Positions 1-64,000 of a stretch of DNA of 64,000 bases are shown piece by piece; positions within the stretch are counted from its first letter, which is position 1, and each line of letters begins with the position of its first letter. The DNA is taken from NCBI GenBank assembly GCA_047946875.1, contig CP181398.1:463818-527817 (forward strand). Reading direction: 5' to 3'. A program made the position numbers and the translations under genes. The notes below the pieces were generated by a model. That model worked only from the letters and a program-made list of their open reading frames with translations, was not told where the DNA came from and made no database searches. Origin of the DNA: Candidatus Kerfeldbacteria bacterium (lineage in GTDB: Bacteria; Patescibacteriota; Patescibacteriia; UBA10025; JAHIVO01).

Positions 1-137
1 AGATTACTGAAAAAATACAGCTATTACTAAATAATTCAGAACTAGCAAATGAGTTAGGATTGGCTGGTAAAAAAAGAGCCCTAGAAAATTTTAACTGGGA
101 TATCGAAATTGAAAAGATAAAAAAGATTATTGATTAA
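1..137 (+). CDS. C-terminal fragment of a glycosyltransferase (GT1/GT4-like); partial at window start
   Basis: Frame 3 reads ...ITEKIQLLLNNSELANELGLAGKKRALENFNWDIEIEKIKKIID, with stop at 135-137. The C-terminal pattern (L..N.EL...LG..GRKR....F.W) is typical of GT-B family 1 glycosyltransferases. Confidence 0.45.
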   Translation, partial: ITEKIQLLLNNSELANELGLAGKKRALENFNWDIEIEKIKKIID

Positions 138-1269
138 TAATTTTATTAATCATTTTAAATCTTTCATTCCAGTCGTGTGGAATGACTGACTTTTGGCGAA
201 TGGATACTTGTTCTTCATTATTCTCATCAAGTGCTTCGCTTATTTTATTACTAAAATCTTTATTTGAATTTGAAATATATAGAACTTTAGAAAATATATC
301 AGTTCCAGATACAGGTGTAGTCACCACTGGTTTACCACTTGCTAAATATTCATACATTTTTTTTGGATTCATTGATTGAATAAACTCATTAGTATAATGG
401 GGGATTAGGCAAACATCATATTGACTAAATAGATATGGTAGTTCTTCGTAATATACAGGACCAATAAATTTAATGTTACTATATTCATTTATAAGTGATT
501 CACTTTTAAACCCACCCCAGACGGGTCCAGCAAAAACAAATTCTTTATCTGGGTTATCTATCAAGCATTGTTTAACAAGTTCAAAGTCAATCCTATCAGG
601 GTTAATTACACCCATATATCCAATTATTGGTTTGTTTGTTTTTTGTATTTTATTATCAATTTTATTTATTATTTCAGCTTTAGTTTCTTTACAAGATTTA
701 TAGTGGTTTATATCAACCCCATTTGGTATTAAATGTACTTTTTTAGAGTTGTTAAATATATTTTCTTTTAGTTTAATATTATTAACAAAGATGTGGTTAA
801 CTTTAGCATTTATTAGATTATAATTACTTTCGAGTTTATTTGTATAGGGTTTAAATGATATATTTTTCCTCCAATCATCAATTGTATAGAATACTTTTAA
901 CCCCTTTTTAACATCTAGAAAAGATATATCTAATGGATTAAAACTCCATAGCTCAATTTCATTTTGATTGATTTTATGAATAATTTTATTTATTCCAGAA
1001 TAACTAACTCCGGCATAATGGAATAGTTTATTATCAATTTTATTGACCTGATAGCTTATTGTAAGCATGTTCAATTGACTTGATAATTTAGCTTTTATGA
1101 AGTACTTGAGCTTGCCGATAAAACCAACTCTGTTAAAATCGATAAAATATATTTTATCTACGTCACTTCTATTTTTTAGCCAATTAAATACATGGGAATT
1201 AGTATTAGTAATACCTTGTTGATACTCGTTATATGTAAACATGGAAAAAACAAAAATTATTTTGTTCAT
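127..1269 (-). CDS. Glycosyltransferase, GT-B fold (family 1/4-like)
   Basis: 380-aa ORF. The C-terminal half reads ...IGYMGVINPDRIDFELV...FVFAGP...IPHYTNEFIQSMNPKKMYEYLASGKPVVTT, which resembles the GT1 nucleotide-sugar binding domain. It sits in the glycan gene cluster. Confidence 0.55.
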   Translation of the reverse strand: MNKIIFVFSMFTYNEYQQGITNTNSHVFNWLKNRSDVDKIYFIDFNRVGFIGKLKYFIKAKLSSQLNMLTISYQVNKIDNKLFHYAGVSYSGINKIIHKINQNEIELWSFNPLDISFLDVKKGLKVFYTIDDWRKNISFKPYTNKLESNYNLINAKVNHIFVNNIKLKENIFNNSKKVHLIPNGVDINHYKSCKETKAEIINKIDNKIQKTNKPIIGYMGVINPDRIDFELVKQCLIDNPDKEFVFAGPVWGGFKSESLINEYSNIKFIGPVYYEELPYLFSQYDVCLIPHYTNEFIQSMNPKKMYEYLASGKPVVTTPVSGTDIFSKVLYISNSNKDFSNKISEALDENNEEQVSIRQKSVIPHDWNERFKMINKIINQ

Positions 1270-1271
1270 AT

Positions 1272-2576
1272 TTATTTAATCCCTGTGCCAATGTAATTAA
1301 AACCTAATTGTTTTACTTCTTTGATATTGAGTAGGTTTCTCGTATCTACAATATTTAAACTATTCATTATTTCTTTAGTAGTATTGATATCTAGAGCTTC
1401 AAATTCGTCCCATTCAGTCATTATTACCATACAGTCAGAGTTTTTTAATGCTTCTTTTGCTGATGTAGCATATTTAATATTAAGATTATATTTCTTAAAA
1501 TTATCCATAGAAATAGGGTCATATACGATAATATTTTTATATCCGTCTTTAATTAATTTTTCAATAACAGTTTTTGACTGTGAATCTCTTACATCAGATG
1601 TATTTTTTTTGAATGATAGACCTAATATTGAAATTTTTGGGTTGTTAATATTTTCTACAAATAAATTTACTTTAGCAGCAACATTAAGTCTTTGTCTGTG
1701 ATTTATTTCGGAAACTACTTGTAGAAGTTTATTAGTATATCCAAACCTGTCTGATATTCCAACTATCGACAACACATCTTTTGGGAAACACATGCCTCCA
1801 AAACCTGGTCCGGGATTTAAAAATGCTTTTTTACCAATTCTAGTATCTAGTTTCATTATTTTACTAATATCCAATATGTTAATATTTAGTTTCTCACAAA
1901 TACTAGAAAGACTATTGATATATGAAATTTCTAGGGCTAAAAATGAGTTGCAAGCATATTTTGCAAATTCTGCGGTTTTATTGTCTGTGATCACAATCTT
2001 AGAATTAAAAGAATTAAATAATTTAGTAATTCTATTAATTAATTCTTGTGAAGCATCATCTTCAAAACCAATTACTTGTCGATCTGCATTGAGTGATGTT
2101 TCTACTGCTTTACCTTCTTGTAAAAATTCAGGTATTGAAATGACGTCGAATTTGTCTGAGTAATAATGACGCATAATTTCTCTTATTAATTTGCTCGTTC
2201 CAACAGGGGCAGTACTTTTATTAATAATTATTTTATATTCTGACATTAATTTACTAATTTCTTTAGATACTTCTCTTATGAATTTTAGGTCGGCATTACC
2301 ATCTTTTTTTGGTGGAGTAGGTAAACATAAAATTACAACATCGCTATTATCTATAGCATATTTTTTGTCAGTAGTTACTTCTACTAGATTTTTTGAAATA
2401 CCTTCAGTTAATAATTCTGCTAATCCTTCTTCGTGGATTGGCAATTTTCCGATCATTAAATTATCAAGCATTTGTTGATCAATATCATTGAATATCACTT
2501 TATTTCCAAATTTAACAAAACATGCTCCTGTAACTAAGCCAACATACCCTGAACCAATAATTGAAATTTTTTCCAT
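1272..2576 (-). CDS. UDP-glucose/GDP-mannose 6-dehydrogenase family (nucleotide-sugar dehydrogenase)
   Basis: N-terminal Rossmann motif MEKISIIGSGYVGLVTGACF and catalytic-region motif GFGGMCFPKD are present. The length is typical. I placed the start at the internal Met (ATG 2576), which removes the overlap with the upstream ORF. Confidence 0.85.
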   Translation of the reverse strand: MEKISIIGSGYVGLVTGACFVKFGNKVIFNDIDQQMLDNLMIGKLPIHEEGLAELLTEGISKNLVEVTTDKKYAIDNSDVVILCLPTPPKKDGNADLKFIREVSKEISKLMSEYKIIINKSTAPVGTSKLIREIMRHYYSDKFDVISIPEFLQEGKAVETSLNADRQVIGFEDDASQELINRITKLFNSFNSKIVITDNKTAEFAKYACNSFLALEISYINSLSSICEKLNINILDISKIMKLDTRIGKKAFLNPGPGFGGMCFPKDVLSIVGISDRFGYTNKLLQVVSEINHRQRLNVAAKVNLFVENINNPKISILGLSFKKNTSDVRDSQSKTVIEKLIKDGYKNIIVYDPISMDNFKKYNLNIKYATSAKEALKNSDCMVIMTEWDEFEALDINTTKEIMNSLNIVDTRNLLNIKEVKQLGFNYIGTGIK

Positions 2577-2577
2577 A

Positions 2578-3258
2578 TTATTTTTTTGTTTTAATAATAC
2601 TAAACATTTCTTCAACTAATTCTTTCCAATTGTAATCTGCAATTTTTTCTTTATTTGGATCAGTAATCCAATATGAATTATTATGCCCCATAAATATTTC
2701 CAATAAGTCATCTGAGGCGGTAAAAATAAAATCAGCTTTATCAGAAATTTCATTATAATTTTTTCTTAATACATCAATATAATCGATAGTTGATTTTTTT
2801 TTCAATGTTTTATATTTCTGCCAATCTTTATCTAGATATATTACTGAAGTTTTATTTTTAAAATAATCAAAATAGTCAACGTTTAAAGGATAGTGAGACC
2901 AAAGGATTAAATTATTAAATGCCAGTGTTTTAACTAAATTTGCTAAATCTTTGTATAACGATTTCCAATTAATTATTGAAAGTATGGTTGAATAATGATA
3001 TAACTTGTCTTTTTGTATTTCTTCACAGTAGCTAAATACACCTCTTTTAATTAAAGGTTTGAATTGTTTTATAAAAATTGTGAATATCTCCTTTAATGCT
3101 TGAATTCTTTTAACTGGCAATATATCAATAAATAAAATTTTACCAATATCATCTCTTTTTAAAAGTTCATGGATTATATAATAACCGTTACTATTATCTT
3201 TACTGATATTCAAATTGCTAAATTTATTCGTACCGAAAATTACTATATCGTATTTCAT
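2578..3258 (-). CDS. Hypothetical protein in the glycan cluster
   Basis: 226-aa ORF co-directional with the dehydrogenase and GT genes. I recognised no motif. Confidence 0.3.
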   Translation of the reverse strand: MKYDIVIFGTNKFSNLNISKDNSNGYYIIHELLKRDDIGKILFIDILPVKRIQALKEIFTIFIKQFKPLIKRGVFSYCEEIQKDKLYHYSTILSIINWKSLYKDLANLVKTLAFNNLILWSHYPLNVDYFDYFKNKTSVIYLDKDWQKYKTLKKKSTIDYIDVLRKNYNEISDKADFIFTASDDLLEIFMGHNNSYWITDPNKEKIADYNWKELVEEMFSIIKTKK

Positions 3259-3419
3259 ATATCTATAATATTTAAGAATGTGAAGTTAGGTTATCAAAAA
3301 ATATGTTTTTTAGCAATCCCTTTAGTTTCACTATTAGTTTTATAGTCTAAAGTTAGCCTATTTGCAAACTTTAAATTTTGTTGTAGTATTTTTATGTAGT
3401 CCCATTTTATATAATACAT

Positions 3420-3860
3420 ATGAAAATACGTAAATACAGCCAAAATGAGCATGATCAGGTCATTTTTGCATCCTTAAAAACATATGAGAAGTACTGGAAA
3501 AAGGGATATATTGTGAGTATAAATCCAGGTAATAAACTCTGCCATGATGTTGGTGGTGGTCATTTCCCAGATTTAGTAGTTTGGAAACCAAATGGCAATA
3601 TAGATGGAACATTTAACACAAATAATACTATAATAATTGAGGAAGTAGAAACTAACGAAACGATAAATGATGTTAAAGCGAAGCAATGGGAATATTATGC
3701 TAAAACTGGAGCTACTTTTTTTCTTATTGTACCGAGAGATTGCTATGAAAAAACAATAAAAATTGTACAGGGGAAGGGAATTAACGTAACTATGATTCAA
3801 TACTATTTTTTTGATGCAAAAGGTAATGTAAAATTTTCAAGTGAATTTGAAAACGTATAA
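3420..3860 (+). CDS. Hypothetical protein (possible PD-(D/E)XK-like fold)
   Basis: 146-aa ORF on the opposite strand to its neighbours. It contains PDLVVW...IIIEEVETNE...K, loosely reminiscent of a nuclease-like core. The assignment is weak. Confidence 0.25.
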   Translation: MKIRKYSQNEHDQVIFASLKTYEKYWKKGYIVSINPGNKLCHDVGGGHFPDLVVWKPNGNIDGTFNTNNTIIIEEVETNETINDVKAKQWEYYAKTGATFFLIVPRDCYEKTIKIVQGKGINVTMIQYYFFDAKGNVKFSSEFENV

Positions 3861-3906
3861 ACTAACTGTTGCAAAAAGTCAGTAAAATTTGTAGAATGGA
3901 TATTAT

Positions 3907-4776
3907 ATGGATGTATCAATTGTAATTGTTTCATGGCAAGTCAAAGAACAGCTTAAGAATTGTTTGACTTCGATATATAAAGAAACTAAAAACCTCGAAT
4001 TTGAGGTTTTTGTGATAGATAATAATTCTAGTGATAGTACTGTTGAAATGGTCTTGAATAATTTCAGTAAAGTCCATTTAATTGCAAATAAAAGCAATTT
4101 AGGATTTGCTAAAGCTTGTAATCAGGGTATTCAAAGATCTAAAGGTAAAAAAGTATTAATATTAAACCCTGATACAGAAATAAGAGATAATGCAGTTAAA
4201 AAAATATATAATTTTATGTCTAACAATCCTGACTGTGGTATTGCCGGATGTAAAATTAAAAATGAGGATGGAAGTGTTCAACCATCTGTTCGTAGATTTC
4301 CAGATATATTATCTCATATTCTTATACTACTAAAACTTCATAATTTCTTCCCTTCATTTAAACCACTTGGAAAATATCATTTTAATGACTTTGACTACAA
4401 TACTACTCAGATTGTAGATCAAGTTATGGGAGCTTTTTATATGTTAAATAGAGATATGTTAAAAAAAGTTGGAATCTTTGATGAACATTTTTATATATGG
4501 TATGAAGAAGTAGACTTGTGTAAAAGGGCAATTGAAAAAGGTTGGAAGACTTACTATATTCATGAAGCAACGGTAATGCATTTAAAAGGAGTAAGTTTTG
4601 GAAAAGCAAATGTTATTAAGAAACAAATAATATTTAACAGAAGTTTGTTGTATTATTTTTTTAAACATAAAAATATTGTAAGTTATTTTATTTTATTAAT
4701 TATATATCCTATCAGTATTTCATTATCATTTTTAGTACAAATAGTTGGGTATAAAAAAATAAGGAAAGACATCTAA
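3907..4776 (+). CDS. Glycosyltransferase family 2
   Basis: The N-terminus MDVSIVIVSWQVKEQLKNCLTSI...VFVIDNNSSDSTVEMV is the GT2 (GT-A) signature region. A DxD-like region follows. Confidence 0.75.
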   Translation: MDVSIVIVSWQVKEQLKNCLTSIYKETKNLEFEVFVIDNNSSDSTVEMVLNNFSKVHLIANKSNLGFAKACNQGIQRSKGKKVLILNPDTEIRDNAVKKIYNFMSNNPDCGIAGCKIKNEDGSVQPSVRRFPDILSHILILLKLHNFFPSFKPLGKYHFNDFDYNTTQIVDQVMGAFYMLNRDMLKKVGIFDEHFYIWYEEVDLCKRAIEKGWKTYYIHEATVMHLKGVSFGKANVIKKQIIFNRSLLYYFFKHKNIVSYFILLIIYPISISLSFLVQIVGYKKIRKDI

Positions 4777-6281
4777 TGCAAAATATATCATTTTTTGGAC
4801 AATACTTTAAAGTTACTTTTTGGATAATAGTTATATTCGAAATATTGTCTTTTTTAGGACATAATTTTAATATTGTAAATAGTATTATTTTTGGATTGTT
4901 AGTATTAACAACGTTAGTAATTACTATTTGGAAAGTTGAATTTGGATTTTGGATAGTCGCTGTCGAATTATTTATTGGATCTTTAGGATATTTATTTTTT
5001 ATAGATTTTGATGAATTTAGAATATCAATAAGGTTGGGGTTATTCTTAGCTGTGATGTTAGGTTGGTTAATAAATACAATTAGAACCAAAAAATTTGAAT
5101 TTTATAAATCGTACTATTGGAAACCATTGTTACTTTTAAGTGTTTTTCTTTTATTGGGATTAATTTTTGGGCTTAGAAATGGTAATGATCTAAAAGATAT
5201 TTTCTTTGATTTTAATGCATATTTATACTTTGGTTTAATATTTGTAGCATTTTCTGTAATTAAATCAAAAGAAAGAGTTAATAATCTTATACAAATATTA
5301 GTTGCATCAATTTCTGCATTATTTTTGAAAACTATATTTATATTATTTTATTTTTCTCATGTTTTCAATGAGAATTTGATAAGTATGGTTTATCGATGGA
5401 TTAGAGACACTAGAGTAGGGGAGATTTCTCCAATAGTAAGTAATTTCTATCGAGTCTTCTTCCAAGGGCATATTTGGGCTTTGTTTTTATTTGTAATTTT
5501 TTTATTAATTATTATTTTGTTGAATAAAGATCAAATTGGTAAAAGAAATTACATTTTTTCTTGGATAATTATGATTATTTCAAGTTTGATGATAATAATT
5601 AGTTTTTCTCGAAGTTTTTGGTTAGCACTATCAATAAATATCATATTAATTTTTTGGTATTTAATAAAAAAAGAAAAAATAAAGATTAAACAGGTTATAA
5701 AGATTCTTGTAATTTCATTATTAGTTTTAATTATTGAATTAGGTTTTATAACTGGACTCGTAAATATAAAATTACCTAACTTTGGAAATGATTCATCTGT
5801 ATCGATAGCTTCATTAATTAGAGATAGAATTTCGGATACTGATGAAGCTGCATTTGCAAGTAGATATGAATTGCTTAAACCGCTAACTTATAAATATTTA
5901 GAAAATCCATTTATTGGTTCTGGGTTTGGTACTACAGTGACATATGAAACAAAAGATCCAAGGAGTAAGGGTAACTATACTACTTATGCATTTGAATGGG
6001 GATATCTTGATATTCTAACTAAAATCGGTTTATTTGGATTCCTTGCTTATTTATTTTTTATATATAAAATATTTAAACAAGGGATTAACTTATTAAAAAT
6101 ATCTAGTAATAGAAATGAGTATGTCCTAATCCTCGGTTTACTATTTTCTTTGTGTATTTTATTATTAGTTCATATGACAACACCTTATTTGAATCATCCA
6201 TTAGGCATATTCCTATTGATAATTATTTCATCAATATTTTATAGTAAAACTACTCAACAATCTGTTAAACTTGAAGCTTGA
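4776..6281 (+). CDS. Polytopic membrane protein, O-antigen ligase/polymerase (Wzy_C)-like
   Basis: 501 aa with more than 10 predicted TM helices and a large extracytoplasmic loop near the C-terminus. It lies between two GT2 genes. The start ATG overlaps the upstream stop. Confidence 0.4.
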   Translation: MQNISFFGQYFKVTFWIIVIFEILSFLGHNFNIVNSIIFGLLVLTTLVITIWKVEFGFWIVAVELFIGSLGYLFFIDFDEFRISIRLGLFLAVMLGWLINTIRTKKFEFYKSYYWKPLLLLSVFLLLGLIFGLRNGNDLKDIFFDFNAYLYFGLIFVAFSVIKSKERVNNLIQILVASISALFLKTIFILFYFSHVFNENLISMVYRWIRDTRVGEISPIVSNFYRVFFQGHIWALFLFVIFLLIIILLNKDQIGKRNYIFSWIIMIISSLMIIISFSRSFWLALSINIILIFWYLIKKEKIKIKQVIKILVISLLVLIIELGFITGLVNIKLPNFGNDSSVSIASLIRDRISDTDEAAFASRYELLKPLTYKYLENPFIGSGFGTTVTYETKDPRSKGNYTTYAFEWGYLDILTKIGLFGFLAYLFFIYKIFKQGINLLKISSNRNEYVLILGLLFSLCILLLVHMTTPYLNHPLGIFLLIIISSIFYSKTTQQSVKLEA

Positions 6282-6342
6282 AAATATTGGCTAAATCTGG
6301 TAGAATTCGTTTACAAATTAGATACTAATATTTATATTTCTG

Positions 6343-7182
6343 ATGCTAGATTTATCAATTGTAATAGTAAATTATAATAATAGGGGGTTACTTAGACAAT
6401 GTCTGAAGTCTGTTTTTATAAATTTAAAAGATAGTAATTGTACCTATAAAATTGTCATGGTGGACAATAATTCTAGTGATGGTAGCGTACCTTTAGTTAG
6501 AGATGAATATCCCTCAGTAAGATTAATTCCTTTAGAAAATAATCTAGGATATGCCAAAGGAGTTAATATCGGCATCAAGTCATTAGAATCAAAATATTAC
6601 TTGGTTTTAAACATGGATACTACTATTGTTCAAGAGCATGCAATTGAAGATATGATCAAGTTTATGGATGATAAAAATAATTCAAATGTTGGATTAGCAG
6701 GTCCAAAACTTATTAATCCCAATGGCACAACTCAAGTGTCTTGCTGCATATTTCCGAAATTTATGTATCCTATATACAGAAGAACATTTCTAAGAAAAAT
6801 GCCATTCCCAAAAAAAGCTATACATAAGTACCTTATGTTTGATTGGGACCACAATGATAGCAGAGAGGTTGATTGGGTAATTGGGACAGGGATGATTGTT
6901 CGGAATAATGCCATAAAACAAGTAGGCTTGATGGATGAAAGATTTTTTATGTATTTTGAAGATGTTGATTGGTGTAGAAGATTTTGGGAGAATGATTGGA
7001 AAGTTAAGTATATGCATAATATTCAAATTGTTCATTATCATAGTAGGGGGTCAGCAACTAAAAGAGGATTGCCAAGTATCTTTATGAATAAATTAACCAG
7101 GGTTCATATAAGTTCTTGGATAAAATATTTTATGAAGTATTTAGGTAAGGAAAAACCAAATGTCAAACAAAAAAATAAATAA
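6343..7182 (+). CDS. Glycosyltransferase family 2 (paralog of 3907-4776)
   Basis: N-terminus MLDLSIVIVNYNNRGLLRQCLKSV...VDNNSSDGS. The architecture matches the upstream GT2. Confidence 0.75.
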   Translation: MLDLSIVIVNYNNRGLLRQCLKSVFINLKDSNCTYKIVMVDNNSSDGSVPLVRDEYPSVRLIPLENNLGYAKGVNIGIKSLESKYYLVLNMDTTIVQEHAIEDMIKFMDDKNNSNVGLAGPKLINPNGTTQVSCCIFPKFMYPIYRRTFLRKMPFPKKAIHKYLMFDWDHNDSREVDWVIGTGMIVRNNAIKQVGLMDERFFMYFEDVDWCRRFWENDWKVKYMHNIQIVHYHSRGSATKRGLPSIFMNKLTRVHISSWIKYFMKYLGKEKPNVKQKNK

Positions 7183-9112
7183 TTTTTTACACCCAAAAAG
7201 TAAAAAAAAATCAAAGTATAGAAAATATAAGAAAATAATAGTTCCTATTACAATTGTATTGGGTATTATTATATTTCTCAGCTTAATATTATATTTAGTA
7301 TATAAAGATACGGCGACTAATATATATCGCAATAGCTTAGATGGAAAAAATAATTTTTATCTTGCTCAAGAGAAGATTATTGAACAAGACTTTGATACAG
7401 CAAGTTATGCCCTTAGAGATGCTACAAACAACTTTAAAGAAGCGCATAGTGAGTTTGAAAAAGTACAGTGGTTAAAAATAATACCTTGGGTTGGAATTCA
7501 AGTAAATGCAATTGATAATTTGTTATTAGCTGGAATTTCAACAGGAGAGTCACTTAATGTCATAAGTGATACGGCCAGAGATATTATTACTCCTTTGCAG
7601 AAAAATGATGATATAAGTTTAAGTACTTTATCAGAATCAGAAACTAAAGAATTAATGAAGAGTATTTATGATTCTAAAGAAAATTTGGAAACTGCAAAAA
7701 AATCAATTGATATAGCAGTAGATTATCTTGAAAATATTTCTAAAAAAGGACTACTAGGTAAAATAAAAGAAGTAACTACTCCATTACAAGAAAATGTACC
7801 AGCATTACAAAATAGTATAGATGTGGCAATTTCTGCTAGTCAAATATTACCATCGATTGGTGGATATCCAGAAAAAAAGACATATTTATTTCTTTTACAA
7901 AATAATACAGAGTTACGACCTACGGGTGGGTTTATAGGTACGTATGGAATATTAAAAGTAATCAATGGGGATATAGATTATTTTAAAACTGAAAATGTTT
8001 ATAATCTTGATGAACCTGCAAAAGATTGGGTATATATTGAACCACCATGGCCACTAACTAGATATAATGCTGTATATAATTGGTATTTACGTGATTCAAA
8101 TTGGTCTCCTGATTTTCCAACAGCTGCAAAAAAAGCAGAAGAATTTTATCATTTAGAACGTGGACCAGAAAAAGATATAGATGGTGTAATTGCTGTTACT
8201 CCTACATTTATACAATCACTTTTAAAACTAACTGGAGAGATAACTATTAATGGACTCACTTTCACTGAAGAAAATTTTATTGATACTTTACAATACCAAG
8301 TTGATAAAGGGTTTTTAAGTATAGGATTAGAAGAAAGTGAAAGAAAAGAAATTATTGGATTATTATCAAAAGAGATTTTGGATAGAGTATTAGAATTACC
8401 TAAAAGTCAATGGCCAGATTTCTGGAAAGTTTTTGAAAAAGATATAACTGAAAAACAAATATTGATTTATGTTAAAGATGGTTATGTACAGGATTTTATT
8501 GAGAAAGAAAATTGGGGAGGAACTATAAAAGAAGTGGAACATGATTATTTATCAGTTATTGACGCTAATCTTGCAAGTCTTAAAAGTGATCCTGGTATAA
8601 AGAGAACTATCTCTTATACTGTAAATAGGGATGGAGATAATTTTATTGCTGATTTGAATATAAATTATAAAAATGAAGGAACTATAACATGGAAAACAAC
8701 AAGGTATAGAACCTATACAAGAGTATATGTCCCTGAGGGATCAAATTTATTAAAGTCGTCTGGCAGTATGATTGATTGTAAGATTGATGGTGAGAATGAC
8801 ATTTCTACAGAAGTTGAATTAGGTAAAACTGTATTTGGAGCATTTATTTGCATAGAGCCGGGTGAGGAAGGAAATTTGTCATATAAATATATTCTACCTG
8901 AAAATATTTCTGATAATTTTAAAGATGATCATTATAGTTTATTAGTACAGAAACAACCAGGAGCAGCAGGACACGTCTTGAATATAGAGTTAAAATTAAA
9001 GAAGAAACCAAATATTGCTATAAGTGATAAAGACATTGACATTGTACCGTCGAATGATATAGTAATAAATTCATTATTATCACAGGATCGATTAATTAAA
9101 CTTGAGTATTAA
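7160..9112 (+). CDS. N-terminally anchored exported protein, DUF4012-like
   Basis: 650 aa with a basic N-terminus plus one TM helix. The internal motif LLQNNTELRPTGGFIGTYG matches my memory of the DUF4012 ELRPTGGFIG motif. Such proteins are commonly found beside glycosyltransferases in small-genome bacteria. Confidence 0.4.
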   Translation: MSNKKINNFLHPKSKKKSKYRKYKKIIVPITIVLGIIIFLSLILYLVYKDTATNIYRNSLDGKNNFYLAQEKIIEQDFDTASYALRDATNNFKEAHSEFEKVQWLKIIPWVGIQVNAIDNLLLAGISTGESLNVISDTARDIITPLQKNDDISLSTLSESETKELMKSIYDSKENLETAKKSIDIAVDYLENISKKGLLGKIKEVTTPLQENVPALQNSIDVAISASQILPSIGGYPEKKTYLFLLQNNTELRPTGGFIGTYGILKVINGDIDYFKTENVYNLDEPAKDWVYIEPPWPLTRYNAVYNWYLRDSNWSPDFPTAAKKAEEFYHLERGPEKDIDGVIAVTPTFIQSLLKLTGEITINGLTFTEENFIDTLQYQVDKGFLSIGLEESERKEIIGLLSKEILDRVLELPKSQWPDFWKVFEKDITEKQILIYVKDGYVQDFIEKENWGGTIKEVEHDYLSVIDANLASLKSDPGIKRTISYTVNRDGDNFIADLNINYKNEGTITWKTTRYRTYTRVYVPEGSNLLKSSGSMIDCKIDGENDISTEVELGKTVFGAFICIEPGEEGNLSYKYILPENISDNFKDDHYSLLVQKQPGAAGHVLNIELKLKKKPNIAISDKDIDIVPSNDIVINSLLSQDRLIKLEY

Positions 9113-9114
9113 AT

Positions 9115-10122
9115 ATGTTTTCAAATAGAATCGCAATTGATTTAGGGACAACTTATTCTATAGTTCATATTCCAGGAAGAGGAATAGTAGTTAATGAACC
9201 GTCAGTAGTAGCAATTTCTTTGGTTGATAAAAAGGTAATGGCTGTTGGTAATGAGGCTAAAGATATGATTGGACGAACACCTAATACTATAGTTGCTTCA
9301 AGACCACTTAAAGATGGTGTTATTGCTGATTATAAGACTACTGAAGCGATGATAAAATACTTTATTAACAAAGCTTTAGGGGGTGTTAGGTTTTTCCGAC
9401 CTGAAGTTATGATCGCTGTACCCGCTGGAATAACCTCTACTGAGAGACGTGCTGTAATTGAAGCAACTCTTCAAGCTGGGGCAAAAGCCGCATATATCAT
9501 TAAAGAGCCCATAGCAGCCGCTATTGGGGCAAATATACCCATTGGATCAGCATCTGGACACATGATTGTTGATATTGGAGGCGGTACTAGTGAAATAGCT
9601 GTTATGTCATTAGGTGGCATAGTTGCAAATTCTTCAGTCAGAATCGGAGGAAATAAGTTTGATTATGCTATACAAGAATTTGTTAGAAAAAAATATAACT
9701 TAGCTATTGGGGAAAGAACAGCAGAAGAACTGAAAATCCAAATGGGATCAGCAGTCCCTGTTGAAGAAAAAATGTATATGGAAATTAAGGGAAGGGATTC
9801 AATTCAAGGTTTACCAAAAACTGTAACTGTTGAAAATAACGATATCCCTGAAGCAATTCAAGATGAGTTAGCTGGTATTATACAAGCAATTAAATCTGTA
9901 TTACAAGACACTCCTCCAGAGTTATCTGCAGATATAATGGATAAAGGTATGGTTTTATCCGGGGGTAGTTCATTGTTAAAAAACTTAGACATTCTTCTGT
10001 CAGAAGCAATTGGGGTACCTGCTTATGTTGCAGATGAAGCACAGCTATGTGTAGCAAAGGGTACAGGAATAGCACTAGAAAATTTAGAATCTTATAAAAA
10101 GAGTATTCTTTCTTCAAAATAA
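9115..10122 (+). CDS. mreB: Rod-shape determining actin homolog MreB (paralog 1)
   Basis: MFSNRIAIDLGTTYSIVHIPGRGIVVNEPSVVAI... carries the phosphate-1, phosphate-2 and adenosine motifs (DIGGGTSEIAV, LSGGSSLL). It is 335 aa. Confidence 0.85.
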   Translation: MFSNRIAIDLGTTYSIVHIPGRGIVVNEPSVVAISLVDKKVMAVGNEAKDMIGRTPNTIVASRPLKDGVIADYKTTEAMIKYFINKALGGVRFFRPEVMIAVPAGITSTERRAVIEATLQAGAKAAYIIKEPIAAAIGANIPIGSASGHMIVDIGGGTSEIAVMSLGGIVANSSVRIGGNKFDYAIQEFVRKKYNLAIGERTAEELKIQMGSAVPVEEKMYMEIKGRDSIQGLPKTVTVENNDIPEAIQDELAGIIQAIKSVLQDTPPELSADIMDKGMVLSGGSSLLKNLDILLSEAIGVPAYVADEAQLCVAKGTGIALENLESYKKSILSSK

Positions 10123-11324
10123 TGATAATTGGAATAGATGCCTCAAGAGCAAATAAAGAAAATAAAACTGGCACAGAATGGTATGCCTATAATGTACTAG
10201 AGGAGTTTAAAAAAATCATACCAAAAGAAGACCAAGTTATTTTATACTCTAAAGATAAATTAAGAGGGGATTTGTCAAAACTTCCAAATAATTTTTCTAA
10301 CAAAATACTAAGATGGCCACCAGGTTTTTTGTGGACTCAATTGAGACTTTCTTGGGAAGTCTTTTTTCATAAGCCAGATGTATTGTTTATTCCTGCACAT
10401 ACCATCCCATTACTTTCACCAAAAAAAACAGTCACAACTTTACATGATGTGGGTTTTGAAGAATTTCATGAGTTGTATTCAAAAAAAACAATTGGTCCAG
10501 AAAATTTTATTATAAATTTCATATTTGGAATAGCTTTTAGAATATTAACTTTAGGAAAGTACAAAAATAATGAATTAGAATATCATAGATGGTCTGCTAG
10601 ATTAGCGCTAGAGAAAGCAAAAAAGGTAATTACGATTTCAGATTTTTCTATAAATGAAATAAAAAAACATTTTAATATAAGTGGTGATAAACTAGTGAAT
10701 GTATATAATTCATATAATCCTATATTTCGAAAAATTAGTGATGAAAGTGAAATTAATAAAATATTGCAAAAATATAATATTAAAGATAATTTCTTTTTGT
10801 ATATAGGTAGACTTGAAGAAAAGAAAAATATTCCAAGATTGATTGAGGCATTTAGTATTTTTAAAAAAGAAAATTTTTGTGATACAAAATTAGTTTTAGT
10901 AGGGGCGCAAGGATTTGGATATGATAGAGTGAAAAGTAATATAATAAAATATAATTTAGAGAGTGAAGTAATAGAATTAGGTTGGATAGATAATATAGAT
11001 CTACCATATTTAGTAAATGCAGCTAAGATTTTTTGCTTTCCATCATTATACGAAGGTTTTGGTATGCCGATAATTGAAGCTATGGTTTGTGGCACTCCAG
11101 TTATTACGTCTGATTTCGGCGCAATGAAAGAGGTGGCTAAAGATGCTGCTCTGTTAGTTGATTCATATAATATAAAAAATATAGCAGACGGTATGAGTAT
11201 AATTTATAATGACAATGAATTGTCTGAAAAACTAGTACAAAAAGGTTTTGAAAGAGTTAAGAGTTTTTCTTGGGAAAAAACAGCTTCAATGATAAAAGAG
11301 GTAATATATAATGTAGCTAAGTAG
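10122..11324 (+). CDS. Glycosyltransferase family 1 (GT4-like)
   Basis: The C-terminal motif FCFPSLYEGFGMPIIEAMVCGTPVITSD is the GT1 EX7E region. It is 400 aa. Confidence 0.75.
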   Translation: MIIGIDASRANKENKTGTEWYAYNVLEEFKKIIPKEDQVILYSKDKLRGDLSKLPNNFSNKILRWPPGFLWTQLRLSWEVFFHKPDVLFIPAHTIPLLSPKKTVTTLHDVGFEEFHELYSKKTIGPENFIINFIFGIAFRILTLGKYKNNELEYHRWSARLALEKAKKVITISDFSINEIKKHFNISGDKLVNVYNSYNPIFRKISDESEINKILQKYNIKDNFFLYIGRLEEKKNIPRLIEAFSIFKKENFCDTKLVLVGAQGFGYDRVKSNIIKYNLESEVIELGWIDNIDLPYLVNAAKIFCFPSLYEGFGMPIIEAMVCGTPVITSDFGAMKEVAKDAALLVDSYNIKNIADGMSIIYNDNELSEKLVQKGFERVKSFSWEKTASMIKEVIYNVAK

Positions 11325-11417
11325 GTTAAATATATCAAAACATAAACTTGCAAAAAAATGCGATTTATGTTATGTTATAAATTATAAATTTATTAAATAT
11401 ATTGAAATTAGTACAGT

Positions 11418-12425
11418 ATGACTAAGTCTGAGAAAAATTTCTCATGGCCAATATTAGGTCATAGTCAAATTAAAAAGTATTTACAAAAGTCTATTGAGTC
11501 AAATAAAATTGCGCATGCATATTTATTTTACGGACCAGAGAACGTAGGTAAATCAGAAATAGCTGATATATTTTGTATGTCATTATTGTGCAAAAGTACG
11601 CTAAATAAGCCCTGTCATAAATGTAGTTCATGTAAGCAATATATTAAAGGTATTTATCCAGACGTAATAGTAATTGACAAAGAAGAAGACAAGCAAAATA
11701 TTACGATAAATCAAATTAGGAAATTACAACAAAAATTATCATTGAAATCTTTTTTAACTGATTATAAAATAACGATCATTAGAAATTCAGAGTTGATGAC
11801 TGAGCAAGCTTCAAATGCTTTATTGAAAACACTAGAAGAACCTTTTTCAAAAACAATATTTATTTTATTAACTGAAAACAAAAGTAAACTACCCGATACA
11901 ATATCTTCAAGGTGTCAAATAATAAATTTTAACCTAGTTCCAATTTTTCAAATTGAAAATTGGTTAATATTGCAAGGAATAGCTAAAAGAGATTCAAAAT
12001 TATTTGCGCATGCATCTAATGGAAGGCCTAAATTAGCAAAAGTATTCATCGATGATAAGAATTATACTGTAAATCAAAGAGAGTCCATAAAAGTATTGTT
12101 AGAAATTATAAAAAATAGTAACGTAAATGAAAAATTTTTGTTAGTTGATAAAATTATACCTAAAAAAACTGAAAATAGGATTGAATCATTAATATTTACT
12201 TTAGATCAATGGGAATATTTCATTAGAGATATTATGTTAGCTAAAAATCATAATATAAATATAATTAGTAATTACTACTTTAAAGAAACAATATCAAAAT
12301 TAGCAGAGTCTTTAAAAAATAAGAATCTAGTTACATTGTTAGAAAACATATATAAGTCAAAAAAGTTACTATTAAGTTCTGTTAATCCAAAATTAATTTT
12401 TGAAAATTTATCACTATCATTCTAA
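11418..12425 (+). CDS. holB: DNA polymerase III delta-prime subunit
   Basis: AHAYLFYGPENVGKSEIA (degenerate Walker A), the zinc module CHKCSSCKQY and the SRC motif (ISSRCQ) are present. The size is about 335 aa. Confidence 0.7.
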   Translation: MTKSEKNFSWPILGHSQIKKYLQKSIESNKIAHAYLFYGPENVGKSEIADIFCMSLLCKSTLNKPCHKCSSCKQYIKGIYPDVIVIDKEEDKQNITINQIRKLQQKLSLKSFLTDYKITIIRNSELMTEQASNALLKTLEEPFSKTIFILLTENKSKLPDTISSRCQIINFNLVPIFQIENWLILQGIAKRDSKLFAHASNGRPKLAKVFIDDKNYTVNQRESIKVLLEIIKNSNVNEKFLLVDKIIPKKTENRIESLIFTLDQWEYFIRDIMLAKNHNINIISNYYFKETISKLAESLKNKNLVTLLENIYKSKKLLLSSVNPKLIFENLSLSF

Positions 12426-12428
12426 AAT

Positions 12429-13478
12429 ATGAATAAAAAAATAATAGTTATCATATTTGTAATAATTTCAACTGTAATACTATCCGGATGTAGTATAAAA
12501 ACAAGCGCCACAAAAAGTGATGGGGGAATTTTTAAGACAACTGATTTTGGATCAAATTGGATACAAAAATCTTTTGTTGAAAACACTGAAGAAGGCGTTA
12601 TTACAATAGGTAGGACCAATACTAATTTTTTAGTTTTCGATCCAATAGATGAAGATACAATATACTTATCAACAACCGGTAACGGAGTGTATGCTACTAC
12701 TAATTCTGGGGATCAATGGTTTCCAACAACATTATCATCAGGAACCTATAAGAGCTTGAGTATTGATAGAAGAAATAATGATGTTGTTTATGTTACTGAA
12801 GGAAAAAATATATTTAAATCAGTTGATGGCTTTAAAACATGGAACAATATATATATCGAAAATAGACCAGGGCAAATTATTACGAGTGTAATTGTAGATC
12901 GTTTCAAGCCAAATGTAGTTTATGCAGCTACTACCACAAGTATTCTAAAAAGTTTTGATTATGGGAATAGTTGGGAATTACTTGACTGGGAAGGCATAGT
13001 TATAATATATATGGCACAAAGCGAAATAAACCCAAATAATTTATACGCGCTTACAAACTCAGGAATATATAAGTCTACAAACAATGCACTTGAATGGATA
13101 TTGATGAGTGAAGGTTTAACTGAATATCCAGGAGGTAATGTTATTACTTGGTTTCAATTTGATCCAAAAACTGAGAATATAATTCTCGGAACGAATTTTG
13201 GGATTATTAGAAGTACAGATGGAGCGAATACTTGGCATGATATACCAACATTATTTGAATTTAAAAAGATTGCAATTAAGCCAGTAATTTATAACCCAAA
13301 TGATTTAAGTGAATTAATTTTTGCAGTTGGTAATGTAATTTACAAAACAGACGATAGCGGTGCAACCTGGAAAACATTAAAAACAGTAGCAACTACACGA
13401 ACTATTAATTATTTAATTGCTGATCCGTATCATGATGATGTAATTTTTGCTGGTACGTATCAAGCACCTACAAAATAA
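12429..13478 (+). CDS. Lipoprotein with BNR/Asp-box repeats (beta-propeller)
   Basis: Signal peptide with lipobox LSGCS. It carries repeated S-x-D-x-G-x-(T/S)-W motifs (SGDQW, DGFKTW, YGNSW, DGANTW, DSGATW). Confidence 0.55.
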   Translation: MNKKIIVIIFVIISTVILSGCSIKTSATKSDGGIFKTTDFGSNWIQKSFVENTEEGVITIGRTNTNFLVFDPIDEDTIYLSTTGNGVYATTNSGDQWFPTTLSSGTYKSLSIDRRNNDVVYVTEGKNIFKSVDGFKTWNNIYIENRPGQIITSVIVDRFKPNVVYAATTTSILKSFDYGNSWELLDWEGIVIIYMAQSEINPNNLYALTNSGIYKSTNNALEWILMSEGLTEYPGGNVITWFQFDPKTENIILGTNFGIIRSTDGANTWHDIPTLFEFKKIAIKPVIYNPNDLSELIFAVGNVIYKTDDSGATWKTLKTVATTRTINYLIADPYHDDVIFAGTYQAPTK

Positions 13479-13492
13479 ATATTAAAAAATAT

Positions 13493-14044
13493 ATGAGTAT
13501 AATAAGTGATAAAGAGTTTTATTTCGAAGATGCAATTAATTATTTAAAAAATGAACTAAACCAAATAAGGACTGGTACAGCTAATCCTTCTTTAGTAGAA
13601 AATATTAAAGTTGATTATTATGGTACTTTAACGCCATTAAATCAATTGGCAAATATAAGTATTCCAGATCCAAAGTCTATAGTGATTCAACCTTGGGATA
13701 AAAACATCATGAAGGAAATAGAAAAATCAATTCAGCAAACCGATTTAGGGTTAAATCCAGTAAACGAAGGAGAACAGCTTCGCATACCAATTCCTCCATT
13801 AACAGAAGAGAGAAGAAAAGATCTAGCAAAAAAAGTTCATGAGAAAACTGAAGATTGTAAGATTAGTATTAGAAATACACGTGAAGAAATTTGGAAAGAA
13901 ATAAAAGAGAAGAAGAATAATGGAGAGATATCAGAAGATGATATGTTTAATCAACAAAAGGAATTACAAAAATTGATTGAAGAGAAAAATAACCTCACTA
14001 AAGAAATCGGAGAGGGGAAAGAAAAAGAAGTTTTAACTTTATAA
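13493..14044 (+). CDS. frr: Ribosome recycling factor
   Basis: 183 aa. The sequence ...LNQIRTGTANPSLVENIKVDYYGTLTPLNQLANISIPDPKSIVIQPWDKN... is the RRF signature. Confidence 0.9.
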   Translation: MSIISDKEFYFEDAINYLKNELNQIRTGTANPSLVENIKVDYYGTLTPLNQLANISIPDPKSIVIQPWDKNIMKEIEKSIQQTDLGLNPVNEGEQLRIPIPPLTEERRKDLAKKVHEKTEDCKISIRNTREEIWKEIKEKKNNGEISEDDMFNQQKELQKLIEEKNNLTKEIGEGKEKEVLTL

Positions 14045-14050
14045 CAAGAT

Positions 14051-15229
14051 ATGTTTCTTACCGTAATAATATTTATAGTAGTTTTAGGTTTAATAGTCTT
14101 TGTTCATGAATTAGGACATTTTTATTCTGCTAAAAAATTAGGTATTGGAGTAGAAGAGTTTGGATTTGGTTTTCCACCTAGATTATTTGGGATTCAGAAG
14201 ATTAATGGAACTAAAAAATGGAAATTTATAAAAGGGTCAAAAACTCCCGAAATTACTGCTGAAACAAAAGGTAATGTAATATATTCTTTGAATTGGATAC
14301 CTATTGGTGGATTTGTAAAAATTAAAGGTGAACAAGGTGATCAAAAAGATGAAGATGATAGTTTTTCAAGTAAAAAAATTTGGAAAAGGGTTGTAGTATT
14401 ATCAGCAGGTGTAGCTATGAATTTTATTTTTGCATTCATAATAATAAGTATAGGTTTTGGTATTGGTATTCCAAATGCAGTAGATCAAGATGTACCAGAA
14501 TCAGCAATAGTCTTTGAACAAAAAATTCAAGTAGTGGAGGTTGAATCAGAATCACCTGCAGAAGAAGCTGGTATTAAACTCGGTGACATTATTGTATCTT
14601 CCAAGGAAGTATTTTTTGTAACAACGCAGGATTTTCAAGATTTTGCTGGTCCAAATTTAAATAATGAAATTATTTTAACCATCGATAGAGCTGGTGAAGA
14701 AATTGTGGTGAATGTAATTCCTGAAGATTTGAATGATAACGGTAAAGGAGCAGTAGGTATTTGGTTAGCAGATATTGGACTTATCAAATATCCTTGGTAT
14801 ATGGCTATATGGATGGGGGCTAAAACCACCGTCCAAATAACTTGGCAGATTCTAGTTGCTTTTTTTGAACTAATTAAAAACTTAATTATAACTCAAGAAG
14901 CGGGAATGGAATTAGCAGGACCAGTTGGTATTGCAGTTTTAACTGGTCAGGTAGCTAAACTTGGATTTATATATTTATTGCAATTTGCAGCGATACTTTC
15001 AATCAATTTAGGTATTATTAATTTTATACCCTTTCCAGCGCTAGATGGAGGAAGAGTTCTGTTTTTATTAATTGAAAAAATTCGAAAAAAACCAATGAAT
15101 GAAAAGATAGAAGCGATGATGCACAACTTCGGATTTTTATTACTAATACTACTTGTCCTTTTCGTTACATTTAAGGATATTAGTAAGTATGGCGACTCAA
15201 TAAAAGGATTTTTTACAAATATATTTTAA
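14051..15229 (+). CDS. rseP: RIP zinc metalloprotease RseP (site-2 protease, M50)
   Basis: An HELGH motif sits in the first TM helix, a central PDZ-like region follows, and a C-terminal LDGGR motif is present. It is polytopic. Confidence 0.85.
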   Translation: MFLTVIIFIVVLGLIVFVHELGHFYSAKKLGIGVEEFGFGFPPRLFGIQKINGTKKWKFIKGSKTPEITAETKGNVIYSLNWIPIGGFVKIKGEQGDQKDEDDSFSSKKIWKRVVVLSAGVAMNFIFAFIIISIGFGIGIPNAVDQDVPESAIVFEQKIQVVEVESESPAEEAGIKLGDIIVSSKEVFFVTTQDFQDFAGPNLNNEIILTIDRAGEEIVVNVIPEDLNDNGKGAVGIWLADIGLIKYPWYMAIWMGAKTTVQITWQILVAFFELIKNLIITQEAGMELAGPVGIAVLTGQVAKLGFIYLLQFAAILSINLGIINFIPFPALDGGRVLFLLIEKIRKKPMNEKIEAMMHNFGFLLLILLVLFVTFKDISKYGDSIKGFFTNIF

Positions 15230-15247
15230 TTATAAGGAAATTAAACC

Positions 15248-16309
15248 GTGGGAATATTTAATAACTTTTTTGGAAAATTTTCTAGAGATATGGGCATTGA
15301 TTTAGGTACTGCAAATACCTTGGTTTATGTTAAGGATAAAGGGATAATTATAAATGAACCTTCGGTTGTAGCTGTTAATACAAGAAATGATCAAATATTA
15401 GCAGTTGGCGAAGAAGCTCAAAAAATGATTGGTAAAACTCCTGCTCATATAGTTGCATCACGACCATTAGTTGATGGTGTGATCTCCGATTTTGAAATAA
15501 CTGAGAAAATGTTAAAATATTTTATTGACAAGGTTCATCGTGAAAGTTTTTCTATTTTGCCTAGACCACGAATTGTAATTGGTATTCCATTGGGTGTAAC
15601 AGAAGTTGAAAGAAAAGCAGTAGAAGATGCCTGTTTGAGTGCTGGTGCACGTGAAGTATTTCTAATAGAAGAGCCAATGGCTGCTGCTATTGGTGCAAGA
15701 ATGCCAATACAAGAAGCCACTGGTAGCATGGTAGTTGATATAGGTGGTGGAACAACAGAAATCGCTGTTATCTCATTAGGTGGAGTTATTACATGGAAGT
15801 CTATACGAATCGCAGGTGATGAGTTAGATAAAAATATTATACAATACGCCCGGGACCATTTTAATTTGTTGCTTGGAGATAGAACAGCTGAGGTTATTAA
15901 ATTAAAAATTGGATCTGCTTTTTCTTCTGAGGATCCTTTGACAACCACTATGAGAGGTAGAGATTTAATAACAGGTTTACCAAAAGAAGTAGAAGTAAAT
16001 AGTAATCACGTTCGTGAAGCAATTTCTAGATCATTAAGACAAATTATTGAAAATATAAAATCAACAATTGAAATAACACCCCCAGAATTAGTAGCTGATA
16101 TATTTGAAAGAGGTATAGTGTTGACCGGTGGTGGTGCTTTATTGAATAATTTAGATAAATTAATAAACCGTGAAACTAAAATACCTGTACATATTACAGA
16201 TGATCCTTTAACAGCTGTAGCAAGAGGTACGGGTATAGTATTAGATGACCTTGAAGCTTTAAAAGAAGTATTAGCTGATTCAGTTGATGCAAATACTTTT
16301 AAAAACTAA
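15248..16309 (+). CDS. mreB: Rod-shape determining protein MreB (paralog 2, in mreBCD cluster)
   Basis: MGIDLGTANTLVYV...VVDIGGGTTEIAV...LTGGGALL are present. It lies immediately upstream of mreC. Confidence 0.9.
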   Translation: MGIFNNFFGKFSRDMGIDLGTANTLVYVKDKGIIINEPSVVAVNTRNDQILAVGEEAQKMIGKTPAHIVASRPLVDGVISDFEITEKMLKYFIDKVHRESFSILPRPRIVIGIPLGVTEVERKAVEDACLSAGAREVFLIEEPMAAAIGARMPIQEATGSMVVDIGGGTTEIAVISLGGVITWKSIRIAGDELDKNIIQYARDHFNLLLGDRTAEVIKLKIGSAFSSEDPLTTTMRGRDLITGLPKEVEVNSNHVREAISRSLRQIIENIKSTIEITPPELVADIFERGIVLTGGGALLNNLDKLINRETKIPVHITDDPLTAVARGTGIVLDDLEALKEVLADSVDANTFKN

Positions 16310-16312
16310 ACT

Positions 16313-17128
16313 ATGAAGAAGATTCTTGCTACAAAATGGGGAATGGTAATTTTAGGTATTATTATTGTTATTGTATTAATTTCTTTGACAAGATTTGGAG
16401 TATTTAAATTTGCCGACAGCACTATGTCATATGCATTTTCACCTATACAGTCATTTTTTTCGTCGAGTGCAGATAAAATTTCAAACTTTTTTGTATATTT
16501 TAGTGATATTAAAGATTTGCAAAAAGAAAACGAATCACTAAATGAAGAAATTTCATTATTAACTGTTGAAAATCTTCAATTGCAAAGTACAATCAAAAGC
16601 AGTGAAATAGTGCTTGAAGAATTAAAATATATTACTGAATATAATTATAATTCAGTTACTGCAAAAATTGTTAGTAGAGGGATAGGAGATTATTTAAATT
16701 CTATTATTATTAATAAAGGTTTAAATGATAATATACAAAAAGGTTTCCCAGTTATAGCAAATTCTGGTCATTTGATTGGTAAAATTATTGAAGTTAACGA
16801 TTATACTTCAAAAGTAATACTATTAAATGATAATCATAGTAAAGTGAGCGCTTTAATACAAAATAGTGATCTTAGTCCAGGTATAGTTGCTGGTCAGTAT
16901 GGAATTACGCTTAGGATGATTCTTGTACCACAAGATCAGCTGATTCAAAATGAAGAAATTGTTATAACTTCAGGAATTGAAGAATTTATACCTGCTGATT
17001 TGATTATAGGTAAAATATCAGGTGTGTTTAAAAAAGAAAGTGAGCTTTTTCAAGAGGCAGATGTAGAGCCAATTGTAGATTATAGTAATTTAAGTATTGT
17101 TTCAGTAATACTACCCGTTAATGATTAA
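16313..17128 (+). CDS. mreC: Rod-shape determining protein MreC
   Basis: N-terminal TM helix, a coiled-coil segment (LQKENESLNEEISLLTVENLQLQ), then a beta-rich domain. It follows mreB. Confidence 0.75.
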   Translation: MKKILATKWGMVILGIIIVIVLISLTRFGVFKFADSTMSYAFSPIQSFFSSSADKISNFFVYFSDIKDLQKENESLNEEISLLTVENLQLQSTIKSSEIVLEELKYITEYNYNSVTAKIVSRGIGDYLNSIIINKGLNDNIQKGFPVIANSGHLIGKIIEVNDYTSKVILLNDNHSKVSALIQNSDLSPGIVAGQYGITLRMILVPQDQLIQNEEIVITSGIEEFIPADLIIGKISGVFKKESELFQEADVEPIVDYSNLSIVSVILPVND

Positions 17129-17645
17129 AAAAATATTACTACCTTTAATAATTATTCTTGTCAGTTTATTTCAAGTAAGCTTTATTGGGGAATTTGATTT
17201 TTTAAGAAATAATTTACAATTACTATTAGTCATAGTTATTGTGTTAACTTTCTATAGTTCATATAAGTCTGTTTTAATTTTTAGTATAATATCTGGTTTT
17301 ATTGTAGATTTATTTTCAATTTATAATTTTGGTGTTACCACTGCAGCATTTTTAATTACATTTTTACTAATAAATTTATTATTTAAAAGATTAATATCAA
17401 ATAAAGAAACATACTCATTGATTTTAGTTACTTTAATAGGTACAGTAGTTTATAACGTTTTTCTTTTTCTAGTAACAAATTCATTATATATAATTAATTT
17501 AAATTCCGTAAGAATTATATTTTCTTTTGATTTTTTGTACTCAATAATTTGGCAATTGATTATTCATTCATTTCTTATAATCATTATGTTAGTTTTAACA
17601 AAATTCATAAATAAGAAGTTAGTATCGAAATTTTTTATCAGTTAA
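17121..17645 (+). CDS. mreD: Rod-shape determining protein MreD (polytopic membrane)
   Basis: 174-aa hydrophobic protein overlapping the mreC stop. Its position between mreC and PBP2 is the canonical one. Confidence 0.55.
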   Translation: MIKKILLPLIIILVSLFQVSFIGEFDFLRNNLQLLLVIVIVLTFYSSYKSVLIFSIISGFIVDLFSIYNFGVTTAAFLITFLLINLLFKRLISNKETYSLILVTLIGTVVYNVFLFLVTNSLYIINLNSVRIIFSFDFLYSIIWQLIIHSFLIIIMLVLTKFINKKLVSKFFIS

Positions 17646-17656
17646 AAACCTTTTGA

Positions 17657-19573
17657 ATGGGACAAGATATTTTTAATATACATAGTGATGTTAACGACAC
17701 AGTGGAACGTGATCATCATAAAACAAAGTGGATAGAAGAGTCATTTTCTCCAGGTGAAAAAGAGGATGACTATATATCATCAAATTTTGATATTGGTAAA
17801 TTAAGAATATTATTTTTTGTAATATTGGCAATATTTATTTTTATAATAATTCGATTAGCATTTTTACAAATATATAAAGGAGATGAGTATCGTATTGCAG
17901 CTGAGGATAATAGATTGAGAATTGAAGAAATTAAAGCACCAAGGGGAGAAATTTTAGATCGAAATAGTAATGTATTGGTAAATAATATTCCAAATTTCAT
18001 TTTGTACTTTATACCAGCAGATTTGTCAACGGACGAATATTTAAGGGAATCAATAATTAATAAAATATCAAGTATATTGGATGTTGATCCTTATAATATA
18101 AGACAAATAATTGAATCAGAACAGGATTTTACTTTTAATAAAGTAGTTATTGAAGATCATATTTCTTATGATAAATCTTTATTATTGAATATAGCTAGTT
18201 CTGAATTACCTGGTATTGTATTAGAAACAACAAGTTTTCGTAATTATCTGACAAGTAACAATTATTCTCATCTATTGGGTTATATGGGGAAGGTTACAGA
18301 AAATGATTTGGAAGATGAAGAATTAAATTTTTCTCGTGATGATTATTTAGGAAAATCAGGAATTGAATTGTTTTACGAAAAAGAATTAAAGGGGGTACAT
18401 GGACAAAAAGAAATTGAAGTAAATTCATTTGGTAAAGAAAATAAAATTGTAAATATTTTAGAATCTCAGTCTGGTAGTACTTTAGTTCTTACCATTGATT
18501 CAGGTTTACAAAATGTATTGGGTGATAATTTAGAAGAAGTAATAAATAGCAAAGAAAGTATAACTGGTGGTGCAGCTATAGCTATTAATCCAACAAATGG
18601 AGAGGTTCTAGCATTAGTTTCAGCACCAAATTTTGACTCGAATAAATTCACTTTAGGTTTAAATCAAGAGGAATATGATGAAATAATAAATAACCCTAAA
18701 AAACCTTTATTCAATAGAGCAATTACTGGAGAATACCCATCTGGGTCTACAATTAAACCGGTTGTCTCTTTAGCTGCTCTTGAGGAAGGGATAGTAACTG
18801 AAAACACCACTTTTTTAAGTACCGGTGGAGTGCGTATTGATAAATGGTTTTTCCCTGACTGGAAGGCTGGTGGACATGGTATTACTGATGTAAGAAAAGC
18901 TTTAGCTGAATCAGTTAATACTTACTTTTATATGGTAGGTGGAGGGGATAATGAAACTACAACTGGATTAGGTGTTAGTACACTAACTAAATACATGAGC
19001 ATGTTTGGCTTAGGCCATACTTCAGGAATTGATCTGGTCGGTGAGTCATCAGGTTTTTTGCCATCAAAAGAATGGAAAGAAGAAATTAAAAATGAGAGAT
19101 GGTATATTGGAGATACTTATCATCTAAGTATTGGACAAGGTGATTTATTAGTAACCCCATTACAAGTAGCAAATTATACAGCAACGATTGCTAATGGTGG
19201 TACAGAGTATAAGCCTAGATTGCTAAAATCAATTGTCCCTAAAGATGATTCTGAAGAACAATTAATTGAACCAATAATTGTTAAACAAGATTTTTTAACT
19301 AAATATTATTATCAAATTGTTAAAGAGGGACTACGTGATGGTGTGCTTTATGGAAGTTCGAGATCATTAGGATCATTACCTGTTAGTTCGGCTGGTAAAA
19401 CTGGTACTGCTCAATTTGGAAATAAGGGAGAGACACATGCCTGGTTTACTTCATTTGCTCCATATGAATCACCAGAGATAGTGATAACTGTGTTAGTAGA
19501 AGGTGGAGGTGGCGGAGAAGCTGTTGCATTACCTATTGCAAAAAAAGGACTCGAATATTGGTTTTCTAAGTAA
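17657..19573 (+). CDS. mrdA: Penicillin-binding protein 2 (elongasome transpeptidase)
   Basis: N-terminal TM helix followed by a PBP dimerisation region. The transpeptidase motifs SGSTIKP (SxxK), SIGQG (SxN-like) and KTGTAQ (KTG) are present. Confidence 0.85.
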   Translation: MGQDIFNIHSDVNDTVERDHHKTKWIEESFSPGEKEDDYISSNFDIGKLRILFFVILAIFIFIIIRLAFLQIYKGDEYRIAAEDNRLRIEEIKAPRGEILDRNSNVLVNNIPNFILYFIPADLSTDEYLRESIINKISSILDVDPYNIRQIIESEQDFTFNKVVIEDHISYDKSLLLNIASSELPGIVLETTSFRNYLTSNNYSHLLGYMGKVTENDLEDEELNFSRDDYLGKSGIELFYEKELKGVHGQKEIEVNSFGKENKIVNILESQSGSTLVLTIDSGLQNVLGDNLEEVINSKESITGGAAIAINPTNGEVLALVSAPNFDSNKFTLGLNQEEYDEIINNPKKPLFNRAITGEYPSGSTIKPVVSLAALEEGIVTENTTFLSTGGVRIDKWFFPDWKAGGHGITDVRKALAESVNTYFYMVGGGDNETTTGLGVSTLTKYMSMFGLGHTSGIDLVGESSGFLPSKEWKEEIKNERWYIGDTYHLSIGQGDLLVTPLQVANYTATIANGGTEYKPRLLKSIVPKDDSEEQLIEPIIVKQDFLTKYYYQIVKEGLRDGVLYGSSRSLGSLPVSSAGKTGTAQFGNKGETHAWFTSFAPYESPEIVITVLVEGGGGGEAVALPIAKKGLEYWFSK

Positions 19574-19737
19574 AATATTATTAACTCTATAATCAACTTG
19601 ACAAAATATTGATAAAGTAGGATTATAAAGAAGTAAAAATAATATATATAAATCAAGCAGAATAATAAATTGCCATGTGTTATATTTATTATGTTAAAAA
19701 TTGTAATATATATTTTTAATCAAGTAATTAAAGTATT

Positions 19738-20214
19738 ATGAATAAATTGAATGATCAGGTAACATTTATAACATCCGAAGGTAAACAAAAATTAATAGAT
19801 GAGTTGGATGATCTAGTAAATATTCAAAGGATTAAAATTAGTAAAAGAATTCAAGAAGCAAAGGAATTAGGTGATTTATCAGAAAATGCAGAATATGCAG
19901 AGGCTAAAAATGATCAAGCTTTTAATGATGGTAGAATTTTGGAAGTTAAAGCTACTTTAAGAACGGCAACTGTAATAAAAAAAGATAAAGGTAATAAAAA
20001 TAAAATTGGTCTGGGAGCTAAAATCAAGATCAAAGAAGATGATAAAACTTTGGAGTACCATATAGTGGGTTTTAATGAAGCAGATCCTGCGGGAGGTAAA
20101 ATTTCTAATGAATCACCAATCGGACAAGCTTTTTTAGGTAAAATTGTAGGTGATATAGTAGAAATAGACATACCTTCTGGTAAAAAACGATTTGAAATTC
20201 TTTCAATATCTTAA
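19738..20214 (+). CDS. greA: Transcription elongation factor GreA
   Basis: 158 aa with an N-terminal coiled coil (LSENAEYAEAKNDQAFNDGRILEV) and a C-terminal FKBP-like domain. Confidence 0.9.
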   Translation: MNKLNDQVTFITSEGKQKLIDELDDLVNIQRIKISKRIQEAKELGDLSENAEYAEAKNDQAFNDGRILEVKATLRTATVIKKDKGNKNKIGLGAKIKIKEDDKTLEYHIVGFNEADPAGGKISNESPIGQAFLGKIVGDIVEIDIPSGKKRFEILSIS

Positions 20215-20288
20215 ACGACACTAACCATGAACAGGCAGTTGCCTGATAGTATATTTTTTGGTATTCTTAAAATAATAAATACATAATT

Positions 20289-21767
20289 ATGAGTAGACTA
20301 GAAGAAGAATATTCGACAAGAAAAGAAAAATTAAACAAGCTAAAAAGTACTGATACTAATCCTTTTCCTGCAAAAGTTGAAAGAACTCACACAGTTAATA
20401 ATGCTTTAATGAATTTTGACCAGCTAGCAAAAAAAGATGCTACTATTTTTTTAGTTGGTAGATTAAAAAGTATTAGGTTACATGGAGGTTCGTGTTTTGC
20501 AAACATAGATGATGGATCTGATGCAATCCAAATATATATCAAAAAGGATATTGTAGGTGATGATAAATATAATGATTTCAAAGACTTATTTGACATAGGT
20601 GATTTTATTGAAGTAAATGGTAAATTATCACTTACTAAGAGAGGAGAAAAAACATTATTAGTATCTTCCTTCAGAATACTAACTAAATCATTACTACCTT
20701 TACCAGAAAAATGGCATGGTTTGTCTGATATAGAAATAAGATATAGAAAAAGATACCTTGATTTGATTTCTAATCCCGAAGTCAAAGATATATTTAAAAA
20801 ACGATTTGAAATAATTAAAACAATACGTGAATTTTTAGACGATGACGGTTTTATAGAGGTTGAAACACCGATTTTACAAGCAATACCTGGAGGCGCTAAT
20901 GCCAGACCTTTTTCTACTCACCACAACGCTTTAGATACAAATTTTTTTCTTAGAATTGCACCAGAATTATATCTCAAACGATTGATTATTGGTGGAATGG
21001 AAAAAGTGTATGAAATTTCTCGATGTTTTAGAAATGAAGGTATTGATAAAAATCATAATCCAGAATTTACACAAGTAGAGTTTTATGCTGCTTATTGGGA
21101 TTATGAAAAAATGATGAACTTTACAGAACAACTTCTTGAAAAAATAGTCATGAAAGTTCATGGAAAACTAACTTTTGAATTCGAAGGTAAAGAATTAAAT
21201 TTCACTCCACCATTTAATAAAATTTCATTTGCCGATGCATGTGTTAAATATGCAAAAATTGATATCGATAAATTAGATCATGACGGATTATTCAAAGAAG
21301 CAAAGAAATATAAACTTGACGTAGATAAATCTTTTAATAAAGCAAAGATATTAGATGAAATATTTAAGGATTTGGTAAGACCATATTTAATTCAACCAAC
21401 ATTTGTTACTGATCATCCATTAGAGTTATCACCATTAGCAAAGAAAAAAGAAGGTAATAAAAATTACGTTGAAAGATTTCAGATAGTTGTAGGTGGTTCC
21501 GTAGAATTGTGTAATGCCTTTTCCGAATTAAATGATCCAATTGATCAGGCAGAAAGATTTGATAATCAGGAAAAAATGCGTTCAGGTGGAGATGATGAAG
21601 CGCAAAGAATCGATAAGGATTTTATTGAAGCCTTAGAACATGGAATGCCTCCAACATCAGGGATCGGCATAGGTATTGATAGACTGACAGCCTTGTTAAT
21701 TGATTCGCATAACTTAAAAGAGGTTATATTATTCCCAACACTTAAACCAAAAAAAGAAAATGAATAA
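20289..21767 (+). CDS. lysS: Lysyl-tRNA synthetase, class II
   Basis: The N-terminal OB anticodon-binding region and class II motifs (EISRCFRNEG, ...GIGIGIDRL) are present. It is 492 aa. Confidence 0.9.
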   Translation: MSRLEEEYSTRKEKLNKLKSTDTNPFPAKVERTHTVNNALMNFDQLAKKDATIFLVGRLKSIRLHGGSCFANIDDGSDAIQIYIKKDIVGDDKYNDFKDLFDIGDFIEVNGKLSLTKRGEKTLLVSSFRILTKSLLPLPEKWHGLSDIEIRYRKRYLDLISNPEVKDIFKKRFEIIKTIREFLDDDGFIEVETPILQAIPGGANARPFSTHHNALDTNFFLRIAPELYLKRLIIGGMEKVYEISRCFRNEGIDKNHNPEFTQVEFYAAYWDYEKMMNFTEQLLEKIVMKVHGKLTFEFEGKELNFTPPFNKISFADACVKYAKIDIDKLDHDGLFKEAKKYKLDVDKSFNKAKILDEIFKDLVRPYLIQPTFVTDHPLELSPLAKKKEGNKNYVERFQIVVGGSVELCNAFSELNDPIDQAERFDNQEKMRSGGDDEAQRIDKDFIEALEHGMPPTSGIGIGIDRLTALLIDSHNLKEVILFPTLKPKKENE

Positions 21768-22320
21768 CATTAATAGAGTTGATGCAATCCAGTTATTAAA
21801 TAAATATGTAAAGAATGAAAATCTAAAGAAACATATGTTTGCAGTTGAATCAGCTATGAGATGCTATGCAAAACATTTTAATGAGGATGAAGATTGGTGG
21901 GGATTGGTTGGCTTATTACATGATTTTGATTACGAAAAATATCCTGATATAAAAGATCATCCAACAAAAGGTGCAGAAATATTAAGAGAAAAAGGTTATC
22001 CAGAAGACTTTATAAAAACTATTGTAGCTCATGCTCCACATACAGGTGAACCAAGAGATACATTGGTAAAAAAGACCATATTTGCAGTAGATGAATTATG
22101 CGGTTTAATAGTTGCTGTGGCATTAGTACGTCCAAACAAAAAAATATCTGAGGTAAAAGTAAAATCAGTTAAAAAGAAAATGAAAGACAAGGCTTTTGCT
22201 AGACAGGTAAATAGAGAGGAGATAATACAGGGTGCAGAAGAATTAAACAAAACAATAGATGAACATATTGAAATAGTATTAAATTCTCTAATTGTAATAG
22301 ATACAGAATTAGGTTTATAA
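21760..22320 (+). CDS. HD-domain metal-dependent phosphohydrolase
   Basis: H...HD pattern (LLHDFDYEKYPD...HPTKGAEIL...HAP). It is 186 aa. Confidence 0.55.
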   Translation: MNNINRVDAIQLLNKYVKNENLKKHMFAVESAMRCYAKHFNEDEDWWGLVGLLHDFDYEKYPDIKDHPTKGAEILREKGYPEDFIKTIVAHAPHTGEPRDTLVKKTIFAVDELCGLIVAVALVRPNKKISEVKVKSVKKKMKDKAFARQVNREEIIQGAEELNKTIDEHIEIVLNSLIVIDTELGL

Positions 22321-22336
22321 TTATTTAAGAAAATAT

Positions 22337-22801
22337 ATGGAAAACATTGATGTCATAATTAGAATAGTTGTTTCAATTGTCTTGTGTGGACTGATTGGAG
22401 CAGAAAGAAAAATATACCATAAACCTGCTGGTTTTCGTACAAATGTTTTAGTTGGGTTAGGTTCAACTTTGTTAATGATTTTAGGTATTAATATTTTTAC
22501 AGAATTTAATGATGGTAATACAGTTGATCTTACCAGATTAGCAGGACAAATAGTCACTGGCATTGGTTTTTTAGGTGCTGGTGCAATTATACAGAGTCGT
22601 GGTTCTGTTCATGGTCTAACAACAGCAGCAACTATTTGGGTTGTAGCAGCCATTGGTATGGCTGTAGGACTTGGTTTTTATTTTGAAGCAGTAGCTGTAA
22701 CTATTTCAACATTAATTGTATTAGTAATTCTTGGTAGATTTGAACATAAAATAGAAGAGGTAGTAAAACACAGTTCTGACAATAAAGATAAACTAATTTA
22801 A
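22337..22801 (+). CDS. MgtC/SapB family membrane protein
   Basis: LIGAERKI...GFRTNVLVGLGSTLLMI...GIGFLGAGAI matches the MgtC N-terminal domain. Confidence 0.7.
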   Translation: MENIDVIIRIVVSIVLCGLIGAERKIYHKPAGFRTNVLVGLGSTLLMILGINIFTEFNDGNTVDLTRLAGQIVTGIGFLGAGAIIQSRGSVHGLTTAATIWVVAAIGMAVGLGFYFEAVAVTISTLIVLVILGRFEHKIEEVVKHSSDNKDKLI

Positions 22802-22805
22802 AAAA

Positions 22806-24053
22806 ATGCTTGATATTAAATTAATTAGGGAAAATTCAGATAGTTTAGCTAAGTCTTTGGCAAAAAGAGGTGTTAAGATTAATTTTGATAATATAATAAA
22901 ACTAGATAACGAAAGAAAAGAAATTATTTTAAAAGTTGAGAAATTTAAAGAAGAACGCAATAAATATTCTAAGACCAAACCAGATACTGAAATTATAAAT
23001 AAAATGAAAAGTGTTGGTGCTAGTATTAAAGAATTGGATTTACAGTTATCTAAAACAAAAAAATTATTAAAAGATGAAATTTCAAGCATACCAAATATTC
23101 CTGCTGATGATGTGGTTGCTGGTGGTAAAGAGAATAATAAAGTATTAAAGACTTTTGGTAAAGCAAAAGACAGTGTTATTGCAAAAGACCATGTAGATAT
23201 CGGAGTTAAACTTGGGATAGTAGATTATAAAAAATCTGCCCAGATGTCCGGTAATGGTTTTTGGACATATGTAGGAGATGGGGCCTTGTTAGAATGGGCC
23301 TTGTTAAATTATTTCATTGATTTTCATCGTAGTCATTCGGAATATAAATTTATGATTCCACCTTACATGCTAAATGAAAATTCAGCATTTATATCGGGAC
23401 ATTTACCAAAATTTAAAGAGGATTTATTTTGGGTTGAAAAAGATAAATTATGTCTTAATGCCACTTCTGAAATGATGCTAGGTAATTATCATGCAAATGA
23501 AATACTAAATATTAAAGATCTCCCATTAAAATACTATGCATTTTCAACTTGTTTTCGAAGAGAGTCTGGTGCATACCGTAAAGAGGAAAGAGGAATGATA
23601 CGTGGTCATCAATTTAATAAAATTGAAATGTTTCATTTTATAAAACCAGAGGATTCGTGGACCGGGTTTGATGAATTATTAAAATATGCCGAAGAATTAG
23701 TAAATGGTTTAGATTTAGCATTTCAAACGGTTCAGTTAGCAGCTGGAGATTGTAGTGCAGCAATGGCAAAAACTGTTGATATTGAAGTTTGGATACCTTC
23801 TATGAAAACTTATAAAGAAGTATCTAGTGTCTCTAACGCACTTGATTATCAGGCAAGGCGCGGAAATATACGTTACAAAGACAAAGAAGGTAAGAATCAG
23901 TTCATTCATACTTTAAATGCTTCTGGTCTTGCTACAAGCCGTATTTTTCCTGCTATTCTAGAACAAAACTTACAGAAAGATGGATCAGTAAAAATACCTA
24001 AAGTTTTACAAAAATATATGGGCGGTGTAATCGAAATTAAACCTAAAAAATAG
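22806..24053 (+). CDS. serS: Seryl-tRNA synthetase
   Basis: N-terminal coiled-coil arm. Class II motif 2 region TCFRRESGAYRKEERGMIRGHQFNKIEMF is present. It is 415 aa. Confidence 0.9.
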   Translation: MLDIKLIRENSDSLAKSLAKRGVKINFDNIIKLDNERKEIILKVEKFKEERNKYSKTKPDTEIINKMKSVGASIKELDLQLSKTKKLLKDEISSIPNIPADDVVAGGKENNKVLKTFGKAKDSVIAKDHVDIGVKLGIVDYKKSAQMSGNGFWTYVGDGALLEWALLNYFIDFHRSHSEYKFMIPPYMLNENSAFISGHLPKFKEDLFWVEKDKLCLNATSEMMLGNYHANEILNIKDLPLKYYAFSTCFRRESGAYRKEERGMIRGHQFNKIEMFHFIKPEDSWTGFDELLKYAEELVNGLDLAFQTVQLAAGDCSAAMAKTVDIEVWIPSMKTYKEVSSVSNALDYQARRGNIRYKDKEGKNQFIHTLNASGLATSRIFPAILEQNLQKDGSVKIPKVLQKYMGGVIEIKPKK

Positions 24054-24055
24054 GT

Positions 24056-25201
24056 ATGCAAAATAATAATCATGTTAGCTGGCTAGAGATATCAAGCCAA
24101 GCTATTAAACATAATTTGAATCAAGTAAGAAAAGTAATAGATAAGAAAACTATAGTAATGCCGATAATCAAGGCCAATGCCTATGGGCATGGTTTTTTTG
24201 AAGTGGTAAGTATACTAAAGAAACTAAAGATTAAATGGTTAGGTGTTGCTAGTCTTGAAGAAGCATTAGAATTAAGAAGGCTAAATTATAAAGGACGAGT
24301 ATTAGTACTTAGTTTTTATAATCCTAATTTATTAGAAGATGCCATTGAAAATAAAATAACCCTGACAGTATATGGATATGGAGCAGCAAAACAACTAAAT
24401 AAATTATCTAAGAAATTAAAGATTAAAACATCTATACATTTTAAAATAGATACTGGGACATCAAGACTAGGATTATCTCCAGATAAAGCTATTACAGAGA
24501 TCTTAAATATTAAAAGTCTTAGTAATTTGAAATTAGAAGGTATATTTTCCCACTTAGCTGATGCTGAGAATACAAATCAAATTTTCTCGAGAAAGCAAAA
24601 CCTAGCATTTGATTATGTTGCAAAAGAGTTACAAAGAAAAGGAGTAGAAATACCTCTTAAGCACCTTGCTTGTTCAGCTTCTACTTTTCTCAATAAATCT
24701 ACTCACAAAGATATGATTCGATATGGTATTTCACTTTACGGTCTTTGGTCTATTGAAGAGAAAAAGTTTAGACAGAGATATATAAATAAGAATATTACTC
24801 TAAAACCAGTCTTATCTTGGTATACTAGAGTACTTCAAGTAAAGGAAATAAAAAAGAATTCTAACATTGGCTATGGTCAGAGTTATAAAACTAAGAAAAA
24901 AACTAAAATAGCTATAATACCTGTTGGTTATTATGATGGTTATGATAGAAAACTATCCAATAATGCCCAAGTTCTAATTAATGGTAAAAGATGTAGCGTT
25001 ATTGGGCGAGTATGTATGAATCTTACAATAATTGATGTTTCAAAAATACCTTCCATTAAACCAGGTGATATTGTAATATTAATTGGAAAGAATAAAGGAG
25101 AATATATATCAGTGGATGATCTTGCAAAAAGGATTGGAACTATTAACTATGAAGTAACAACTAGGATAAATAATAATATTCCTAGATTAATAATTAACTA
25201 A
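24056..25201 (+). CDS. alr: Alanine racemase
   Basis: PLP-lysine region VMPIIKANAYGHG is present, followed by a C-terminal beta domain. It is 381 aa. Confidence 0.85.
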   Translation: MQNNNHVSWLEISSQAIKHNLNQVRKVIDKKTIVMPIIKANAYGHGFFEVVSILKKLKIKWLGVASLEEALELRRLNYKGRVLVLSFYNPNLLEDAIENKITLTVYGYGAAKQLNKLSKKLKIKTSIHFKIDTGTSRLGLSPDKAITEILNIKSLSNLKLEGIFSHLADAENTNQIFSRKQNLAFDYVAKELQRKGVEIPLKHLACSASTFLNKSTHKDMIRYGISLYGLWSIEEKKFRQRYINKNITLKPVLSWYTRVLQVKEIKKNSNIGYGQSYKTKKKTKIAIIPVGYYDGYDRKLSNNAQVLINGKRCSVIGRVCMNLTIIDVSKIPSIKPGDIVILIGKNKGEYISVDDLAKRIGTINYEVTTRINNNIPRLIIN

Positions 25202-25207
25202 AAATAT

Positions 25208-25405
25208 ATGAGTGATTATAGCAAAGGAGATGTAGTAGATGAAGCAGGGAAATATGTATGTGTACCTTGTGGATTTCACCATGAGTATAAAATAGGGGAC
25301 GTTTTTGGGGAATGCACCTCTTGTTTAGCTGGTTCTAAGGATGGTCATGAAGATTATGTAGAGGGGACTGGTATTTGGGAAAAAGAGACTTCTAAACAAA
25401 CCTAA
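25208..25405 (+). CDS. Small zinc-ribbon protein
   Basis: 65 aa with CVPC...CTSC paired CxxC motifs. Confidence 0.35.
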   Translation: MSDYSKGDVVDEAGKYVCVPCGFHHEYKIGDVFGECTSCLAGSKDGHEDYVEGTGIWEKETSKQT

Positions 25406-25476
25406 GAGTAATTATTTAAACAAGATAGTTTAGTATTTTGCGACACCTTATTACTTATTAATCTTATTATACCCAA

Positions 25477-26331
25477 ATGCGTTGGAATTTTCGAAATAAA
25501 AAAATTGAAGAGAATTCAGAATCTGAAAAAAAACCATCCTTTAAAAATCCATTATTTATTAAATCAGATACTTGGAAGGATTTTATTATAGAGAATAAAG
25601 AGCTTATTGGATTAATGTTGTTATTGATTATCAGTATAATCATATATTTAATATTATATTCTTCTATATTCAAAATAAACAAAGTGGAATTAATCGGTTT
25701 TGATAAAATTTCTGCAAAGACAATTTCCAAAGAATATATAGGAACTCAGCTTAATAATTATAGACTATTGTTATTTAGACAAGATAATATTTTACTTTTT
25801 AACAAAGAAGATTTTGTTAGAAATATAAACAACAATTATAGTTTAGAAAGCATAAATATTGATAAAAAATTTCCTCATACTTTAATCATTACCATTCAAG
25901 AAAAAAGTCCTTTTCTAATATATAGTACGAATAATTCTAAATTTTATTTAGACGAAAATGGAATAATATCATCAAAAATAACTGACGATACAGATAACGA
26001 TAAAATAACTATAATAACAAATGATGCCAATGAGGAAGCATCTGCAAACGAAACTATATTTTCTAACGATAAAATTGTATTTATACTAAATGTAGTTGAA
26101 AAATTACCAAAAATCGATAGCATTAATGTAACTTCATATTCAATACCTAACAAAATTAGTTACCAACTTAATGTAAATGTAGAACAAGGATACTCAATAT
26201 ATTTTGATATGAATAAAGATATAAACGAACAAACAAATAAACTTCGTAGAATATTAGATGAATCAGAATCTGGTGACGCACCAACTGAATATATTGATCT
26301 AAGAATAGGTGAAAGAGTATATATAAAATAA
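25477..26331 (+). CDS. FtsQ/DivIB-like (POTRA) cell-division protein, single N-terminal TM
   Basis: Basic cytoplasmic N-terminus and one TM helix, followed by a region that begins like a POTRA domain (VELIGFDKISAKTISKEY...NYRLLLFRQDNI). The arrangement resembles FtsQ. Confidence 0.4.
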   Translation: MRWNFRNKKIEENSESEKKPSFKNPLFIKSDTWKDFIIENKELIGLMLLLIISIIIYLILYSSIFKINKVELIGFDKISAKTISKEYIGTQLNNYRLLLFRQDNILLFNKEDFVRNINNNYSLESINIDKKFPHTLIITIQEKSPFLIYSTNNSKFYLDENGIISSKITDDTDNDKITIITNDANEEASANETIFSNDKIVFILNVVEKLPKIDSINVTSYSIPNKISYQLNVNVEQGYSIYFDMNKDINEQTNKLRRILDESESGDAPTEYIDLRIGERVYIK

Positions 26332-26348
26332 ATTTAATTGCATAAAAA

Positions 26349-26786
26349 ATGATCCTTTTATCTCATGTTGTAACTGGGGCAGTTATTGGAGAAAAACTAA
26401 ACAACCCCTTTTTAATTTCTGCTATTGGACTTGCTTCGCATTATATTCTTGATAGAGTCTTACATTGGAACTATAAAGTACCAGGTAGTTTTAGTACATG
26501 GAAATTCATGCGAATTCTTCCAGATATAATTCCCAGTATACTGGTTTATTTATTTTTTATTTTTTCATATCCAGAAAAATGGTTTGAAATTAGTTTAGGA
26601 GTTGCCTTTGCAATCATGCCAGATTTTGCAACTTTATTTTCATATATTCCTTATATAAAAAAATTGTATAAACCTTTACATAAATTACACAAGAAAATAC
26701 AGTCTGAAACAACAAATGTTTTTTTAGGTCTTACAACACAAATACTATACATTGCTTTTTTATTATTAATATTTAAATATTTTTAA
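26349..26786 (+). CDS. Hypothetical polytopic membrane protein
   Basis: 145-aa hydrophobic ORF, 3 nt upstream of the nuclease gene and probably in an operon with it. Confidence 0.35.
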   Translation: MILLSHVVTGAVIGEKLNNPFLISAIGLASHYILDRVLHWNYKVPGSFSTWKFMRILPDIIPSILVYLFFIFSYPEKWFEISLGVAFAIMPDFATLFSYIPYIKKLYKPLHKLHKKIQSETTNVFLGLTTQILYIAFLLLIFKYF

Positions 26787-26789
26787 AAT

Positions 26790-27455
26790 ATGCCAACAAC
26801 TAAAAAAAAGATCTGGTTGTCTGCTACAGGCCTAGGTGCACTTAAAAGATGCCCCAGGTGTTTTTGGATTCAATATCATCATAAATTACGACAACCAGAG
26901 GGAATAGTTTCTCGTCTAGCAAATAGATTTGATGGGGTAATTAAAAGTTATTTTGATATATATCGTCCATTAGGAGAGCTTCCACCTATGATAGAAGGGG
27001 AAGTAGATGGTAAATTACAACATCCATTTCAAGAGGTGTATTTTTATCATCATGACAAAGATTATGGTATGATGGGCAAATTGGATGAATGTTTAGTAAG
27101 AGATGATGGAAAATACACTCCTGTCGATCATAAAACATCAAGTTCTGACCCAAACACAAGAACAATGATACCTGCATATCAAACACAACTTGACGTCTAT
27201 GCATTTTTACTTGAACAAAACCAAAGACCTTCAAGTGGCATTGGACATCTAATATATTTCTATCCAACAGAAGGCAAAGAACTTCACACAGGATTCCCAA
27301 TGCAAGTTACAATAAAAACTTTAAAAACATATACTGAAAATGCTAAAAAAGAATTTATTAAAGCAATTACAATTTTAGATAATCCAATGCCAAAACCATC
27401 TACCAAGTGCGCATTCTGTACATGGCACGAAGAAATAGGTAAGTATATAAAATAA
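26790..27455 (+). CDS. PD-(D/E)XK nuclease, Cas4/RecB-like with terminal cysteine pairs
   Basis: N-terminal CPRC and C-terminal CAFC fit an Fe-S ligand pattern. An internal ...VDHKTSS... fits the D/E...K core. It is standalone, with no cas genes nearby. Confidence 0.5.
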   Translation: MPTTKKKIWLSATGLGALKRCPRCFWIQYHHKLRQPEGIVSRLANRFDGVIKSYFDIYRPLGELPPMIEGEVDGKLQHPFQEVYFYHHDKDYGMMGKLDECLVRDDGKYTPVDHKTSSSDPNTRTMIPAYQTQLDVYAFLLEQNQRPSSGIGHLIYFYPTEGKELHTGFPMQVTIKTLKTYTENAKKEFIKAITILDNPMPKPSTKCAFCTWHEEIGKYIK

Positions 27456-27483
27456 TAATTGATTAATATATAAATTAATCTAA

Positions 27484-27520
27484 ACAAAAAGACCCTCTAA
27501 AAATAGAGGGTCTTTTCTCA
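27484..27520. terminator. Bidirectional rho-independent terminator between convergent genes
   Basis: AAAAAGACCCTCTAAAAATAGAGGGTCTTTTC is a perfect 8-bp stem flanked by A- and T-runs. It lies between the 26790-27455 (+) gene and hup (-). Confidence 0.7.
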
Positions 27521-27527
27521 ATAAGCT

Positions 27528-27809
27528 TTATAAAACTACTTCTTTAGCAGCTTTTGCTACTCTAAACTTAACTACAGTCTTAGCTGCAATTTGGATAGTT
27601 TCGCCAGTAGCTGGGTTTCTTCCCATTCTTGCATTACGATGTTTCTTTACTAATTTACCAATTCCTGGGAATGTGAATTCACCATTGGTTTTAACTTCGT
27701 TGTATGCTGTCTCAGTAATTAACTCCATGAAAGCAATTACGTCTTTCTTGGGCATTTCTGACTTCTCGGATAGATAAGTCATCAATTGAGACTTGGTCAT
27801 TTTGGCCAT
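27528..27809 (-). CDS. hup: Histone-like DNA-binding protein HU
   Basis: MAKMTKSQLMTYLSEK...GEFTFPGIGKLVKKHRNARMGRNPATGETIQIAAKTVVKFR is the HU/IHF fold signature. It is 93 aa. Confidence 0.9.
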   Translation of the reverse strand: MAKMTKSQLMTYLSEKSEMPKKDVIAFMELITETAYNEVKTNGEFTFPGIGKLVKKHRNARMGRNPATGETIQIAAKTVVKFRVAKAAKEVVL

Positions 27810-27983
27810 GTTGTTTTGTCCTTAATTAATTAGCTTATTAAATAACACTTTCTTGATAACATTATAGCAGATAGCTATTTAAAAGACCAGTGTTTATAGG
27901 GGTTTTATGACAGTGGATAAGTTATTAGCTAATGTTAGCTTAAATACGACTATTATTACAAAAAACCTCCTTAAAATATAGGA

Positions 27984-28013
27984 AAAATAAAAGTCGGGGA
28001 TTAGTCCGACTTT
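27984..28013 (-). terminator. Rho-independent terminator downstream of 28020-28310
   Basis: AAGTCGG...CCGACTT forms a 7-bp stem. It is followed on the minus strand by a T-rich run. Confidence 0.5.
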
Positions 28014-28019
28014 CTAAAA

Positions 28020-28310
28020 TTAATACATGAAACATTCTACTGCAATGCTGATTATTAAAACAGCAAAAGCAATAGTTCTTCTTTTTATCGCTTTTTTATG
28101 ATAACACCAGTACATTGCTTGAGTGGATATGACTTCCTCTTTCATAAACTTAGTAGAAGCAGATTTTATTCGCTTCCAAAAGGAATCAATTTCTGATTCT
28201 TTCTGATCTGGTGCTAATTTAACAATAAATGCATTATATGCAAATTTGTTAAATTTATTCACTCTAAATGAAAGAATGAAGAAAATTATTAAACCGACTA
28301 AAAAGTACAT
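28020..28310 (-). CDS. Small hypothetical membrane protein
   Basis: 96 aa with an N-terminal TM helix and a second hydrophobic segment. Confidence 0.35.
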   Translation of the reverse strand: MYFLVGLIIFFILSFRVNKFNKFAYNAFIVKLAPDQKESEIDSFWKRIKSASTKFMKEEVISTQAMYWCYHKKAIKRRTIAFAVLIISIAVECFMY

Positions 28311-28442
28311 ACTACCTCCATATTTTGTTTTTTTATTAACAAATTAGATTAGCATTATTAAACTCCCTTGTCAATAATAAATATATTGCCATCATATCAT
28401 AGTTATAATATACTATAATCATTAATAATTAATATTAAAACA

Positions 28443-28694
28443 ATGACAAACAACAATTCACTTAAAGAAGAATTAAAAGTATCAGGCGACCAGCTTGTAG
28501 CTACAGTAAAAAAACTTGTAAAAGAAGCAAACGTCCGAAGACTTATCATAAAAAATGAAAAAGGTGAGCAACTAATTGTCATACCTGTTTCTGCAGCAAC
28601 TGTTGGTGTAATATTATTACCAGTCTTAGCTGCTCTAGGTGCACTCGCTGCTATGGTAACCAATTGCACTATCGAAGTAGAAAAAATTAAATAA
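28443..28694 (+). CDS. Small hypothetical protein with C-terminal hydrophobic segment (DUF4342-like)
   Basis: 83 aa. ...IVIPVSAATVGVILLPVLAALGALAAMVTNCTIEVEK resembles DUF4342-type small proteins. That comparison is from memory. Confidence 0.35.
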   Translation: MTNNNSLKEELKVSGDQLVATVKKLVKEANVRRLIIKNEKGEQLIVIPVSAATVGVILLPVLAALGALAAMVTNCTIEVEKIK

Positions 28695-28973
28695 TAACAA
28701 TAACCATAGATTGTAAAAGGGGAATCTGTGATTTTATTATTGACAATATTATAATCCTATAGTAAATTATTCGAATACAAGGATATTTAATTTTTTGGAG
28801 GGGCACATGTTTAGACTGTATGTCATGCAAATGTTTTTGAGAATGTACTACAGAATACTGTATGCAAATCAAAATACGACATCAAGTTTTCTCCAAGGAA
28901 AGAGAGGAAAAAACACATTACACAAAGGTGGTAGGCCTGATACGAAAGCCAAAGGAAGAAAGAGGAATTATTA

Positions 28974-29255
28974 ATGCTAATAAAATTTCTAAAATTCTTT
29001 GTCTGGGCGTTAGTACTATTGTCCATAATAGGAACGATCAATATACTAATTACAGGAAAGGGAATTATCACAGGAGAAGAAAAATCCCTGCTTGATAAGA
29101 TTGTCTGTATTATTCTAGATTTAATTCTAATCGGATTGAGTCTAATCCTATCTATCAAAAGATGGCATGAATACTACTATGACTTTGTTACTGACAAGTG
29201 GTGTGATTTCAAGTGGTTCATTGAAGAAAAATTCAACACCCTACGAAAAGGATAA
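28974..29255 (+). CDS. Small hypothetical membrane protein
   Basis: 93 aa with two TM helices. It is preceded by SD AGAGGA, and terminator 29274-29306 follows it. I preferred it over the overlapping ORFs 28862-29095 and 28823-29158. Confidence 0.4.
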   Translation: MLIKFLKFFVWALVLLSIIGTINILITGKGIITGEEKSLLDKIVCIILDLILIGLSLILSIKRWHEYYYDFVTDKWCDFKWFIEEKFNTLRKG

Positions 29256-29273
29256 AAAAAGAATAAAAACTTT

Positions 29274-29306
29274 GGCGCAGATAAATTTAAATCTGCGTCT
29301 TTTTTA
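29274..29306 (+). terminator. Rho-independent terminator
   Basis: GCGCAGATAAATTTAAATCTGCG hairpin followed by TCTTTTTTATTT. Confidence 0.6.
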
Positions 29307-29380
29307 TTTATATATATTTGTAACTTCTTACAAAACAGGGTAAGCTAATACAAAATGTTATTTCACAAAAGGAGGTCAAT

Positions 29381-29707
29381 ATGTATATCGAGACTGTTAT
29401 GCAACCAGAAGCTGCAAATATTATATGCAACAGCGAAGTTACTGTAGTTACATATATAGCAAACGATATGTGTACTGGCATTATTAAATCACAAAGTGAT
29501 AAATCAGAACTTTTGCGAATAGATATCAATGGCGGAACGACTGATGAAATGAACCTCGCTATGACCTCAATACTTAAAACTGTTCACTCACATGTGAATA
29601 GTGGTTCATGGGATGGAGGACCAATCGACATCCGTCTCGATACTGAGACTTCGGTTGCCGATGCACTAAGGCAAAATGGAGTCGTTATCATAAAAGACGA
29701 CATGTAA
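29381..29707 (+). CDS. Hypothetical protein (GC-elevated, island)
   Basis: 108 aa. A strong SD AAGGAGG lies 8 nt upstream, and a terminator follows at 29716-29747. Its GC is higher than that of the core genes. Confidence 0.45.
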   Translation: MYIETVMQPEAANIICNSEVTVVTYIANDMCTGIIKSQSDKSELLRIDINGGTTDEMNLAMTSILKTVHSHVNSGSWDGGPIDIRLDTETSVADALRQNGVVIIKDDM

Positions 29708-29715
29708 TATATATA

Positions 29716-29747
29716 AGTGTAAGGATTAATTCTTTACACTTTTTTAT
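29716..29747 (+). terminator. Rho-independent terminator
   Basis: AGTGTAAGGATTAATTCTTTACACT hairpin followed by a TTTTTTATTT run. Confidence 0.6.
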
Positions 29748-29811
29748 TTGATATTTCAAACTATTACTAAAAAGACAAATTCTTATCTTTGAACTTTCAA
29801 ATACAAACCAA

Positions 29812-29843
29812 TAAAAAAGAGGCGACTCAGGTGAGTGCCTCTT
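29812..29843 (-). terminator. Rho-independent terminator downstream of 29854-30381
   Basis: AGAGGCGACTCAGGTGAGTGCCTCT hairpin preceded on the plus strand by AAAAAA, which is a U-run on the minus strand. Confidence 0.55.
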
Positions 29844-29853
29844 GATAGAAAAA

Positions 29854-30381
29854 CTATTTTCCTACTATAGATGAAAGACCATATACAGCCCAAATTGGCA
29901 GATCACCCTTGAAATGAATCTTTACACTGAGGTTGCTTAACTCTGGCATACGAGCGAACTCTTTGATAACAAAGCCAAGTTTATTAACATAAGCTTCGCC
30001 ATTATCACATTCCCAATGTTGAGAGCCAGACAACTCAATAACTTGACATATATCATCACCGCGATCGGTAATATTACATTCAAACTGAGCGCCGCCCCAT
30101 TTAAAACATAGATCCAGCACCATAGAAAAAAACTTTTTATTTTCTTTTTCTTCTTGAATCAACAACAAGTAAGGTTCTTTGTCTGGGCTGGTCAATATAT
30201 GAACTATTGAATAGCTACAACTATCATATTCAAACTGAACCTCGACCGGTCCCATCATCCAAGCAGGGATACTCAATTCATCATATTCTGCTGAGGTGAC
30301 TGTAATCTCGTCTATAGCAAATACTGTACTTGCCAACAACAAGGTTAAAACAAACGCAAATGCAATTTTCAATGCCTTCAT
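29854..30381 (-). CDS. Secreted hypothetical protein (signal peptide, Cys-containing)
   Basis: 175 aa. The N-terminus MKALKIAFAFVLTLLLASTVFA is a cleavable signal peptide, followed by an acidic Cys-containing domain. Its GC is higher than that of the core genes. Confidence 0.5.
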   Translation of the reverse strand: MKALKIAFAFVLTLLLASTVFAIDEITVTSAEYDELSIPAWMMGPVEVQFEYDSCSYSIVHILTSPDKEPYLLLIQEEKENKKFFSMVLDLCFKWGGAQFECNITDRGDDICQVIELSGSQHWECDNGEAYVNKLGFVIKEFARMPELSNLSVKIHFKGDLPIWAVYGLSSIVGK

Positions 30382-30583
30382 GAATTCCTCCTTAACCTTA
30401 AAAACCTTAAGGAAATTTATATTAGTCTTTCGTTATGTAATGTGCATCTATAATTAACTTAACAAGTATTAATAACATATAAAGAGGGTAGTGTCAATGG
30501 TTGAATATATAATTTGACAATATATTGAAGACAGCCTAAGATTTGTATGAATGAGTTGAACTTTCAAAAAATATGGAGGCACG

Positions 30584-30937
30584 ATGACTATAATAAAATT
30601 TCTGATTATGGTTGGAATTTTTTACCTAGTTATGCAATTAGAGGGAATCGCTGATGACTATATTGAGTCATTTAACCTACCAGGATGGGTTAAGTTAATA
30701 CTAGGCTCAGGAGTCCTATATTTCTTTTTTCTGACCGATCATGTTGATGACTTTATCACTAAATATCTAAATCACTTCATTTTAGAAGAAACATGCGTAG
30801 CTCAGAATCAAGTGAATAAATTGATATTATCTTACCAAAAAAAATATGCTTTATTGGCCCTAGATAAAAAATCTAGTTTCAAAAACATTGTAAGATATAA
30901 TCTTCTGGACATGAAGCAAATACTTTCAAAAACATAA
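30584..30937 (+). CDS. Hypothetical membrane protein
   Basis: 117 aa. SD GGAGG lies upstream, two TM helices are present, and a terminator follows at 30936-30969. Confidence 0.45.
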   Translation: MTIIKFLIMVGIFYLVMQLEGIADDYIESFNLPGWVKLILGSGVLYFFFLTDHVDDFITKYLNHFILEETCVAQNQVNKLILSYQKKYALLALDKKSSFKNIVRYNLLDMKQILSKT

Positions 30938-30969
30938 CAGACTTTTAATAATAGAAGTCTGTTTTTTTA
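30936..30969 (+). terminator. Rho-independent terminator
   Basis: CAGACTTTTAATAATAGAAGTCTG followed by TTTTTTT. Confidence 0.65.
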
Positions 30970-31035
30970 TTAAATAAAAAATACACCCATGACTAAATAA
31001 ATATCACAGGTGTAAACTTTTGATCCAAGATCATA

Positions 31036-31368
31036 CTACCAAGTAGTATCGATTTGAGAAGCAGTAGGTAGTCTCTCAATAGTCAACTCGAATCCTTGCG
31101 AAGCCAACTCCGTTCTGAGGTTTTTAATGACCTCCGGTGTTTCTCCACAATACCCATCGACCGTTGCTACTCCGTTTTCCCATTTGGTTGCATTCAGGCC
31201 CATTGTTTCGAGAATACTCACAACCATTGATTGACATGCAAAAAATGATGGTATGGGTACTCCCTTAGAATTATCGATAATGATACCGACTTCAAATTTG
31301 CCTGAAGGCAATTCGGAATTGAGGATATCAACCTCATTTAATTCCTTAAGAACAATTACGTTTGACAT
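31036..31368 (-). CDS. Hypothetical protein
   Basis: 110-aa ORF with island-like composition. I recognised no motif. Confidence 0.4.
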   Translation of the reverse strand: MSNVIVLKELNEVDILNSELPSGKFEVGIIIDNSKGVPIPSFFACQSMVVSILETMGLNATKWENGVATVDGYCGETPEVIKNLRTELASQGFELTIERLPTASQIDTTW

Positions 31369-31478
31369 ACTAGCTCCATAACAGAATAGGATTATGTAAA
31401 TGATTCTTGGTTCTATGTTAAGAGTGCAAACAATATAGACTAGCAGGAGGGTTATACATTGTCAAGGTCTAACGAGTT

Positions 31479-31511
31479 AAAAAAAACCTCCTGATATATA
31501 TACCAGGAGGG
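31479..31511 (-). terminator. Rho-independent terminator downstream of 31540-31923
   Basis: CCTCCTGATATATATACCAGGAGG has a 7-bp stem. It is preceded on the plus strand by AAAAAAA, which is a U-run on the minus strand. Confidence 0.6.
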
Positions 31512-31539
31512 GATTCTTAATCACTTAAATGGATCTTTA

Positions 31540-31923
31540 TCAATTTTCACGAATAGCTACTTTAACTAGTTTTTCTTCATCATCAGTCAAATTCCTGATG
31601 AATCCATCTGGGCCATATAAGCCAGCTAAATAGGGATGTGAGTCATAAAGAATATTTCGCCCTGAATTTAAAAAAGTACTTTCAGCAAAACATTCAGCTA
31701 TCCACTCAGTATCATAAGTCCAAAGTAATCTGCAATTTAGTGTTTGGCTGTAGATGATCCTTTTTGTTCTCATGTTATAAACAAAAAATTGGTGCTCATC
31801 ACTATAACCAGTCCAAACAACTTTAATATCATCGTATTCCGATTGACCATTAATGAAATATCCGTCTGTAAAACTAGCTAATGTTTTTTCAAAATCATTT
31901 TCAAAAACTTCTGGCATTATCAA
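31540..31923 (-). CDS. Hypothetical protein
   Basis: 127-aa ORF, acidic and aromatic-rich. I recognised no motif. Confidence 0.4.
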   Translation of the reverse strand: MIMPEVFENDFEKTLASFTDGYFINGQSEYDDIKVVWTGYSDEHQFFVYNMRTKRIIYSQTLNCRLLWTYDTEWIAECFAESTFLNSGRNILYDSHPYLAGLYGPDGFIRNLTDDEEKLVKVAIREN

Positions 31924-32108
31924 CTCCTATTTTTATAAAGATCTAATTAAATAATCTTATTACAACGGTTAAGAGTAGTCAAATACGTCTTGACCCTCAA
32001 AAAGGCCTATGTTATGATATATATATAACTGCGTATAATAACTCTTACACTCAGTTATATACATAGGTAAATACCCTATTAACTATATGTATATATCCTT
32101 TACCGCTT

Positions 32109-32152
32109 GTCATTCCGGGCTTGTCTGTCCGCCTCAGGAGGAATCCGGAATC
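32109..32152. repeat. GC-rich hairpin repeat (left copy; inverted partner at 34265-34289)
   Basis: GTCATTCCGGGCTTG[tctgtccgcctcaggagga]ATCCGGAATC. Apart from the 19-nt insertion it is the reverse complement of GATTCCGGATCAAGCCCGGAATGAC at 34265-34289. It contains the ATTCCGG/CCGGAAT palindrome. Confidence 0.6.
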
Positions 32153-32187
32153 TCTGATATAATTAAAACGTTAACTAACTTCCAAAT

Positions 32188-33126
32188 ATGTCACTACCTT
32201 ACATAGATGATTATCTATTAAACCTCCAAACTAATAACTACTCTGAAAAGACCGTTTACAACTACGAACGCGATTTAAAGGTGTTTGAGGAATACTTGGA
32301 TAAAGAGTCAAAGAAGCAGTTTAACACGCTTAAAAGGCGCGATATTGAGCTCTACAAGGCCTATTTGGTGTCTAGGGATCGAAATACTGCCAAGGGTGAG
32401 AAAAGCCTTAAAAAGCTAAATGCTTACTCCATGAATAGGATGTTATCTGCCTTACGCTCGTACTTGAAGTATATGATAGATAATGATTATAAATGTCCTG
32501 TTAACCCTCAAATGATCCGTTTATCGAAGACTACTAAGAAGCATCCTCAAGTTGCAGAATTAGAAGATATTGTTAGGTTGATAGAGTCCCCATCAAAATA
32601 CGAGAAAGCCAAACACATAGCTCTTCGTAACCGCGCCATGATGGAAGTATTATTCGCAACTGGCATGAGAATCTCAGAACTGATAAACTTGAATAAGAAT
32701 CAGATAGATGCAACTGGAAAAATATTTATCGAAGGTAAAGGACGCAAGCAACGTTTCGTTTATATGACAGAGAGAGCAAAACTTCATACAGAAAAATATT
32801 TAAACTCTAGAGGAGATAATCACCCTGCTTTATTCATCCCCTACCGTGGGTCTAATGCCGGTTCTATAAATTCGCGCATATCGCCTAATTACTTACAAAT
32901 GAAGATAAAACAGTACCGAGAGCGTTTAAAAATTAATGTTCCAACCTCAGCCCATAGCTTACGTCACGGGTTCGCTACATACTTAGCTGAGTCAGGCGCC
33001 AACCCCGCCGCGATCCAAATACTCCTAGGTCACGAATCACTAGATACTACTACAAGATATGTAAATGCCTCAGATAAATTCGCCGAAAAATCTCACCGGA
33101 AATTCCACCCCCTAAAAAACAAATAA
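32188..33126 (+). CDS. Tyrosine site-specific recombinase, XerC/XerD family
   Basis: 312 aa. The C-terminal catalytic region ...SAHSLRHGFATYLAESGANPAAIQILLGHESLDTTTRYVNAS supplies the R...H..R..Y residues. An N-terminal SAM-like domain is present. Its GC is higher than that of the core genes. Confidence 0.85.
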   Translation: MSLPYIDDYLLNLQTNNYSEKTVYNYERDLKVFEEYLDKESKKQFNTLKRRDIELYKAYLVSRDRNTAKGEKSLKKLNAYSMNRMLSALRSYLKYMIDNDYKCPVNPQMIRLSKTTKKHPQVAELEDIVRLIESPSKYEKAKHIALRNRAMMEVLFATGMRISELINLNKNQIDATGKIFIEGKGRKQRFVYMTERAKLHTEKYLNSRGDNHPALFIPYRGSNAGSINSRISPNYLQMKIKQYRERLKINVPTSAHSLRHGFATYLAESGANPAAIQILLGHESLDTTTRYVNASDKFAEKSHRKFHPLKNK

Positions 33127-33250
33127 CACACTCTTGTCACTCTGAGCTTATGCGAAGAGTCCCCTGACCGCAGGTCAGGAGATACTTCACTTCGTTCAGT
33201 ATGACAATCTAAAATTTCATCCACTTAAAGATAAATAATATATCAATCAT

Positions 33251-33421
33251 ATGAATGAATATAATCCAATAAAACATGAAAAAGAAATCAAAAAAACACA
33301 AAAAAAGAATTCACCCTTTAAAAACGTTATTATTATTCTAATCATTATCGGACTTTTATGTTTCTTACCTTTAATGTTTTATTTTGTTATGTTTTTTCGT
33401 CCAGATAAGATCTTTGGTTAA
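33251..33421 (+). CDS. Small membrane protein (56 aa), not in ORF track
   Basis: ATG at 33251 opens MNEYNPIKHEKEIKKTQKKNSPFKNVIIILIIIGLLCFLPLMFYFVMFFRPDKIFG. The stop is TAA at 33419-33421. It is preceded by the repeat CCACTTAAAGATAAATAA at 33221-33238. Confidence 0.3.
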   Translation: MNEYNPIKHEKEIKKTQKKNSPFKNVIIILIIIGLLCFLPLMFYFVMFFRPDKIFG

Positions 33422-33519
33422 TTTGATTTCTTATTAAGTATTCTCAAAAAAATAATCATGCATTAAAAGAACTTCGCAAAAAATTTCACCCACTTAAAGA
33501 TAAATAATTAATTTACCAG

Positions 33520-33561
33520 CCGTAACTTCATGCGAAGGCTGGACCACTTAAAGATAAATAA
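33520..33561 (+). repeat. 42-nt direct repeat copy 1 (CCGTAACTTCATGCGAAGGCTGGACCACTTAAAGATAAATAA)
   Basis: It is nearly identical to 34178-34219. It ends 1 nt before the ATG at 33563. The 18-nt core CCACTTAAAGATAAATAA also occurs at 33221-33238 and 33490-33507. Confidence 0.65.
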
Positions 33562-33562
33562 T

Positions 33563-34084
33563 ATGAAAAAAATTAATGACAAAAGTATTCTAATAATTGA
33601 AATCTTTTTCATGTCTCTTGGTACTTTTTTTATTATTTCCTCCTTATTTATCCCAAAACTTTTTTCCTGGTTAACCATAAATTATCAATTTGAAGCACCC
33701 CATTTAGTTATTCTCATCATCGGGCTTGCGGGGGTAGGTTTTGCCTGGTATCACAACATTAGAACAACTAATTTTAAAAGGCAGGATCATCCTAAGCAAA
33801 TTAGTTCTATTACACAAAGCTTTGTTAATATTGGTATTACTACAGGAAATATTTTACTGGGATATTTACTTGGTATCTTAGTTACCTACGTCATTAGTAT
33901 TTCAATAACTGAAACTCAACGAATAGTGTTTGGAATAGGTATAATGATGATTTATACTTCCTTATTAGGAATATTTGCAAAAAAAGATAAACAAAAGTTT
34001 TTAATAATGGTTTTAATAACATTAATGATTGCATGGCTTCTATCTATCGTATCTGGTTTATTGGACAATGCAATAAATAATTAA
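33563..34084 (+). CDS. Hypothetical polytopic membrane protein
   Basis: MKKINDKSILIIEIFFMSLGTFFII... has four or more TM helices. I chose the start at 33563 rather than the track start at 33530, because 33530 lies inside the direct repeat. Confidence 0.45.
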   Translation: MKKINDKSILIIEIFFMSLGTFFIISSLFIPKLFSWLTINYQFEAPHLVILIIGLAGVGFAWYHNIRTTNFKRQDHPKQISSITQSFVNIGITTGNILLGYLLGILVTYVISISITETQRIVFGIGIMMIYTSLLGIFAKKDKQKFLIMVLITLMIAWLLSIVSGLLDNAINN

Positions 34085-34177
34085 ATTCTTTTATGCCTCA
34101 GACAGGTTCGCTGAGAAGTCCCATCATAAATATCACCCTCTAAGCAAAAAAGAATAATTAACTAACAACTTTATCCG

Positions 34178-34219
34178 CCGTAGCTTTATGCGAAGGCTGA
34201 ACCACTTAAAGATAAATAA
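34178..34219 (+). repeat. 42-nt direct repeat copy 2
   Basis: CCGTAGCTTTATGCGAAGGCTGAACCACTTAAAGATAAATAA. Together with the copy at 33520-33561 it brackets the membrane-protein gene. Confidence 0.65.
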
Positions 34220-34227
34220 CTTTATAA

Positions 34228-34299
34228 AACATCCCTCATCCTGAACTTGATTAAGGATCCCCGAGATTCCGGATCAAGCCCGGAATGACAAACTAATAA
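34228..34299 (+). repeat. ~75-nt dispersed element, intact copy (AACATCCCTCATCC ... hairpin ... GAATGACAAACTAATAA)
   Basis: It contains the inverted hairpin copy at 34265-34289 and ends 1 nt before the ATG at 34301. Degenerate copies lie at 38524-38611 and 40194-40208. Confidence 0.55.
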
Positions 34300-34300
34300 T

Positions 34301-35152
34301 ATGAATGAAAACAAGCAAAAAATTATTGAACGATACTACCAATATTCCACACCATATTTATTGAAATACTGGTCTGATAAGGAAAGTATGAGTATTCATT
34401 ATGGTTTTTGGTACCCAGAAACAAAATCGCGTAGCGAAGCATTCTTAAACCAACACCGCTCAGTAGTCGAACTACTACAACCTTCGGCTGATGATTATAT
34501 CCTAGATATAGGTTGTGGAGTCGGCGGCGTTTCTACATGGCTCGCACAGCATACACCAGCACGCTACGTCGGTATCACTCTCGCTGACAACCAAATCCGT
34601 ATGGCCCGACAATTAGCCCAACGTCGAAAAGTGGCAGACCGTACAGCATACAGCCGTATGGATTTTTTTAAAACATCTTTCAATGATAATACCTTTACTA
34701 AGGCATTTGCTATTGAGAGTATTTGTCACTCTTATCCACGCCAACTTGAAGTATTTCGAGAAATGTACCGTATCCTTAAGAAGGGAGCAACTTTACTTAT
34801 TTCTGATTCTGCCCTTTTTCGGCAAGCAACCGGAAAGCAAGAATTAAAATGGGTAAAAAATTTCTGTAACGGCTGGGCCATGACTGATTATAGTACTATT
34901 AATGACATTGTAATTTCTTTAAAAAAGGCGCAATTTAAAAATATACGAATCATCGACCGAACAAAGCTTGTCTCACGTAATATTAATCAAATTTATTGGA
35001 TCGGCATCTGGTCATATCCATTGTTAAAAATCAAGCAACTACTTGGCCATCTTCCAAAAATAGTATTAGGTAACAACCTGGCCGCAGTTACCCAAAAGAA
35101 GTTAGTTAATGCCGATCTGGCCGGATATTTTTCAATTATTGCTCACAAATAA
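34301..35152 (+). CDS. Class I SAM-dependent methyltransferase
   Basis: The glycine-rich SAM motif ILDIGCGVGGVS is present, as is the downstream acidic residue typical of the Rossmann MT fold. It is 283 aa. Its GC is higher than that of the core genes. Confidence 0.7.
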   Translation: MNENKQKIIERYYQYSTPYLLKYWSDKESMSIHYGFWYPETKSRSEAFLNQHRSVVELLQPSADDYILDIGCGVGGVSTWLAQHTPARYVGITLADNQIRMARQLAQRRKVADRTAYSRMDFFKTSFNDNTFTKAFAIESICHSYPRQLEVFREMYRILKKGATLLISDSALFRQATGKQELKWVKNFCNGWAMTDYSTINDIVISLKKAQFKNIRIIDRTKLVSRNINQIYWIGIWSYPLLKIKQLLGHLPKIVLGNNLAAVTQKKLVNADLAGYFSIIAHK

Positions 35153-35155
35153 AAT

Positions 35156-36313
35156 ATGGCAAAAACAACATTAAACTACAAACTACTACTCCACTTATTT
35201 GATTCTGCATATATCAGAAGATGGAACGATCAAGTAAGGACAGCAGACTTCCGAGAGATTGATAAACAAGCACATAAGTTTATTATTGCTTTTTTGATTG
35301 GGAAACATAACAAGAGTAAAGACTTTGACTGGCAATCATTGATAGAAGCTGGGGTATACGAATTTTTTCATCGATTAGCGCTCACAGACCTGAAGCCTCA
35401 ACTCTTTCATAGAATCACAGAAGACAAAGCAACTTACAAAAAATTAATCACTTACTCAAAAAATAAATTAGCTGAATCTTTCAATGATAACGATTTTTTG
35501 AAAGCATACGAAGAATATTTCATAAAGAAATTAACCAAACCAAACATCTATAACCAGATCATGGACTCTGCCAACTATATTGCATCCAGAGAAGAATTTG
35601 AAATCATTAAGCAAACAAATCCAAAAGGATACAGAGTTGCATTAATAGATAAAGAAATCAAAAAGAATATTGATACTGCCTTAAAAATCGAAGGAGTTAA
35701 AAATATTGAGAATAATAAAAAACTACGAGACTTCATAAAACTTTGCGGTCAGCTAAGATTTCAGATCAGATGGAGCAATATGCATCGTGTACCAAAAACA
35801 TCTGTACTTGGACATATGCTAACAGTTGCGATCATTACATATTTACTTACCAAGGATGACAAAACCAAAATCAAGAATATTTACAACAATTTTTTTACTG
35901 GCCTATTCCACGATTTACCCGAAGCACTCACTAGAGATATAATGAGTCCACTCAAAGAAGTTGGCGGGATGTTAGATATAATTAAAAAGTACGAGCGTGA
36001 AGAGATGGAACAAACGGTATATCCCCTTCTACCCGCACATATCAAATCTGATATTAAACTATTCACCATGAATGAATTTGATATACTTAAAAAAGGTAAG
36101 AATATAACTAGAAACGGAGATTTATTAAAAGCCGTTGACCGTTTATCAGCTTATATAGAAGCATATCTAGCACTACAGAATGGTGTAAAAAATAAAGACC
36201 TAAAAGATGCACGAACTACCCTTGCAAAAAAATATACCAAGACACCTATTATCGGTGGTGTAAACTTCGGCAATTTTTATAAGGATTTAGAAAATAAATT
36301 TTTAATAATATGA
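35156..36313 (+). CDS. HD-domain phosphohydrolase, YfbR/HD_3-like (possibly internally duplicated)
   Basis: RW...H...HD pattern (IRWSNMHRVPKTSVLGHMLTVAI...GLFHDLPEALTRDI). The N-terminal half repeats an RW-containing segment. It lies 3 nt after the MT gene. Confidence 0.45.
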   Translation: MAKTTLNYKLLLHLFDSAYIRRWNDQVRTADFREIDKQAHKFIIAFLIGKHNKSKDFDWQSLIEAGVYEFFHRLALTDLKPQLFHRITEDKATYKKLITYSKNKLAESFNDNDFLKAYEEYFIKKLTKPNIYNQIMDSANYIASREEFEIIKQTNPKGYRVALIDKEIKKNIDTALKIEGVKNIENNKKLRDFIKLCGQLRFQIRWSNMHRVPKTSVLGHMLTVAIITYLLTKDDKTKIKNIYNNFFTGLFHDLPEALTRDIMSPLKEVGGMLDIIKKYEREEMEQTVYPLLPAHIKSDIKLFTMNEFDILKKGKNITRNGDLLKAVDRLSAYIEAYLALQNGVKNKDLKDARTTLAKKYTKTPIIGGVNFGNFYKDLENKFLII

Positions 36314-36759
36314 ACCCAGAACAACCAAAAATAACATCCACCTCCACTTATGAAGAAGATGCGTCATACACTGATCCTGTAGCAATTGAACAAGAAAGAA
36401 ATATATTATTATCAATGGATAAAGAAGAAAAATTATTTATTGCTCCTAATCAACCCTCTAAAGGTGAATTGGAAATGATGCAACTGCAATTATTTGAAGC
36501 ACGTGAAGATCTGGGCGGAAAGTCAGCCTACGATTATTTTGATAAAATTATTTTTGGGCACGGTGAAGGTCCTGCTAATATAGACCAACGAACATTCAAA
36601 GGTGCAAATGATTTAGATGAAAAATATCAGGGCACTATTGGTGATATCAAAGAACGTATTGGTGTAGACAATAAAAAAATACTAATCATAGTATGTGGAT
36701 CAAATAAAGAAGATAAAATGACGCTAACAAAAGCAATACAAGCATATTTTTCAAATTAA
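36310..36759 (+). CDS. Hypothetical protein
   Basis: 149 aa. Its start overlaps the previous stop (ATGA), so it is translationally coupled to the HD gene. Confidence 0.35.
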   Translation: MNPEQPKITSTSTYEEDASYTDPVAIEQERNILLSMDKEEKLFIAPNQPSKGELEMMQLQLFEAREDLGGKSAYDYFDKIIFGHGEGPANIDQRTFKGANDLDEKYQGTIGDIKERIGVDNKKILIIVCGSNKEDKMTLTKAIQAYFSN

Positions 36760-36801
36760 TATAAATAATGTTAAACATACTAAAAAGAAATTTAAAAAAA
36801 T

Positions 36802-37245
36802 ATGAAAAAAATTATTATCCCTCTCATCTTCATTAGCTTATTTATTATCATCCCATTAGTAAATGCAATTACCGTGGATTCAGCTTTAGGCACCAGTATG
36901 AGCGATGAACGAGTACCATATCCCGAATCCTCAACTATTAATGTAATGGATTTAATAATATTTTTCTTAATTATAATATCATTAATTAGTATAATTTATA
37001 GTATTATTTTTTTAATTACTACTAAATTAAAAATTAAAAAATTAACAATGAATAATAATCAAATACAATCTGAAAAAGAAATATCACCAGAATCAAAACT
37101 TGAATATGAAAAGTATAAAAAATTAACCAAACACTACAAAAGAATATTATTTGTTGGTTTAATAGTATTTATTGTAGCTGTAGCTTACGTGGTATTTATT
37201 ATTAATAATCCTTGCTGTAATTCACTTAATAGCGTTATATACTAA
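36802..37245 (+). CDS. Hypothetical membrane protein
   Basis: 147 aa with an N-terminal signal/TM segment, a central TM helix and a C-terminal TM helix. Confidence 0.35.
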   Translation: MKKIIIPLIFISLFIIIPLVNAITVDSALGTSMSDERVPYPESSTINVMDLIIFFLIIISLISIIYSIIFLITTKLKIKKLTMNNNQIQSEKEISPESKLEYEKYKKLTKHYKRILFVGLIVFIVAVAYVVFIINNPCCNSLNSVIY

Positions 37246-37310
37246 ATTTTATTCCCTACAAAAATAATTAAGAACGATTTAATAAATAAACTAAAAATAA
37301 AGAAAATAAT

Positions 37311-37862
37311 ATGGAAGAACACGTGGTATTGGTAAATAATAAAAATGAAGTATTAGGCACAGCCCCCAAATCCACCGTGCACACCAATGACACCCCTCTT
37401 CATCGAGCCTTTTCTTCATTTATTTTTAACCGCAAAGGTGAAATATTATTATCACAAAGGAGCGGTCAGAAAAAAACTTGGCCCTTAGTCTGGACAAATA
37501 GTTGTTGTGGTCATCCAGCACTGAACGAATCTAATACTGATGCAGTCAGACGAAAATTATTAGATGAGCTTGGACTCGAGATAGAAGAAATCCATGAAGT
37601 CCTCCCCGACTATCGATATAAAGCTGAAAAAGAAGGGCTAGTAGAAAACGAAATATGTCCGGTATTCATAGCCTTTACTAACAACCAACCAATACTTAAC
37701 AAACAAGAAGTAGAGTCTACTAAATTGATGGTGTGGCCAGAATTCATTAAGGAAATAAAAAACAATCCCAACAATTGGTCACCGTGGTGTGTAGAAGAAG
37801 TTATATTGCTAGAAAAAAATAATTTATTTAACAAACTACTTAAAAAATATACTACTATATAA
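37311..37862 (+). CDS. idi: Isopentenyl-diphosphate delta-isomerase, type 1 (Nudix fold)
   Basis: HRAFSSFIFN...WTNSCCGHP (the conserved Cys motif of IDI-1) plus a glutamate-rich Nudix-like region EICPVF. It is 183 aa. Confidence 0.7.
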   Translation: MEEHVVLVNNKNEVLGTAPKSTVHTNDTPLHRAFSSFIFNRKGEILLSQRSGQKKTWPLVWTNSCCGHPALNESNTDAVRRKLLDELGLEIEEIHEVLPDYRYKAEKEGLVENEICPVFIAFTNNQPILNKQEVESTKLMVWPEFIKEIKNNPNNWSPWCVEEVILLEKNNLFNKLLKKYTTI

Positions 37863-37874
37863 TATATTACCAAA

Positions 37875-38519
37875 ATGAATCAAAAAATTAAAACAATAAT
37901 ATATGACTTTGATGGCACTATAATTAATACCCTCCCTTGGCATTTACGAGCATATAGAGAATCTCTAAAAAAATTAGGAGTAGAATTATCCGATAAGAAA
38001 ATTATAAAGAATTGCTTCAACATCATCGATACTGTTGCGGCAAAAAACTTGGAGCTCGAAGATGTAGAATCTTTTTCTAAGTATTATCATCAAGGTGCTC
38101 GAGATGGTTTTAAACAAGCTGATTTGCATAAAAACATTATTATTACCCTAACTAAGCTAAACCAATTAGGATATACTGTTTGCCTTGGCTCTTTAGGAAG
38201 GAGATCAAACTTTGATCCAGCACTTAAACGATTTGATCTGGAAAAATATTTCAAAATAATCCTAAGTTATGATGAATGCCCACACGAAAAACCGATCATC
38301 CTGCAGACACTTGCTAAAAAAATAAACGCTAACCCGTCTGAAATATTAATAATTGGCGATGCCTATAATGATATTGAAGCAGCCAAGATTATGAATAGCA
38401 CTATAGCACTTTACCATCCTCCAGAGCATGAAAAATTTTATTCACGTGCCTCACTACAATTATTAAAACCAAATTTTATTATCGAAGATCATTTAGATAT
38501 AATTAAATTACTAAATTAA
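37875..38519 (+). CDS. HAD-superfamily hydrolase (subfamily IA-like)
   Basis: Motif I IIYDFDGTIINT and a late GDAYNDIEAA (motif IV) are present. It is 214 aa. Confidence 0.7.
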   Translation: MNQKIKTIIYDFDGTIINTLPWHLRAYRESLKKLGVELSDKKIIKNCFNIIDTVAAKNLELEDVESFSKYYHQGARDGFKQADLHKNIIITLTKLNQLGYTVCLGSLGRRSNFDPALKRFDLEKYFKIILSYDECPHEKPIILQTLAKKINANPSEILIIGDAYNDIEAAKIMNSTIALYHPPEHEKFYSRASLQLLKPNFIIEDHLDIIKLLN

Positions 38520-38523
38520 ACTC

Positions 38524-38611
38524 AACATAATCCTCTACCGTCCCTTGTTACTCTAATTCTAACAGCATAAAGGCTGGAATCTAGAACAATTCAAGAATGA
38601 CAAACTAATAA
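38524..38611 (+). repeat. Degenerate copy of the dispersed element (AACATAATCCTCTAC ... GAATGACAAACTAATAA)
   Basis: It shares its 5' 15-mer with 40194-40208 and its 3' 17-mer with 34283-34299. It lies upstream of an unrelated methyltransferase gene. Confidence 0.5.
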
Positions 38612-38625
38612 ATAATTATTTATTT

Positions 38626-39372
38626 ATGAAACTAAAAGAAACATTTAGTACAATTCCATTACAGTATGACAAAGTACGACCTGATTATCCCCCTACCCTT
38701 TTTCAGGATATTTTAAATTACAGTCAATTGAGTAAAAGTGATCCCATTTTGGAAATTGGTATTGGTACTGGTAAGGCCACGCTACCATTCGCCAAACATG
38801 GTAATCCTATTATAGCGAATGATATCAGCCGAGAATTAATTGGCGTAGCTAAAAATAAACTTAAAAATTACAAAAAAATTAAATATGTTGTCGGACAATT
38901 TGAAAAAATAATATTACAAAAAAATAAATTTGGACTTATATACTCCGCACAAACTTTTCATTGGATTAAGCCAAATATACAATTTACAAAAACCCACTCA
39001 TTACTCAGGCAAGATGGTGTGTTAGCTCTTTTTTGGAATCTAAATTATTATGATCAAGGTATCGGCAAGTGGGCTCTTAAACTCAATAAAAAATATTCTT
39101 CAGCAAAAAAAGGTAAAACACGATCTATTATACAACAATTTAAACGACACCGTCTTTTTAAAGATGCAATTATAAAAGAATACCGCCGTGAAATAGGAAT
39201 GAGCAAAATTAACTATATTAAAATGCAAACATCACATTCTTGGTACCTAGTACTATCAGATAAACGAAAACAGCTTGCTATGATTGATTTACAAAAAGCT
39301 CTTATTCATTACCCAAAAATCATAAAAATGCCAATAAAAACGATATTAGTAATGGCTAAAAAAAATAAATAA
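38626..39372 (+). CDS. Class I SAM-dependent methyltransferase
   Basis: ILEIGIGTGKATLPFA SAM-binding motif. It is 248 aa. Confidence 0.65.
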   Translation: MKLKETFSTIPLQYDKVRPDYPPTLFQDILNYSQLSKSDPILEIGIGTGKATLPFAKHGNPIIANDISRELIGVAKNKLKNYKKIKYVVGQFEKIILQKNKFGLIYSAQTFHWIKPNIQFTKTHSLLRQDGVLALFWNLNYYDQGIGKWALKLNKKYSSAKKGKTRSIIQQFKRHRLFKDAIIKEYRREIGMSKINYIKMQTSHSWYLVLSDKRKQLAMIDLQKALIHYPKIIKMPIKTILVMAKKNK

Positions 39373-39382
39373 TCCACTTAAC

Positions 39383-40177
39383 ATGGAAGATCTAACAACA
39401 CTATCTCAAAAATTTCGCTTTTCATATTTTTCCAGTAAGTACTGGCTTGAGTCTGTTTGTAAAATAGAAGAAAGAAATAATGAATCCCTGGCATTAATTG
39501 AAAGTCTTGATGAAAAAGGAAAATGGATATTACAGTATACCCCCGAAAAAACTGAAAATCTTTATGGTGCAGAGATTTTATGGGCAACACAATCAGAATT
39601 GGATCGTATTACTGACCAAGAGATTAGTATAATAAAAAATGAGAAATCCATGCAAGAATATTTTTTCAAAACTAGCGATCTTATTTCCCTAGATGGTAGT
39701 GCCAATAAACAGAAACGTAGGGACATTCGATTATTTGAAAAAAAATATTCGTTTAAATTAGTACATACATACGACAAACAAAAAACCATTGCCTTTCTCA
39801 AAGATTGGGATCAAAAACAAGAAATTAAGACAGCTCCATACAAACGTGGTTTAAACTTTTGCTATTACCTACTTGATTACATCGACTCAGATGATAATTT
39901 ACGAGCTAATTATGTATTAATAGATAATAATCTCGTTGGTTTTTCTATCGGTGAAAAACTGACCAAAGACCATTGGATTGGATTGCACCAAAAAACTGAT
40001 TATAAGTATTTAGGTATTGGTAGATGGATGATCCGAGAACGAGCCAAATTATTTGTCGATGTGCAAATGATAGCGTCAGGTGGATCTATGGCTGACAAAG
40101 GAATCGCCCAATTCAAAGAAAGTTTTAACCCAACAAAAATTGAACAATATTACCACGTAATATTAAATAAGAAATAA
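39383..40177 (+). CDS. Hypothetical protein (possible GNAT-like fold)
   Basis: 264 aa. I recognised no strong motif. It lies 10 nt after the MT gene. Confidence 0.3.
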   Translation: MEDLTTLSQKFRFSYFSSKYWLESVCKIEERNNESLALIESLDEKGKWILQYTPEKTENLYGAEILWATQSELDRITDQEISIIKNEKSMQEYFFKTSDLISLDGSANKQKRRDIRLFEKKYSFKLVHTYDKQKTIAFLKDWDQKQEIKTAPYKRGLNFCYYLLDYIDSDDNLRANYVLIDNNLVGFSIGEKLTKDHWIGLHQKTDYKYLGIGRWMIRERAKLFVDVQMIASGGSMADKGIAQFKESFNPTKIEQYYHVILNKK

Positions 40178-40193
40178 TATAACTAATCAACTT

Positions 40194-40208
40194 AACATAA
40201 TCCTCTAC
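40194..40208 (+). repeat. 5' 15-mer of the dispersed element (AACATAATCCTCTAC)
   Basis: It matches 38524-38538 exactly. It lies 10 nt upstream of the ATG at 40219. Confidence 0.45.
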
Positions 40209-40218
40209 TCATAACTTA

Positions 40219-41031
40219 ATGAATAAAGAAAATTTTCCAAATATAAAAGAACTATTCAAAAATTTTGAAGGGCGTAAAAAAATGCTACGTGGTATTAAAC
40301 GTTATAATATCCGTCCAGTGATGTTTTACCGACCAGATCTTTATACTCACTCATTACACTTAGGATTAATCCTGCATGACTTAGCGGATAATATTAACCA
40401 AGTTTTTGGAGACAAAGTAGATATTGAGAAAACTATCTTGATGGGACTTATCCATGATGATCTAGAATTAGTCATGGGTGATATACAAGCTGCGCACAAA
40501 GCAAGGATGACACCAGAGCAGACCGCAGAGCTCCTAGAAACAGAATCAAAAGCTATCACCGAGATAAGTCAGAAGTTCCCGAAGAAAATTGGAAACTATA
40601 ATTATGAATCATTGTTACGTGAAGGGAATGATAGAAAAACAATAGAAGCAAGATTAATGCATTTTGCTGACCAGTTGGACGGTTTATGTGAATCTCTTCA
40701 TGAAGTTTATGGAGGCAACAAAAAATTTGAGCTAAATATTGTCACGGATGGATACGGAGCACATCCATCTCCAACAAGATTCTATGTACAGATAATATCA
40801 GATTTTAGTAAAAATTATCCAGAGATTCAACCTTTGTTTGAAACAAAACATCCTTTTCTCACTCCCCTACCAACTATTAATTTTAAGAAAACCGTTTTGA
40901 AAAACAAACCACACACCAAACAATCCATACTAAATAATGTTGGATATACACTCTACGATCACTGGAGAAAAATCATACGTGAATATGCAGATGAAAAGTT
41001 ATACAGTAATTTATATTTAAAACAAGAATAA
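40219..41031 (+). CDS. HD-domain phosphohydrolase, YfbR/HD_3-like (paralog of 35156-36313)
   Basis: H...HD motif (HSLHLGLILHDLAD...MGLIHDDLELVMGDI). It shares the GL(F/I)HD(L/D).E..(T/M).DI block with the other HD protein. Confidence 0.5.
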   Translation: MNKENFPNIKELFKNFEGRKKMLRGIKRYNIRPVMFYRPDLYTHSLHLGLILHDLADNINQVFGDKVDIEKTILMGLIHDDLELVMGDIQAAHKARMTPEQTAELLETESKAITEISQKFPKKIGNYNYESLLREGNDRKTIEARLMHFADQLDGLCESLHEVYGGNKKFELNIVTDGYGAHPSPTRFYVQIISDFSKNYPEIQPLFETKHPFLTPLPTINFKKTVLKNKPHTKQSILNNVGYTLYDHWRKIIREYADEKLYSNLYLKQE

Positions 41032-41032
41032 T

Positions 41033-42151
41033 ATGAAAAAAATAATAATTATAGTAATTATTTCTTTATTAGTAATAGGAGCTTGCGCTTGGTATTTAAT
41101 TACAGATAAAGAAGATGGTAATAACTGGGAAATATCAGAAAATGAAACATTCGAGACATCAATAATTGCAAACGATCGGTTTGGTTTTTTAGTCGGTTCA
41201 TCGGCTAAAGAGATGGAATTAGCCCGAGAAACTGGCGCTGGTTGGATTCGACCTCATCCTGGTCCGTTTGTCTGGGGAGAGATGCAAGAAAATGCTTCAA
41301 GTGAAATAGATTTCTCAAACACTGATAACATGATCAAATCCAGTGCTACTTATGATATTAATATCCTTCCTACCATCTGGCACTACGCTGAATGGGATCA
41401 GCAAGATAATCCAAACTCTAACGAATGTATAGCTTCAACTAGTGAATTCAAAAGAGAATTTGGTGAGTATCGTTGTGTTCCATATCATTGGAAGGAATAC
41501 CTAGGATGGGTTTCGATGATCGTAGAACGATATGATGGTGATGGACTTGGTGATATGCCAGGTTTAAAAAAACCAATTACTCACTGGGAGATAATGAATG
41601 AACCAGACTTAGGTACCCCAGACAGTAGTCCTGGTCTGCAATTTTTAATTGGAGAACCTTCCGATTATGCTGAACTTCTGAAAAGGACAAGTAGTGCTAT
41701 CCGAACTTCCGATCCAAATGCTACTATTCTAATAGCTGGTGCTGCTGGCGGTGATGAATCTTTTTTAAATTATTTCAGAGAAGTATTTTCAGATAAAGAA
41801 ACGCTAGATACATTTGATATCGCTAATGTACATTGTATTTCAAATGGAGATGTTGATTCATTTAATACAGTTCCCTATGCAGCAATGCTAGCTGAGTTTA
41901 ATATCAATAAACCAATCTGGGTCACTGAAGCCGAAGCATTTCAAAAAGATTCTTTTGAACAAAGAAAATATACATTAGATGAGCAACTATTAGTTAGTAG
42001 TATAAATGCTTTCGCTTCCGGAGCTGAAAAAATATTTTTTACATCAATGAACTTAGATCATATACCTGGTGGTGATAATAATAAACCCTCCAAAAAAGAT
42101 GGACCTCAAGCATCAACTGAAGTTTATCAAAAAATATTCAATAATTTTTAA
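41033..42151 (+). CDS. Membrane-anchored glycoside hydrolase, clan GH-A (GH5-like)
   Basis: N-terminal TM helix. WEIMNEPD carries the acid/base Glu in an NEP motif, and IWVTEAEA carries the nucleophile Glu in a TE motif. This is the (beta/alpha)8 clan A pattern. Confidence 0.45.
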   Translation: MKKIIIIVIISLLVIGACAWYLITDKEDGNNWEISENETFETSIIANDRFGFLVGSSAKEMELARETGAGWIRPHPGPFVWGEMQENASSEIDFSNTDNMIKSSATYDINILPTIWHYAEWDQQDNPNSNECIASTSEFKREFGEYRCVPYHWKEYLGWVSMIVERYDGDGLGDMPGLKKPITHWEIMNEPDLGTPDSSPGLQFLIGEPSDYAELLKRTSSAIRTSDPNATILIAGAAGGDESFLNYFREVFSDKETLDTFDIANVHCISNGDVDSFNTVPYAAMLAEFNINKPIWVTEAEAFQKDSFEQRKYTLDEQLLVSSINAFASGAEKIFFTSMNLDHIPGGDNNKPSKKDGPQASTEVYQKIFNNF

Positions 42152-42405
42152 TTTAATTGTATAAAAAATACATAATTAAAAATGAAGATGTTAGAAAAAT
42201 ATCAAGAATAAAATAACTCCCTGAATATATAAATATACCCAGAGAGCTTCGCATTACGGATGATAATAAAGATCTATTATAAAGCCCTGAAAAGCAGGGA
42301 CGTAATAAAGTATATATTACTAAATCGTAAGTTAATTATAATATAAAATCTTTGAAACTAAAAGTAGCATTCGTAGAAGATACCTTAAATCATTAGAAAA
42401 ATAAT

Positions 42406-43041
42406 ATGAACACAAAACATTGGGACCAACTACATGACAACTATACCAAAGTTGATTGGATTGACACACCAACAGAATTCTCACAGTGGGTCATTAAACA
42501 TTTATCACCCAATGGAAAGCTACTAGATATTGGTGGTGGACAAGGCCAAGACTCACGCTTCTTTGCTGACAAAGGATATAACGTAACACTATTAGATATA
42601 TCACCACGTGGATTGGAACTAGCTAAAGAAAAAACTTCAAAAAAATTACAAAAAAATCTTTCTTTTTACCAACATGATATTAGTAAATTACTTCCCTTTT
42701 CTGATAGTTCTTTTGACTTTGTATATACACATTTAGCCATTCACTACTTCAATAAAAAAACAACAAAACAAATTTTTGATGAGATGTATCGAATATTAAA
42801 AAAAGATGGGATAATCGCGATTTTCACTAATTCAATAAATGACCCGGAATATAATACAGGGGTAAAAATCGAAAAAGATTTTTTCGAGATTAGTGGAGTT
42901 AGAAAGAGATACTTTTCTATAGAAACTATGATAGAATTTACTAAGGGATTTGATACTATTGCTATTGATGAAAAAGGCAGTACCCCTAAAGACCGCGCAG
43001 TAAATACAAATAATTTAATTCGTTATATAGGAAAAAAATAA
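42406..43041 (+). CDS. Class I SAM-dependent methyltransferase
   Basis: LLDIGGGQGQDSRFFA motif. It is 211 aa. Confidence 0.7.
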   Translation: MNTKHWDQLHDNYTKVDWIDTPTEFSQWVIKHLSPNGKLLDIGGGQGQDSRFFADKGYNVTLLDISPRGLELAKEKTSKKLQKNLSFYQHDISKLLPFSDSSFDFVYTHLAIHYFNKKTTKQIFDEMYRILKKDGIIAIFTNSINDPEYNTGVKIEKDFFEISGVRKRYFSIETMIEFTKGFDTIAIDEKGSTPKDRAVNTNNLIRYIGKK

Positions 43042-43074
43042 TATGTCCAAATTATTAACAATTAACAAATAAAT

Positions 43075-43335
43075 ATGCCTACTATAGACGAACTACAAAA
43101 CCAAATAAACGAAATCAAAGAACGTAATAAGAAAGTCGAAGCTGATAAAACTTGGGAAACAAGCTGGATAAGAAAAATAATTGTGTTTATACTCACCTAC
43201 TTAGTAATTGTAGTATTCTTCTTAATCTCAGAGTTACCTAGTCCATTTATCAATGCGATAGTGCCTGCTCTGGCTTTTGTAATATCTACTCTTACACTCT
43301 CACTATTTAAGAAGATATGGTTAAAAAATAATTAA
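43075..43335 (+). CDS. Small membrane protein
   Basis: 86 aa with an N-terminal coiled segment and two TM helices. Confidence 0.35.
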   Translation: MPTIDELQNQINEIKERNKKVEADKTWETSWIRKIIVFILTYLVIVVFFLISELPSPFINAIVPALAFVISTLTLSLFKKIWLKNN

Positions 43336-43719
43336 ATGGATCTTTTAGAATTTGAAGATACAATTAAACAAGCTGTAGAAGCAGTACCTACTGAAATAAG
43401 AAAAAATATGGTTAATATAGGTTTTGTAGTAGAAGATGATCCGCGAGCAGCTAAGAATACAGAACATGCTATAAAATCTAATGGTGTTTTACTTGGTCTT
43501 TACCAAGGAGTTCCTCTTCCTAAACGTAGTGCTTATTATAGTGGCGCTTTACCAGATAAAATAACTATATTCAAAAATTCTATTGAAAGAATATTTGGAC
43601 CTGATACAGAAAGTATAAAAAGAAAAATATTTGATGTAGTACATCATGAAATTGGTCATTATCTTGGAATGGATGAACATACGGTAAGAAAATGGGAAAA
43701 AAATAGGAATAATAAATAA
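43336..43719 (+). CDS. Zincin-like mini metallopeptidase (HExxH)
   Basis: HHEIGHYLGMDE is a C-terminal HExxH motif in a ~127-aa protein. This resembles the small zincin-like families. Confidence 0.45.
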   Translation: MDLLEFEDTIKQAVEAVPTEIRKNMVNIGFVVEDDPRAAKNTEHAIKSNGVLLGLYQGVPLPKRSAYYSGALPDKITIFKNSIERIFGPDTESIKRKIFDVVHHEIGHYLGMDEHTVRKWEKNRNNK

Positions 43720-43730
43720 ACATTATATTT

Positions 43731-44195
43731 ATGAAAATACAAAAAGCAACTGAATCAGATAAAGATGGAGTTTTAAAAATCCTTGACGAATTCAGGGACG
43801 CCTGTATGAAAATAATATCACCAGAAAAAGAATTTATTTCAACTACCGCCAAAAATCATGGCAGTAAAGTCTTTGATAATATTATTGACTCTCCATATTC
43901 AGCAATATTTATTGCTAAAGAAAAAAATGAGTACCAAGGCATAATTACCATTCATAAAGTACCGCGTCTCAGACGAGGAACCTACTATGCCGAAATAGAA
44001 GAAATATTTGTAAAAGATGAATTTCAAGGTACTGAAATAGCACAAAAATTAATAGAAGCCACTGAAAAATGGTCAAAAGAAAACAATATCGAAGTTATAC
44101 ATTTAAAAAGTGGCATTGAATTAAAACGAGCTCATTCTTTTTACAAAAAAGTAGGCTTCAGACATTATGCTGAGGGCTACGAAAAAATCCTTTAA
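43731..44195 (+). CDS. GNAT family N-acetyltransferase
   Basis: The acetyl-CoA binding region VKDEFQGTEIAQKLIEATEKW (Q/RxxGxG/A-like) is present. It is 154 aa. Confidence 0.65.
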   Translation: MKIQKATESDKDGVLKILDEFRDACMKIISPEKEFISTTAKNHGSKVFDNIIDSPYSAIFIAKEKNEYQGIITIHKVPRLRRGTYYAEIEEIFVKDEFQGTEIAQKLIEATEKWSKENNIEVIHLKSGIELKRAHSFYKKVGFRHYAEGYEKIL

Positions 44196-44200
44196 TACTT

Positions 44201-44503
44201 ATGTCTTCAAATCAATTTAAATTACAATCTAAAGTTTGGCAATCGCCAGGTAAGGATATTTGGCACTTCGTATCTCTGCCAAAAAAACAATCAAAAGATA
44301 TTATGATCTTTTTTCAAGGCTTAACTCGTGGTTTCGGTTCATTACCAGTTAATGTAACAGTTGGTAGAACAAAATGGAAAACGTCAATTTTTCCCGATAA
44401 GAAAAACGGTATGTATATTCTTCCACTTAAAAAAGAAGTAAGAAATAATGAAAATATTCAAAATGGTGATACAATTAACTTATTAGTTAAAATACTTATT
44501 TAA
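44201..44503 (+). CDS. DUF1905-like protein
   Basis: ...LPVNVTVGRTKWKTSIFPDKKNGMYILPLKKEVR resembles the DUF1905 core as I recall it. Confidence 0.4.
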   Translation: MSSNQFKLQSKVWQSPGKDIWHFVSLPKKQSKDIMIFFQGLTRGFGSLPVNVTVGRTKWKTSIFPDKKNGMYILPLKKEVRNNENIQNGDTINLLVKILI

Positions 44504-44539
44504 TATAGATTATAACCATAACGACAAACAAATAATACT

Positions 44540-44953
44540 ATGCCATTAGGAGAAGTAACCAAAACAGAAGATTCTAACAAAACTAGCTCTAAGACAAAGC
44601 GTCATCTTTTTTTTAAAAAAATAAAAAAGATATTTTGGCTTATAATCATTCTCATTATAATTATTCAAGGATACCTAATAGCAACCAATTTTTTTAGTAA
44701 ACAACCTAACTTAAAAATGTGTTATGACAGATTTACTTGTGTTGGATATTGTGGAGTAGATTCTCAAAAAGAATGTTACAGTCTTGTGAGCGATGAAGAT
44801 TATAAAAAAGAATATAACTTCGGACAACTAATCAAAGGCAAGATAAACATTATCGAATTTTTCAACAAAAATACCAAATACTGTTATTGTGATTATTCCT
44901 CAGACTTAAGTGACCATGAAGAATTATACAATTTTTACAAGAAAAACAACTAA
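44540..44953 (+). CDS. Membrane-anchored Cys-rich hypothetical protein
   Basis: 137 aa. A basic N-terminus and one TM helix are followed by a Cys/Tyr-rich extracytoplasmic domain. Confidence 0.35.
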   Translation: MPLGEVTKTEDSNKTSSKTKRHLFFKKIKKIFWLIIILIIIIQGYLIATNFFSKQPNLKMCYDRFTCVGYCGVDSQKECYSLVSDEDYKKEYNFGQLIKGKINIIEFFNKNTKYCYCDYSSDLSDHEELYNFYKKNN

Positions 44954-45165
44954 TTTGACTTACTTTCTCAATTTGCTATACTTTAATTGTCCCAAATAAA
45001 AGAGTATGCGGGACAGAAGGACATTTAGTTATTAACATGACTAACCCATAAGTGGATGCTTAGGATGCATTATTCCTAGTTTTAATGCTTTAATCCTAGT
45101 ACTATTATTTCAACTACGTAGTTTTCTACTTTTTGCACGATGTACTTATAGCATCACATATGGAA

Positions 45166-45207
45166 GCCCTGGATAGATTTATAAATATTATCCAGGGTGT
45201 TTTTTTT
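45166..45207 (+). terminator. Rho-independent terminator at the right edge of the island
   Basis: CCCTGGATA...TATCCAGGG forms a 9-bp stem. It is followed by GTTTTTTTT. Confidence 0.6.
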
Positions 45208-45374
45208 AAAAAATTTGTAATTAATGATAGTATTATAAAATATACTACTTTAAAAATATATAGTGTACAAAAAAACAAGGAGTCTTTGAGTGGAGAAAAC
45301 TCAAAATAAAACAAAAGTTAGTAAATCTAAATTCATTTACTATCCCGGCTAGATATTAATACGTATTTTCGGCT

Positions 45375-46376
45375 TTATTTTCTTCTACTTGTTGCTAATT
45401 GACCACATGCTGCATTTATTTCATGCCCATAACTAAAACGTTGTGTAGTAGGAATACCAGCATCTAATAATATTTTCATGAATCTACTTACGGTTTTACT
45501 GTCAGAAGCTTTAAATTTTCCAGTTTCATTATATTTAATAAGATTAACCATATACAATGGCTTAGCCATTAATTTAACTAATTCTCTAGCATGTTTATCA
45601 GAATCATTTACATCTTTAATCATAAGATACTCAAACATAACACGACGGGAGTTTTTTATAATATATTTATCAACCGATTTTAAGACTTTTGCTAAAGAAT
45701 AAACTTTATTTATTGGCATCAACTTAGTTCTCAATTCTTCATTTGGTGCATGTAGCGAAATTGCCAAATTGACTTGCATATCTTCATCTTTGAATTTCTC
45801 GATGCCTGGTACAATACCTGAAGTTGACACTGCCATTCTTCTGGCACCAAGTCCAAATCCTTCTTCGCTATTCAATAATTTTATAGATGTTATTAAATTA
45901 TCATAGTTTAAAAAAGGCTCCCCCATTCCCATAAATACAACGTTAGTTACTTTAGAATTTTCTTTTTTCAGTATTCGTCCAAAAAATGTTACCTGCATTA
46001 TTATTTCACTGACTGTTAAATTTCTACTGAAACCCATTTGACCAGTTGCACAAAATTTACATCCTACCGCACAACCAATTTGCGATGACACACAGACAGT
46101 ATTACGATCGTCTTTATGTTTCATCAAAACAGCCTCAATTTTCAATCCATCATCAAGCTCTATTAAAGCTTTTATTGTATTCCTATCATTTGACTCTACC
46201 ACTTCTGATTTTATACTTAGTGGTATATTTTTATTTAATTCTTCTCTAAGATCAACAGGTAAAGTGGTCACATCTTTCCAGTTACTAACAAAATCTTGAT
46301 AAACAGCCTTCATTGCTTGTTTAATTCGATAAGGTTTTTGATCTTTTAAAAATTTCCCTAAATTATCTATATTCAT
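45375..46376 (-). CDS. rlmN: Radical-SAM 23S rRNA (A2503 C2) methyltransferase RlmN
   Basis: The CxxxCxxC radical-SAM motif is in GCAVGCKFCATGQ. The conserved C-terminal Cys (CGQL) is present. It is 333 aa. Confidence 0.85.
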   Translation of the reverse strand: MNIDNLGKFLKDQKPYRIKQAMKAVYQDFVSNWKDVTTLPVDLREELNKNIPLSIKSEVVESNDRNTIKALIELDDGLKIEAVLMKHKDDRNTVCVSSQIGCAVGCKFCATGQMGFSRNLTVSEIIMQVTFFGRILKKENSKVTNVVFMGMGEPFLNYDNLITSIKLLNSEEGFGLGARRMAVSTSGIVPGIEKFKDEDMQVNLAISLHAPNEELRTKLMPINKVYSLAKVLKSVDKYIIKNSRRVMFEYLMIKDVNDSDKHARELVKLMAKPLYMVNLIKYNETGKFKASDSKTVSRFMKILLDAGIPTTQRFSYGHEINAACGQLATSRRK

Positions 46377-46378
46377 AA

Positions 46379-46732
46379 TTAATCAATAATAGTATCATCT
46401 TTATCATAACTTAATTTCATTGCCAAAAACTTAAATTCTTCCCCACTTTCATTAGCAACTGTATGTTTTTCACCCACATTAACTAATAATATATCCCCTA
46501 CCTCTAATCTTATATTTTCGTTATTTACAATAAAATATCCATTATTATTTATAAGATAAAATAATTCCGTTTGATTATCGTGGTGATGTATTTTTGCCCT
46601 AACGCCCGACTTCATTCTTATTTCTTGTATCAAAAAATTTCCTGCCTTCAAGTCTGTAGCATCTAATAATATTTTTTTAAAATAGTCAGCCCCTTCCTGC
46701 CAATCTTTTGCTTCTGCTCTAATTATTTTCAT
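46379..46732 (-). CDS. Cupin-domain protein
   Basis: 117 aa. The His-containing beta-barrel motifs (RAKIHHHDNQTELFYL...GEKHTV) match the cupin fold. Confidence 0.5.
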   Translation of the reverse strand: MKIIRAEAKDWQEGADYFKKILLDATDLKAGNFLIQEIRMKSGVRAKIHHHDNQTELFYLINNNGYFIVNNENIRLEVGDILLVNVGEKHTVANESGEEFKFLAMKLSYDKDDTIID

Positions 46733-46742
46733 GAAAAAATGT

Positions 46743-48035
46743 TTATGGCAAATAATCTAGTGGGTTTACAGGTATACCACCTGATCTTACTTCAAAATGT
46801 AAATGAGGACCAGTTGTCAATCTTCCAGCTCCTGGTGTACCAGGTGTACCCCCAACAGCTCCAATTATTTGTCCTCTAACTACATATTCATCTTCTATTA
46901 CATCTATACGGCTAGTATGACCATAAACAGTCGAGATTTCATTATTATGAACAATCATTATATAGCTATACCCAAGTCCGGCATTTTTTGCTCTAGCTAC
47001 ATAACCACTTTCTGAGGCTCTAATATTTGTTCCTTGTGATGCGGGTATATCTATAGCTGGATGTTCAAACAATCTACGAAATGGGTAAGATGGATCATGA
47101 AAATATGCTGAGATGCCACGTGTAGCTGGAATTGGCCACATCAGTACCGCTTCAATATCCAAATCAACACCACCTTCTTCAAGTTTGTCTCTAACTCTTG
47201 ACTCAAGTGTATTAATCTCACCTTCAGCTGCTTGTTGCTCTCTAAGAGCTTCGTCTAATAATATTGAAAATCTTTCTTCTGATTCTTGTGTATCTTCTAA
47301 CAAAGCAACTTTATAATCTTGCTGACTATTTAAATTCGAAATACTACTAGATAGTTTTTCTGTAAGTTCGTCAAGTTCATCTTTCTTTGCTATTTTTTCC
47401 GTTTGTTCATCTTCTAATGTTTGTTTTGTTATTTTTAATTCTGACAATGCATCCTTAACATTACTTTGTAAATCTTGTGTATGTTGCATGTCATCAAAAA
47501 AATCAGAAAATGATTGATTACTAATAATAACTTCTAAATAACTTTGTTGATCTTGCTCATCAATTAATCTTATATAATTTGCTAGTACATCTTGTCTGTA
47601 TGCCAGCTCAATATCCTTCTCGGCTAAAGTAATCTTTAATGTATCTAATTCAATTCCTACTTTATCAATTTCCTCTCTCACGGTCTCAATATCATTTTCT
47701 GTTTGACCGACCTGCAACTCAATCAATTGCATTTGGCTTTGCAAAGTTAGAGACTCTTGTTGTTTAACTTTAATATTTTTTGCATATATATCTGATTTCT
47801 TTTTTAATTCTTCAATAGCATCTTTTTTATCAGTTAATTCTTGATTCAATACATTCAAAGATTCTGTAGTAGTGGATTCCGTCTCTGTAGAATTTACTTC
47901 TTCTGTTATTTCTTCTTGAGCCATGACATAAACCGTAGGGATCAATAAAAAAATACCTAACAAAACAGTTAGGCCAGCAACCTTTAGCATATTTAAGCTT
48001 TCTATTTTTATTTTATTGATTGAAAATAATGCCAT
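46743..48035 (-). CDS. M23 family metallopeptidase (peptidoglycan DD-endopeptidase) with N-terminal coiled coil
   Basis: The C-terminal M23 motifs HxxxD-like (FHDPSY...) and HLHFEV are present. A long coiled-coil N-terminus follows a TM/signal segment. Confidence 0.75.
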   Translation of the reverse strand: MALFSINKIKIESLNMLKVAGLTVLLGIFLLIPTVYVMAQEEITEEVNSTETESTTTESLNVLNQELTDKKDAIEELKKKSDIYAKNIKVKQQESLTLQSQMQLIELQVGQTENDIETVREEIDKVGIELDTLKITLAEKDIELAYRQDVLANYIRLIDEQDQQSYLEVIISNQSFSDFFDDMQHTQDLQSNVKDALSELKITKQTLEDEQTEKIAKKDELDELTEKLSSSISNLNSQQDYKVALLEDTQESEERFSILLDEALREQQAAEGEINTLESRVRDKLEEGGVDLDIEAVLMWPIPATRGISAYFHDPSYPFRRLFEHPAIDIPASQGTNIRASESGYVARAKNAGLGYSYIMIVHNNEISTVYGHTSRIDVIEDEYVVRGQIIGAVGGTPGTPGAGRLTTGPHLHFEVRSGGIPVNPLDYLP

Positions 48036-48074
48036 TTTAGTCGTTTATTTTAACAACAAGAGTATAGCATAAAA

Positions 48075-49499
48075 TCAATTATTTTGCAACATTTTTAAAG
48101 CTTTTTCTACTCTTTTTAATGTATCATTTTTACCCAATACTTCCATCACTTCAAATACTCCAGGACTTTTTTCTAATCCAGTAACAGCAATTCTTAAAGG
48201 CCACAAGACAACTCTATTATTTAGATTATTTTTCTTTATCATCCCCTCAAATAGAATCTTAAGACGTTCAGTAATATAATCAGAATTAGTAATGTTGTTT
48301 AAAACTTCAAGTGATAGTTTTAAAGATTTTTCCGTATCTTCTTGGGTATCTTTCTTTGAGACAAGGATTGATGAATCATAATCCAACTCATCAAGGAAAA
48401 AAAATTCAATTGCATCTTTCAACTCATGAATATTTTTAATCCTTTCACGACCAAGTTCTATAGCTTTTTTTGTTTTATCATTATTTGGAATATTTATCAA
48501 AAATTCTTTACTTCTATCTACCAATTCATCCAAATCCATTTGACGAATATAATTTCCATTTAGCCAATCAAGTTTTTCTAAATTAAAAATCGCACTAGAC
48601 TTATTAACTTTCAATAAATCAAATTCTTTTATTAACTCACTAATAGTAAATAATTCTTTTTCAGTTTTCGGGTTCCACCCAAGTAAAGAAATAAAATTTA
48701 ATACTGCTTCAGGTAAATATCCCATTTTTTTATAATCAAGCGATGCTACTGCACCATGACGTTTAGAAAGTTTAGATCTATCCATCCCTAATACCATCGG
48801 TAAATGTGCAAACACTGGCATGGGCCAATCAAAAGCTTTATATAATATAATATGTTTTGGCGTTGAAGGAAGCCATTCCTCCGCTCGAATCACATGAGAA
48901 ACTTCCATTTTATAATCATCTACCACATTAGCAAGATGATAAGTTGGAAATCCATCGGACTTCATAAGTACTTGATCGTCAATATTTTTATTCTTAACTT
49001 TAATTTTTCCATAAATCATATCTTCAAATTCTGTCTCCCCATCTTGTGGAACTTTTAATCTAATAACATGAGATTCTCCATTGCTTATCCTTTTTTCTAC
49101 TTCTACTTTTGATAAAGATCGACATAAACCATCATATTTTGTTGCCTGCTTATTAGCTTTTTGAACTTTACGAACTTCATCTAATCTTTCAGAAGTACAA
49201 AAACAATGATAAGCATTATCACTATCAAGAAGCTGCTCAATATGTTTTTTATATATATCCAATCTCTCTGACTGAAAAATTGGACCTTCATCTATATCTA
49301 AACCATACCAATCAAGTGATTCTTGGATATTCTCTACTGCCCCTTCAACATATCTTTCCTGATCCGTATCTTCAACACGTAATATAAATTTGCCATTATT
49401 TTTTCTGGCCCATAACCAATTAAATAATGCCGTTCTTAAACTGCCTATATGTAAATATCCCGTTGGTGATGGAGCAAATCTTACGCAAACTTTTTTCAT
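48075..49499 (-). CDS. gltX: Glutamyl-tRNA synthetase
   Basis: RFAPSPTGYLHIGSLRTALFNW carries the HIGH motif, and KLSKRHG is the KMSKS motif. It is 474 aa. Confidence 0.9.
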   Translation of the reverse strand: MKKVCVRFAPSPTGYLHIGSLRTALFNWLWARKNNGKFILRVEDTDQERYVEGAVENIQESLDWYGLDIDEGPIFQSERLDIYKKHIEQLLDSDNAYHCFCTSERLDEVRKVQKANKQATKYDGLCRSLSKVEVEKRISNGESHVIRLKVPQDGETEFEDMIYGKIKVKNKNIDDQVLMKSDGFPTYHLANVVDDYKMEVSHVIRAEEWLPSTPKHIILYKAFDWPMPVFAHLPMVLGMDRSKLSKRHGAVASLDYKKMGYLPEAVLNFISLLGWNPKTEKELFTISELIKEFDLLKVNKSSAIFNLEKLDWLNGNYIRQMDLDELVDRSKEFLINIPNNDKTKKAIELGRERIKNIHELKDAIEFFFLDELDYDSSILVSKKDTQEDTEKSLKLSLEVLNNITNSDYITERLKILFEGMIKKNNLNNRVVLWPLRIAVTGLEKSPGVFEVMEVLGKNDTLKRVEKALKMLQNN

Positions 49500-49503
49500 A
49501 AAT

Positions 49504-50631
49504 TTAAAACCCTACTACAAAATAATAAACTTCTAATAAAACCCCTACTGCTAATAATAACATTATTGTTCTGCTAAACAATGTTAAAATGTTCATCTTA
49601 GTATACTTTTGCTGTTTTTTCATCTTCAAATATATCAATATAACTATTATACCATCAATACCGAGCATAACAGCGCCAGTAACTCCAATAACACTAATAA
49701 AATCTTGCATACCAATAATAAATAAAATTATTGGTATAAAACAAGCTAAAAACCAACCTAGTTTCTTTGGAAGTCCATAATCATACCAAAATAATTTTTT
49801 TATTGTAAGTCCCAAAGCAATAAACGAAGTAAAAGTTGCAATAATACCAAATATATATCCAATACTAAGTGCCCAGTTTCCCATACTACCTTCTAAGCCC
49901 GATATTGCATCAATAGCTGTTTCTTCACCAGAGATACCTACTATTAAAATTATAAATAATAAATATATTAATATACATATCGAAAGTCCAATAATAATCA
50001 ATTTCTTTATTTGTTGAAAATCACCTTTTAACTGCTCTTTAATTTCTGGGACGATAGATGCTCCCCATAAAGAAAATAATATTACACCGTATGGTAAAAA
50101 TAAATTCGAAGAATCAAAAGTTTGAAGATTAACAAATTCGATTTTTGGCATCCCATTTATAAATAGAAAAACAATTGCACCAAAAAAAATAAATAGCATG
50201 ATTAGTTCAACGGGCCCGATTGATTTTTTATCTTTCCAAATTAATATTGAACCAAAAATAAAAAATATAAAAGTGTATAGTATAGCAGACCCATCAAATA
50301 AATTTGCCAAAAACTGTCCACCAATAATCAAATAAGCAAGTAGAGATCCGAATATGGCAAATGTTTTTACAAAGAAAGCAACTGGTTTTGCTTTAGCTCC
50401 CAGATACATTGCAGCATAACCAGGTAATCTATGCATACCCTTTGTAGAAGATGCAATTTCACCATAAAAAATATTAATAGTCGCTGCTATAGCCCCAATT
50501 AATATCAAATAAAAAAAAATAGTTACAAAACCAGATTTAGATCCGACGTAAGGAAGTGCAAATAGCCCTACTCCCATAATAGTCCCTACATAAACAGCCA
50601 GTGCGTATATAAATGTTTTTTTATCTTTCAT
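49504..50631 (-). CDS. Amino-acid permease, HAAAP (Tyr/Trp/Ser transporter) family-like
   Basis: About 11 TM helices. The N-terminal IMGVGLFALPYVGSKSGF resembles the GAGMLALP motif of the TyrP/Mtr/SdaC family. Confidence 0.4.
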   Translation of the reverse strand: MKDKKTFIYALAVYVGTIMGVGLFALPYVGSKSGFVTIFFYLILIGAIAATINIFYGEIASSTKGMHRLPGYAAMYLGAKAKPVAFFVKTFAIFGSLLAYLIIGGQFLANLFDGSAILYTFIFFIFGSILIWKDKKSIGPVELIMLFIFFGAIVFLFINGMPKIEFVNLQTFDSSNLFLPYGVILFSLWGASIVPEIKEQLKGDFQQIKKLIIIGLSICILIYLLFIILIVGISGEETAIDAISGLEGSMGNWALSIGYIFGIIATFTSFIALGLTIKKLFWYDYGLPKKLGWFLACFIPIILFIIGMQDFISVIGVTGAVMLGIDGIIVILIYLKMKKQQKYTKMNILTLFSRTIMLLLAVGVLLEVYYFVVGF

Positions 50632-50705
50632 AAGTTAATATTATCACAAATTGAGTATAAAAAAAACTGTTTTTCAAGAAAATACAGCTTAACTAAATGT
50701 ATTAT

Positions 50706-51257
50706 TTACTGTGGTCTTTTAACAAATTTCTTTTGAATATATATTACCAAATAAATTAAAATAACAATAATTGTAAATAATATCAAATACTTACCGTAAA
50801 TTGGATGATGAGTTATAACGTAATACTCAGTTTCTCCTATTAAACGTAAAGTCAACCATATAGTAAAAAATAAATAAGCAATTCTTAATACCCTGTAATA
50901 TGAACTAAGTTTTTTATGTCGAATAGTCAATAAAATTATTAAACCTATAATCACAATTGGCATCAAAACATCTACATGAACCAACAATCGTAATCCTTCA
51001 TAACTCTTTAAATCACATTCTTCATTTAATACAATGTTATTCACCAAACTATTGCTAGTAGCTGAATAATGACAATCATTATACTCATTATTAAAATATT
51101 TATTAATATCACGTAAAAAAAGTTCCGATGTAAATATTGAAACAGATACTAAAAAAATCGCAAACAAAATAGCTACTCCTGAAGTCTTAATATTAATTAA
51201 AGGAGATTCTTTTTTGTCATTATGTATTTCTGGCTGTTCAAAAACTGGTACGGGCAT
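50706..51257 (-). CDS. Hypothetical membrane protein
   Basis: 183 aa with four hydrophobic segments. Confidence 0.35.
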   Translation of the reverse strand: MPVPVFEQPEIHNDKKESPLINIKTSGVAILFAIFLVSVSIFTSELFLRDINKYFNNEYNDCHYSATSNSLVNNIVLNEECDLKSYEGLRLLVHVDVLMPIVIIGLIILLTIRHKKLSSYYRVLRIAYLFFTIWLTLRLIGETEYYVITHHPIYGKYLILFTIIVILIYLVIYIQKKFVKRPQ

Positions 51258-51317
51258 ATAATTATTATATTAAATATAACAGATTACATTACAATATTAA
51301 ATAGTTATTGTCAAGTG

Positions 51318-52385
51318 TTATTTGATTAACCTTCCGGTTCCATTTGGATTATATCCATTTCTTATTTCATCTCCATCTAAAAAACCATCGTCATCTGTAT
51401 CTGCATTATCCTTATTAGTGCCAAATACATCTTCCCAAATCGAATACAAGTTATCTTGATCTGGATCATCTAAAATATATTTATCATCTATACCTACTAT
51501 ATATCCAAAAACTGAAAGGTCTAGAACGTTGGTTTTATCGAATAAATCTTCTATCATTTTATCAGTACTAATTCCATTTTCTGGTCTATCCAGAGCCACC
51601 GATTCATTAAATTCCGAAATAGTTAAGGTGTTGCTAAATTTTGCACCATCTTTCTTATGTTCGCTGGTTATTTGATAAGGACGAAAACTCTGTTTTCCAA
51701 TCCAGATTTCTATATCTAATTTATCCATACTACTAATATCAATTAAATTAAATTGATGGAACAAATTGGGAATATTCTGTATATTTAATGAAACTAAATA
51801 ATGATATGATATTTTTCCATTAACAAATTCGTCAGGAAGTCTCACAATATTATTAATATAATCATTAGTATATTTAGAATCTATTCCCAAAAAATTATCA
51901 TTAAATACCATTGAATCAGACCATTGATATTCATACCAATTATTATGAATTTTATTTAAATCAACAAAAGGAATCGCTGGTACTTCAGTGACTGAATAAT
52001 ATATTTTATCTTCTGTAAACCTACTTTCGACAGTTGTAAAAAAATTTAAACTTTGCATTTGTAACTCAACTCCTGTTGTCATCCTACCAATTGGCTTACC
52101 TATTAAATCACCTTCAAAAACTGAACTTAAATTGATATTAAATGTTTCATCATATACATCTAATTCAATAGCAGATTTCAGGTCATAACGAGCAGTAGAC
52201 AAAAGATTCATTTGCTTAAACATTTCATCAAATACTACCTTCGGGGCACTCTCAATAAATGGAGCTGTCACCACCTTGTCAATAATTGGAAAATTCTTCC
52301 CCTGCCAAAACATCATAGCCGCAACTGATGTTGAAGATAAGGCTAAGATGATAATAATAAATAATATAACAAATTTACCTTTCAT
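51318..52385 (-). CDS. Secreted hypothetical protein with C-terminal Asp-rich Ca-binding-like motif
   Basis: Signal peptide MKGKFVILFIIIILALSSTSVAA. A C-terminal DTDDDGFLDGDE motif is present (DxDxDG, thrombospondin-type-3/EF-like). Confidence 0.35.
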   Translation of the reverse strand: MKGKFVILFIIIILALSSTSVAAMMFWQGKNFPIIDKVVTAPFIESAPKVVFDEMFKQMNLLSTARYDLKSAIELDVYDETFNINLSSVFEGDLIGKPIGRMTTGVELQMQSLNFFTTVESRFTEDKIYYSVTEVPAIPFVDLNKIHNNWYEYQWSDSMVFNDNFLGIDSKYTNDYINNIVRLPDEFVNGKISYHYLVSLNIQNIPNLFHQFNLIDISSMDKLDIEIWIGKQSFRPYQITSEHKKDGAKFSNTLTISEFNESVALDRPENGISTDKMIEDLFDKTNVLDLSVFGYIVGIDDKYILDDPDQDNLYSIWEDVFGTNKDNADTDDDGFLDGDEIRNGYNPNGTGRLIK

Positions 52386-52442
52386 ATATATATTTTAGTA
52401 GTTTTTAACCAAAACAACAAGTAAAATAAAAACGTGTAAATT

Positions 52443-53153
52443 TTACTTTACACGTTTAAAAGCTGATGATTTTGGCATACCAAGTTTTTTTCGTATTTTA
52501 TTACAAGCAAACTCTAATTCGCCACGAATATAATCAGGTAGATATTTAAATCTACGTGGTATTTTATCTTCAAAAACTTCAAGAAGATGAGGATAGAGCA
52601 TTTCAGTTTCTCTCAATTGTCTAAGCATAAACTTTTTGGACATATGTAATATATTCCTGATATTATGTAGACGATCTGCCAATTTAACTAATATAATCCA
52701 CCAATCTCTTGGTTGAACATTTTCGATACCCAAATAATAATCCTTTTCATCTTCTTTTGAGATTATTCGTAAACCACGGTAAATGGTTTTCCCAAACATC
52801 CTTTGTATAGTCCACCATGTAATAGTTGGAGAATCTTTTTTGTTGTCAGATTTTTTATTGACATCCTCCATAATATCATGTAAAAAAGCAACAACTATTG
52901 GATTTACAAGGAAAACTTTGAATTCAAGTATAATTATCAAAGCCACAGATTTACAATGCTCAAAGTACTTTGCCATGTCACCACGAAATACATGCCAATG
53001 CATTAGTAGCGCCAATCCATAAGCCATCATTACCAATTGATAGTCATTGACATACAATTGTGACTTCATCAGAGATTCAATCTTGGATTTGGTATATCTT
53101 TTTTTTGTATACCCAATCCTTATCCTTCTTTTCTTTTTAGGCTTTTTTACCAT
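52443..53153 (-). CDS. HD-domain protein, small-alarmone-hydrolase-like
   Basis: AFLHDIMEDV motif in the HD_4 (RelA/SpoT hydrolase-type) context. It is 236 aa with a basic N-terminus. Confidence 0.45.
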   Translation of the reverse strand: MVKKPKKKRRIRIGYTKKRYTKSKIESLMKSQLYVNDYQLVMMAYGLALLMHWHVFRGDMAKYFEHCKSVALIIILEFKVFLVNPIVVAFLHDIMEDVNKKSDNKKDSPTITWWTIQRMFGKTIYRGLRIISKEDEKDYYLGIENVQPRDWWIILVKLADRLHNIRNILHMSKKFMLRQLRETEMLYPHLLEVFEDKIPRRFKYLPDYIRGELEFACNKIRKKLGMPKSSAFKRVK

Positions 53154-53229
53154 ACCGCACTCCTTTCCTATATTTTAAATGTACTATTGCTTTTCACTTG
53201 AAATTAGCAATATATTTACAATTAGTCAA

Positions 53230-53265
53230 ATAAAAAGACCTCGTTTTTTAACGAGGTCTTTTTTC
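53230..53265. terminator. Bidirectional rho-independent terminator downstream of trpB
   Basis: AAGACCTCG TTTTTTAA CGAGGTCTT is a perfect 9-bp stem flanked by A- and T-runs. Confidence 0.65.
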
Positions 53266-53274
53266 ATTTACCGC

Positions 53275-54471
53275 TTACTTCAATTGTAGATATTTCGCCA
53301 CATAATCAATATCCTTATCTCCTCGACCAGAAAGATTCATAATAATTATCCTATCTTTTTCTAAAGTAGAAGCTAGTTTAATAACTTCAGCTATAGCATG
53401 CGCACTCTCAAGAGCGGGAATAATTCCTTCCACCTTTGATAACATCTGAAAAGCTTCTATAGCTTCTTTGTCATTTGCCACCACATATTTTACTCGTTCA
53501 ATATCTTTCAAATATGAATGTATCGGTCCAATCCCTGGATAGTCTAATCCAGACGCAATAGAATGTACTGGATCAGGGTTACCGTCCTTATCTTGAAGTA
53601 AATAAGTAAACATTCCATGTATTGCTCCGGGACTTCCTTTTGTTAAAGTCGCAGCATGTTCCCCTTTCCTAAAACTTTTTCCACTTGGCTCTACTCCAAT
53701 TAAATTTACATCGTTATGTAAAAATTCATGAAATAATCCAATAGCATTAGATCCACCGCCTACACAAGCAACCAAATAATCAGGTAATCTTTTTTCAACC
53801 TTTATAATCTGCTTTTTTGCTTCTCTACCTACGACTGATTGAAAATATTTCACCATCATTGGGAATGGATGAGGACCAACTACTGAACCAATACCAAAGA
53901 AAATATTCTGTGGATCTTTTACAAACTCATTGAAAGCACTGTCGACAGCATCTTTCAGACAACGTCCACCAGATTCCACGGCCACCACCTTAGCTCCAAG
54001 TAATTTCATCCTTATGACATTCGGATGCTGTTTATCTACATCTATCGTTCCCATATGAATCTCACAATCTATACCTACTATCGCCGCCGCAGTAGCTAAA
54101 GCTACACCATGTTGACCAGCACCAGTTTCTGCTAGCAATTTTGTTTTCCCCATCTTCTTAGCTAATAGAGCTTCACCTAAGGTATGATTTATTTTATGAG
54201 CACCAGTATGATTAAGATCTTCTCTTTTTAGATATATCTTTGCTCCACCAAGTTTCCTAGTAAGATTCTTAGCAAAATACAATGGCGATGGACGTCCTAC
54301 ATACTCAGATAACAATCGCTGATATTCAGTCATAAACTCCTTATCATGCAATGCTTTTTTATATGCAATTTCAATATCATCAAAAATACTTTTTAATTGC
54401 GGTGGTATCTGCTGACCCCCATATTTGCCATACATTCCATCTTTATTTGGTAGATGTTTAATTTTTTTCAT
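53275..54471 (-). CDS. trpB: Tryptophan synthase beta chain (stand-alone)
   Basis: The PLP-lysine region [16 protein letters not shown] is present, as are GGGSNAIG and the C-terminal motifs. It is 398 aa. There is no trpA or other trp gene in this window. Confidence 0.9.
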
Positions 54472-54706
54472 AGTTTTAATTTATTTAATAAAATACTTAA
54501 GCAATAATTGATTGCCAATATTCTGTACAACGATTGTAAAATAAATATTTCATAATAAAAAAATACCCTGCCACCAGGCAGAGCATGCTTATAATTTTTT
54601 AGATACTACAGCACTACCCGGTGATTAGGGTAATGTTCCAATTGATTAAATTGTGCTGTAAATTTTTCATAAATATATATTATCATATTATCATACTTTG
54701 TCAATA

Positions 54707-55957
54707 TTATTCTTCTGCCTTATATATAGAATTACTTATTCCATCAAATTCTGCTTTCATGGTTTTTCGAAAGCCAATTCTATCTGGAGCGTGTATTTTA
54801 CCAAGTTTTAGAAGCATCCCTTGTACTATCATCTCCTCGCCATATCTATTATTAATATCATCCAGAGCTTTAGATAAAACTGGAGACATCCTCTTATCTT
54901 CAAAAAAGGAAAGCTGATTAACTCTTGGACCTATTCTGAACAATCCAACAGCAAAAAACCTAGGTCTATCCTGATTTAAATATTTACTCAATTCTTCCCA
55001 TGCATATTCATAAATTTGGGCCGTACTAATAATTGGTTGGTGTACTTTCTTACTGCCACCAACTTGTCCACGATATTCTAAATTAGTATAAAAATATATA
55101 CCATGTGCTTCCAATTTTTTTTCTCGCAACCGTCGTCCAGTCCGCTCACAAAGACGCATCAATATAGCCTGGTGAAATCTTTTATCCTTAGTATTTTTTC
55201 GTAAGACATGACTATGCCCAATTGATTTTGGTAATCTCTTGACTTCTACATTACCAATCTCTATCCCATTAACATTCGCCCACAGATAATAACCCCGCAC
55301 ACCCATAGAAGACATAAGGTTTTGTACAGGATAATCTGCTAATTGATCCAAGGTATAAATACCAAGTAAATTTAACCTTACAGCCGTAGCTGTAGCAATC
55401 CCCCAAGCTTCTTGCAGATCCATACCTTTTAAATAACTATATAAATTATTTTTGTTTAATATAACTATTCCGCCTTTTGGTGCAGTATCACCTGCAAACT
55501 TAGCCAACCACCGTGTTTCAGCTATACCTATAGAACATTTTAACCAAATACCAACTTCATCTTTTATCCGCTGTTGAATTTTTTTACCAATTTTTTTTGC
55601 CTGCTCAAATGTTTCTACCGTGCCAGTCAAATCCAAAAAAGCTTCATCTATAGAATATTCTTCAATATCCTCAGTATAATCAGAACATATACTAAATATT
55701 TTTTTGGTAGTAGAACGGTACTTAGGTGGATCAACTTCCACTAAATTTACTTTAGGATATAACTTCTTAGCATCAATCACTCGACATCCCGTCTTAATGC
55801 CAACTTTTTTAGCTTCTATAGATGATGCAATTATACAACCATTAGGCGTCATAGTAGCTACTACTCCTACCGGCTTACCACGCAACCAAGGATTAGCCTG
55901 TTGCTCTACAGAGGCAAAATACGAGTTCATGTCAAAATGTAAGATAATTTTTTGCAT
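54707..55957 (-). CDS. dinB: DNA polymerase IV (Y-family)
   Basis: ILHFDMNSYFASVEQ carries the catalytic Asp, and SIDEAFLD is present. It is 416 aa. Confidence 0.85.
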   Translation of the reverse strand: MQKIILHFDMNSYFASVEQQANPWLRGKPVGVVATMTPNGCIIASSIEAKKVGIKTGCRVIDAKKLYPKVNLVEVDPPKYRSTTKKIFSICSDYTEDIEEYSIDEAFLDLTGTVETFEQAKKIGKKIQQRIKDEVGIWLKCSIGIAETRWLAKFAGDTAPKGGIVILNKNNLYSYLKGMDLQEAWGIATATAVRLNLLGIYTLDQLADYPVQNLMSSMGVRGYYLWANVNGIEIGNVEVKRLPKSIGHSHVLRKNTKDKRFHQAILMRLCERTGRRLREKKLEAHGIYFYTNLEYRGQVGGSKKVHQPIISTAQIYEYAWEELSKYLNQDRPRFFAVGLFRIGPRVNQLSFFEDKRMSPVLSKALDDINNRYGEEMIVQGMLLKLGKIHAPDRIGFRKTMKAEFDGISNSIYKAEE

Positions 55958-55967
55958 AAGATTAGAG

Positions 55968-55996
55968 TTGACAAATTAAAAATATTTTGCTAGAAT
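55968..55996 (+). promoter_or_regulatory. Sigma70-like promoter candidate for 56047-56661
   Basis: TTGACA (55968-55973), 17 nt, then TAGAAT (55991-55996). It lies about 50 nt upstream of the ATG. Confidence 0.35.
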
Positions 55997-56046
55997 TAGA
56001 TGAAAATGTTAATATTTAATCATTATAATAATTAATATATAAAAAT

Positions 56047-56661
56047 ATGAATATGGACAATGAAAATAACTCTCAAGATCACCAAGATTTTAAATTTCCT
56101 CCTGAAGGATTTGAGGTCTTTAGTGCTCCAGAGATACCAGAAGACGGCGATGAAAATAATTATGAAGTGAAAGAAACTAAGAAACATATTATCCGAGATG
56201 CTAATGGAAATGAAATATTCAAACATGAATCAAATCCAGATAGCGATTGGCAGAAAAAAATGACTTATGATGAACAAAATCGTCTAACTGTAATGGAAAG
56301 TCAAAAACTAATACCCGGACAAGAAAGCCACACCTTAGATAAATTTGAATACGATGAAAAAACAGGAGAAGCTACTAAAACGGGTAGTATAGAATTTGGC
56401 CAAGATGCTGGTCATATATATAAAGAGTTACCAATTGTCGAAAAAAATCTAGGTAACGGTAGAGTTATTAAAACAATTACTACCGAGGTATTAGAACAAG
56501 GTGAAAATGGAAGTGGTAAAAAAGCTGAAAAAGGAACCATTATTACCAAAACTGTATTTATGAAAAATGGTAAATGGCAAGGAGATAAAGTCACGGGAAC
56601 TGATGATAGTGAATCTGAATGGTTGGCAGAAGGAGTTAAAGAACTGCCAAACTGGGAATAA
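56047..56661 (+). CDS. Hypothetical acidic protein
   Basis: 204-aa, highly charged ORF. An imperfect hairpin terminator follows at about 56680-56707. Confidence 0.4.
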   Translation: MNMDNENNSQDHQDFKFPPEGFEVFSAPEIPEDGDENNYEVKETKKHIIRDANGNEIFKHESNPDSDWQKKMTYDEQNRLTVMESQKLIPGQESHTLDKFEYDEKTGEATKTGSIEFGQDAGHIYKELPIVEKNLGNGRVIKTITTEVLEQGENGSGKKAEKGTIITKTVFMKNGKWQGDKVTGTDDSESEWLAEGVKELPNWE

Positions 56662-56705
56662 CATAAAATATTACTATAAGAAGCTCTCATTTGAGGGCTT
56701 TTTTG

Positions 56706-56960
56706 TTATCCATCCATTTGCACCTCCTTCAAAGTCCAAATTAAATTATCAGGGTCATAAAATAAAATATAATTATTAACCTCATCTGAGACAGCAAAAC
56801 ACCAATAATACCTATCCCCAATCTTTTTTTTATAAACCAAATTAACATTACTAATATCATAACGACGCCCAGCACTTCTAATAAAAGAAACTGGCTTAAC
56901 TTTTACTCCATTAAAATCAACAAATACACGCACTTGCTCATCTAATTTTTCTACATACAT
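56706..56960 (-). CDS. Hypothetical protein
   Basis: I preferred the internal start MYVEKLDEQ... (84 aa) over the track start at 57050, whose N-terminal 30 residues look non-protein-like. The call is weak. Confidence 0.3.
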   Translation of the reverse strand: MYVEKLDEQVRVFVDFNGVKVKPVSFIRSAGRRYDISNVNLVYKKKIGDRYYWCFAVSDEVNNYILFYDPDNLIWTLKEVQMDG

Positions 56961-57095
56961 AATACATTTATTATACCCGAATAAAAACCGAAAGTCAAAC
57001 AAAACAATAACACAGATTGACTTTCGCCCTGAATTCATGAAGGGCCTCAATTATAAATAAAAAGGGGGTCCGGAAGGACTCCCTATTATACTTAT

Positions 57096-57290
57096 CTACA
57101 TGATAATTCTAACTCTTTTACCAATTGTTTTATGATCACCAACCTGAAAATTTTCAGCGGTGCTTTCAAAAACATCTGGAACAACCCCTCCATGTCCATC
57201 TGGTAAAGTACTACCCGTGCAAGTAACCTCAATGTCACCTTCTTGATCTTGGATTTGCGTTAATTTTTCAATTACCTCACTAATTTTCAT
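57096..57290 (-). CDS. Small hypothetical protein
   Basis: 64-aa acidic ORF. Confidence 0.3.
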   Translation of the reverse strand: MKISEVIEKLTQIQDQEGDIEVTCTGSTLPDGHGGVVPDVFESTAENFQVGDHKTIGKRVRIIM

Positions 57291-57427
57291 TACAACCTCC
57301 TAACAAATATTAAAAATTCTAATTTATAATAACAAAACTTAGCTTAACTATTCATATTTGTCAAGACCAGAAGTTTCTACCTTACACACCTAACACTTCC
57401 TAAAAAACGTTGGTAATAATAAAATAA

Positions 57428-57898
57428 TTAATAATGATAAGTTTTGCCACTTAAAATCATTGTTCCTCTATATATTTGTTCTAACAAAATAACTCTGGCC
57501 AACTGATGAGTAAAAGTCATCTTAGATAATGATAATAATACTTTTGCTTTATTTAATATATCCATCGATAGTCCAAGAGGCCCACCAATAATGAAAGTAA
57601 TACTATTTCCAAATTTTGACCATTCTTCAAGCTTTGTAGACCAGACAGGTGAAGAAAATACCTCACCTGCAATATCCATTGCTATAATAGTAGTATTGTC
57701 AGGGATTATCTTTAATATTTTTTTAGCCTCTTTATCTAATATTCGTTTACGATCTGATGTGCTAGTAACTGGTTCTTCAGGAACTTCCCAAAATTCTAAC
57801 TTTGAGTATGGTTTTAATCTTTTGACATATTCATCAAGTGCTTCTCGCCAATAAGATTCCTTTATTTTACCAACTGATAATATTGTTATATTTAACAT
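57428..57898 (-). CDS. rlmH: 23S rRNA (pseudouridine1915-N3)-methyltransferase RlmH (SPOUT)
   Basis: MLNITILSVGKIKESYWREALDEYVKRL... matches RlmH end to end, and the length is about 156 aa. Confidence 0.85.
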   Translation of the reverse strand: MLNITILSVGKIKESYWREALDEYVKRLKPYSKLEFWEVPEEPVTSTSDRKRILDKEAKKILKIIPDNTTIIAMDIAGEVFSSPVWSTKLEEWSKFGNSITFIIGGPLGLSMDILNKAKVLLSLSKMTFTHQLARVILLEQIYRGTMILSGKTYHY

Positions 57899-57905
57899 AT
57901 TTATT

Positions 57906-58073
57906 TTAAAATTTATATTTCTTTATTATAACTTGTTTTTTCGTTTTATTAAAGTCGACTTCAACAGTCTCCCCTCTCTGCCAGCCCAATTCTTTTATTA
58001 AGTCTTTCGGTAAAGTAATTACATAACTATACTTACCAGTTTGAAAGATCTTACGCATTATTCTTGTTTCCAT
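57906..58073 (-). CDS. AbrB/MazE/SpoVT-type small DNA-binding protein (55 aa), not in ORF track
   Basis: The minus-strand ATG at 58073 opens METRIMRKIFQTGKYSYVITLPKDLIKELGWQRGETVEVDFNKTKKQVIIKKYKF. The looped-hinge-helix pattern (G.S..V.LPK..R..LG...GD.V) is present. It lies directly upstream of rlmH. Confidence 0.45.
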   Translation of the reverse strand: METRIMRKIFQTGKYSYVITLPKDLIKELGWQRGETVEVDFNKTKKQVIIKKYKF

Positions 58074-58102
58074 AGTATCATTATTTAATAATTAATTGAA
58101 TA

Positions 58103-58164
58103 CTATATGCTTATTATATAAGTAGTATATAATAGCTATATGCTTATTATATAAGTAGTATATA
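58103..58164. repeat. Tandem direct repeat, 2 copies of a 29-nt core with 33-nt period
   Basis: CTATATGCTTATTATATAAGTAGTATATA occurs twice, at 58103-58131 and 58136-58164, separated by ATAG. Confidence 0.7.
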
Positions 58165-58180
58165 CTACTATCAATATTTT

Positions 58181-58215
58181 GTCAATAAAAAAAGCCTCAC
58201 AAATGTGAAGCTTTA
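58181..58215 (-). terminator. Probable terminator downstream of 58221-58406
   Basis: GCCTCACAAATGTGAAGC is an imperfect hairpin preceded by AAAAAAA, which is a U-run on the minus strand. Confidence 0.35.
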
Positions 58216-58220
58216 AATAT

Positions 58221-58406
58221 CTATTTTAATCTAGATATTAATCCTATCATTAAGGTTGATATACCAGTTAAAAGAATAAATCCTTCAACCATTAATACTA
58301 CCATTTTGATAGAACCTTTTATCCTTCTTCGAGATCTTATTTGCTTTCTTTTTAAAGAGAGCAGGAGGATAAAACCACCGAAGAGGATAAGTATTTCATT
58401 ATTCAT
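58221..58406 (-). CDS. Small membrane protein
   Basis: 61 aa with two TM helices separated by a basic loop (RKQIRSRRRIK). Confidence 0.3.
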   Translation of the reverse strand: MNNEILILFGGFILLLSLKRKQIRSRRRIKGSIKMVVLMVEGFILLTGISTLMIGLISRLK

Positions 58407-58460
58407 ACTAATCCTCTTTTTACTTAATTAAACACTTTAATCAAGTTGGGAATTAGTATG

Positions 58461-58495
58461 TAAAAAGAGCTAACCTCCGCCTAGAGGTTAGCTCG
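58461..58495 (-). terminator. Rho-independent terminator downstream of the cyclophilin gene
   Basis: GAGCTAACCTC cgccta GAGGTTAGCTC is a perfect 11-bp stem preceded by AAAAA, which is a U-run on the minus strand. Confidence 0.7.
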
Positions 58496-58519
58496 ATTAA
58501 GTATTTATGTCAATACTAA

Positions 58520-59149
58520 CTACTTAGCTTCAATACTAACTTTTTTCATTACATCCCCTATTTCTATCTGCTTAACAATTTCGATACCAAAAGTAACTTT
58601 TCCGAAAATTGTATAATCTTTTGGTAAAGTATCATTATTATCTAACATTATAAAAAACTGAGAACCATTTGTATCAGGACCAGCATTAGCCATAGCAACT
58701 ACACCTAAATCATATTCCTTGGTTATTGGCTCATCTTCAAATTTATATCCTGGTCCACCAGTACCAGTGCCCAAAGGATCACCACCCTGAATAACAAAAC
58801 CTGGCTCTACTCTATGAAATGTTACTCCATCGTAATATCCTTCTTCTGTTAAATAAACAAAATTACTTACAGTTTTTGGTGCATCTTCTGGATATAGCTC
58901 AAATTCTATTACACCTTTAGAAGTTTCCATTTTAACTTTTTTATTAACTATCCTCTCATCTGGTAATTTACCAGGAAATGCGTATGTTTTAGCTTCTGAC
59001 ATATTTGTATTTATCGTATTAGTTGTTAAATTTGTATTTACATTATTATTAATTTTATTATCTTCGCTCTCAGTCATAAATAGCATCACTATTAAAAATA
59101 AAGCTGCGACTGCGATAATACCTAATATAATTTTTGCGCTATTATTCAT
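58520..59149 (-). CDS. ppiB: Peptidyl-prolyl cis-trans isomerase, cyclophilin type, N-terminally membrane anchored
   Basis: The cyclophilin core FHRVEPGFVIQGGDPLGTGTGGPGYKFEDE...GSQFFI follows an N-terminal TM helix. Confidence 0.8.
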   Translation of the reverse strand: MNNSAKIILGIIAVAALFLIVMLFMTESEDNKINNNVNTNLTTNTINTNMSEAKTYAFPGKLPDERIVNKKVKMETSKGVIEFELYPEDAPKTVSNFVYLTEEGYYDGVTFHRVEPGFVIQGGDPLGTGTGGPGYKFEDEPITKEYDLGVVAMANAGPDTNGSQFFIMLDNNDTLPKDYTIFGKVTFGIEIVKQIEIGDVMKKVSIEAK

Positions 59150-59176
59150 ATATATTTTGATTTATTAATTATTTAA

Positions 59177-60913
59177 TTACCAACTCCCTCCTCCACCTCC
59201 TCCAAAGCCACCTCCAGAAAATCCACCCCCACTACTAAATCCAGAAGTCCCACCCCCAGAACTATTAGGACGGCTAACCATGGCAGAATTTACATTACTT
59301 GTCATAGAGCTAAGAGAATTAGCAAGATATAATGCACCAAAAACATTGCCTGCATTACCCTCATACCAATCAGGTGGCGTTAGATATATATCGTCAAATT
59401 GACCAGCCCATTCTTTTTCTACTCCCAAGACCATGGCATAAGGTAGATTTTCTTCAAAAGATTTGGGTGATTTAGTCGGAGAATTATGAAATTTCAATCG
59501 CTCAGTCTCAGTTACAGACAAAAACCACTTAAATCCAAGAATTTTACTATGTGTTTCTGCTCCCTTAATAGTCTTCCTTGGCATAATGAATGCGAAGATG
59601 ATTGTTATTGCTACACCTACTCCTATACTAACAAATGTCAAAGTCCCAAGAGTGCTTGTAGCAGCTGCTAGTATAAACATAACTATTATAATTGAAATAG
59701 CACCAATACTACCGTACATTGTTCTTACTTTATCAGGGTTAGCAGGAAAATAATCATTTGTAACAACTAATTCATATATTGATTTTTTTATGCCTGGCAG
59801 ATGAGTATAAAATTTATTCTTTAGAGCTGATACTTTCTTTGTGTCATTTTTACCAAAAATTCCTTCAAGTACAAGTTTTTCAAATTCAATTAAACTACCA
59901 TCTGAATCTTTTAATTTTATCAATTCATAATCCTTACTCTTACCTATTAATTTTTTTAGATCAATTTCTTTTATTTTGATATAACCTTTTACTGCCAATT
60001 GAATTATAGTTGCAGATATATCTTTAAGATCAACCTTCTCATCAACAATTGTTCCTAATTCCCCTGCTGTCATCTTATTTGGAGATTCATAAATTGGAAT
60101 AATTGTATCTCGTACTTCTGGATCACGGCCTCGTGTGTACCACAAAAAATACATAACTATAAATATTAACAATGGAAAGAATATTGGCCAATTATCTTGC
60201 ATAAACCATAAAAATAATTGCATTCCATCTGGCTGTATAGTTATACCTTTTGGCCAGCCGAATACTACAGTTAAACCTTCATCTGAAGATAAAGTACTAT
60301 TAGAGGAAAACTCAATCCCCTCATCTATATTAGAAACTGTGCAATCCTGTTCTTCTGAACCATAAATACCTGTATAGCAAGCTGTTTGTAGTTCAGAATT
60401 TGAAATATTTTCTGATAATGAAACTAGAGCACCAGATTTTTTTATATCCAAATACCATTCATTACCAGTAACATTCCAATAAAATTCATCATAATCTTCA
60501 AAATAATTGATTGCCCGATCAACTTTGTATTCAATTACATAATTTTTAACACCTGAAACATACTTATCCGCATCCCCAATTTTTATTTCAAATTCACCGG
60601 AACTCTTGGAGACCGTATAAGTAAGAAAATTGTTATTTTCATCCACTACCGATAATACATTTATTCTCAAATTATATTTATAACCATCTCTTTCATAAGA
60701 ATAAGGAATTGTCCTATAGATACCATGTCTTTCCATTTTCTCAAAATTATAGGTAATATGCTCCACCACAGTGATACTACTATCCTGATTAATCGAAATT
60801 ACGCTATAAAATTGATCAATTTGTTCACCCGAAGGACCAGTATTAAGTCCAAGAGTCATTGTTGGGATAAAAAGTAATATGAATATTAGTACTAATTTTG
60901 TAATTATCTTCAT
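59177..60913 (-). CDS. Large membrane protein with C-terminal Gly-rich tail (DUF2207-like)
   Basis: Signal peptide MKIITKLVLIFILLFIPTMTLG (I placed the start at the internal Met, 60913), then an extracytoplasmic domain, several TM helices, and a C-terminal ...GGGTSGFSSGGGFSGGGFGGGGGGSW. The architecture resembles DUF2207 proteins as I recall them. Confidence 0.4.
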   Translation of the reverse strand: MKIITKLVLIFILLFIPTMTLGLNTGPSGEQIDQFYSVISINQDSSITVVEHITYNFEKMERHGIYRTIPYSYERDGYKYNLRINVLSVVDENNNFLTYTVSKSSGEFEIKIGDADKYVSGVKNYVIEYKVDRAINYFEDYDEFYWNVTGNEWYLDIKKSGALVSLSENISNSELQTACYTGIYGSEEQDCTVSNIDEGIEFSSNSTLSSDEGLTVVFGWPKGITIQPDGMQLFLWFMQDNWPIFFPLLIFIVMYFLWYTRGRDPEVRDTIIPIYESPNKMTAGELGTIVDEKVDLKDISATIIQLAVKGYIKIKEIDLKKLIGKSKDYELIKLKDSDGSLIEFEKLVLEGIFGKNDTKKVSALKNKFYTHLPGIKKSIYELVVTNDYFPANPDKVRTMYGSIGAISIIIVMFILAAATSTLGTLTFVSIGVGVAITIIFAFIMPRKTIKGAETHSKILGFKWFLSVTETERLKFHNSPTKSPKSFEENLPYAMVLGVEKEWAGQFDDIYLTPPDWYEGNAGNVFGALYLANSLSSMTSNVNSAMVSRPNSSGGGTSGFSSGGGFSGGGFGGGGGGSW

Positions 60914-61027
60914 AAATTTATTGATAGTAAATATTAATTTTATTATATCATAAAGAAAAATAATATATAACAAAACAGCCTAACATAAATTAGTTGCTAC
61001 CCTCCAGCAATTTTTTAGATATATGTA

Positions 61028-61213
61028 CTACTTATACTGCTGTTTCAGCCTAACATGCTCCACTTCATCTAGACACTCTTCACAATAGACTGGCTCATGT
61101 ATCTCTTCACCACAACCAGAACAATAATTGCGGATGTGTCGTATCCCCAAAAACCTCTTCATCTGTTGGAACTTCATGTCAGTTAACAACTCCTTACGGG
61201 TTTTTGTTCTCAT
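61028..61213 (-). CDS. Small zinc-ribbon protein
   Basis: 61 aa with CSGC...CEEC paired CxxC motifs. Confidence 0.35.
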   Translation of the reverse strand: MRTKTRKELLTDMKFQQMKRFLGIRHIRNYCSGCGEEIHEPVYCEECLDEVEHVRLKQQYK

Positions 61214-61300
61214 ATTTTTTATTTAGTGAATAGTTTCAGGCAGTGCCTGATCTCCTGCAAAGCCGGACCAGGCTCTGCCTGGCGGTTACAACTATGCCGG
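61214..61300 (-). promoter_or_regulatory. GC-rich structured 5' leader / candidate small RNA
   Basis: Hairpins CAGGCAGTGCCTG (61227-61239) and CCAGGCTCTGCCTGG (61258-61272) lie in an otherwise AT-rich 500-bp intergenic region. They sit immediately upstream (minus strand) of the zinc-ribbon gene. Confidence 0.25.
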
Positions 61301-61714
61301 AAATTATATATTTTAATAAGATATTGCTAGACAGGATCTTTTAAATAACTCTCTGACTTAAGTCCTGGTCACACACCAAGGAATCCGGATCAAGAACTCT
61401 AGATATTAGGAAAAACATCCATTTTCCCTGTTACCTGACTTGATACCTGCTTAATATAAAGAAAGCAATCCTGCCTAACAATCTATTATCAAATTTTTTA
61501 ATAAACAAAAAACCAACTACTATTTTTATTTCAAAATTTTGTGTTGGTATTTGTATTTAGTGTTTCGCAGCTATTTCTACTTGATCTAGCTTTAATCACT
61601 ATAATATTCGATTTTCCACTTCTTTGGCGTTTGGCACCTCAGTAAGTACCTACAATATAATATTGAACGGTTTTTTAGTCAAATACTGTCCTGTGGATAA
61701 GTATTTGGTAATAA

Positions 61715-62380
61715 TCAAGACAAAGAAAAAGGATTAAAATTTGTTTTTTCATCATAGACATCAATATTCTCCTTTTGCTTTAATTTATTTGTTATTAGAT
61801 AAGTCAAAGGTGTAGCCAAAGTTTCAAAACTAACTTTAAATATATAATTAGAAATAATAATTGATACCAACAAACTATCAGGTAGCACCCCATAAAAAGC
61901 AACCAAAACAAATATCGATGTATCTATCCCCTCACCTACAATCGTCGAGCTGATAGTTCTTAGCCACAACCTCTTTCCTTGAAAATACACTTTCATTTTT
62001 GCCATGATATATGAATTTGAAAATTCTCCAAAGAAATATGCAATCATCGAAGCAATTACAATCCTTGATGTTAATCCTAATATATTATCGTACGATTCCT
62101 GAAATCCCCAATCAGCTGCAGCTGGCAAATTACCAACAATAACCAAAACTAGAGACATTAATAATGCACTAAAAAAACCTGTCCAGATAACTCTTCGAGC
62201 TGCTTTGTACCCATATACCTCTGTCAAAATATCACCAAATATATATATGATTGGAAAAAGAATAGTTCCACCATCAAAAATAAATGGTCCAAGATCTAGA
62301 ATTTTGGTTGAAGCTATATTAGAAATCAGTAGCACTGCCACAAACAGGCCTAAGATTATATCGAAATATTTATACCTCAT
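61715..62380 (-). CDS. YhhQ/DUF165 family transporter (queuosine-precursor/vitamin uptake type)
   Basis: ...GGTILFPIIYIFGDILTEVYGYKAARRVIWTGF... matches the YhhQ-family signature. It has about 6 TM helices. Its start overlaps the upstream gene's stop (ATGA). Confidence 0.55.
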   Translation of the reverse strand: MRYKYFDIILGLFVAVLLISNIASTKILDLGPFIFDGGTILFPIIYIFGDILTEVYGYKAARRVIWTGFFSALLMSLVLVIVGNLPAAADWGFQESYDNILGLTSRIVIASMIAYFFGEFSNSYIMAKMKVYFQGKRLWLRTISSTIVGEGIDTSIFVLVAFYGVLPDSLLVSIIISNYIFKVSFETLATPLTYLITNKLKQKENIDVYDEKTNFNPFSLS

Positions 62381-63111
62381 GTTTTATTCTTAAGTACAGC
62401 TAAGCTAAATTTTACTACCGCAGTTATTATCCTAGGTAGACGCCAAGGTTGCTTGATTAATCTATAGAACCATTCTAAACCAATTTTCCTAATCATTTTT
62501 GGTGCCCTTTCTACATACCCGGATATATAATCAAATGACCCCCCTACTCCCATAGCAATTTTTACAGAAGGTATTTTTGATAAATTTTTCTTAATCCATT
62601 TTTCTTGTTTAACATGTCCAAAAGCAACAAATACAATGTCCGGCCTCCTTCTATTAATCATCTCTATTAATTTTTTATCTTTAAAACGTCTATGCCAACT
62701 ACGGTAGCCTTTCTCAGCTCCAACTATTTTAAGATTTGGAAATCTCTCTATTAATCTCTTTGCTGTAAAAGATGGAATATCATCTCTAGCTCCCAACAAG
62801 TAGATAGAACTCCCTTCTCTTTCTGCGACCTTAGTTATCTCTAACAATAAATCAACACCAGTAATTCTCTGCTTTAATTTCCATCCAAATCTTGGTGCAG
62901 CAAATTTAATTCCCATACCATCAGATAATGACATATCTGATTTATTAAGAATATCTTTAAATTCTTCATCTTTCTGTGCTGCCATTATAAATTCAGGATT
63001 AGTAGTTACTATATAATGCTGCTTTGTACTTTTTAAGTATAATTCAACATTCTCAATTACTTCTGCTAAATACAGATTATCTATTTTTACATTTAGTATT
63101 TTATTTTTCAT
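62377..63111 (-). CDS. WecB/TagA/CpsF family glycosyltransferase (GT26)
   Basis: 244 aa, typical of the family. ...IVTTNPEFIMAAQKDEEF...GVDLLLEI...IYLLGA... matches the conserved N-acetyl-mannosaminyltransferase-type core. Confidence 0.65.
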   Translation of the reverse strand: MKNKILNVKIDNLYLAEVIENVELYLKSTKQHYIVTTNPEFIMAAQKDEEFKDILNKSDMSLSDGMGIKFAAPRFGWKLKQRITGVDLLLEITKVAEREGSSIYLLGARDDIPSFTAKRLIERFPNLKIVGAEKGYRSWHRRFKDKKLIEMINRRRPDIVFVAFGHVKQEKWIKKNLSKIPSVKIAMGVGGSFDYISGYVERAPKMIRKIGLEWFYRLIKQPWRLPRIITAVVKFSLAVLKNKT

Positions 63112-63172
63112 AATTTTTATACCTTAACTTTTTTGCAATATATATATAATCTAATAATATATGTAATATTAA

Positions 63173-63718
63173 TTATACTTTCCATTTTTTCTTAACCTCA
63201 TTAACCAAACTATTACAACTCTTAAACTCATCCAATTGAGACCAATTTTTTTTTTTTGAATTTCTGATTACTAATTTGTATTTCCACATCATTTCGCTGA
63301 TTCTGAGCTTCTTTTTTATAATTGTGGAATAATATGGCAGATTATCTCGTGCATCAATCATTTTTATTAACCAACAATACTTACCAATCTTATTGATTCT
63401 TTTTTCTGCATTGCGCCATCTATCCTTATAATATTTATATTTATAATCTTGAGTTAAGGCTGAAACAATTCTACTTACTTTTTTTCCAAATTCTTTTTCA
63501 ATTTTCTTGTTAGTACACTTCGTATCTTCTACAACGTCATGCAAAAATCCAGCTACAACAATATCTAGCGGTATTTTTAGTTCCAATAATTTAGTCCCGA
63601 CATTCACACTATGTAAAATAAGTGGCTTCGGATTGCTGTTTGATTCAGTCACATATTTTACTAAGAATATTATTGACTTTTCAATTTTAAATAATTCTTT
63701 TTTTGTATATTTTTGCAT
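63173..63718 (-). CDS. HD-domain (p)ppGpp-hydrolase-like protein (small alarmone hydrolase-like)
   Basis: AGFLHDVVEDT is the classic RelA/SpoT hydrolase HD motif. The 181-aa single-domain protein has no synthetase domain. Confidence 0.55.
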   Translation of the reverse strand: MQKYTKKELFKIEKSIIFLVKYVTESNSNPKPLILHSVNVGTKLLELKIPLDIVVAGFLHDVVEDTKCTNKKIEKEFGKKVSRIVSALTQDYKYKYYKDRWRNAEKRINKIGKYCWLIKMIDARDNLPYYSTIIKKKLRISEMMWKYKLVIRNSKKKNWSQLDEFKSCNSLVNEVKKKWKV

Positions 63719-63817
63719 ATAAATATTATATCATTTTTCTAGAATATAGTCTTTATTAAACAGTCATTTTTTGATACAATACAAATCAGCAAAATACTTA
63801 ATAACTGAGAAAAATCT

Positions 63818-64000
63818 ATGATTAAAAGAGTTGCTAAGATTACAAAAAAAATAGTAATAATATCCTTTATTTCACTTCTAATTACGCCACAATTAACCAT
63901 GGCGCTTACTTTCAATCCAAATTTTATCATGTCGGATAACGACCTTGTAAATTCAACCTCTATGTCCGTAAATAGGATACAGAGTTTTTTGGATTCAAAA
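63818..64000 (+). CDS. N-terminal fragment of a secreted protein; partial at window end
   Basis: ATG at 63818 opens MIKRVAKITKKIVIISFISLLITPQLTMALTFNPNFIMSDNDLVNSTSMSVNRIQSFLDSK..., a signal-peptide-like N-terminus. It is in frame to the window end. I preferred it over the antisense ORF 63739-63930. Confidence 0.35.
   Translation, partial: MIKRVAKITKKIVIISFISLLITPQLTMALTFNPNFIMSDNDLVNSTSMSVNRIQSFLDSK

Follow-up and report, generated by a model that had tools for sequence, protein, structure and literature searches.

Hairpin-forming repeats and leftover gene-end fragments at the joints of a variable gene array beside xer in a Kerfeldbacteria genome

Why should unrelated genes carry the same sequences just before their start codons? 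We addressed this question in a 64-kb stretch (the window) of a Kerfeldbacteria genome (Patescibacteria, CPR), where the initial annotation had described one dispersed element of about 100 nt. The coordinates and sequences quoted there were all correct. The 17-mer GAATGACAAACTAATAA occurs exactly at 34283 and 38595, the 15-mer AACATAATCCTCTAC exactly at 38524 and 40194, and the spacing to the start codons is 1 nt, 14 nt and 10 nt as claimed. The genes downstream encode two Methyltransf_11 enzymes and one HD/YfbR-like hydrolase; the methyltransferase pair and the HD-protein pair are each only remotely related. Exact repeats of at least 15 nt lying wholly in intergenic DNA form four families in the window, two of which are these repeats, while chance would give about 0.2 such intergenic pairs of 15-mers and about 0.03 of 17-mers. 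The two repeats are not chance.

A single 100-nt element was not what we found. The two longer copies are alike in their 3' 35 nt only (77%), and the likeness of their 5' parts (37 and 53 nt) does not exceed that of shuffles, 1412 of 2000 of which scored at least as high. The degenerate 15-mer proposed at 34228 could not be aligned with the 15-mer family. Since relatives carry the 15-mer motif without any hairpin, the 15-mer and the hairpin containing the 17-mer are independent modules. The shared element is thus a patchwork, made up of a hairpin-forming palindromic repeat and of leftover gene-end fragments at joints (Table 1).

Table 1. Features at and around the xer-proximal array, in window coordinates
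Position	Strand	Feature	Basis or remark
32027..32056	.	Candidate dif, AACTGCGTATAA-TAACTC-TTACACTCAGTT	12-nt inverted arms, 6-nt centre
32102..32155	-	Inverted hairpin half-element with enlarged loop (TTGTCATTCCGGGCTTG...ATCCGGAATCTC)	R1, stem ATTCCGG/CCGGAAT
32188..33126	+	Xer-family tyrosine recombinase	Pfam Phage_integrase + SAM_1; synteny in relatives
33127..44953	+	Co-oriented accessory gene array	Gene order unlike that of every close relative
33134..33207	.	Complete two-hairpin element, TTGTCAC...central hairpin...TATGACAA	Fold
33211..33239	+	A1, displaced xer 3'-end copy (AAA TTT CAT CCA CTT AAA GAT AAA TAA = KFHPLKDK stop)	Sequence reading, relic scan
33480..33508	+	A2, second displaced xer 3'-end copy	Repeat family D19, relic scan
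33516..33562	+	B1 hairpin (CCAGCCGTAACTTCATGCGAAGGCTGG) and A3, partial xer-end copy	Repeat family D3, 82% to 34159-34229
34175..34220	+	B2 hairpin (decayed) and A4, partial xer-end copy	Directly abuts copy 1
34235..34293	+	Copy 1, two-hairpin element	R1 36.7 bits, E=1.3e-7 (34262-34296); fold z=-2.2
38520..38544	+	D2, fragment of F13 5' coding end (ACTCAACATAATCCTCTAC CGTCCC = LNIILYRP)	Alignment to intact F13 of L062, L064
38545..38611	+	Copy 2, decayed two-hairpin element (TTGTTACTCTAATT... / CTGGAATCTAGAACAATTCAAGAATGACAAAC) and tail	R1, fold
40190..40208	+	D3, F13 5'-end fragment (ACTTAACATAATCCTCTAC) before HD gene	Orthologous to L058 relic
42160..42216	+	F13 3'-end relic (YKKYIIKNEDVRKISRIK stop)	blastn and tblastn to F13 of L064, L062

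The hairpin module has the layout TTGTCAyTC-stem-loop-stem-GArTC, spacer, GATTC-stem-loop-stem-GAATGACAAA, with outer ends TTGTCA...TGACAA. Copy 1 combines a partly decayed left half, CTCATCCTGAACTTGATTAAGGATCC (34235-34260), that matches an element 5' of the F9 methyltransferase of L086, with an intact right half, GAGATTCCGG-ATCAAGC-CCGGAATGACAAAC (34263-34293), to which the 17-mer belongs. We further searched with a covariance model (R1) built from 25 hairpins of other organisms, with the window hairpins left out; its training stems covary (94% of cells paired, both sides changed in 25 cells). Copy 2 scored 12.1 bits (E=0.5, 38574-38608; fold z=-1.6), and an intact doublet sits in its place in L064 (13888-13967), 3' of the orthologous HAD gene. 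The inverted half-element scored 16.1 bits (E=0.045, 32102-32148), and its fold was no better than that of shuffles. The folds of complete doublets are strong (z=-4.0 to -4.9): the one directly downstream of xer has a single-stranded DNA fold of -15.5 kcal/mol (z=-4.0; equalled by 0 of 200 shuffles). L144 has a near-identical element 3' of xer, and L061/L146 have a related one.

This family extends well outside the window. Directly 5' of the 17-mer, GATTC, a GC-rich stem-loop and GAATGACAAAC are present at about 18 of the 54 places where it occurs in a species-representative genome collection (596 Gb), in unrelated phyla. In an unbiased 885 kb, a perfect stem of at least 7 bp accompanied 8 of 87 occurrences of GAAT followed by GAC; among all GAAT occurrences, the figure was 80 of 8656. 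R1 matches are sparse in Patescibacteria xer neighbourhoods (15 in 880 kb, 6 of them the model's own sequences). The suggestion of a MITE-like element suits the 3' part, a member of a palindromic hairpin-forming family also found in unrelated genomes.

The 15-mer (D motif) has a different source. It corresponds to codons 4-10 of a gene for an NAD-binding protein (F13; PF13460 NAD_binding_10), read as MPNP-LIIILYG-PTG in L062, L064, L141 and L143. F13 is intact in relatives and present in the window as fragments only, among them a 3' relic with 12 of 18 residues identical to F13 and the stop shared. The relic tATGCCAAACCAACTCAACATAATACTCTACGG in L058, likewise before an HD gene, is the ortholog of D3; blastn homology between the window and L058 begins 46 nt 5' of the HD start, and their D motifs agree at 17 of 19 positions with unalignable flanks. 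The 885 kb contain 9 distinct D sites, each of them on the + strand and 3' of xer, and all in the closest relatives. The F13 5' relics in L141 span about 6 to 21 codons.

Other pieces come from xer itself. Xer relatives all end in ...KFHPLK.., and the xer-end copies 5' of copy 1 correspond to the last 6-9 codons of the gene. The A copies of the window and L143 agree at 26 of 27 positions, again with unalignable flanks. The B1 hairpin (fold z=-2.8) is also present 3' of the xer-end region in L144 and L143.

All these pieces lie in an array of about 12 kb at the replication terminus, which starts at the stop codon of chromosomal xer and has the candidate dif beside it. It holds genes for methyltransferases, HD, NUDIX, HAD and GNAT proteins, a glycosyl-hydrolase-like protein and small membrane proteins, all on a single strand. 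Close relatives draw on the same pool of small genes 3' of xer, on one strand and in varying order, and the joints of the reordered genes carry hairpins, xer 3'-end copies and gene-start fragments. As a description, the term cassette boundary for these repeats is thus apt, since they lie at joints of the same families in different orders; recognisable sites of the adjacent recombinase they are not.

That enzyme is the conserved housekeeping Xer of Patescibacteria, with homologs of 65-70% identity throughout the group and NCBIfam scores of 198 (XerC), 185 (XerD) and 174 bits (XerA), and it reaches only 81 bits with the integron integrase model, against a cutoff of 265. The candidate dif (30 nt) lies 130 nt 5' of xer at the GC-skew turning region, and a k-mer census and scan found such a site in 79 of 83 sources, one per locus, at 30-560 nt 5' of xer. 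We found no publication on dif in Patescibacteria. The arrangement resembles single-recombinase systems, namely difSL-xerS of streptococci (PMC1914069), difH-xerH (PMC3325230) and archaeal XerA (PMC2958812), with one xer and a palindromic site directly 5' at a skew-defined terminus; judged from sequence, this likeness concerns the recombinase, not the repeats.

The co-oriented array, which starts at a tyrosine recombinase gene and is ordered differently in every relative, brings to mind an integron-like or Xer/IMEX-like cassette system, in which promoterless genes would enter at the xer 3' end, at D or at folded hairpins and regenerate the site each time. Integron arrays (IntI, attI, attC) also place co-oriented small genes of unrelated function by a tyrosine recombinase gene, with imperfect 60-90-nt palindromes between genes; here, the recombinase is Xer-like, not IntI, and points in the same direction as the array, and the hairpin ends GTTTGTC...GACAAAC reverse the attC R''/R' order. 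Accessory DNA also gathers by dif/xer in Acinetobacter pdif modules and IMEX (CTX-phi, TLC-phi), but these are bounded by dif-like sites; the window has a single one, none of the junction repeats resembles it, and D and the xer-end motifs are no more like dif than expected by chance (402 or more of 5000 shuffles did as well). D copies do form direct repeats immediately 5' of different genes, and a run of D-gene units in L064 ends in an intact F13 with D in its own 5' end. The HD and glycosyl-hydrolase-like genes of the window lie between 5' and 3' relics of F13, and B1 has 19-nt direct repeats on either side. In several relatives, xer-end insertions recur at nearly one point, between TTYCAY and CCNCTTAAA, and displaced xer-end copies are seen in the window, L082, L144, L145 and L143. 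No mobility genes were found among the xer-proximal cassettes, which would need help in trans. The displaced gene-end copies nevertheless range from 19 to about 105 nt and the F13 relics from 6 to 21 codons, a spread that a fixed crossover point explains less well than homology-driven or illegitimate events. D, xer-end and hairpin motifs are all absent from many junctions, and most have no palindrome. We regard attachment sites of a cassette system as unlikely.

We consider it unlikely, too, that the shared sequences are expression signals reused before different genes, be it a -10 (CATAAT in D), an AAATAAT-ATG start context 3' of the hairpin and of the xer-end copies, or a hairpin through which the polycistronic RNA is stabilised or processed. 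Every copy is on the coding strand just 5' of start codons, [C/T]ATAAT is kept in 9 of 9 non-coding D copies (one coding copy, in L064 F13, is without it), and conservation of the D and A copies exceeds that of their flanks. There is, however, no -35 partner, no sigma-70-like or other promoter-like site is listed inside 34228-34299 or 38524-38611, nor any terminator-like one in the elements, and promoter-like matches over the whole region are fewer than in shuffles (70 vs 86), so the proposed promoter cassette finds no basis here. In many members of the family, one strand has loops of the GNRA type, and the consensus of the Francisella sRNA FtrB (Rfam RF02748; PMC3091763) has the same hairpin pair (GUCAUUCCCGCG..GCGGGAAUC ... 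GAGAUCC..GGAUUGU), to which a Nitrospira doublet (L038) aligns end to end, albeit weakly (33 bits, E=0.011; Rfam threshold 66). The window itself gave no Rfam match. A shared regulatory leader likewise lacks support, given start-codon distances of 0 to more than 80 nt (0 to 21 nt from D to ATG, with a decayed hairpin element intervening at 38520), the decay of the copy 2 hairpin and the lack of a T-run for termination; the HAD, CMAS-type methyltransferase and HD orthologs of relatives are without the motif and have other upstream sequences. As for chance likeness between AT-rich intergenic sequences, a 64-kb window at 30% GC should contain about 21 exact pairs of 15-mers, the frequency of the 17-mer in unrelated genomes is close to that expected by chance, and with up to 3 mismatches the window matches are not above shuffles. 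Yet both copies of each repeat fall in intergenic DNA, which makes up 10% of the window, relatives have the motifs at equivalent positions, and the copy 1 match to R1 has E=1.3e-7, leaving chance highly improbable and, for practical purposes, refuted.

The reading that we favour, with somewhat better than even confidence, is that of REPIN/NIME-like palindromes together with recombination scars in a rearrangement hot spot. The sequences show what each module is, the 5' 15-mer being a duplicated start fragment of F13, a gene broken up in the window; they also show that the modules lie at gene junctions and that gene order is reshuffled between relatives. The hairpin elements would be non-autonomous repeats, spreading or persisting in the form of DNA (or RNA) hairpins. 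They and the duplicated gene ends would represent footprints of repeated insertion, deletion and duplication in a recombination-prone terminus, and probably also short-homology substrates for such events. Unrelated genes would then share upstream sequences because their junctions are built from one repeat stock, and not for gene control. RAYT/Y1 transposases move REPINs, and IS110 targets such palindromes.

The window element has the same architecture as REPINs/BIMEs (Bertels & Rainey 2011, PMC3116915; PMC3337134). Both are intergenic, show compensatory stem changes and have single units that resemble decayed remnants. The hairpin copy number looks low for a REPIN, as judged from 64 kb of a 1.3-Mb genome. 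In Neisseria, NIMEs consist of dRS3 (ATTCCC-N8-GGGAAT) flanking RS modules, and are described as Neisseria-specific (PMC1797815). They share with the window a GC-rich ATTCC...GGAAT hairpin, AT-rich modules between hairpins, mosaic intergenic arrays by variable genes and a proposed role in local recombination. The window hairpin is ATTCCGG-N7-CCGGAAT instead, although family members L030/L049 (ATTCCCGCTTTCGCGGGAAT) match the dRS3 pattern exactly, and the array is small and, as far as 64 kb shows, confined to the xer/dif neighbourhood.

Some observations speak against the favoured reading. REPIN sequences are lineage-specific and inherited vertically (PMC3116915; PMC3337134), whereas the conserved ends GTCATTC...GAATC recur across phyla here. 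D and the xer-end copies are conserved between genomes beyond what is expected of neutral scars, which hints at some function, such as marking an insertion target or providing a translation-start context or a promoter, and the recurrent xer-end insertion point looks more site-specific than random scarring. The phenomenon is of an ordinary kind, and it illustrates the mode by which small Patescibacteria genomes are rearranged.

We observed that the repeated sequences and coordinates reported for this region were correct when the window was read again. The 17-mer GAATGACAAACTAATAA has exact matches at 34283 and 38595, and the 15-mer AACATAATCCTCTAC at 38524 and 40194. The gap to the downstream start codon is 1 nt for copy 1 of the element (ATG at 34301), 14 nt for copy 2 (ATG at 38626) and 10 nt for the third 15-mer (ATG at 40219). 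The stretch 34228-34241, which the initial annotation took for a degenerate 15-mer, failed to align with the 15-mer family. The proposal of one element of about 100 nt in two copies held for the last 35 nt, which are alike (77%), but not for the 5' parts, which are no better matched than shuffled sequence. The proteins encoded 3' of the repeats are a CMAS/Methyltransf_11 enzyme, a second Methyltransf_11 enzyme and an HD/YfbR-like hydrolase. The downstream genes had been described as non-paralogous; the two methyltransferases are alike at the superfamily level only, as are the two HD proteins, so that a recent duplication of genes cannot account for the shared DNA. An ancient tandem duplication of a methyltransferase plus HD unit was also ruled out, since the protein pairs are only remotely related.

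At 30% GC, some 21 exact 15-mer pairs and 2.5 exact 17-mer pairs would be expected in a window of this size. Intergenic DNA makes up just 10% of the window, however, and chance similarity was ruled out by the restriction of both repeats to this fraction. Four repeat families of at least 15 nt are wholly intergenic in the window; two are these repeats, and a third directly adjoins them. The additional repeats all lie within 32.1-34.3 kb. Elsewhere in the window we noted an intergenic tandem direct repeat with a 33-nt period (CTATATGCTTATTATATAAGTAGTATATA twice, 58103-58150), and a 143-nt direct repeat (71% identity; 9475-9617 and 15641-15783, 6.2 kb apart) that probably falls within paralogous genes.

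The 17-mer was scanned against a collection of species-representative genomes that does not contain the source genome, and 54 loci were found, approximately the chance number. In about 18 of these 54, the 17-mer was preceded by GATTC, a GC-rich stem-loop and then GAATGACAAAC. The contigs bearing the hairpin were labelled Planctomycetales, Spirochaetia, Nitrospira, Bacteroidales, Abditibacteriaceae and others, although these MAG labels may hold binning errors. The hairpin ends are conserved across phyla as CTGGATTCC-stem-GGAATGACAAA (L004-L057; e.g. L038 4681-4796, L017, and L034 1989-2060). A frequent form is an inverted doublet (TTTTGTCATTC..GAATCCAG, spacer, CTGGATTC..GAATGACAAAA), and doublets were also found in L136, L038 and L143. 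Across an unbiased 885 kb of Patescibacteria loci, GAAT with GAC after it had a perfect stem of 7 bp or longer about 10 times as often as GAAT overall.

We excluded window sequences when building a covariance model of this family (R1), which is based on 25 hairpins; covariation is seen in its stems, but has to be weighed against the selection of the input sequences for pairing. When R1 was run on the whole window with filters off, the top match was copy 1 (36.7 bits, E=1e-7), followed by the inverted half 5' of the Xer-type recombinase gene, xer (E=0.045), and copy 2 (E=0.5). The remaining matches over the whole window all had E above 1, which is chance level. Within the 64-kb window the R1 copies all lie at 32.1-38.6 kb; related loci totalling 880 kb gave 15 matches. 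Both copy 1 and copy 2 are doublets that have decayed in the left half or in both halves. At L064, an intact doublet (CTTGTCACTCTGAATTTATTTCAGAGTC ... GAGATTCCGGATCGGTGTCCGGAATGACAGAATAATAAC) stands 3' of the orthologous HAD gene, and copy 2 occupies the equivalent position in the window in decayed form (CTTGTTACTCTAATT ... CTGGAATCTAGAACAATTCAAGAATGACAAACTAATAA). By this correspondence, copy 2 is a genuine member of the hairpin family. The L086 doublet, which lies before a different gene, has a left half that matches that of copy 1 (CTCATCCTGAA..AGGATCC). The Nitrospira doublet (L038) aligned end to end with the model of the Francisella sRNA FtrB, weakly and below threshold. Rfam gave no match in the whole window at gathering thresholds, nor in 31.9-34.4 kb in E-value mode, and a literature search with sequence strings returned primer matches only.

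Features of the xer region and its accessory genes, with related doublets (positions are those of the window)
Feature	Position	Sequence	Detail	Fold z-score
Candidate dif, window copy	32027-32056	AACTGCGTATAA-TAACTC-TTACACTCAGTT	130 nt 5' of the single xer gene	
Inverted hairpin relative	32107-32155		5' of xer	
Two-half element around central hairpin (hairpin E, complete doublet)	33134-33207		74 nt	-4.0
Direct copies of last xer codons	33211-33239; 33480-33508; 33544-33562; 34202-34220		3' of the true gene end	
B hairpin type	33516-33542; 34175-34200	CCAGCCGTAACTTCATGCGAAGGCTGG	each just 5' of a partial xer-end copy	
Copy 1	34235-34293			-2.2
Right-half hairpin, copy 1	34263-34293, stem-loop at 34265	GATTCCGG-ATCAAGC-CCGGAATGAC	7-bp stem	
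Copy 2	38545-38611		fold no better than shuffles	-1.6
F13 3' relic	42160-42216		last 18 codons	
Complete doublet, L064				-4.9
Complete doublet, L086				-4.5

The recombinase (32188-33126) has a 100% identical counterpart in a "Candidatus Kerfeldbacteria" genome, and Xer homologs of 65-70% identity occur throughout Patescibacteria. Exact-protein look-ups for window proteins gave matches solely from the same strain in other assemblies, whose contigs are interrupted at the repeats. The best family models for the recombinase were XerC (198 bits) and XerD (185 bits), and also XerA, and the nearest solved structures are Xer proteins. The integron integrase model TIGR02249 reached 81 bits in two pieces, against a cutoff of 265. 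The position of xer is conserved in relatives, after alanine racemase, an FtsQ-like gene, a PD-(D/E)XK gene, HU and DUF4342. A k-mer census of 80 related loci identified a 30-nt palindrome, AACTGAGTATAA-TATCTC-TAATACTCAGTT, which was present 30-560 nt 5' of xer in 79 of 83 sources, one per locus. No dif-like site beyond the single one was found in the window at up to 8/30 mismatches. Most simply, the palindrome and xer would form a candidate dif-xer module, and the placement of the putative dif next to xer can be likened to difSL-xerS and difH-xerH. We found no publication on this candidate dif in Patescibacteria. The cumulative GC skew climbs to about 26 kb, is flat until 44 kb and then declines, and at about 45 kb the genes turn from the + to the - strand; on this basis the window centre (about 26000-45000) looks like the replication terminus.

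The 15-mer is part of a longer motif, D (ACTCAACATAATCCTCT). With up to 3 mismatches allowed, related loci totalling 885 kb contained 9 distinct D sites and one further match due to chance. All nine sites are on the gene strand, 0.3-7 kb 3' of xer, and they are confined to the closest relatives, where they precede differing genes. D is identical to codons 4-10 of F13, a YbjT-like NAD-binding gene (PF13460) that is intact in L062, L064, L141 and L143. F13 starts ATG CCA AAT CCA CTC ATC ATA ATC CTC TAC GGT CCC ACC GGC (MPNPLIIILYGPTG), the first strand and glycine loop of the Rossmann fold. L058 carries a 40-nt F13 start fragment before its HD gene, and the window copy at 40190 is the ortholog of this fragment. 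The D copy at 38520 has two further F13 codons followed by the decayed hairpin. No intact F13 was found in the window; with the start fragment at 40190 and the 3' relic, the HD and glycosyl-hydrolase-like genes are thus bracketed by F13 remnants. F13 start fragments, about 6 to 21 codons long, are present in L141, along with three from the start of another array gene. We also noted a 3-mismatch relative of the 15-mer, TACATAATCCTATTC, at 31384-31398 (- strand), 5' of the reverse-strand gene 31036-31368 with GGAG between the motif and the start codon; this may be due to chance.

The genes in question belong to an array of co-oriented accessory genes 3' of xer (33127-44953). In relatives with 79-88% Xer identity, the gene pool comprises inositol phosphatase, HD/YfbR, HAD, several methyltransferases, GNAT, alpha/beta hydrolase, F13 and an 86-residue protein; relatives at 70% Xer identity are without the array. 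The array genes are all on the xer strand, their order differs in every genome compared, and the upstream side is syntenic. Between arrays, nucleotide homology is restricted to the genes, and the joints are filled by hairpin elements, gene-end fragments and short C-rich leaders. Many array genes of relatives begin ATGCC right after a C-rich tract, e.g. CTCCCCCACCCC-ATG (L059/L064, L062, L060, L141). These genes are without a Shine-Dalgarno sequence, whereas the core genes of the window have GGAGG, and short fragments of such gene starts recur at other array joints. A tRNA scan found none, and the region is thus not a tRNA-linked island.

A further repeat next to copy 1, the 17-mer CACTTAAAGATAAATAA, occurs four times between 33222 and 34219. 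The full copy reads AAA TTT CAY CCA CTT AAA GAT AAA TAA, i.e. KFHPLKDK-stop, the conserved Xer C-terminus. Displaced xer ends were found solely 3' of xer and on the same strand, and 400 kb of control sequence contained none. In L082, about 105 nt of the xer end together with the start of the next gene lie 1.7 kb downstream, L145 has a xer-end relic after an inserted reverse-strand gene, and L143 has two relics. In L144 (94% Xer identity), the xer end that is resident in the window is displaced, with the element after it, and is preceded by a hairpin element and a B hairpin. These recurrent displaced ends indicated repeated insertion of material at the xer 3' end. The genes inserted there encode small membrane proteins and no recombinase. 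The B hairpin, a second hairpin type, is also present in L144 and L143, and the first of the two in the window is flanked by 19-nt direct repeats. Across 33127-34300 the modules run hairpin E, xer-end copies A1 and A2, B hairpin B1, A3, B2, A4, copy 1; L144 has related modules in another arrangement. Among metagenome contigs of the same strain (JGI 3300083231), L001 stops at the first xer-end copy and L003 begins about 55 nt past it, so that either assemblies are interrupted by these repeats or the population is variable in this region.

We compared these features with known systems. The window doublets share the REPIN/BIME architecture (PMC3116915): the right-half hairpin of copy 1 is a short palindromic stem-loop unit with conserved flanks, and hairpin E, L064 and L086 each have two inverted units and a spacer that fold as one long hairpin. 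A Pfam scan found no RAYT (Y1) transposase among 27 array and flanking proteins of the window. While REPINs are lineage-specific, vertically inherited sequences, the ends CTGGATTCC...GGAATGACAAA span contigs of several phyla, going by MAG labels. Neisseria dRS3 is a 20-bp inverted repeat, ATTCCC-N8-GGGAAT (PMC1797815); the window hairpin, ATTCCGG-N7-CCGGAAT, resembles it in the core but departs from this pattern. In NIMEs, intergenic hairpins flank repeat modules of 50-150 bp (PMC1797815), as in the mosaic at 33127-34300.

The recurrence of the same DNA before unrelated genes could reflect a promoter cassette or a shared regulatory leader, a site for the adjacent recombinase, or a cassette boundary, all of which the initial annotation had raised. 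A shared promoter or leader would bring conservation at orthologs, -35/-10 hexamers and a fixed distance to the start codon, and the elements have none of these. The promoter and terminator scan showed no enrichment and listed no site within the elements, start-codon distance varies, and the HAD, CMAS methyltransferase and HD orthologs have other upstream sequences. Together with the decay of copy 2, this argues against control of the downstream genes by the motifs. Sites of the adjacent recombinase are argued against as well, since the candidate dif is single and lies elsewhere, and the motifs are unlike it. The resemblance of D and of the xer-end copies (A) to dif was not above shuffles, and either motif as dif or a dif half-site was rejected statistically and by location, the dif candidate standing 5' of xer. 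Modules bounded by dif-like Xer sites (pdif modules/IMEX) likewise differ from the window with its single dif-like site. The array resembles an integron in its co-oriented genes and in their varying order between relatives. However, the window Xer is not of the IntI type, whose integrases carry a specific extra domain, and, judged by reading, no attC (R'' RYYYAAC ... R' GTTRRRY) lies at the 3' ends of the genes; the window elements end (G)TTTGTCA...TGACAAA(C), with GTT outermost and not innermost. An integron was ruled out by the integrase type and the palindrome ends. What held of the earlier proposals is the MITE-like character, in part, as a palindromic hairpin repeat, and the cassette boundary in the descriptive sense that the repeats are found at gene junctions.

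The sequence common to the 5' sides of these unrelated genes is best explained as junction material held in common within a hot spot of rearrangement. On this reading the palindromic repeats are REPIN/NIME-like elements and the duplicated gene ends are scars; we infer an agent that moves or maintains the hairpins. Taken alone, the repeats are ordinary: palindromic intergenic repeats and recombination scars, members of known repeat classes. The conservation of D and the xer-end copies between genomes is above that expected of neutral scars, and the xer insertions recur at almost one point, and for these reasons a more interesting reading stays open. The dif-xer neighbourhood of this clade might be an undescribed gene-cassette platform in which promoterless genes are inserted at defined motifs (the last codons of xer, D and the folded two-hairpin elements), the motif being regenerated each time, although we regard this as improbable. 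Such a platform would be integron-like without IntI, perhaps acting through Xer itself or through a single-strand hairpin mechanism. That a true cassette-insertion system operates here we likewise rate as unlikely, at best marginally less so.

The context is more informative than the repeats by themselves. The DNA just 3' of xer at the terminus is where this clade of reduced genomes stores and reshuffles small accessory enzymes. The study also provides a candidate dif on which the single Xer of Patescibacteria may act; it is conserved in almost every relative examined. A hairpin with ends as in Neisseria dRS3 and Francisella FtrB is placed in CPR bacteria and in numerous further phyla. If the junction motifs were real insertion sites, they would represent a new kind of cassette system.

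Follow-up and report, generated by a model that had tools for sequence, protein, structure and literature searches.

Among the bacterial RNAs described so far, 6S RNA (SsrS, RF00013) offers an obvious point of reference for the element reported here, a structured RNA upstream of a small gene which we call module 2 and which lies in the window, that is, the whole 64-kb stretch of DNA that was analysed. Like module 2, 6S RNA measures ~180-200 nt and is closed from end to end by a long stem, giving a double-stranded rod. In E. coli it is co-transcribed with a downstream ORF (the ssrS-ygfA transcript) and then processed out. However, 6S RNA has a large central bubble, whereas in module 2 a side hairpin branches off at a three-way junction; the central bubble by which 6S RNA is recognised was not found in module 2, a distinction that is less than absolute since P2a, one of its helices, is the weakest. 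Module 2 further departs from 6S RNA in having no Rfam match, in being restricted to a handful of Patescibacteria and in being tied to a single mini-gene.

A second group comprises the autoregulatory or RNase III-processed leaders, such as those of ribosomal-protein genes and of pnp and rnc. These share with module 2 a large 5' UTR domain on the gene strand and a long helix that ends before the start codon, and in both cases the domain can be lost or gained while the gene stays. Unlike them, module 2 has no homology to any described leader, and the mini-protein encoded downstream matched no RNA-binding family in the searches. Three-way-junction riboswitches (purine, TPP) provide a third parallel, with their 5' UTR position, covarying helices and near-invariant junction and loops. 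Yet the closing stem of module 2 amounts to 26+7+5 bp, a 38-bp rod and not a few switchable pairs, and no terminator or helix sequestering the Shine-Dalgarno sequence follows it, the sole terminator being located upstream. Module 2 thus has the structured, conserved 5' UTR domain expected of a riboswitch and lacks the coupled expression platform, and the gene context (the mini-protein and a DUF2207 gene) suggests no ligand.

At the level of the whole predicted transcript, ~550-650 nt in length, mostly conserved structured RNA and with a ~60-codon ORF as its sole coding part, the locus also recalls the dual-function RNAs (RNAIII/hld, SgrS/SgrT, SR1/SR1P). The difference is that no trans-acting seed or target was identified here, and that it is the ORF which is strongly conserved, the RNA being dispensable in some lineages. 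Finally, a 74-nt block next to the start codon is reminiscent of REP/MITE-like insertions in being small, GC-rich, self-complementary and present or absent between close relatives, but it occurs in a single copy (in the 64 kb and the fetched loci) and shows neither terminal repeats nor a target-site duplication. The genomes of Patescibacteria (CPR) are tiny and packed, and few regulatory RNAs have been described in them; in the literature on structured RNAs and 6S RNA in Patescibacteria and on DUF2207 we found nothing resembling module 2. Where the median gap is 41 nt, a conserved non-coding element of ~300 nt kept across lineages must have a function.

A long gap upstream of a zinc-knuckle mini-gene

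The original prediction had drawn attention to an unusually long gap devoid of a long ORF, and this description holds. No long ORF is present in 61214-61714, and a gap of 500 nt is exceptional in the window, where gaps of at least 400 nt number just four (72 ORFs of at least 70 aa, the set from which the median was also obtained). The features of the region are the following, from 5' to 3' on the minus strand:

61715-62380, minus strand: Vut_1/YhhQ-type transporter gene, the upstream neighbour
61214-61714, both flanking genes on the minus strand: gap between the Vut_1/YhhQ-type gene and the mini-gene
61700-61692, minus strand: DnaA-box-like 9-mer TTATCCACA, 9 nt upstream of the -35 element
61682-61654, minus strand: predicted sigma-70-type promoter, from conservation in relatives
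61682-61677 and 61659-61654, minus strand: -35 (TTGACT) and -10 (TATATT) elements of this promoter, separated by a 17-nt spacer
~61647-61501, minus strand: module 1, conserved leader RNA, from per-sequence folds
~61601-61558, minus strand: hairpin H1 of module 1, closed by GUG../..CAC (GUGUU/AACAC)
61554-61505, minus strand: terminator-like hairpin of module 1 (A-tract, CCAAC, A-rich loop, GUUGG, U-tract)
61494-61306, minus strand: module 2, structured RNA of ~185 nt, from covariation and folding
61493-61467 with 61338-61312, minus strand: helix P1 of module 2, 26 bp
61228-61301, minus strand: GC-rich insertion of 74 nt, located past the 3' end of module 2 and before the start codon
61028-61213, minus strand: mini-gene for a 61-aa protein in which two helices flank a C-x2-C-x9-C-x2-C zinc knuckle

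In every contig fetched from relatives, a stretch of 190-600 nt with no credible gene lies upstream of the mini-gene, and a DUF2207 membrane-protein gene comes after it. The upstream neighbour differs among them, being Vut_1, WecG, nitroreductase or a divergent NAD synthase gene. The aligned upstream regions read, on the gene strand and from 5' to 3', promoter, module 1, module 2, spacer and ATG; the window has all of these shared parts and, within the spacer, an extra block of ~74 nt. Modules 1 and 2 occur together in 13 lineages (the window, L004, L012, L013, L001, L002, L005, L007, L008, L015, L024, L029 and L030), and two further contigs, L018 and L033, end inside module 2. In L009, L022, L023 and L031 module 1 alone stands directly before the gene, its terminator ~30-55 nt from the ATG, while L014, L019 and L032 have neither module, only the promoter. 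Module 2 is always accompanied by module 1 and by the mini-gene in the loci examined. The loci of relatives are known from ~1-8 kb each and the genome under study from its 64-kb window, and the evidence on module 2 comes from 13 full-length sequences of one narrow clade.

Pairwise differences in the mini-gene amount to 0.18/0.12/0.59 for the three codon positions, and the gene is therefore coding and real. Word-indexed searches of 5.8 billion proteins returned 17 and then 25 clusters of homologues, 48-92% identical, of which those bearing a name are all hypothetical proteins of 'Patescibacteria group bacterium'. When 1.84 billion representatives were searched exhaustively with an HMM, two true clusters at 50% identity emerged and no more; as far as such sequence searches reach, the family is very small. 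The AlphaFold2 model of the protein (pLDDT 72) consists of a helix, the zinc knuckle and a second helix. Comparison with Pfam and NCBIfam gave nothing significant (sub-threshold matches to Zn_ribbon_6 and to YvyF/TraR, respectively), PDB sequences gave chance CxxC matches at most, and a Foldseek search of the PDB with the model returned nothing below E=1. By our own count the protein has a net charge of about +2, and it is not basic overall. Four public gene calls place the start of the mini-ORF within the RNA.

Of the promoter-like sites in the gap, TTGACT-17-TATATT is the best, with 10 of 12 positions matched and a predicted transcription start near 61647, and relatives carry TTGACA-N17-TAnAAT at an equivalent or nearby position. 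It is this conservation, and not the scan, that supports the promoter, since promoter-like sites in the region are no more numerous than in shuffles. The adjacent 9-mer, TTATCCACA, is the sole exact match in the 64-kb window with both strands counted, and is found 0-8 nt upstream of the -35 element in 12 of ~19 distinct related loci. It also precedes the -35 element in L031, which has no module 2. The 9-mer may be bound by DnaA, to judge from its sequence, and its conservation suggests that the control of replication may be connected to a small protein and an RNA specific to this clade.

Structure and strand of the two modules

Module 1 measures about 95-145 nt. Its 5' single strand bears the motif ACAAYUGAAUA (AAAAUCGAAUA in the window), hairpin H1 has an interior that varies among relatives, and a CA-rich linker joins H1 to the terminator-like hairpin, for which the general plan in relatives is A-tract, CCAAU, A-rich loop, AUUGG and U-tract. 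Separate folds of 15 related sequences share this architecture. In the terminator-like hairpin of these 15 sequences the CCAA/UUGG core hardly varies, the pairs further inside covary and no copy lacks the U-tract; per-sequence folds give it just 2-4 G-C pairs and loops of ~3-18 nt. The fold of module 1 in the window has a z of -3.6. MAFFT followed by RNAalifold predicted 0 pairs for module 1 and no consensus for H1, because the length of H1 is too variable, and a simple terminator scan of the window did not report the hairpin, which is too AU-rich or weak and too long-looped for it. By-eye inspection of the 15 sequences revealed no antiterminator pairing. We infer that the hairpin is a weak or leaky intrinsic terminator.

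The minimum-energy folds of module 2 from 11 distinct sequences, made separately, agree on one architecture. Helix P2, which comes after a 10-nt 3' bulge, reads CUUCUUU/AAAGAAG in the converged folds and CUUUCUU/AGAGAG in the window, and P2a is UUGAG/CUCAA in the folds and UUAAG/CUUAA in the window. The three-way junction bears a long arm, P3-P3b-P4, and the hairpin P5 (CCUUGG/CCAGG). The arm carries the conserved AAGUNAGGUAGCAAGGAAA, nearly invariant as AAGUAAGGUAGCAAGGAAA, and both the internal loops and the junction are highly conserved in sequence. Invariant nucleotides at such positions would indicate a specific protein or ligand partner.

On a MAFFT alignment of the 11 distinct sequences, RNAalifold predicted 42 pairs, of which 13 are compensatory, and joined the two ends by the 26-bp helix P1. 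A 64-pair structure was also written by hand and counted on two alignments. On the MAFFT alignment, which was not fitted to a model, 89.5% of the cells are paired as opposed to 37-54% in slid controls, 20 pairs show a compensatory change and the covariation score is 0.31 (0.08-0.13 when slid). None of 500 shuffles reaches the observed values on four measures, and 17 of 500 do so on 'further pair types'. The second alignment, of 13 sequences, is biased towards the structure, having been fitted to the model; here 89.1% of the cells are paired (38-52% in slid controls), 25 of the 64 pairs show a compensatory change, the covariation score is 0.33 and again none of 500 shuffles reaches the observed values. 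Among the helices, P1 and P2 are solid, P1 being 95% paired and constant in length with 13 covarying pairs (13 sequences). P2a has intermediate support, at 75% paired and with 4 covarying pairs, most of P3 and P5 does not vary, and P3b and P4 vary between G-C and G-U alone. Covariation as clean as this is unusual for so few sequences, and makes module 2 well suited to structure probing and to proposal as an Rfam family. That a real, conserved and structured RNA exists in the gap is, in our judgement, highly probable.

Three lines of evidence place module 2 on the gene strand, since several of its pairs are predominantly G-U on that strand and both folding energies and model scores favour it. 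In the window its folding energy is -60 kcal/mol (z -5.2) for the minus strand versus -34 kcal/mol (z -2.0) for the plus strand, and a covariance model of 183 positions, R1, scores 151 bits on the minus strand versus 25 bits on the plus strand. Across loci the model gives 98-170 bits in the forward and 20-39 bits in the reverse orientation. Differences between module 2 sequences by codon phase are 0.39/0.38/0.34, that is, without codon periodicity. The outermost pairs of P1 overlap the sole -10-like sequence (TTAATAnTAT) and covary, and the RNA should thus start upstream of P1, inside or before module 1; a promoter belonging to module 2 itself was rejected on the same grounds. No terminator (a hairpin and U-tract before the ATG) was found between module 2 and the ORF in any member, and the Shine-Dalgarno sequence, where visible (L024 and L030), is outside P1, on its 3' side.

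R1 finds module 2 once in each locus, in every case on the strand of the mini-gene and just upstream of it, and no second copy in the 64-kb window. In relatives the match ends 4-20 nt before the ATG, with the last P1 pair 10-26 nt before it. A degenerate motif for P3-P5, run against one genome per species (185,579 species), retrieved four contigs, all of them Patescibacteria MAGs and all with the mini-gene directly downstream. The mini-proteins of lineages with module 2 are 52-92% identical, and module 2 is syntenic and single-copy in these lineages. Rfam 15 yielded no match for module 2. The whole window gave none at gathering thresholds; 60900-61800 (901 nt) at E<=10 gave just snoRNA/lncRNA chance matches, of 12-24 bits with cut-offs of 43-70; and the search of 8 homologous loci at E<=2 produced a single match, unrelated and due to chance. 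ARAGORN found neither tRNA nor tmRNA. SRP RNA, RNase P RNA, tmRNA, T-box, hammerhead, retron ncRNA and omega RNA were considered and rejected, their motifs or partner genes being absent and Rfam giving no match. An 8-nt likeness of AAGGUAGC to the 16S rRNA 3' region was dismissed as expected by chance.

A proposed cis action and its alternatives

We propose that the gap represents the modular 5' leader of the mini-gene transcript and that module 2 acts in cis, the likeliest of the readings, to which we assign a probability of roughly 0.45. Transcription would start at the sigma-70-type promoter flanked by the DnaA-box 9-mer and would first produce module 1, a leader of ~110-145 nt with a hairpin and a weak, long-looped intrinsic terminator. 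Read-through of this terminator would then extend the RNA into module 2 and the mini-ORF, which might be expressed solely in this way. Leader and ORF would belong to one transcript, because the RNA should start upstream of P1 and no terminator was found between module 2 and the ORF. Once made, module 2 may control the stability or the translation of its own mRNA. The likely route would be the binding of a protein, possibly the mini-protein, to the conserved junction and internal loops, and/or cleavage by RNase III of the long P1 helix, whose 26 bp would make an ideal substrate.

The cis reading draws on a mini-gene that is real and conserved and on a long gap that is kept whatever the upstream gene. 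Module 2 is strictly linked to this gene and lies on its strand, in four of the four contigs found by the motif search among others, and no locus has the RNA without the gene. Covariation and strand evidence point the same way, as do the predicted start of the RNA upstream of P1 and the lack of a terminator between module 2 and the ORF, and module 2 differs less between lineages than do the third codon positions of the mini-gene (0.37 versus 0.59). Some of the same data are harder to accommodate. Module 2 is without a recognisable expression platform, no terminator follows it and the Shine-Dalgarno sequence is outside P1. A closing rod of 26+7+5 bp is commoner in stable excised RNAs than in switching leaders. 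The mini-protein is essentially the same in lineages without module 2, so that an obligatory partnership of protein and RNA is not favoured, and the 74 extra nt tolerated in the window imply that the spacing from RNA to ATG is not critical. As for module 1, it offers no antiterminator, and its terminator is too weak and long-looped for a simple scan.

Part of this evidence would also fit a stand-alone, trans-acting stable RNA, 6S-like or a component of an RNP, that is excised at the 26-bp helix and whose co-transcription with the mini-gene is merely a convenience, as for ssrS-ygfA in E. coli. A size of ~185 nt with a long end-to-end closing helix is what stable RNAs show, and P1, with its high degree of pairing and constant length, could hardly be a better RNase III substrate. 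The lack of an expression platform combined with a highly conserved loop and junction sequence agrees with such an RNA, as does the tolerance of a 74-nt insertion between it and the ATG in the window. The Rfam model for 6S RNA is known to miss divergent 6S RNAs, which also counts on this side. Nevertheless, no match to 6S or any other RNA emerged from the 901 nt at E<=10 or from the 8 homologous loci. The three-way junction has no unpaired bases on the 5' side and is not a large bubble, P2a, the helix that closes it, being supported by 4 compensatory pairs. Strict linkage to one gene, together with loss of the RNA in several lineages that keep the gene, is likewise difficult to reconcile with an independent function, and so is a distribution as narrow as 4 of 185,579 species genomes. 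We regard trans action as possible, if somewhat doubtful. In a bolder version, which we consider unlikely, module 2 would constitute a new class of trans-acting RNA, excised from the transcript and tied in its synthesis to replication via the DnaA box. If so, module 2 might be a 6S-like decoy or the RNA partner of a protein, and the mini-protein a second output of one DnaA-controlled unit.

In an alternative scenario module 1 is the true regulator, either a small riboswitch or a protein-dependent attenuator with a terminator that gates the mini-gene, and module 2 an accessory domain inserted between the two in part of the clade. The distribution lends this some appeal, module 1 being more widely spread than module 2 and standing directly before the gene in the four loci that have it alone. 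Its ACAAYUGAAUA motif, the closing pairs of H1 and the terminator with its U-tract are conserved, and no other promoter was seen between the terminator and the gene. But inspection disclosed no antiterminator, the interior of H1 is variable and gives no consensus structure, and a terminator with so few G-C pairs and such loops may simply be leaky. Moreover, the three loci without either module retain the promoter alone. We consider this scenario improbable.

The GC-rich block and the inverted repeat

The original prediction placed a structured leader RNA in three nested GC-rich hairpins adjacent to the start codon, and proposed a riboswitch, a thermosensor or an independent small RNA. A structured leader is indeed present before the mini-gene, but in a different segment, ~100-280 nt upstream of the ATG. 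The sequences quoted for the hairpins do exist (CAGGCAGTGCCTG at 61237-61249 and CCAGGCTCTGCCTGG at 61268-61282), as does the CCGG enclosure (61263-61266 and 61297-61300), and the block that contains them stands out from the AT background, with 57% GC versus 30% for the window. Rather than three nested hairpins, the minimum-energy fold comprises one interrupted hairpin of ~21 bp and a separate hairpin of 5 bp. The 107 nt adjoining the ATG fold better than 200 of 200 shuffles, with a z of -3.8 on one strand and -3.9 on the other.

The stable fold (-32 kcal/mol, z -3.8), the position within the leader of the gene and the distinct GC content would all suit a regulatory RNA. However, the block is missing from every aligned relative, including L004, whose mini-protein is 92% identical, and conservation or covariation is thus impossible. 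The prediction had named the lack of conserved structure in relatives as part of its own refutation, and this is what emerged: the hairpins, and hence any compensatory substitutions, have no counterpart in any relative, even L004. The hairpins gave no Rfam match, and no U-tract follows the single-copy block. In the fold of the whole leader the block forms a domain of its own, leaving module 2 intact and the start-codon region unpaired, so that it does not pair with that region. A regulatory role for these hairpins is therefore highly improbable.

The boundaries of the block are defined by the pairwise alignment with L004, which shows a clean gain without a duplicated flank. The block is a recent insertion, specific to this lineage, in the spacer that separates module 2 from the ATG. 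No similar block was found elsewhere in the window (up to 3 mismatches), in 34 related loci (blastn-short) or in viral contigs. The alignment with L004 revealed neither terminal inverted repeats nor a target-site duplication, and the sole inverted repeat of the block, ATAGTT/AACTAT, is internal. A dispersed mobile repeat or MITE was accordingly rejected, the block being single-copy in the window and loci and without terminal repeats. The block is probably tolerated and outside the conserved mechanism. In annotation, these conspicuous GC-rich hairpins should not be taken for the functional part.

Least credible of all is that the inverted repeat works as DNA, be it as a palindromic operator, by forming a cruciform or as the two ends of a miniature mobile element. 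In favour of this, the 26 bp of P1 make an inverted repeat in the DNA as well, one whose ends (TTAATA..TATTAA) are AT-rich, and a DnaA box lies nearby. Against it, many pairs on the gene strand are G-U and would read A-C on the opposite one, the two strands differ strongly in folding energy and in model score, four internal helices covary too, and synteny in a single copy across lineages of 52-92% identity points to an inherited rather than a mobile element.

The original prediction also saw in the gap a fragment of an island hairpin repeat, and from it a connection to a mobile repeat family. The 14-mer in question, GAATCCGGATCAAG, is found at 61381-61394 and not at 61371-61384, and its sole near match in the window is one of 13/14 at 34265; in a control for such near matches, 3 of 100 shuffles give at least two matches. 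Its likeness to the hairpin found there is a coincidence, and a connection to a mobile repeat family is not supported. The reverse complement of GAATCCGGATCAAG, CUUGAUCCGGAUUC, belongs to module 2, where it makes up the 3' strand of P3 together with the P3-P5 junction and is conserved as CUUGANCCGGAUUCCUUGG in all relatives.

A DnaA-box 9-mer at the leader promoter

The leader and mini-gene are preceded by a short element whose placement may bear on the regulation of this unit.

61692-61700, minus-strand sense: DnaA-box 9-mer TTATCCACA, upstream of the leader promoter at a distance of 9 nt

TTATCCACA is the sole exact DnaA-box 9-mer in the 64-kb window, and the box is kept 0-8 nt from the -35 element in 12 of approximately 19 related lineages (upstream of -35 in the window and in loci L001, L004, L005, L007, L008, L012, L013, L015, L024, L030 and L031 of relatives). 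Its position at the promoter and its conservation there suggest that the leader/mini-gene unit might be under DnaA-dependent control.

At three of these loci (L013, L005 and L015) the box belongs to a long palindrome, approximately 40-60 nt upstream of the promoter of module 1 (the leader RNA), in which it is the 3' arm and an inverted DnaA box is the 5' arm (GGATAAC...GTTATCC). The spacer varies among these genomes, yet is self-complementary in each. A further conserved stretch, GAGAYCCYTCRC...TCAGG, lies 5' of the palindrome; the window lacks a counterpart.

Limits of the mini-gene and of module 2

In public gene calls the mini-ORF is annotated as 88-92 aa in several relatives (P0001, P0002, P0003 and P0013, from L004, L007 and other loci). 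These starts are 27-31 codons too early, falling within the 3' strand of P1, the closing helix of the structured RNA, module 2. The likeness of the N-terminal extensions is due to RNA conservation and not to translation. In the window, the extension frame is interrupted by stops.

Downstream, relatives L026-L029 carry a hairpin and U-tract between the mini-gene stop and the DUF2207 membrane-protein gene, and thus the mini-gene may be monocistronic. The corresponding side of the gene in the window (60914-61027) has weak hairpins only (z -1.1), and a promoter-like site.

60931-60903: promoter-like site downstream of the mini-gene

Two contigs from different ENA assemblies (L033 and L034) start at an identical base within module 2; position 1 of each falls in the 3' strand of the inner helix P3. 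The assembly could have broken at the hairpin, or the two assemblies could share reads.

Repeats, neighbouring genes and other gaps

The original prediction tied the leader region to an island hairpin repeat family; that repeat belongs to a separate GC-richer island and is unrelated to the structured RNA of the leader region.

32000-35000: GC-richer island of repeated 30-70-nt units with small hairpins (families D3, D14 and D19)
33501-33571, 34159-34229 and 34265-34299: examples of the island repeats
61715-62380: Vut_1/YhhQ-type (queuosine-precursor) transporter gene, upstream neighbour of the gap
57906-58073: 55-aa AbrB/MazE-like small ORF

There is an overlap between the transporter gene and the stop of the WecG/TagA gene that precedes it. 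Across the whole window, no preQ1 riboswitch was detected. The second-largest gap between long ORFs in the window (57899-58519) holds small ORFs only, the AbrB/MazE-like one among them.
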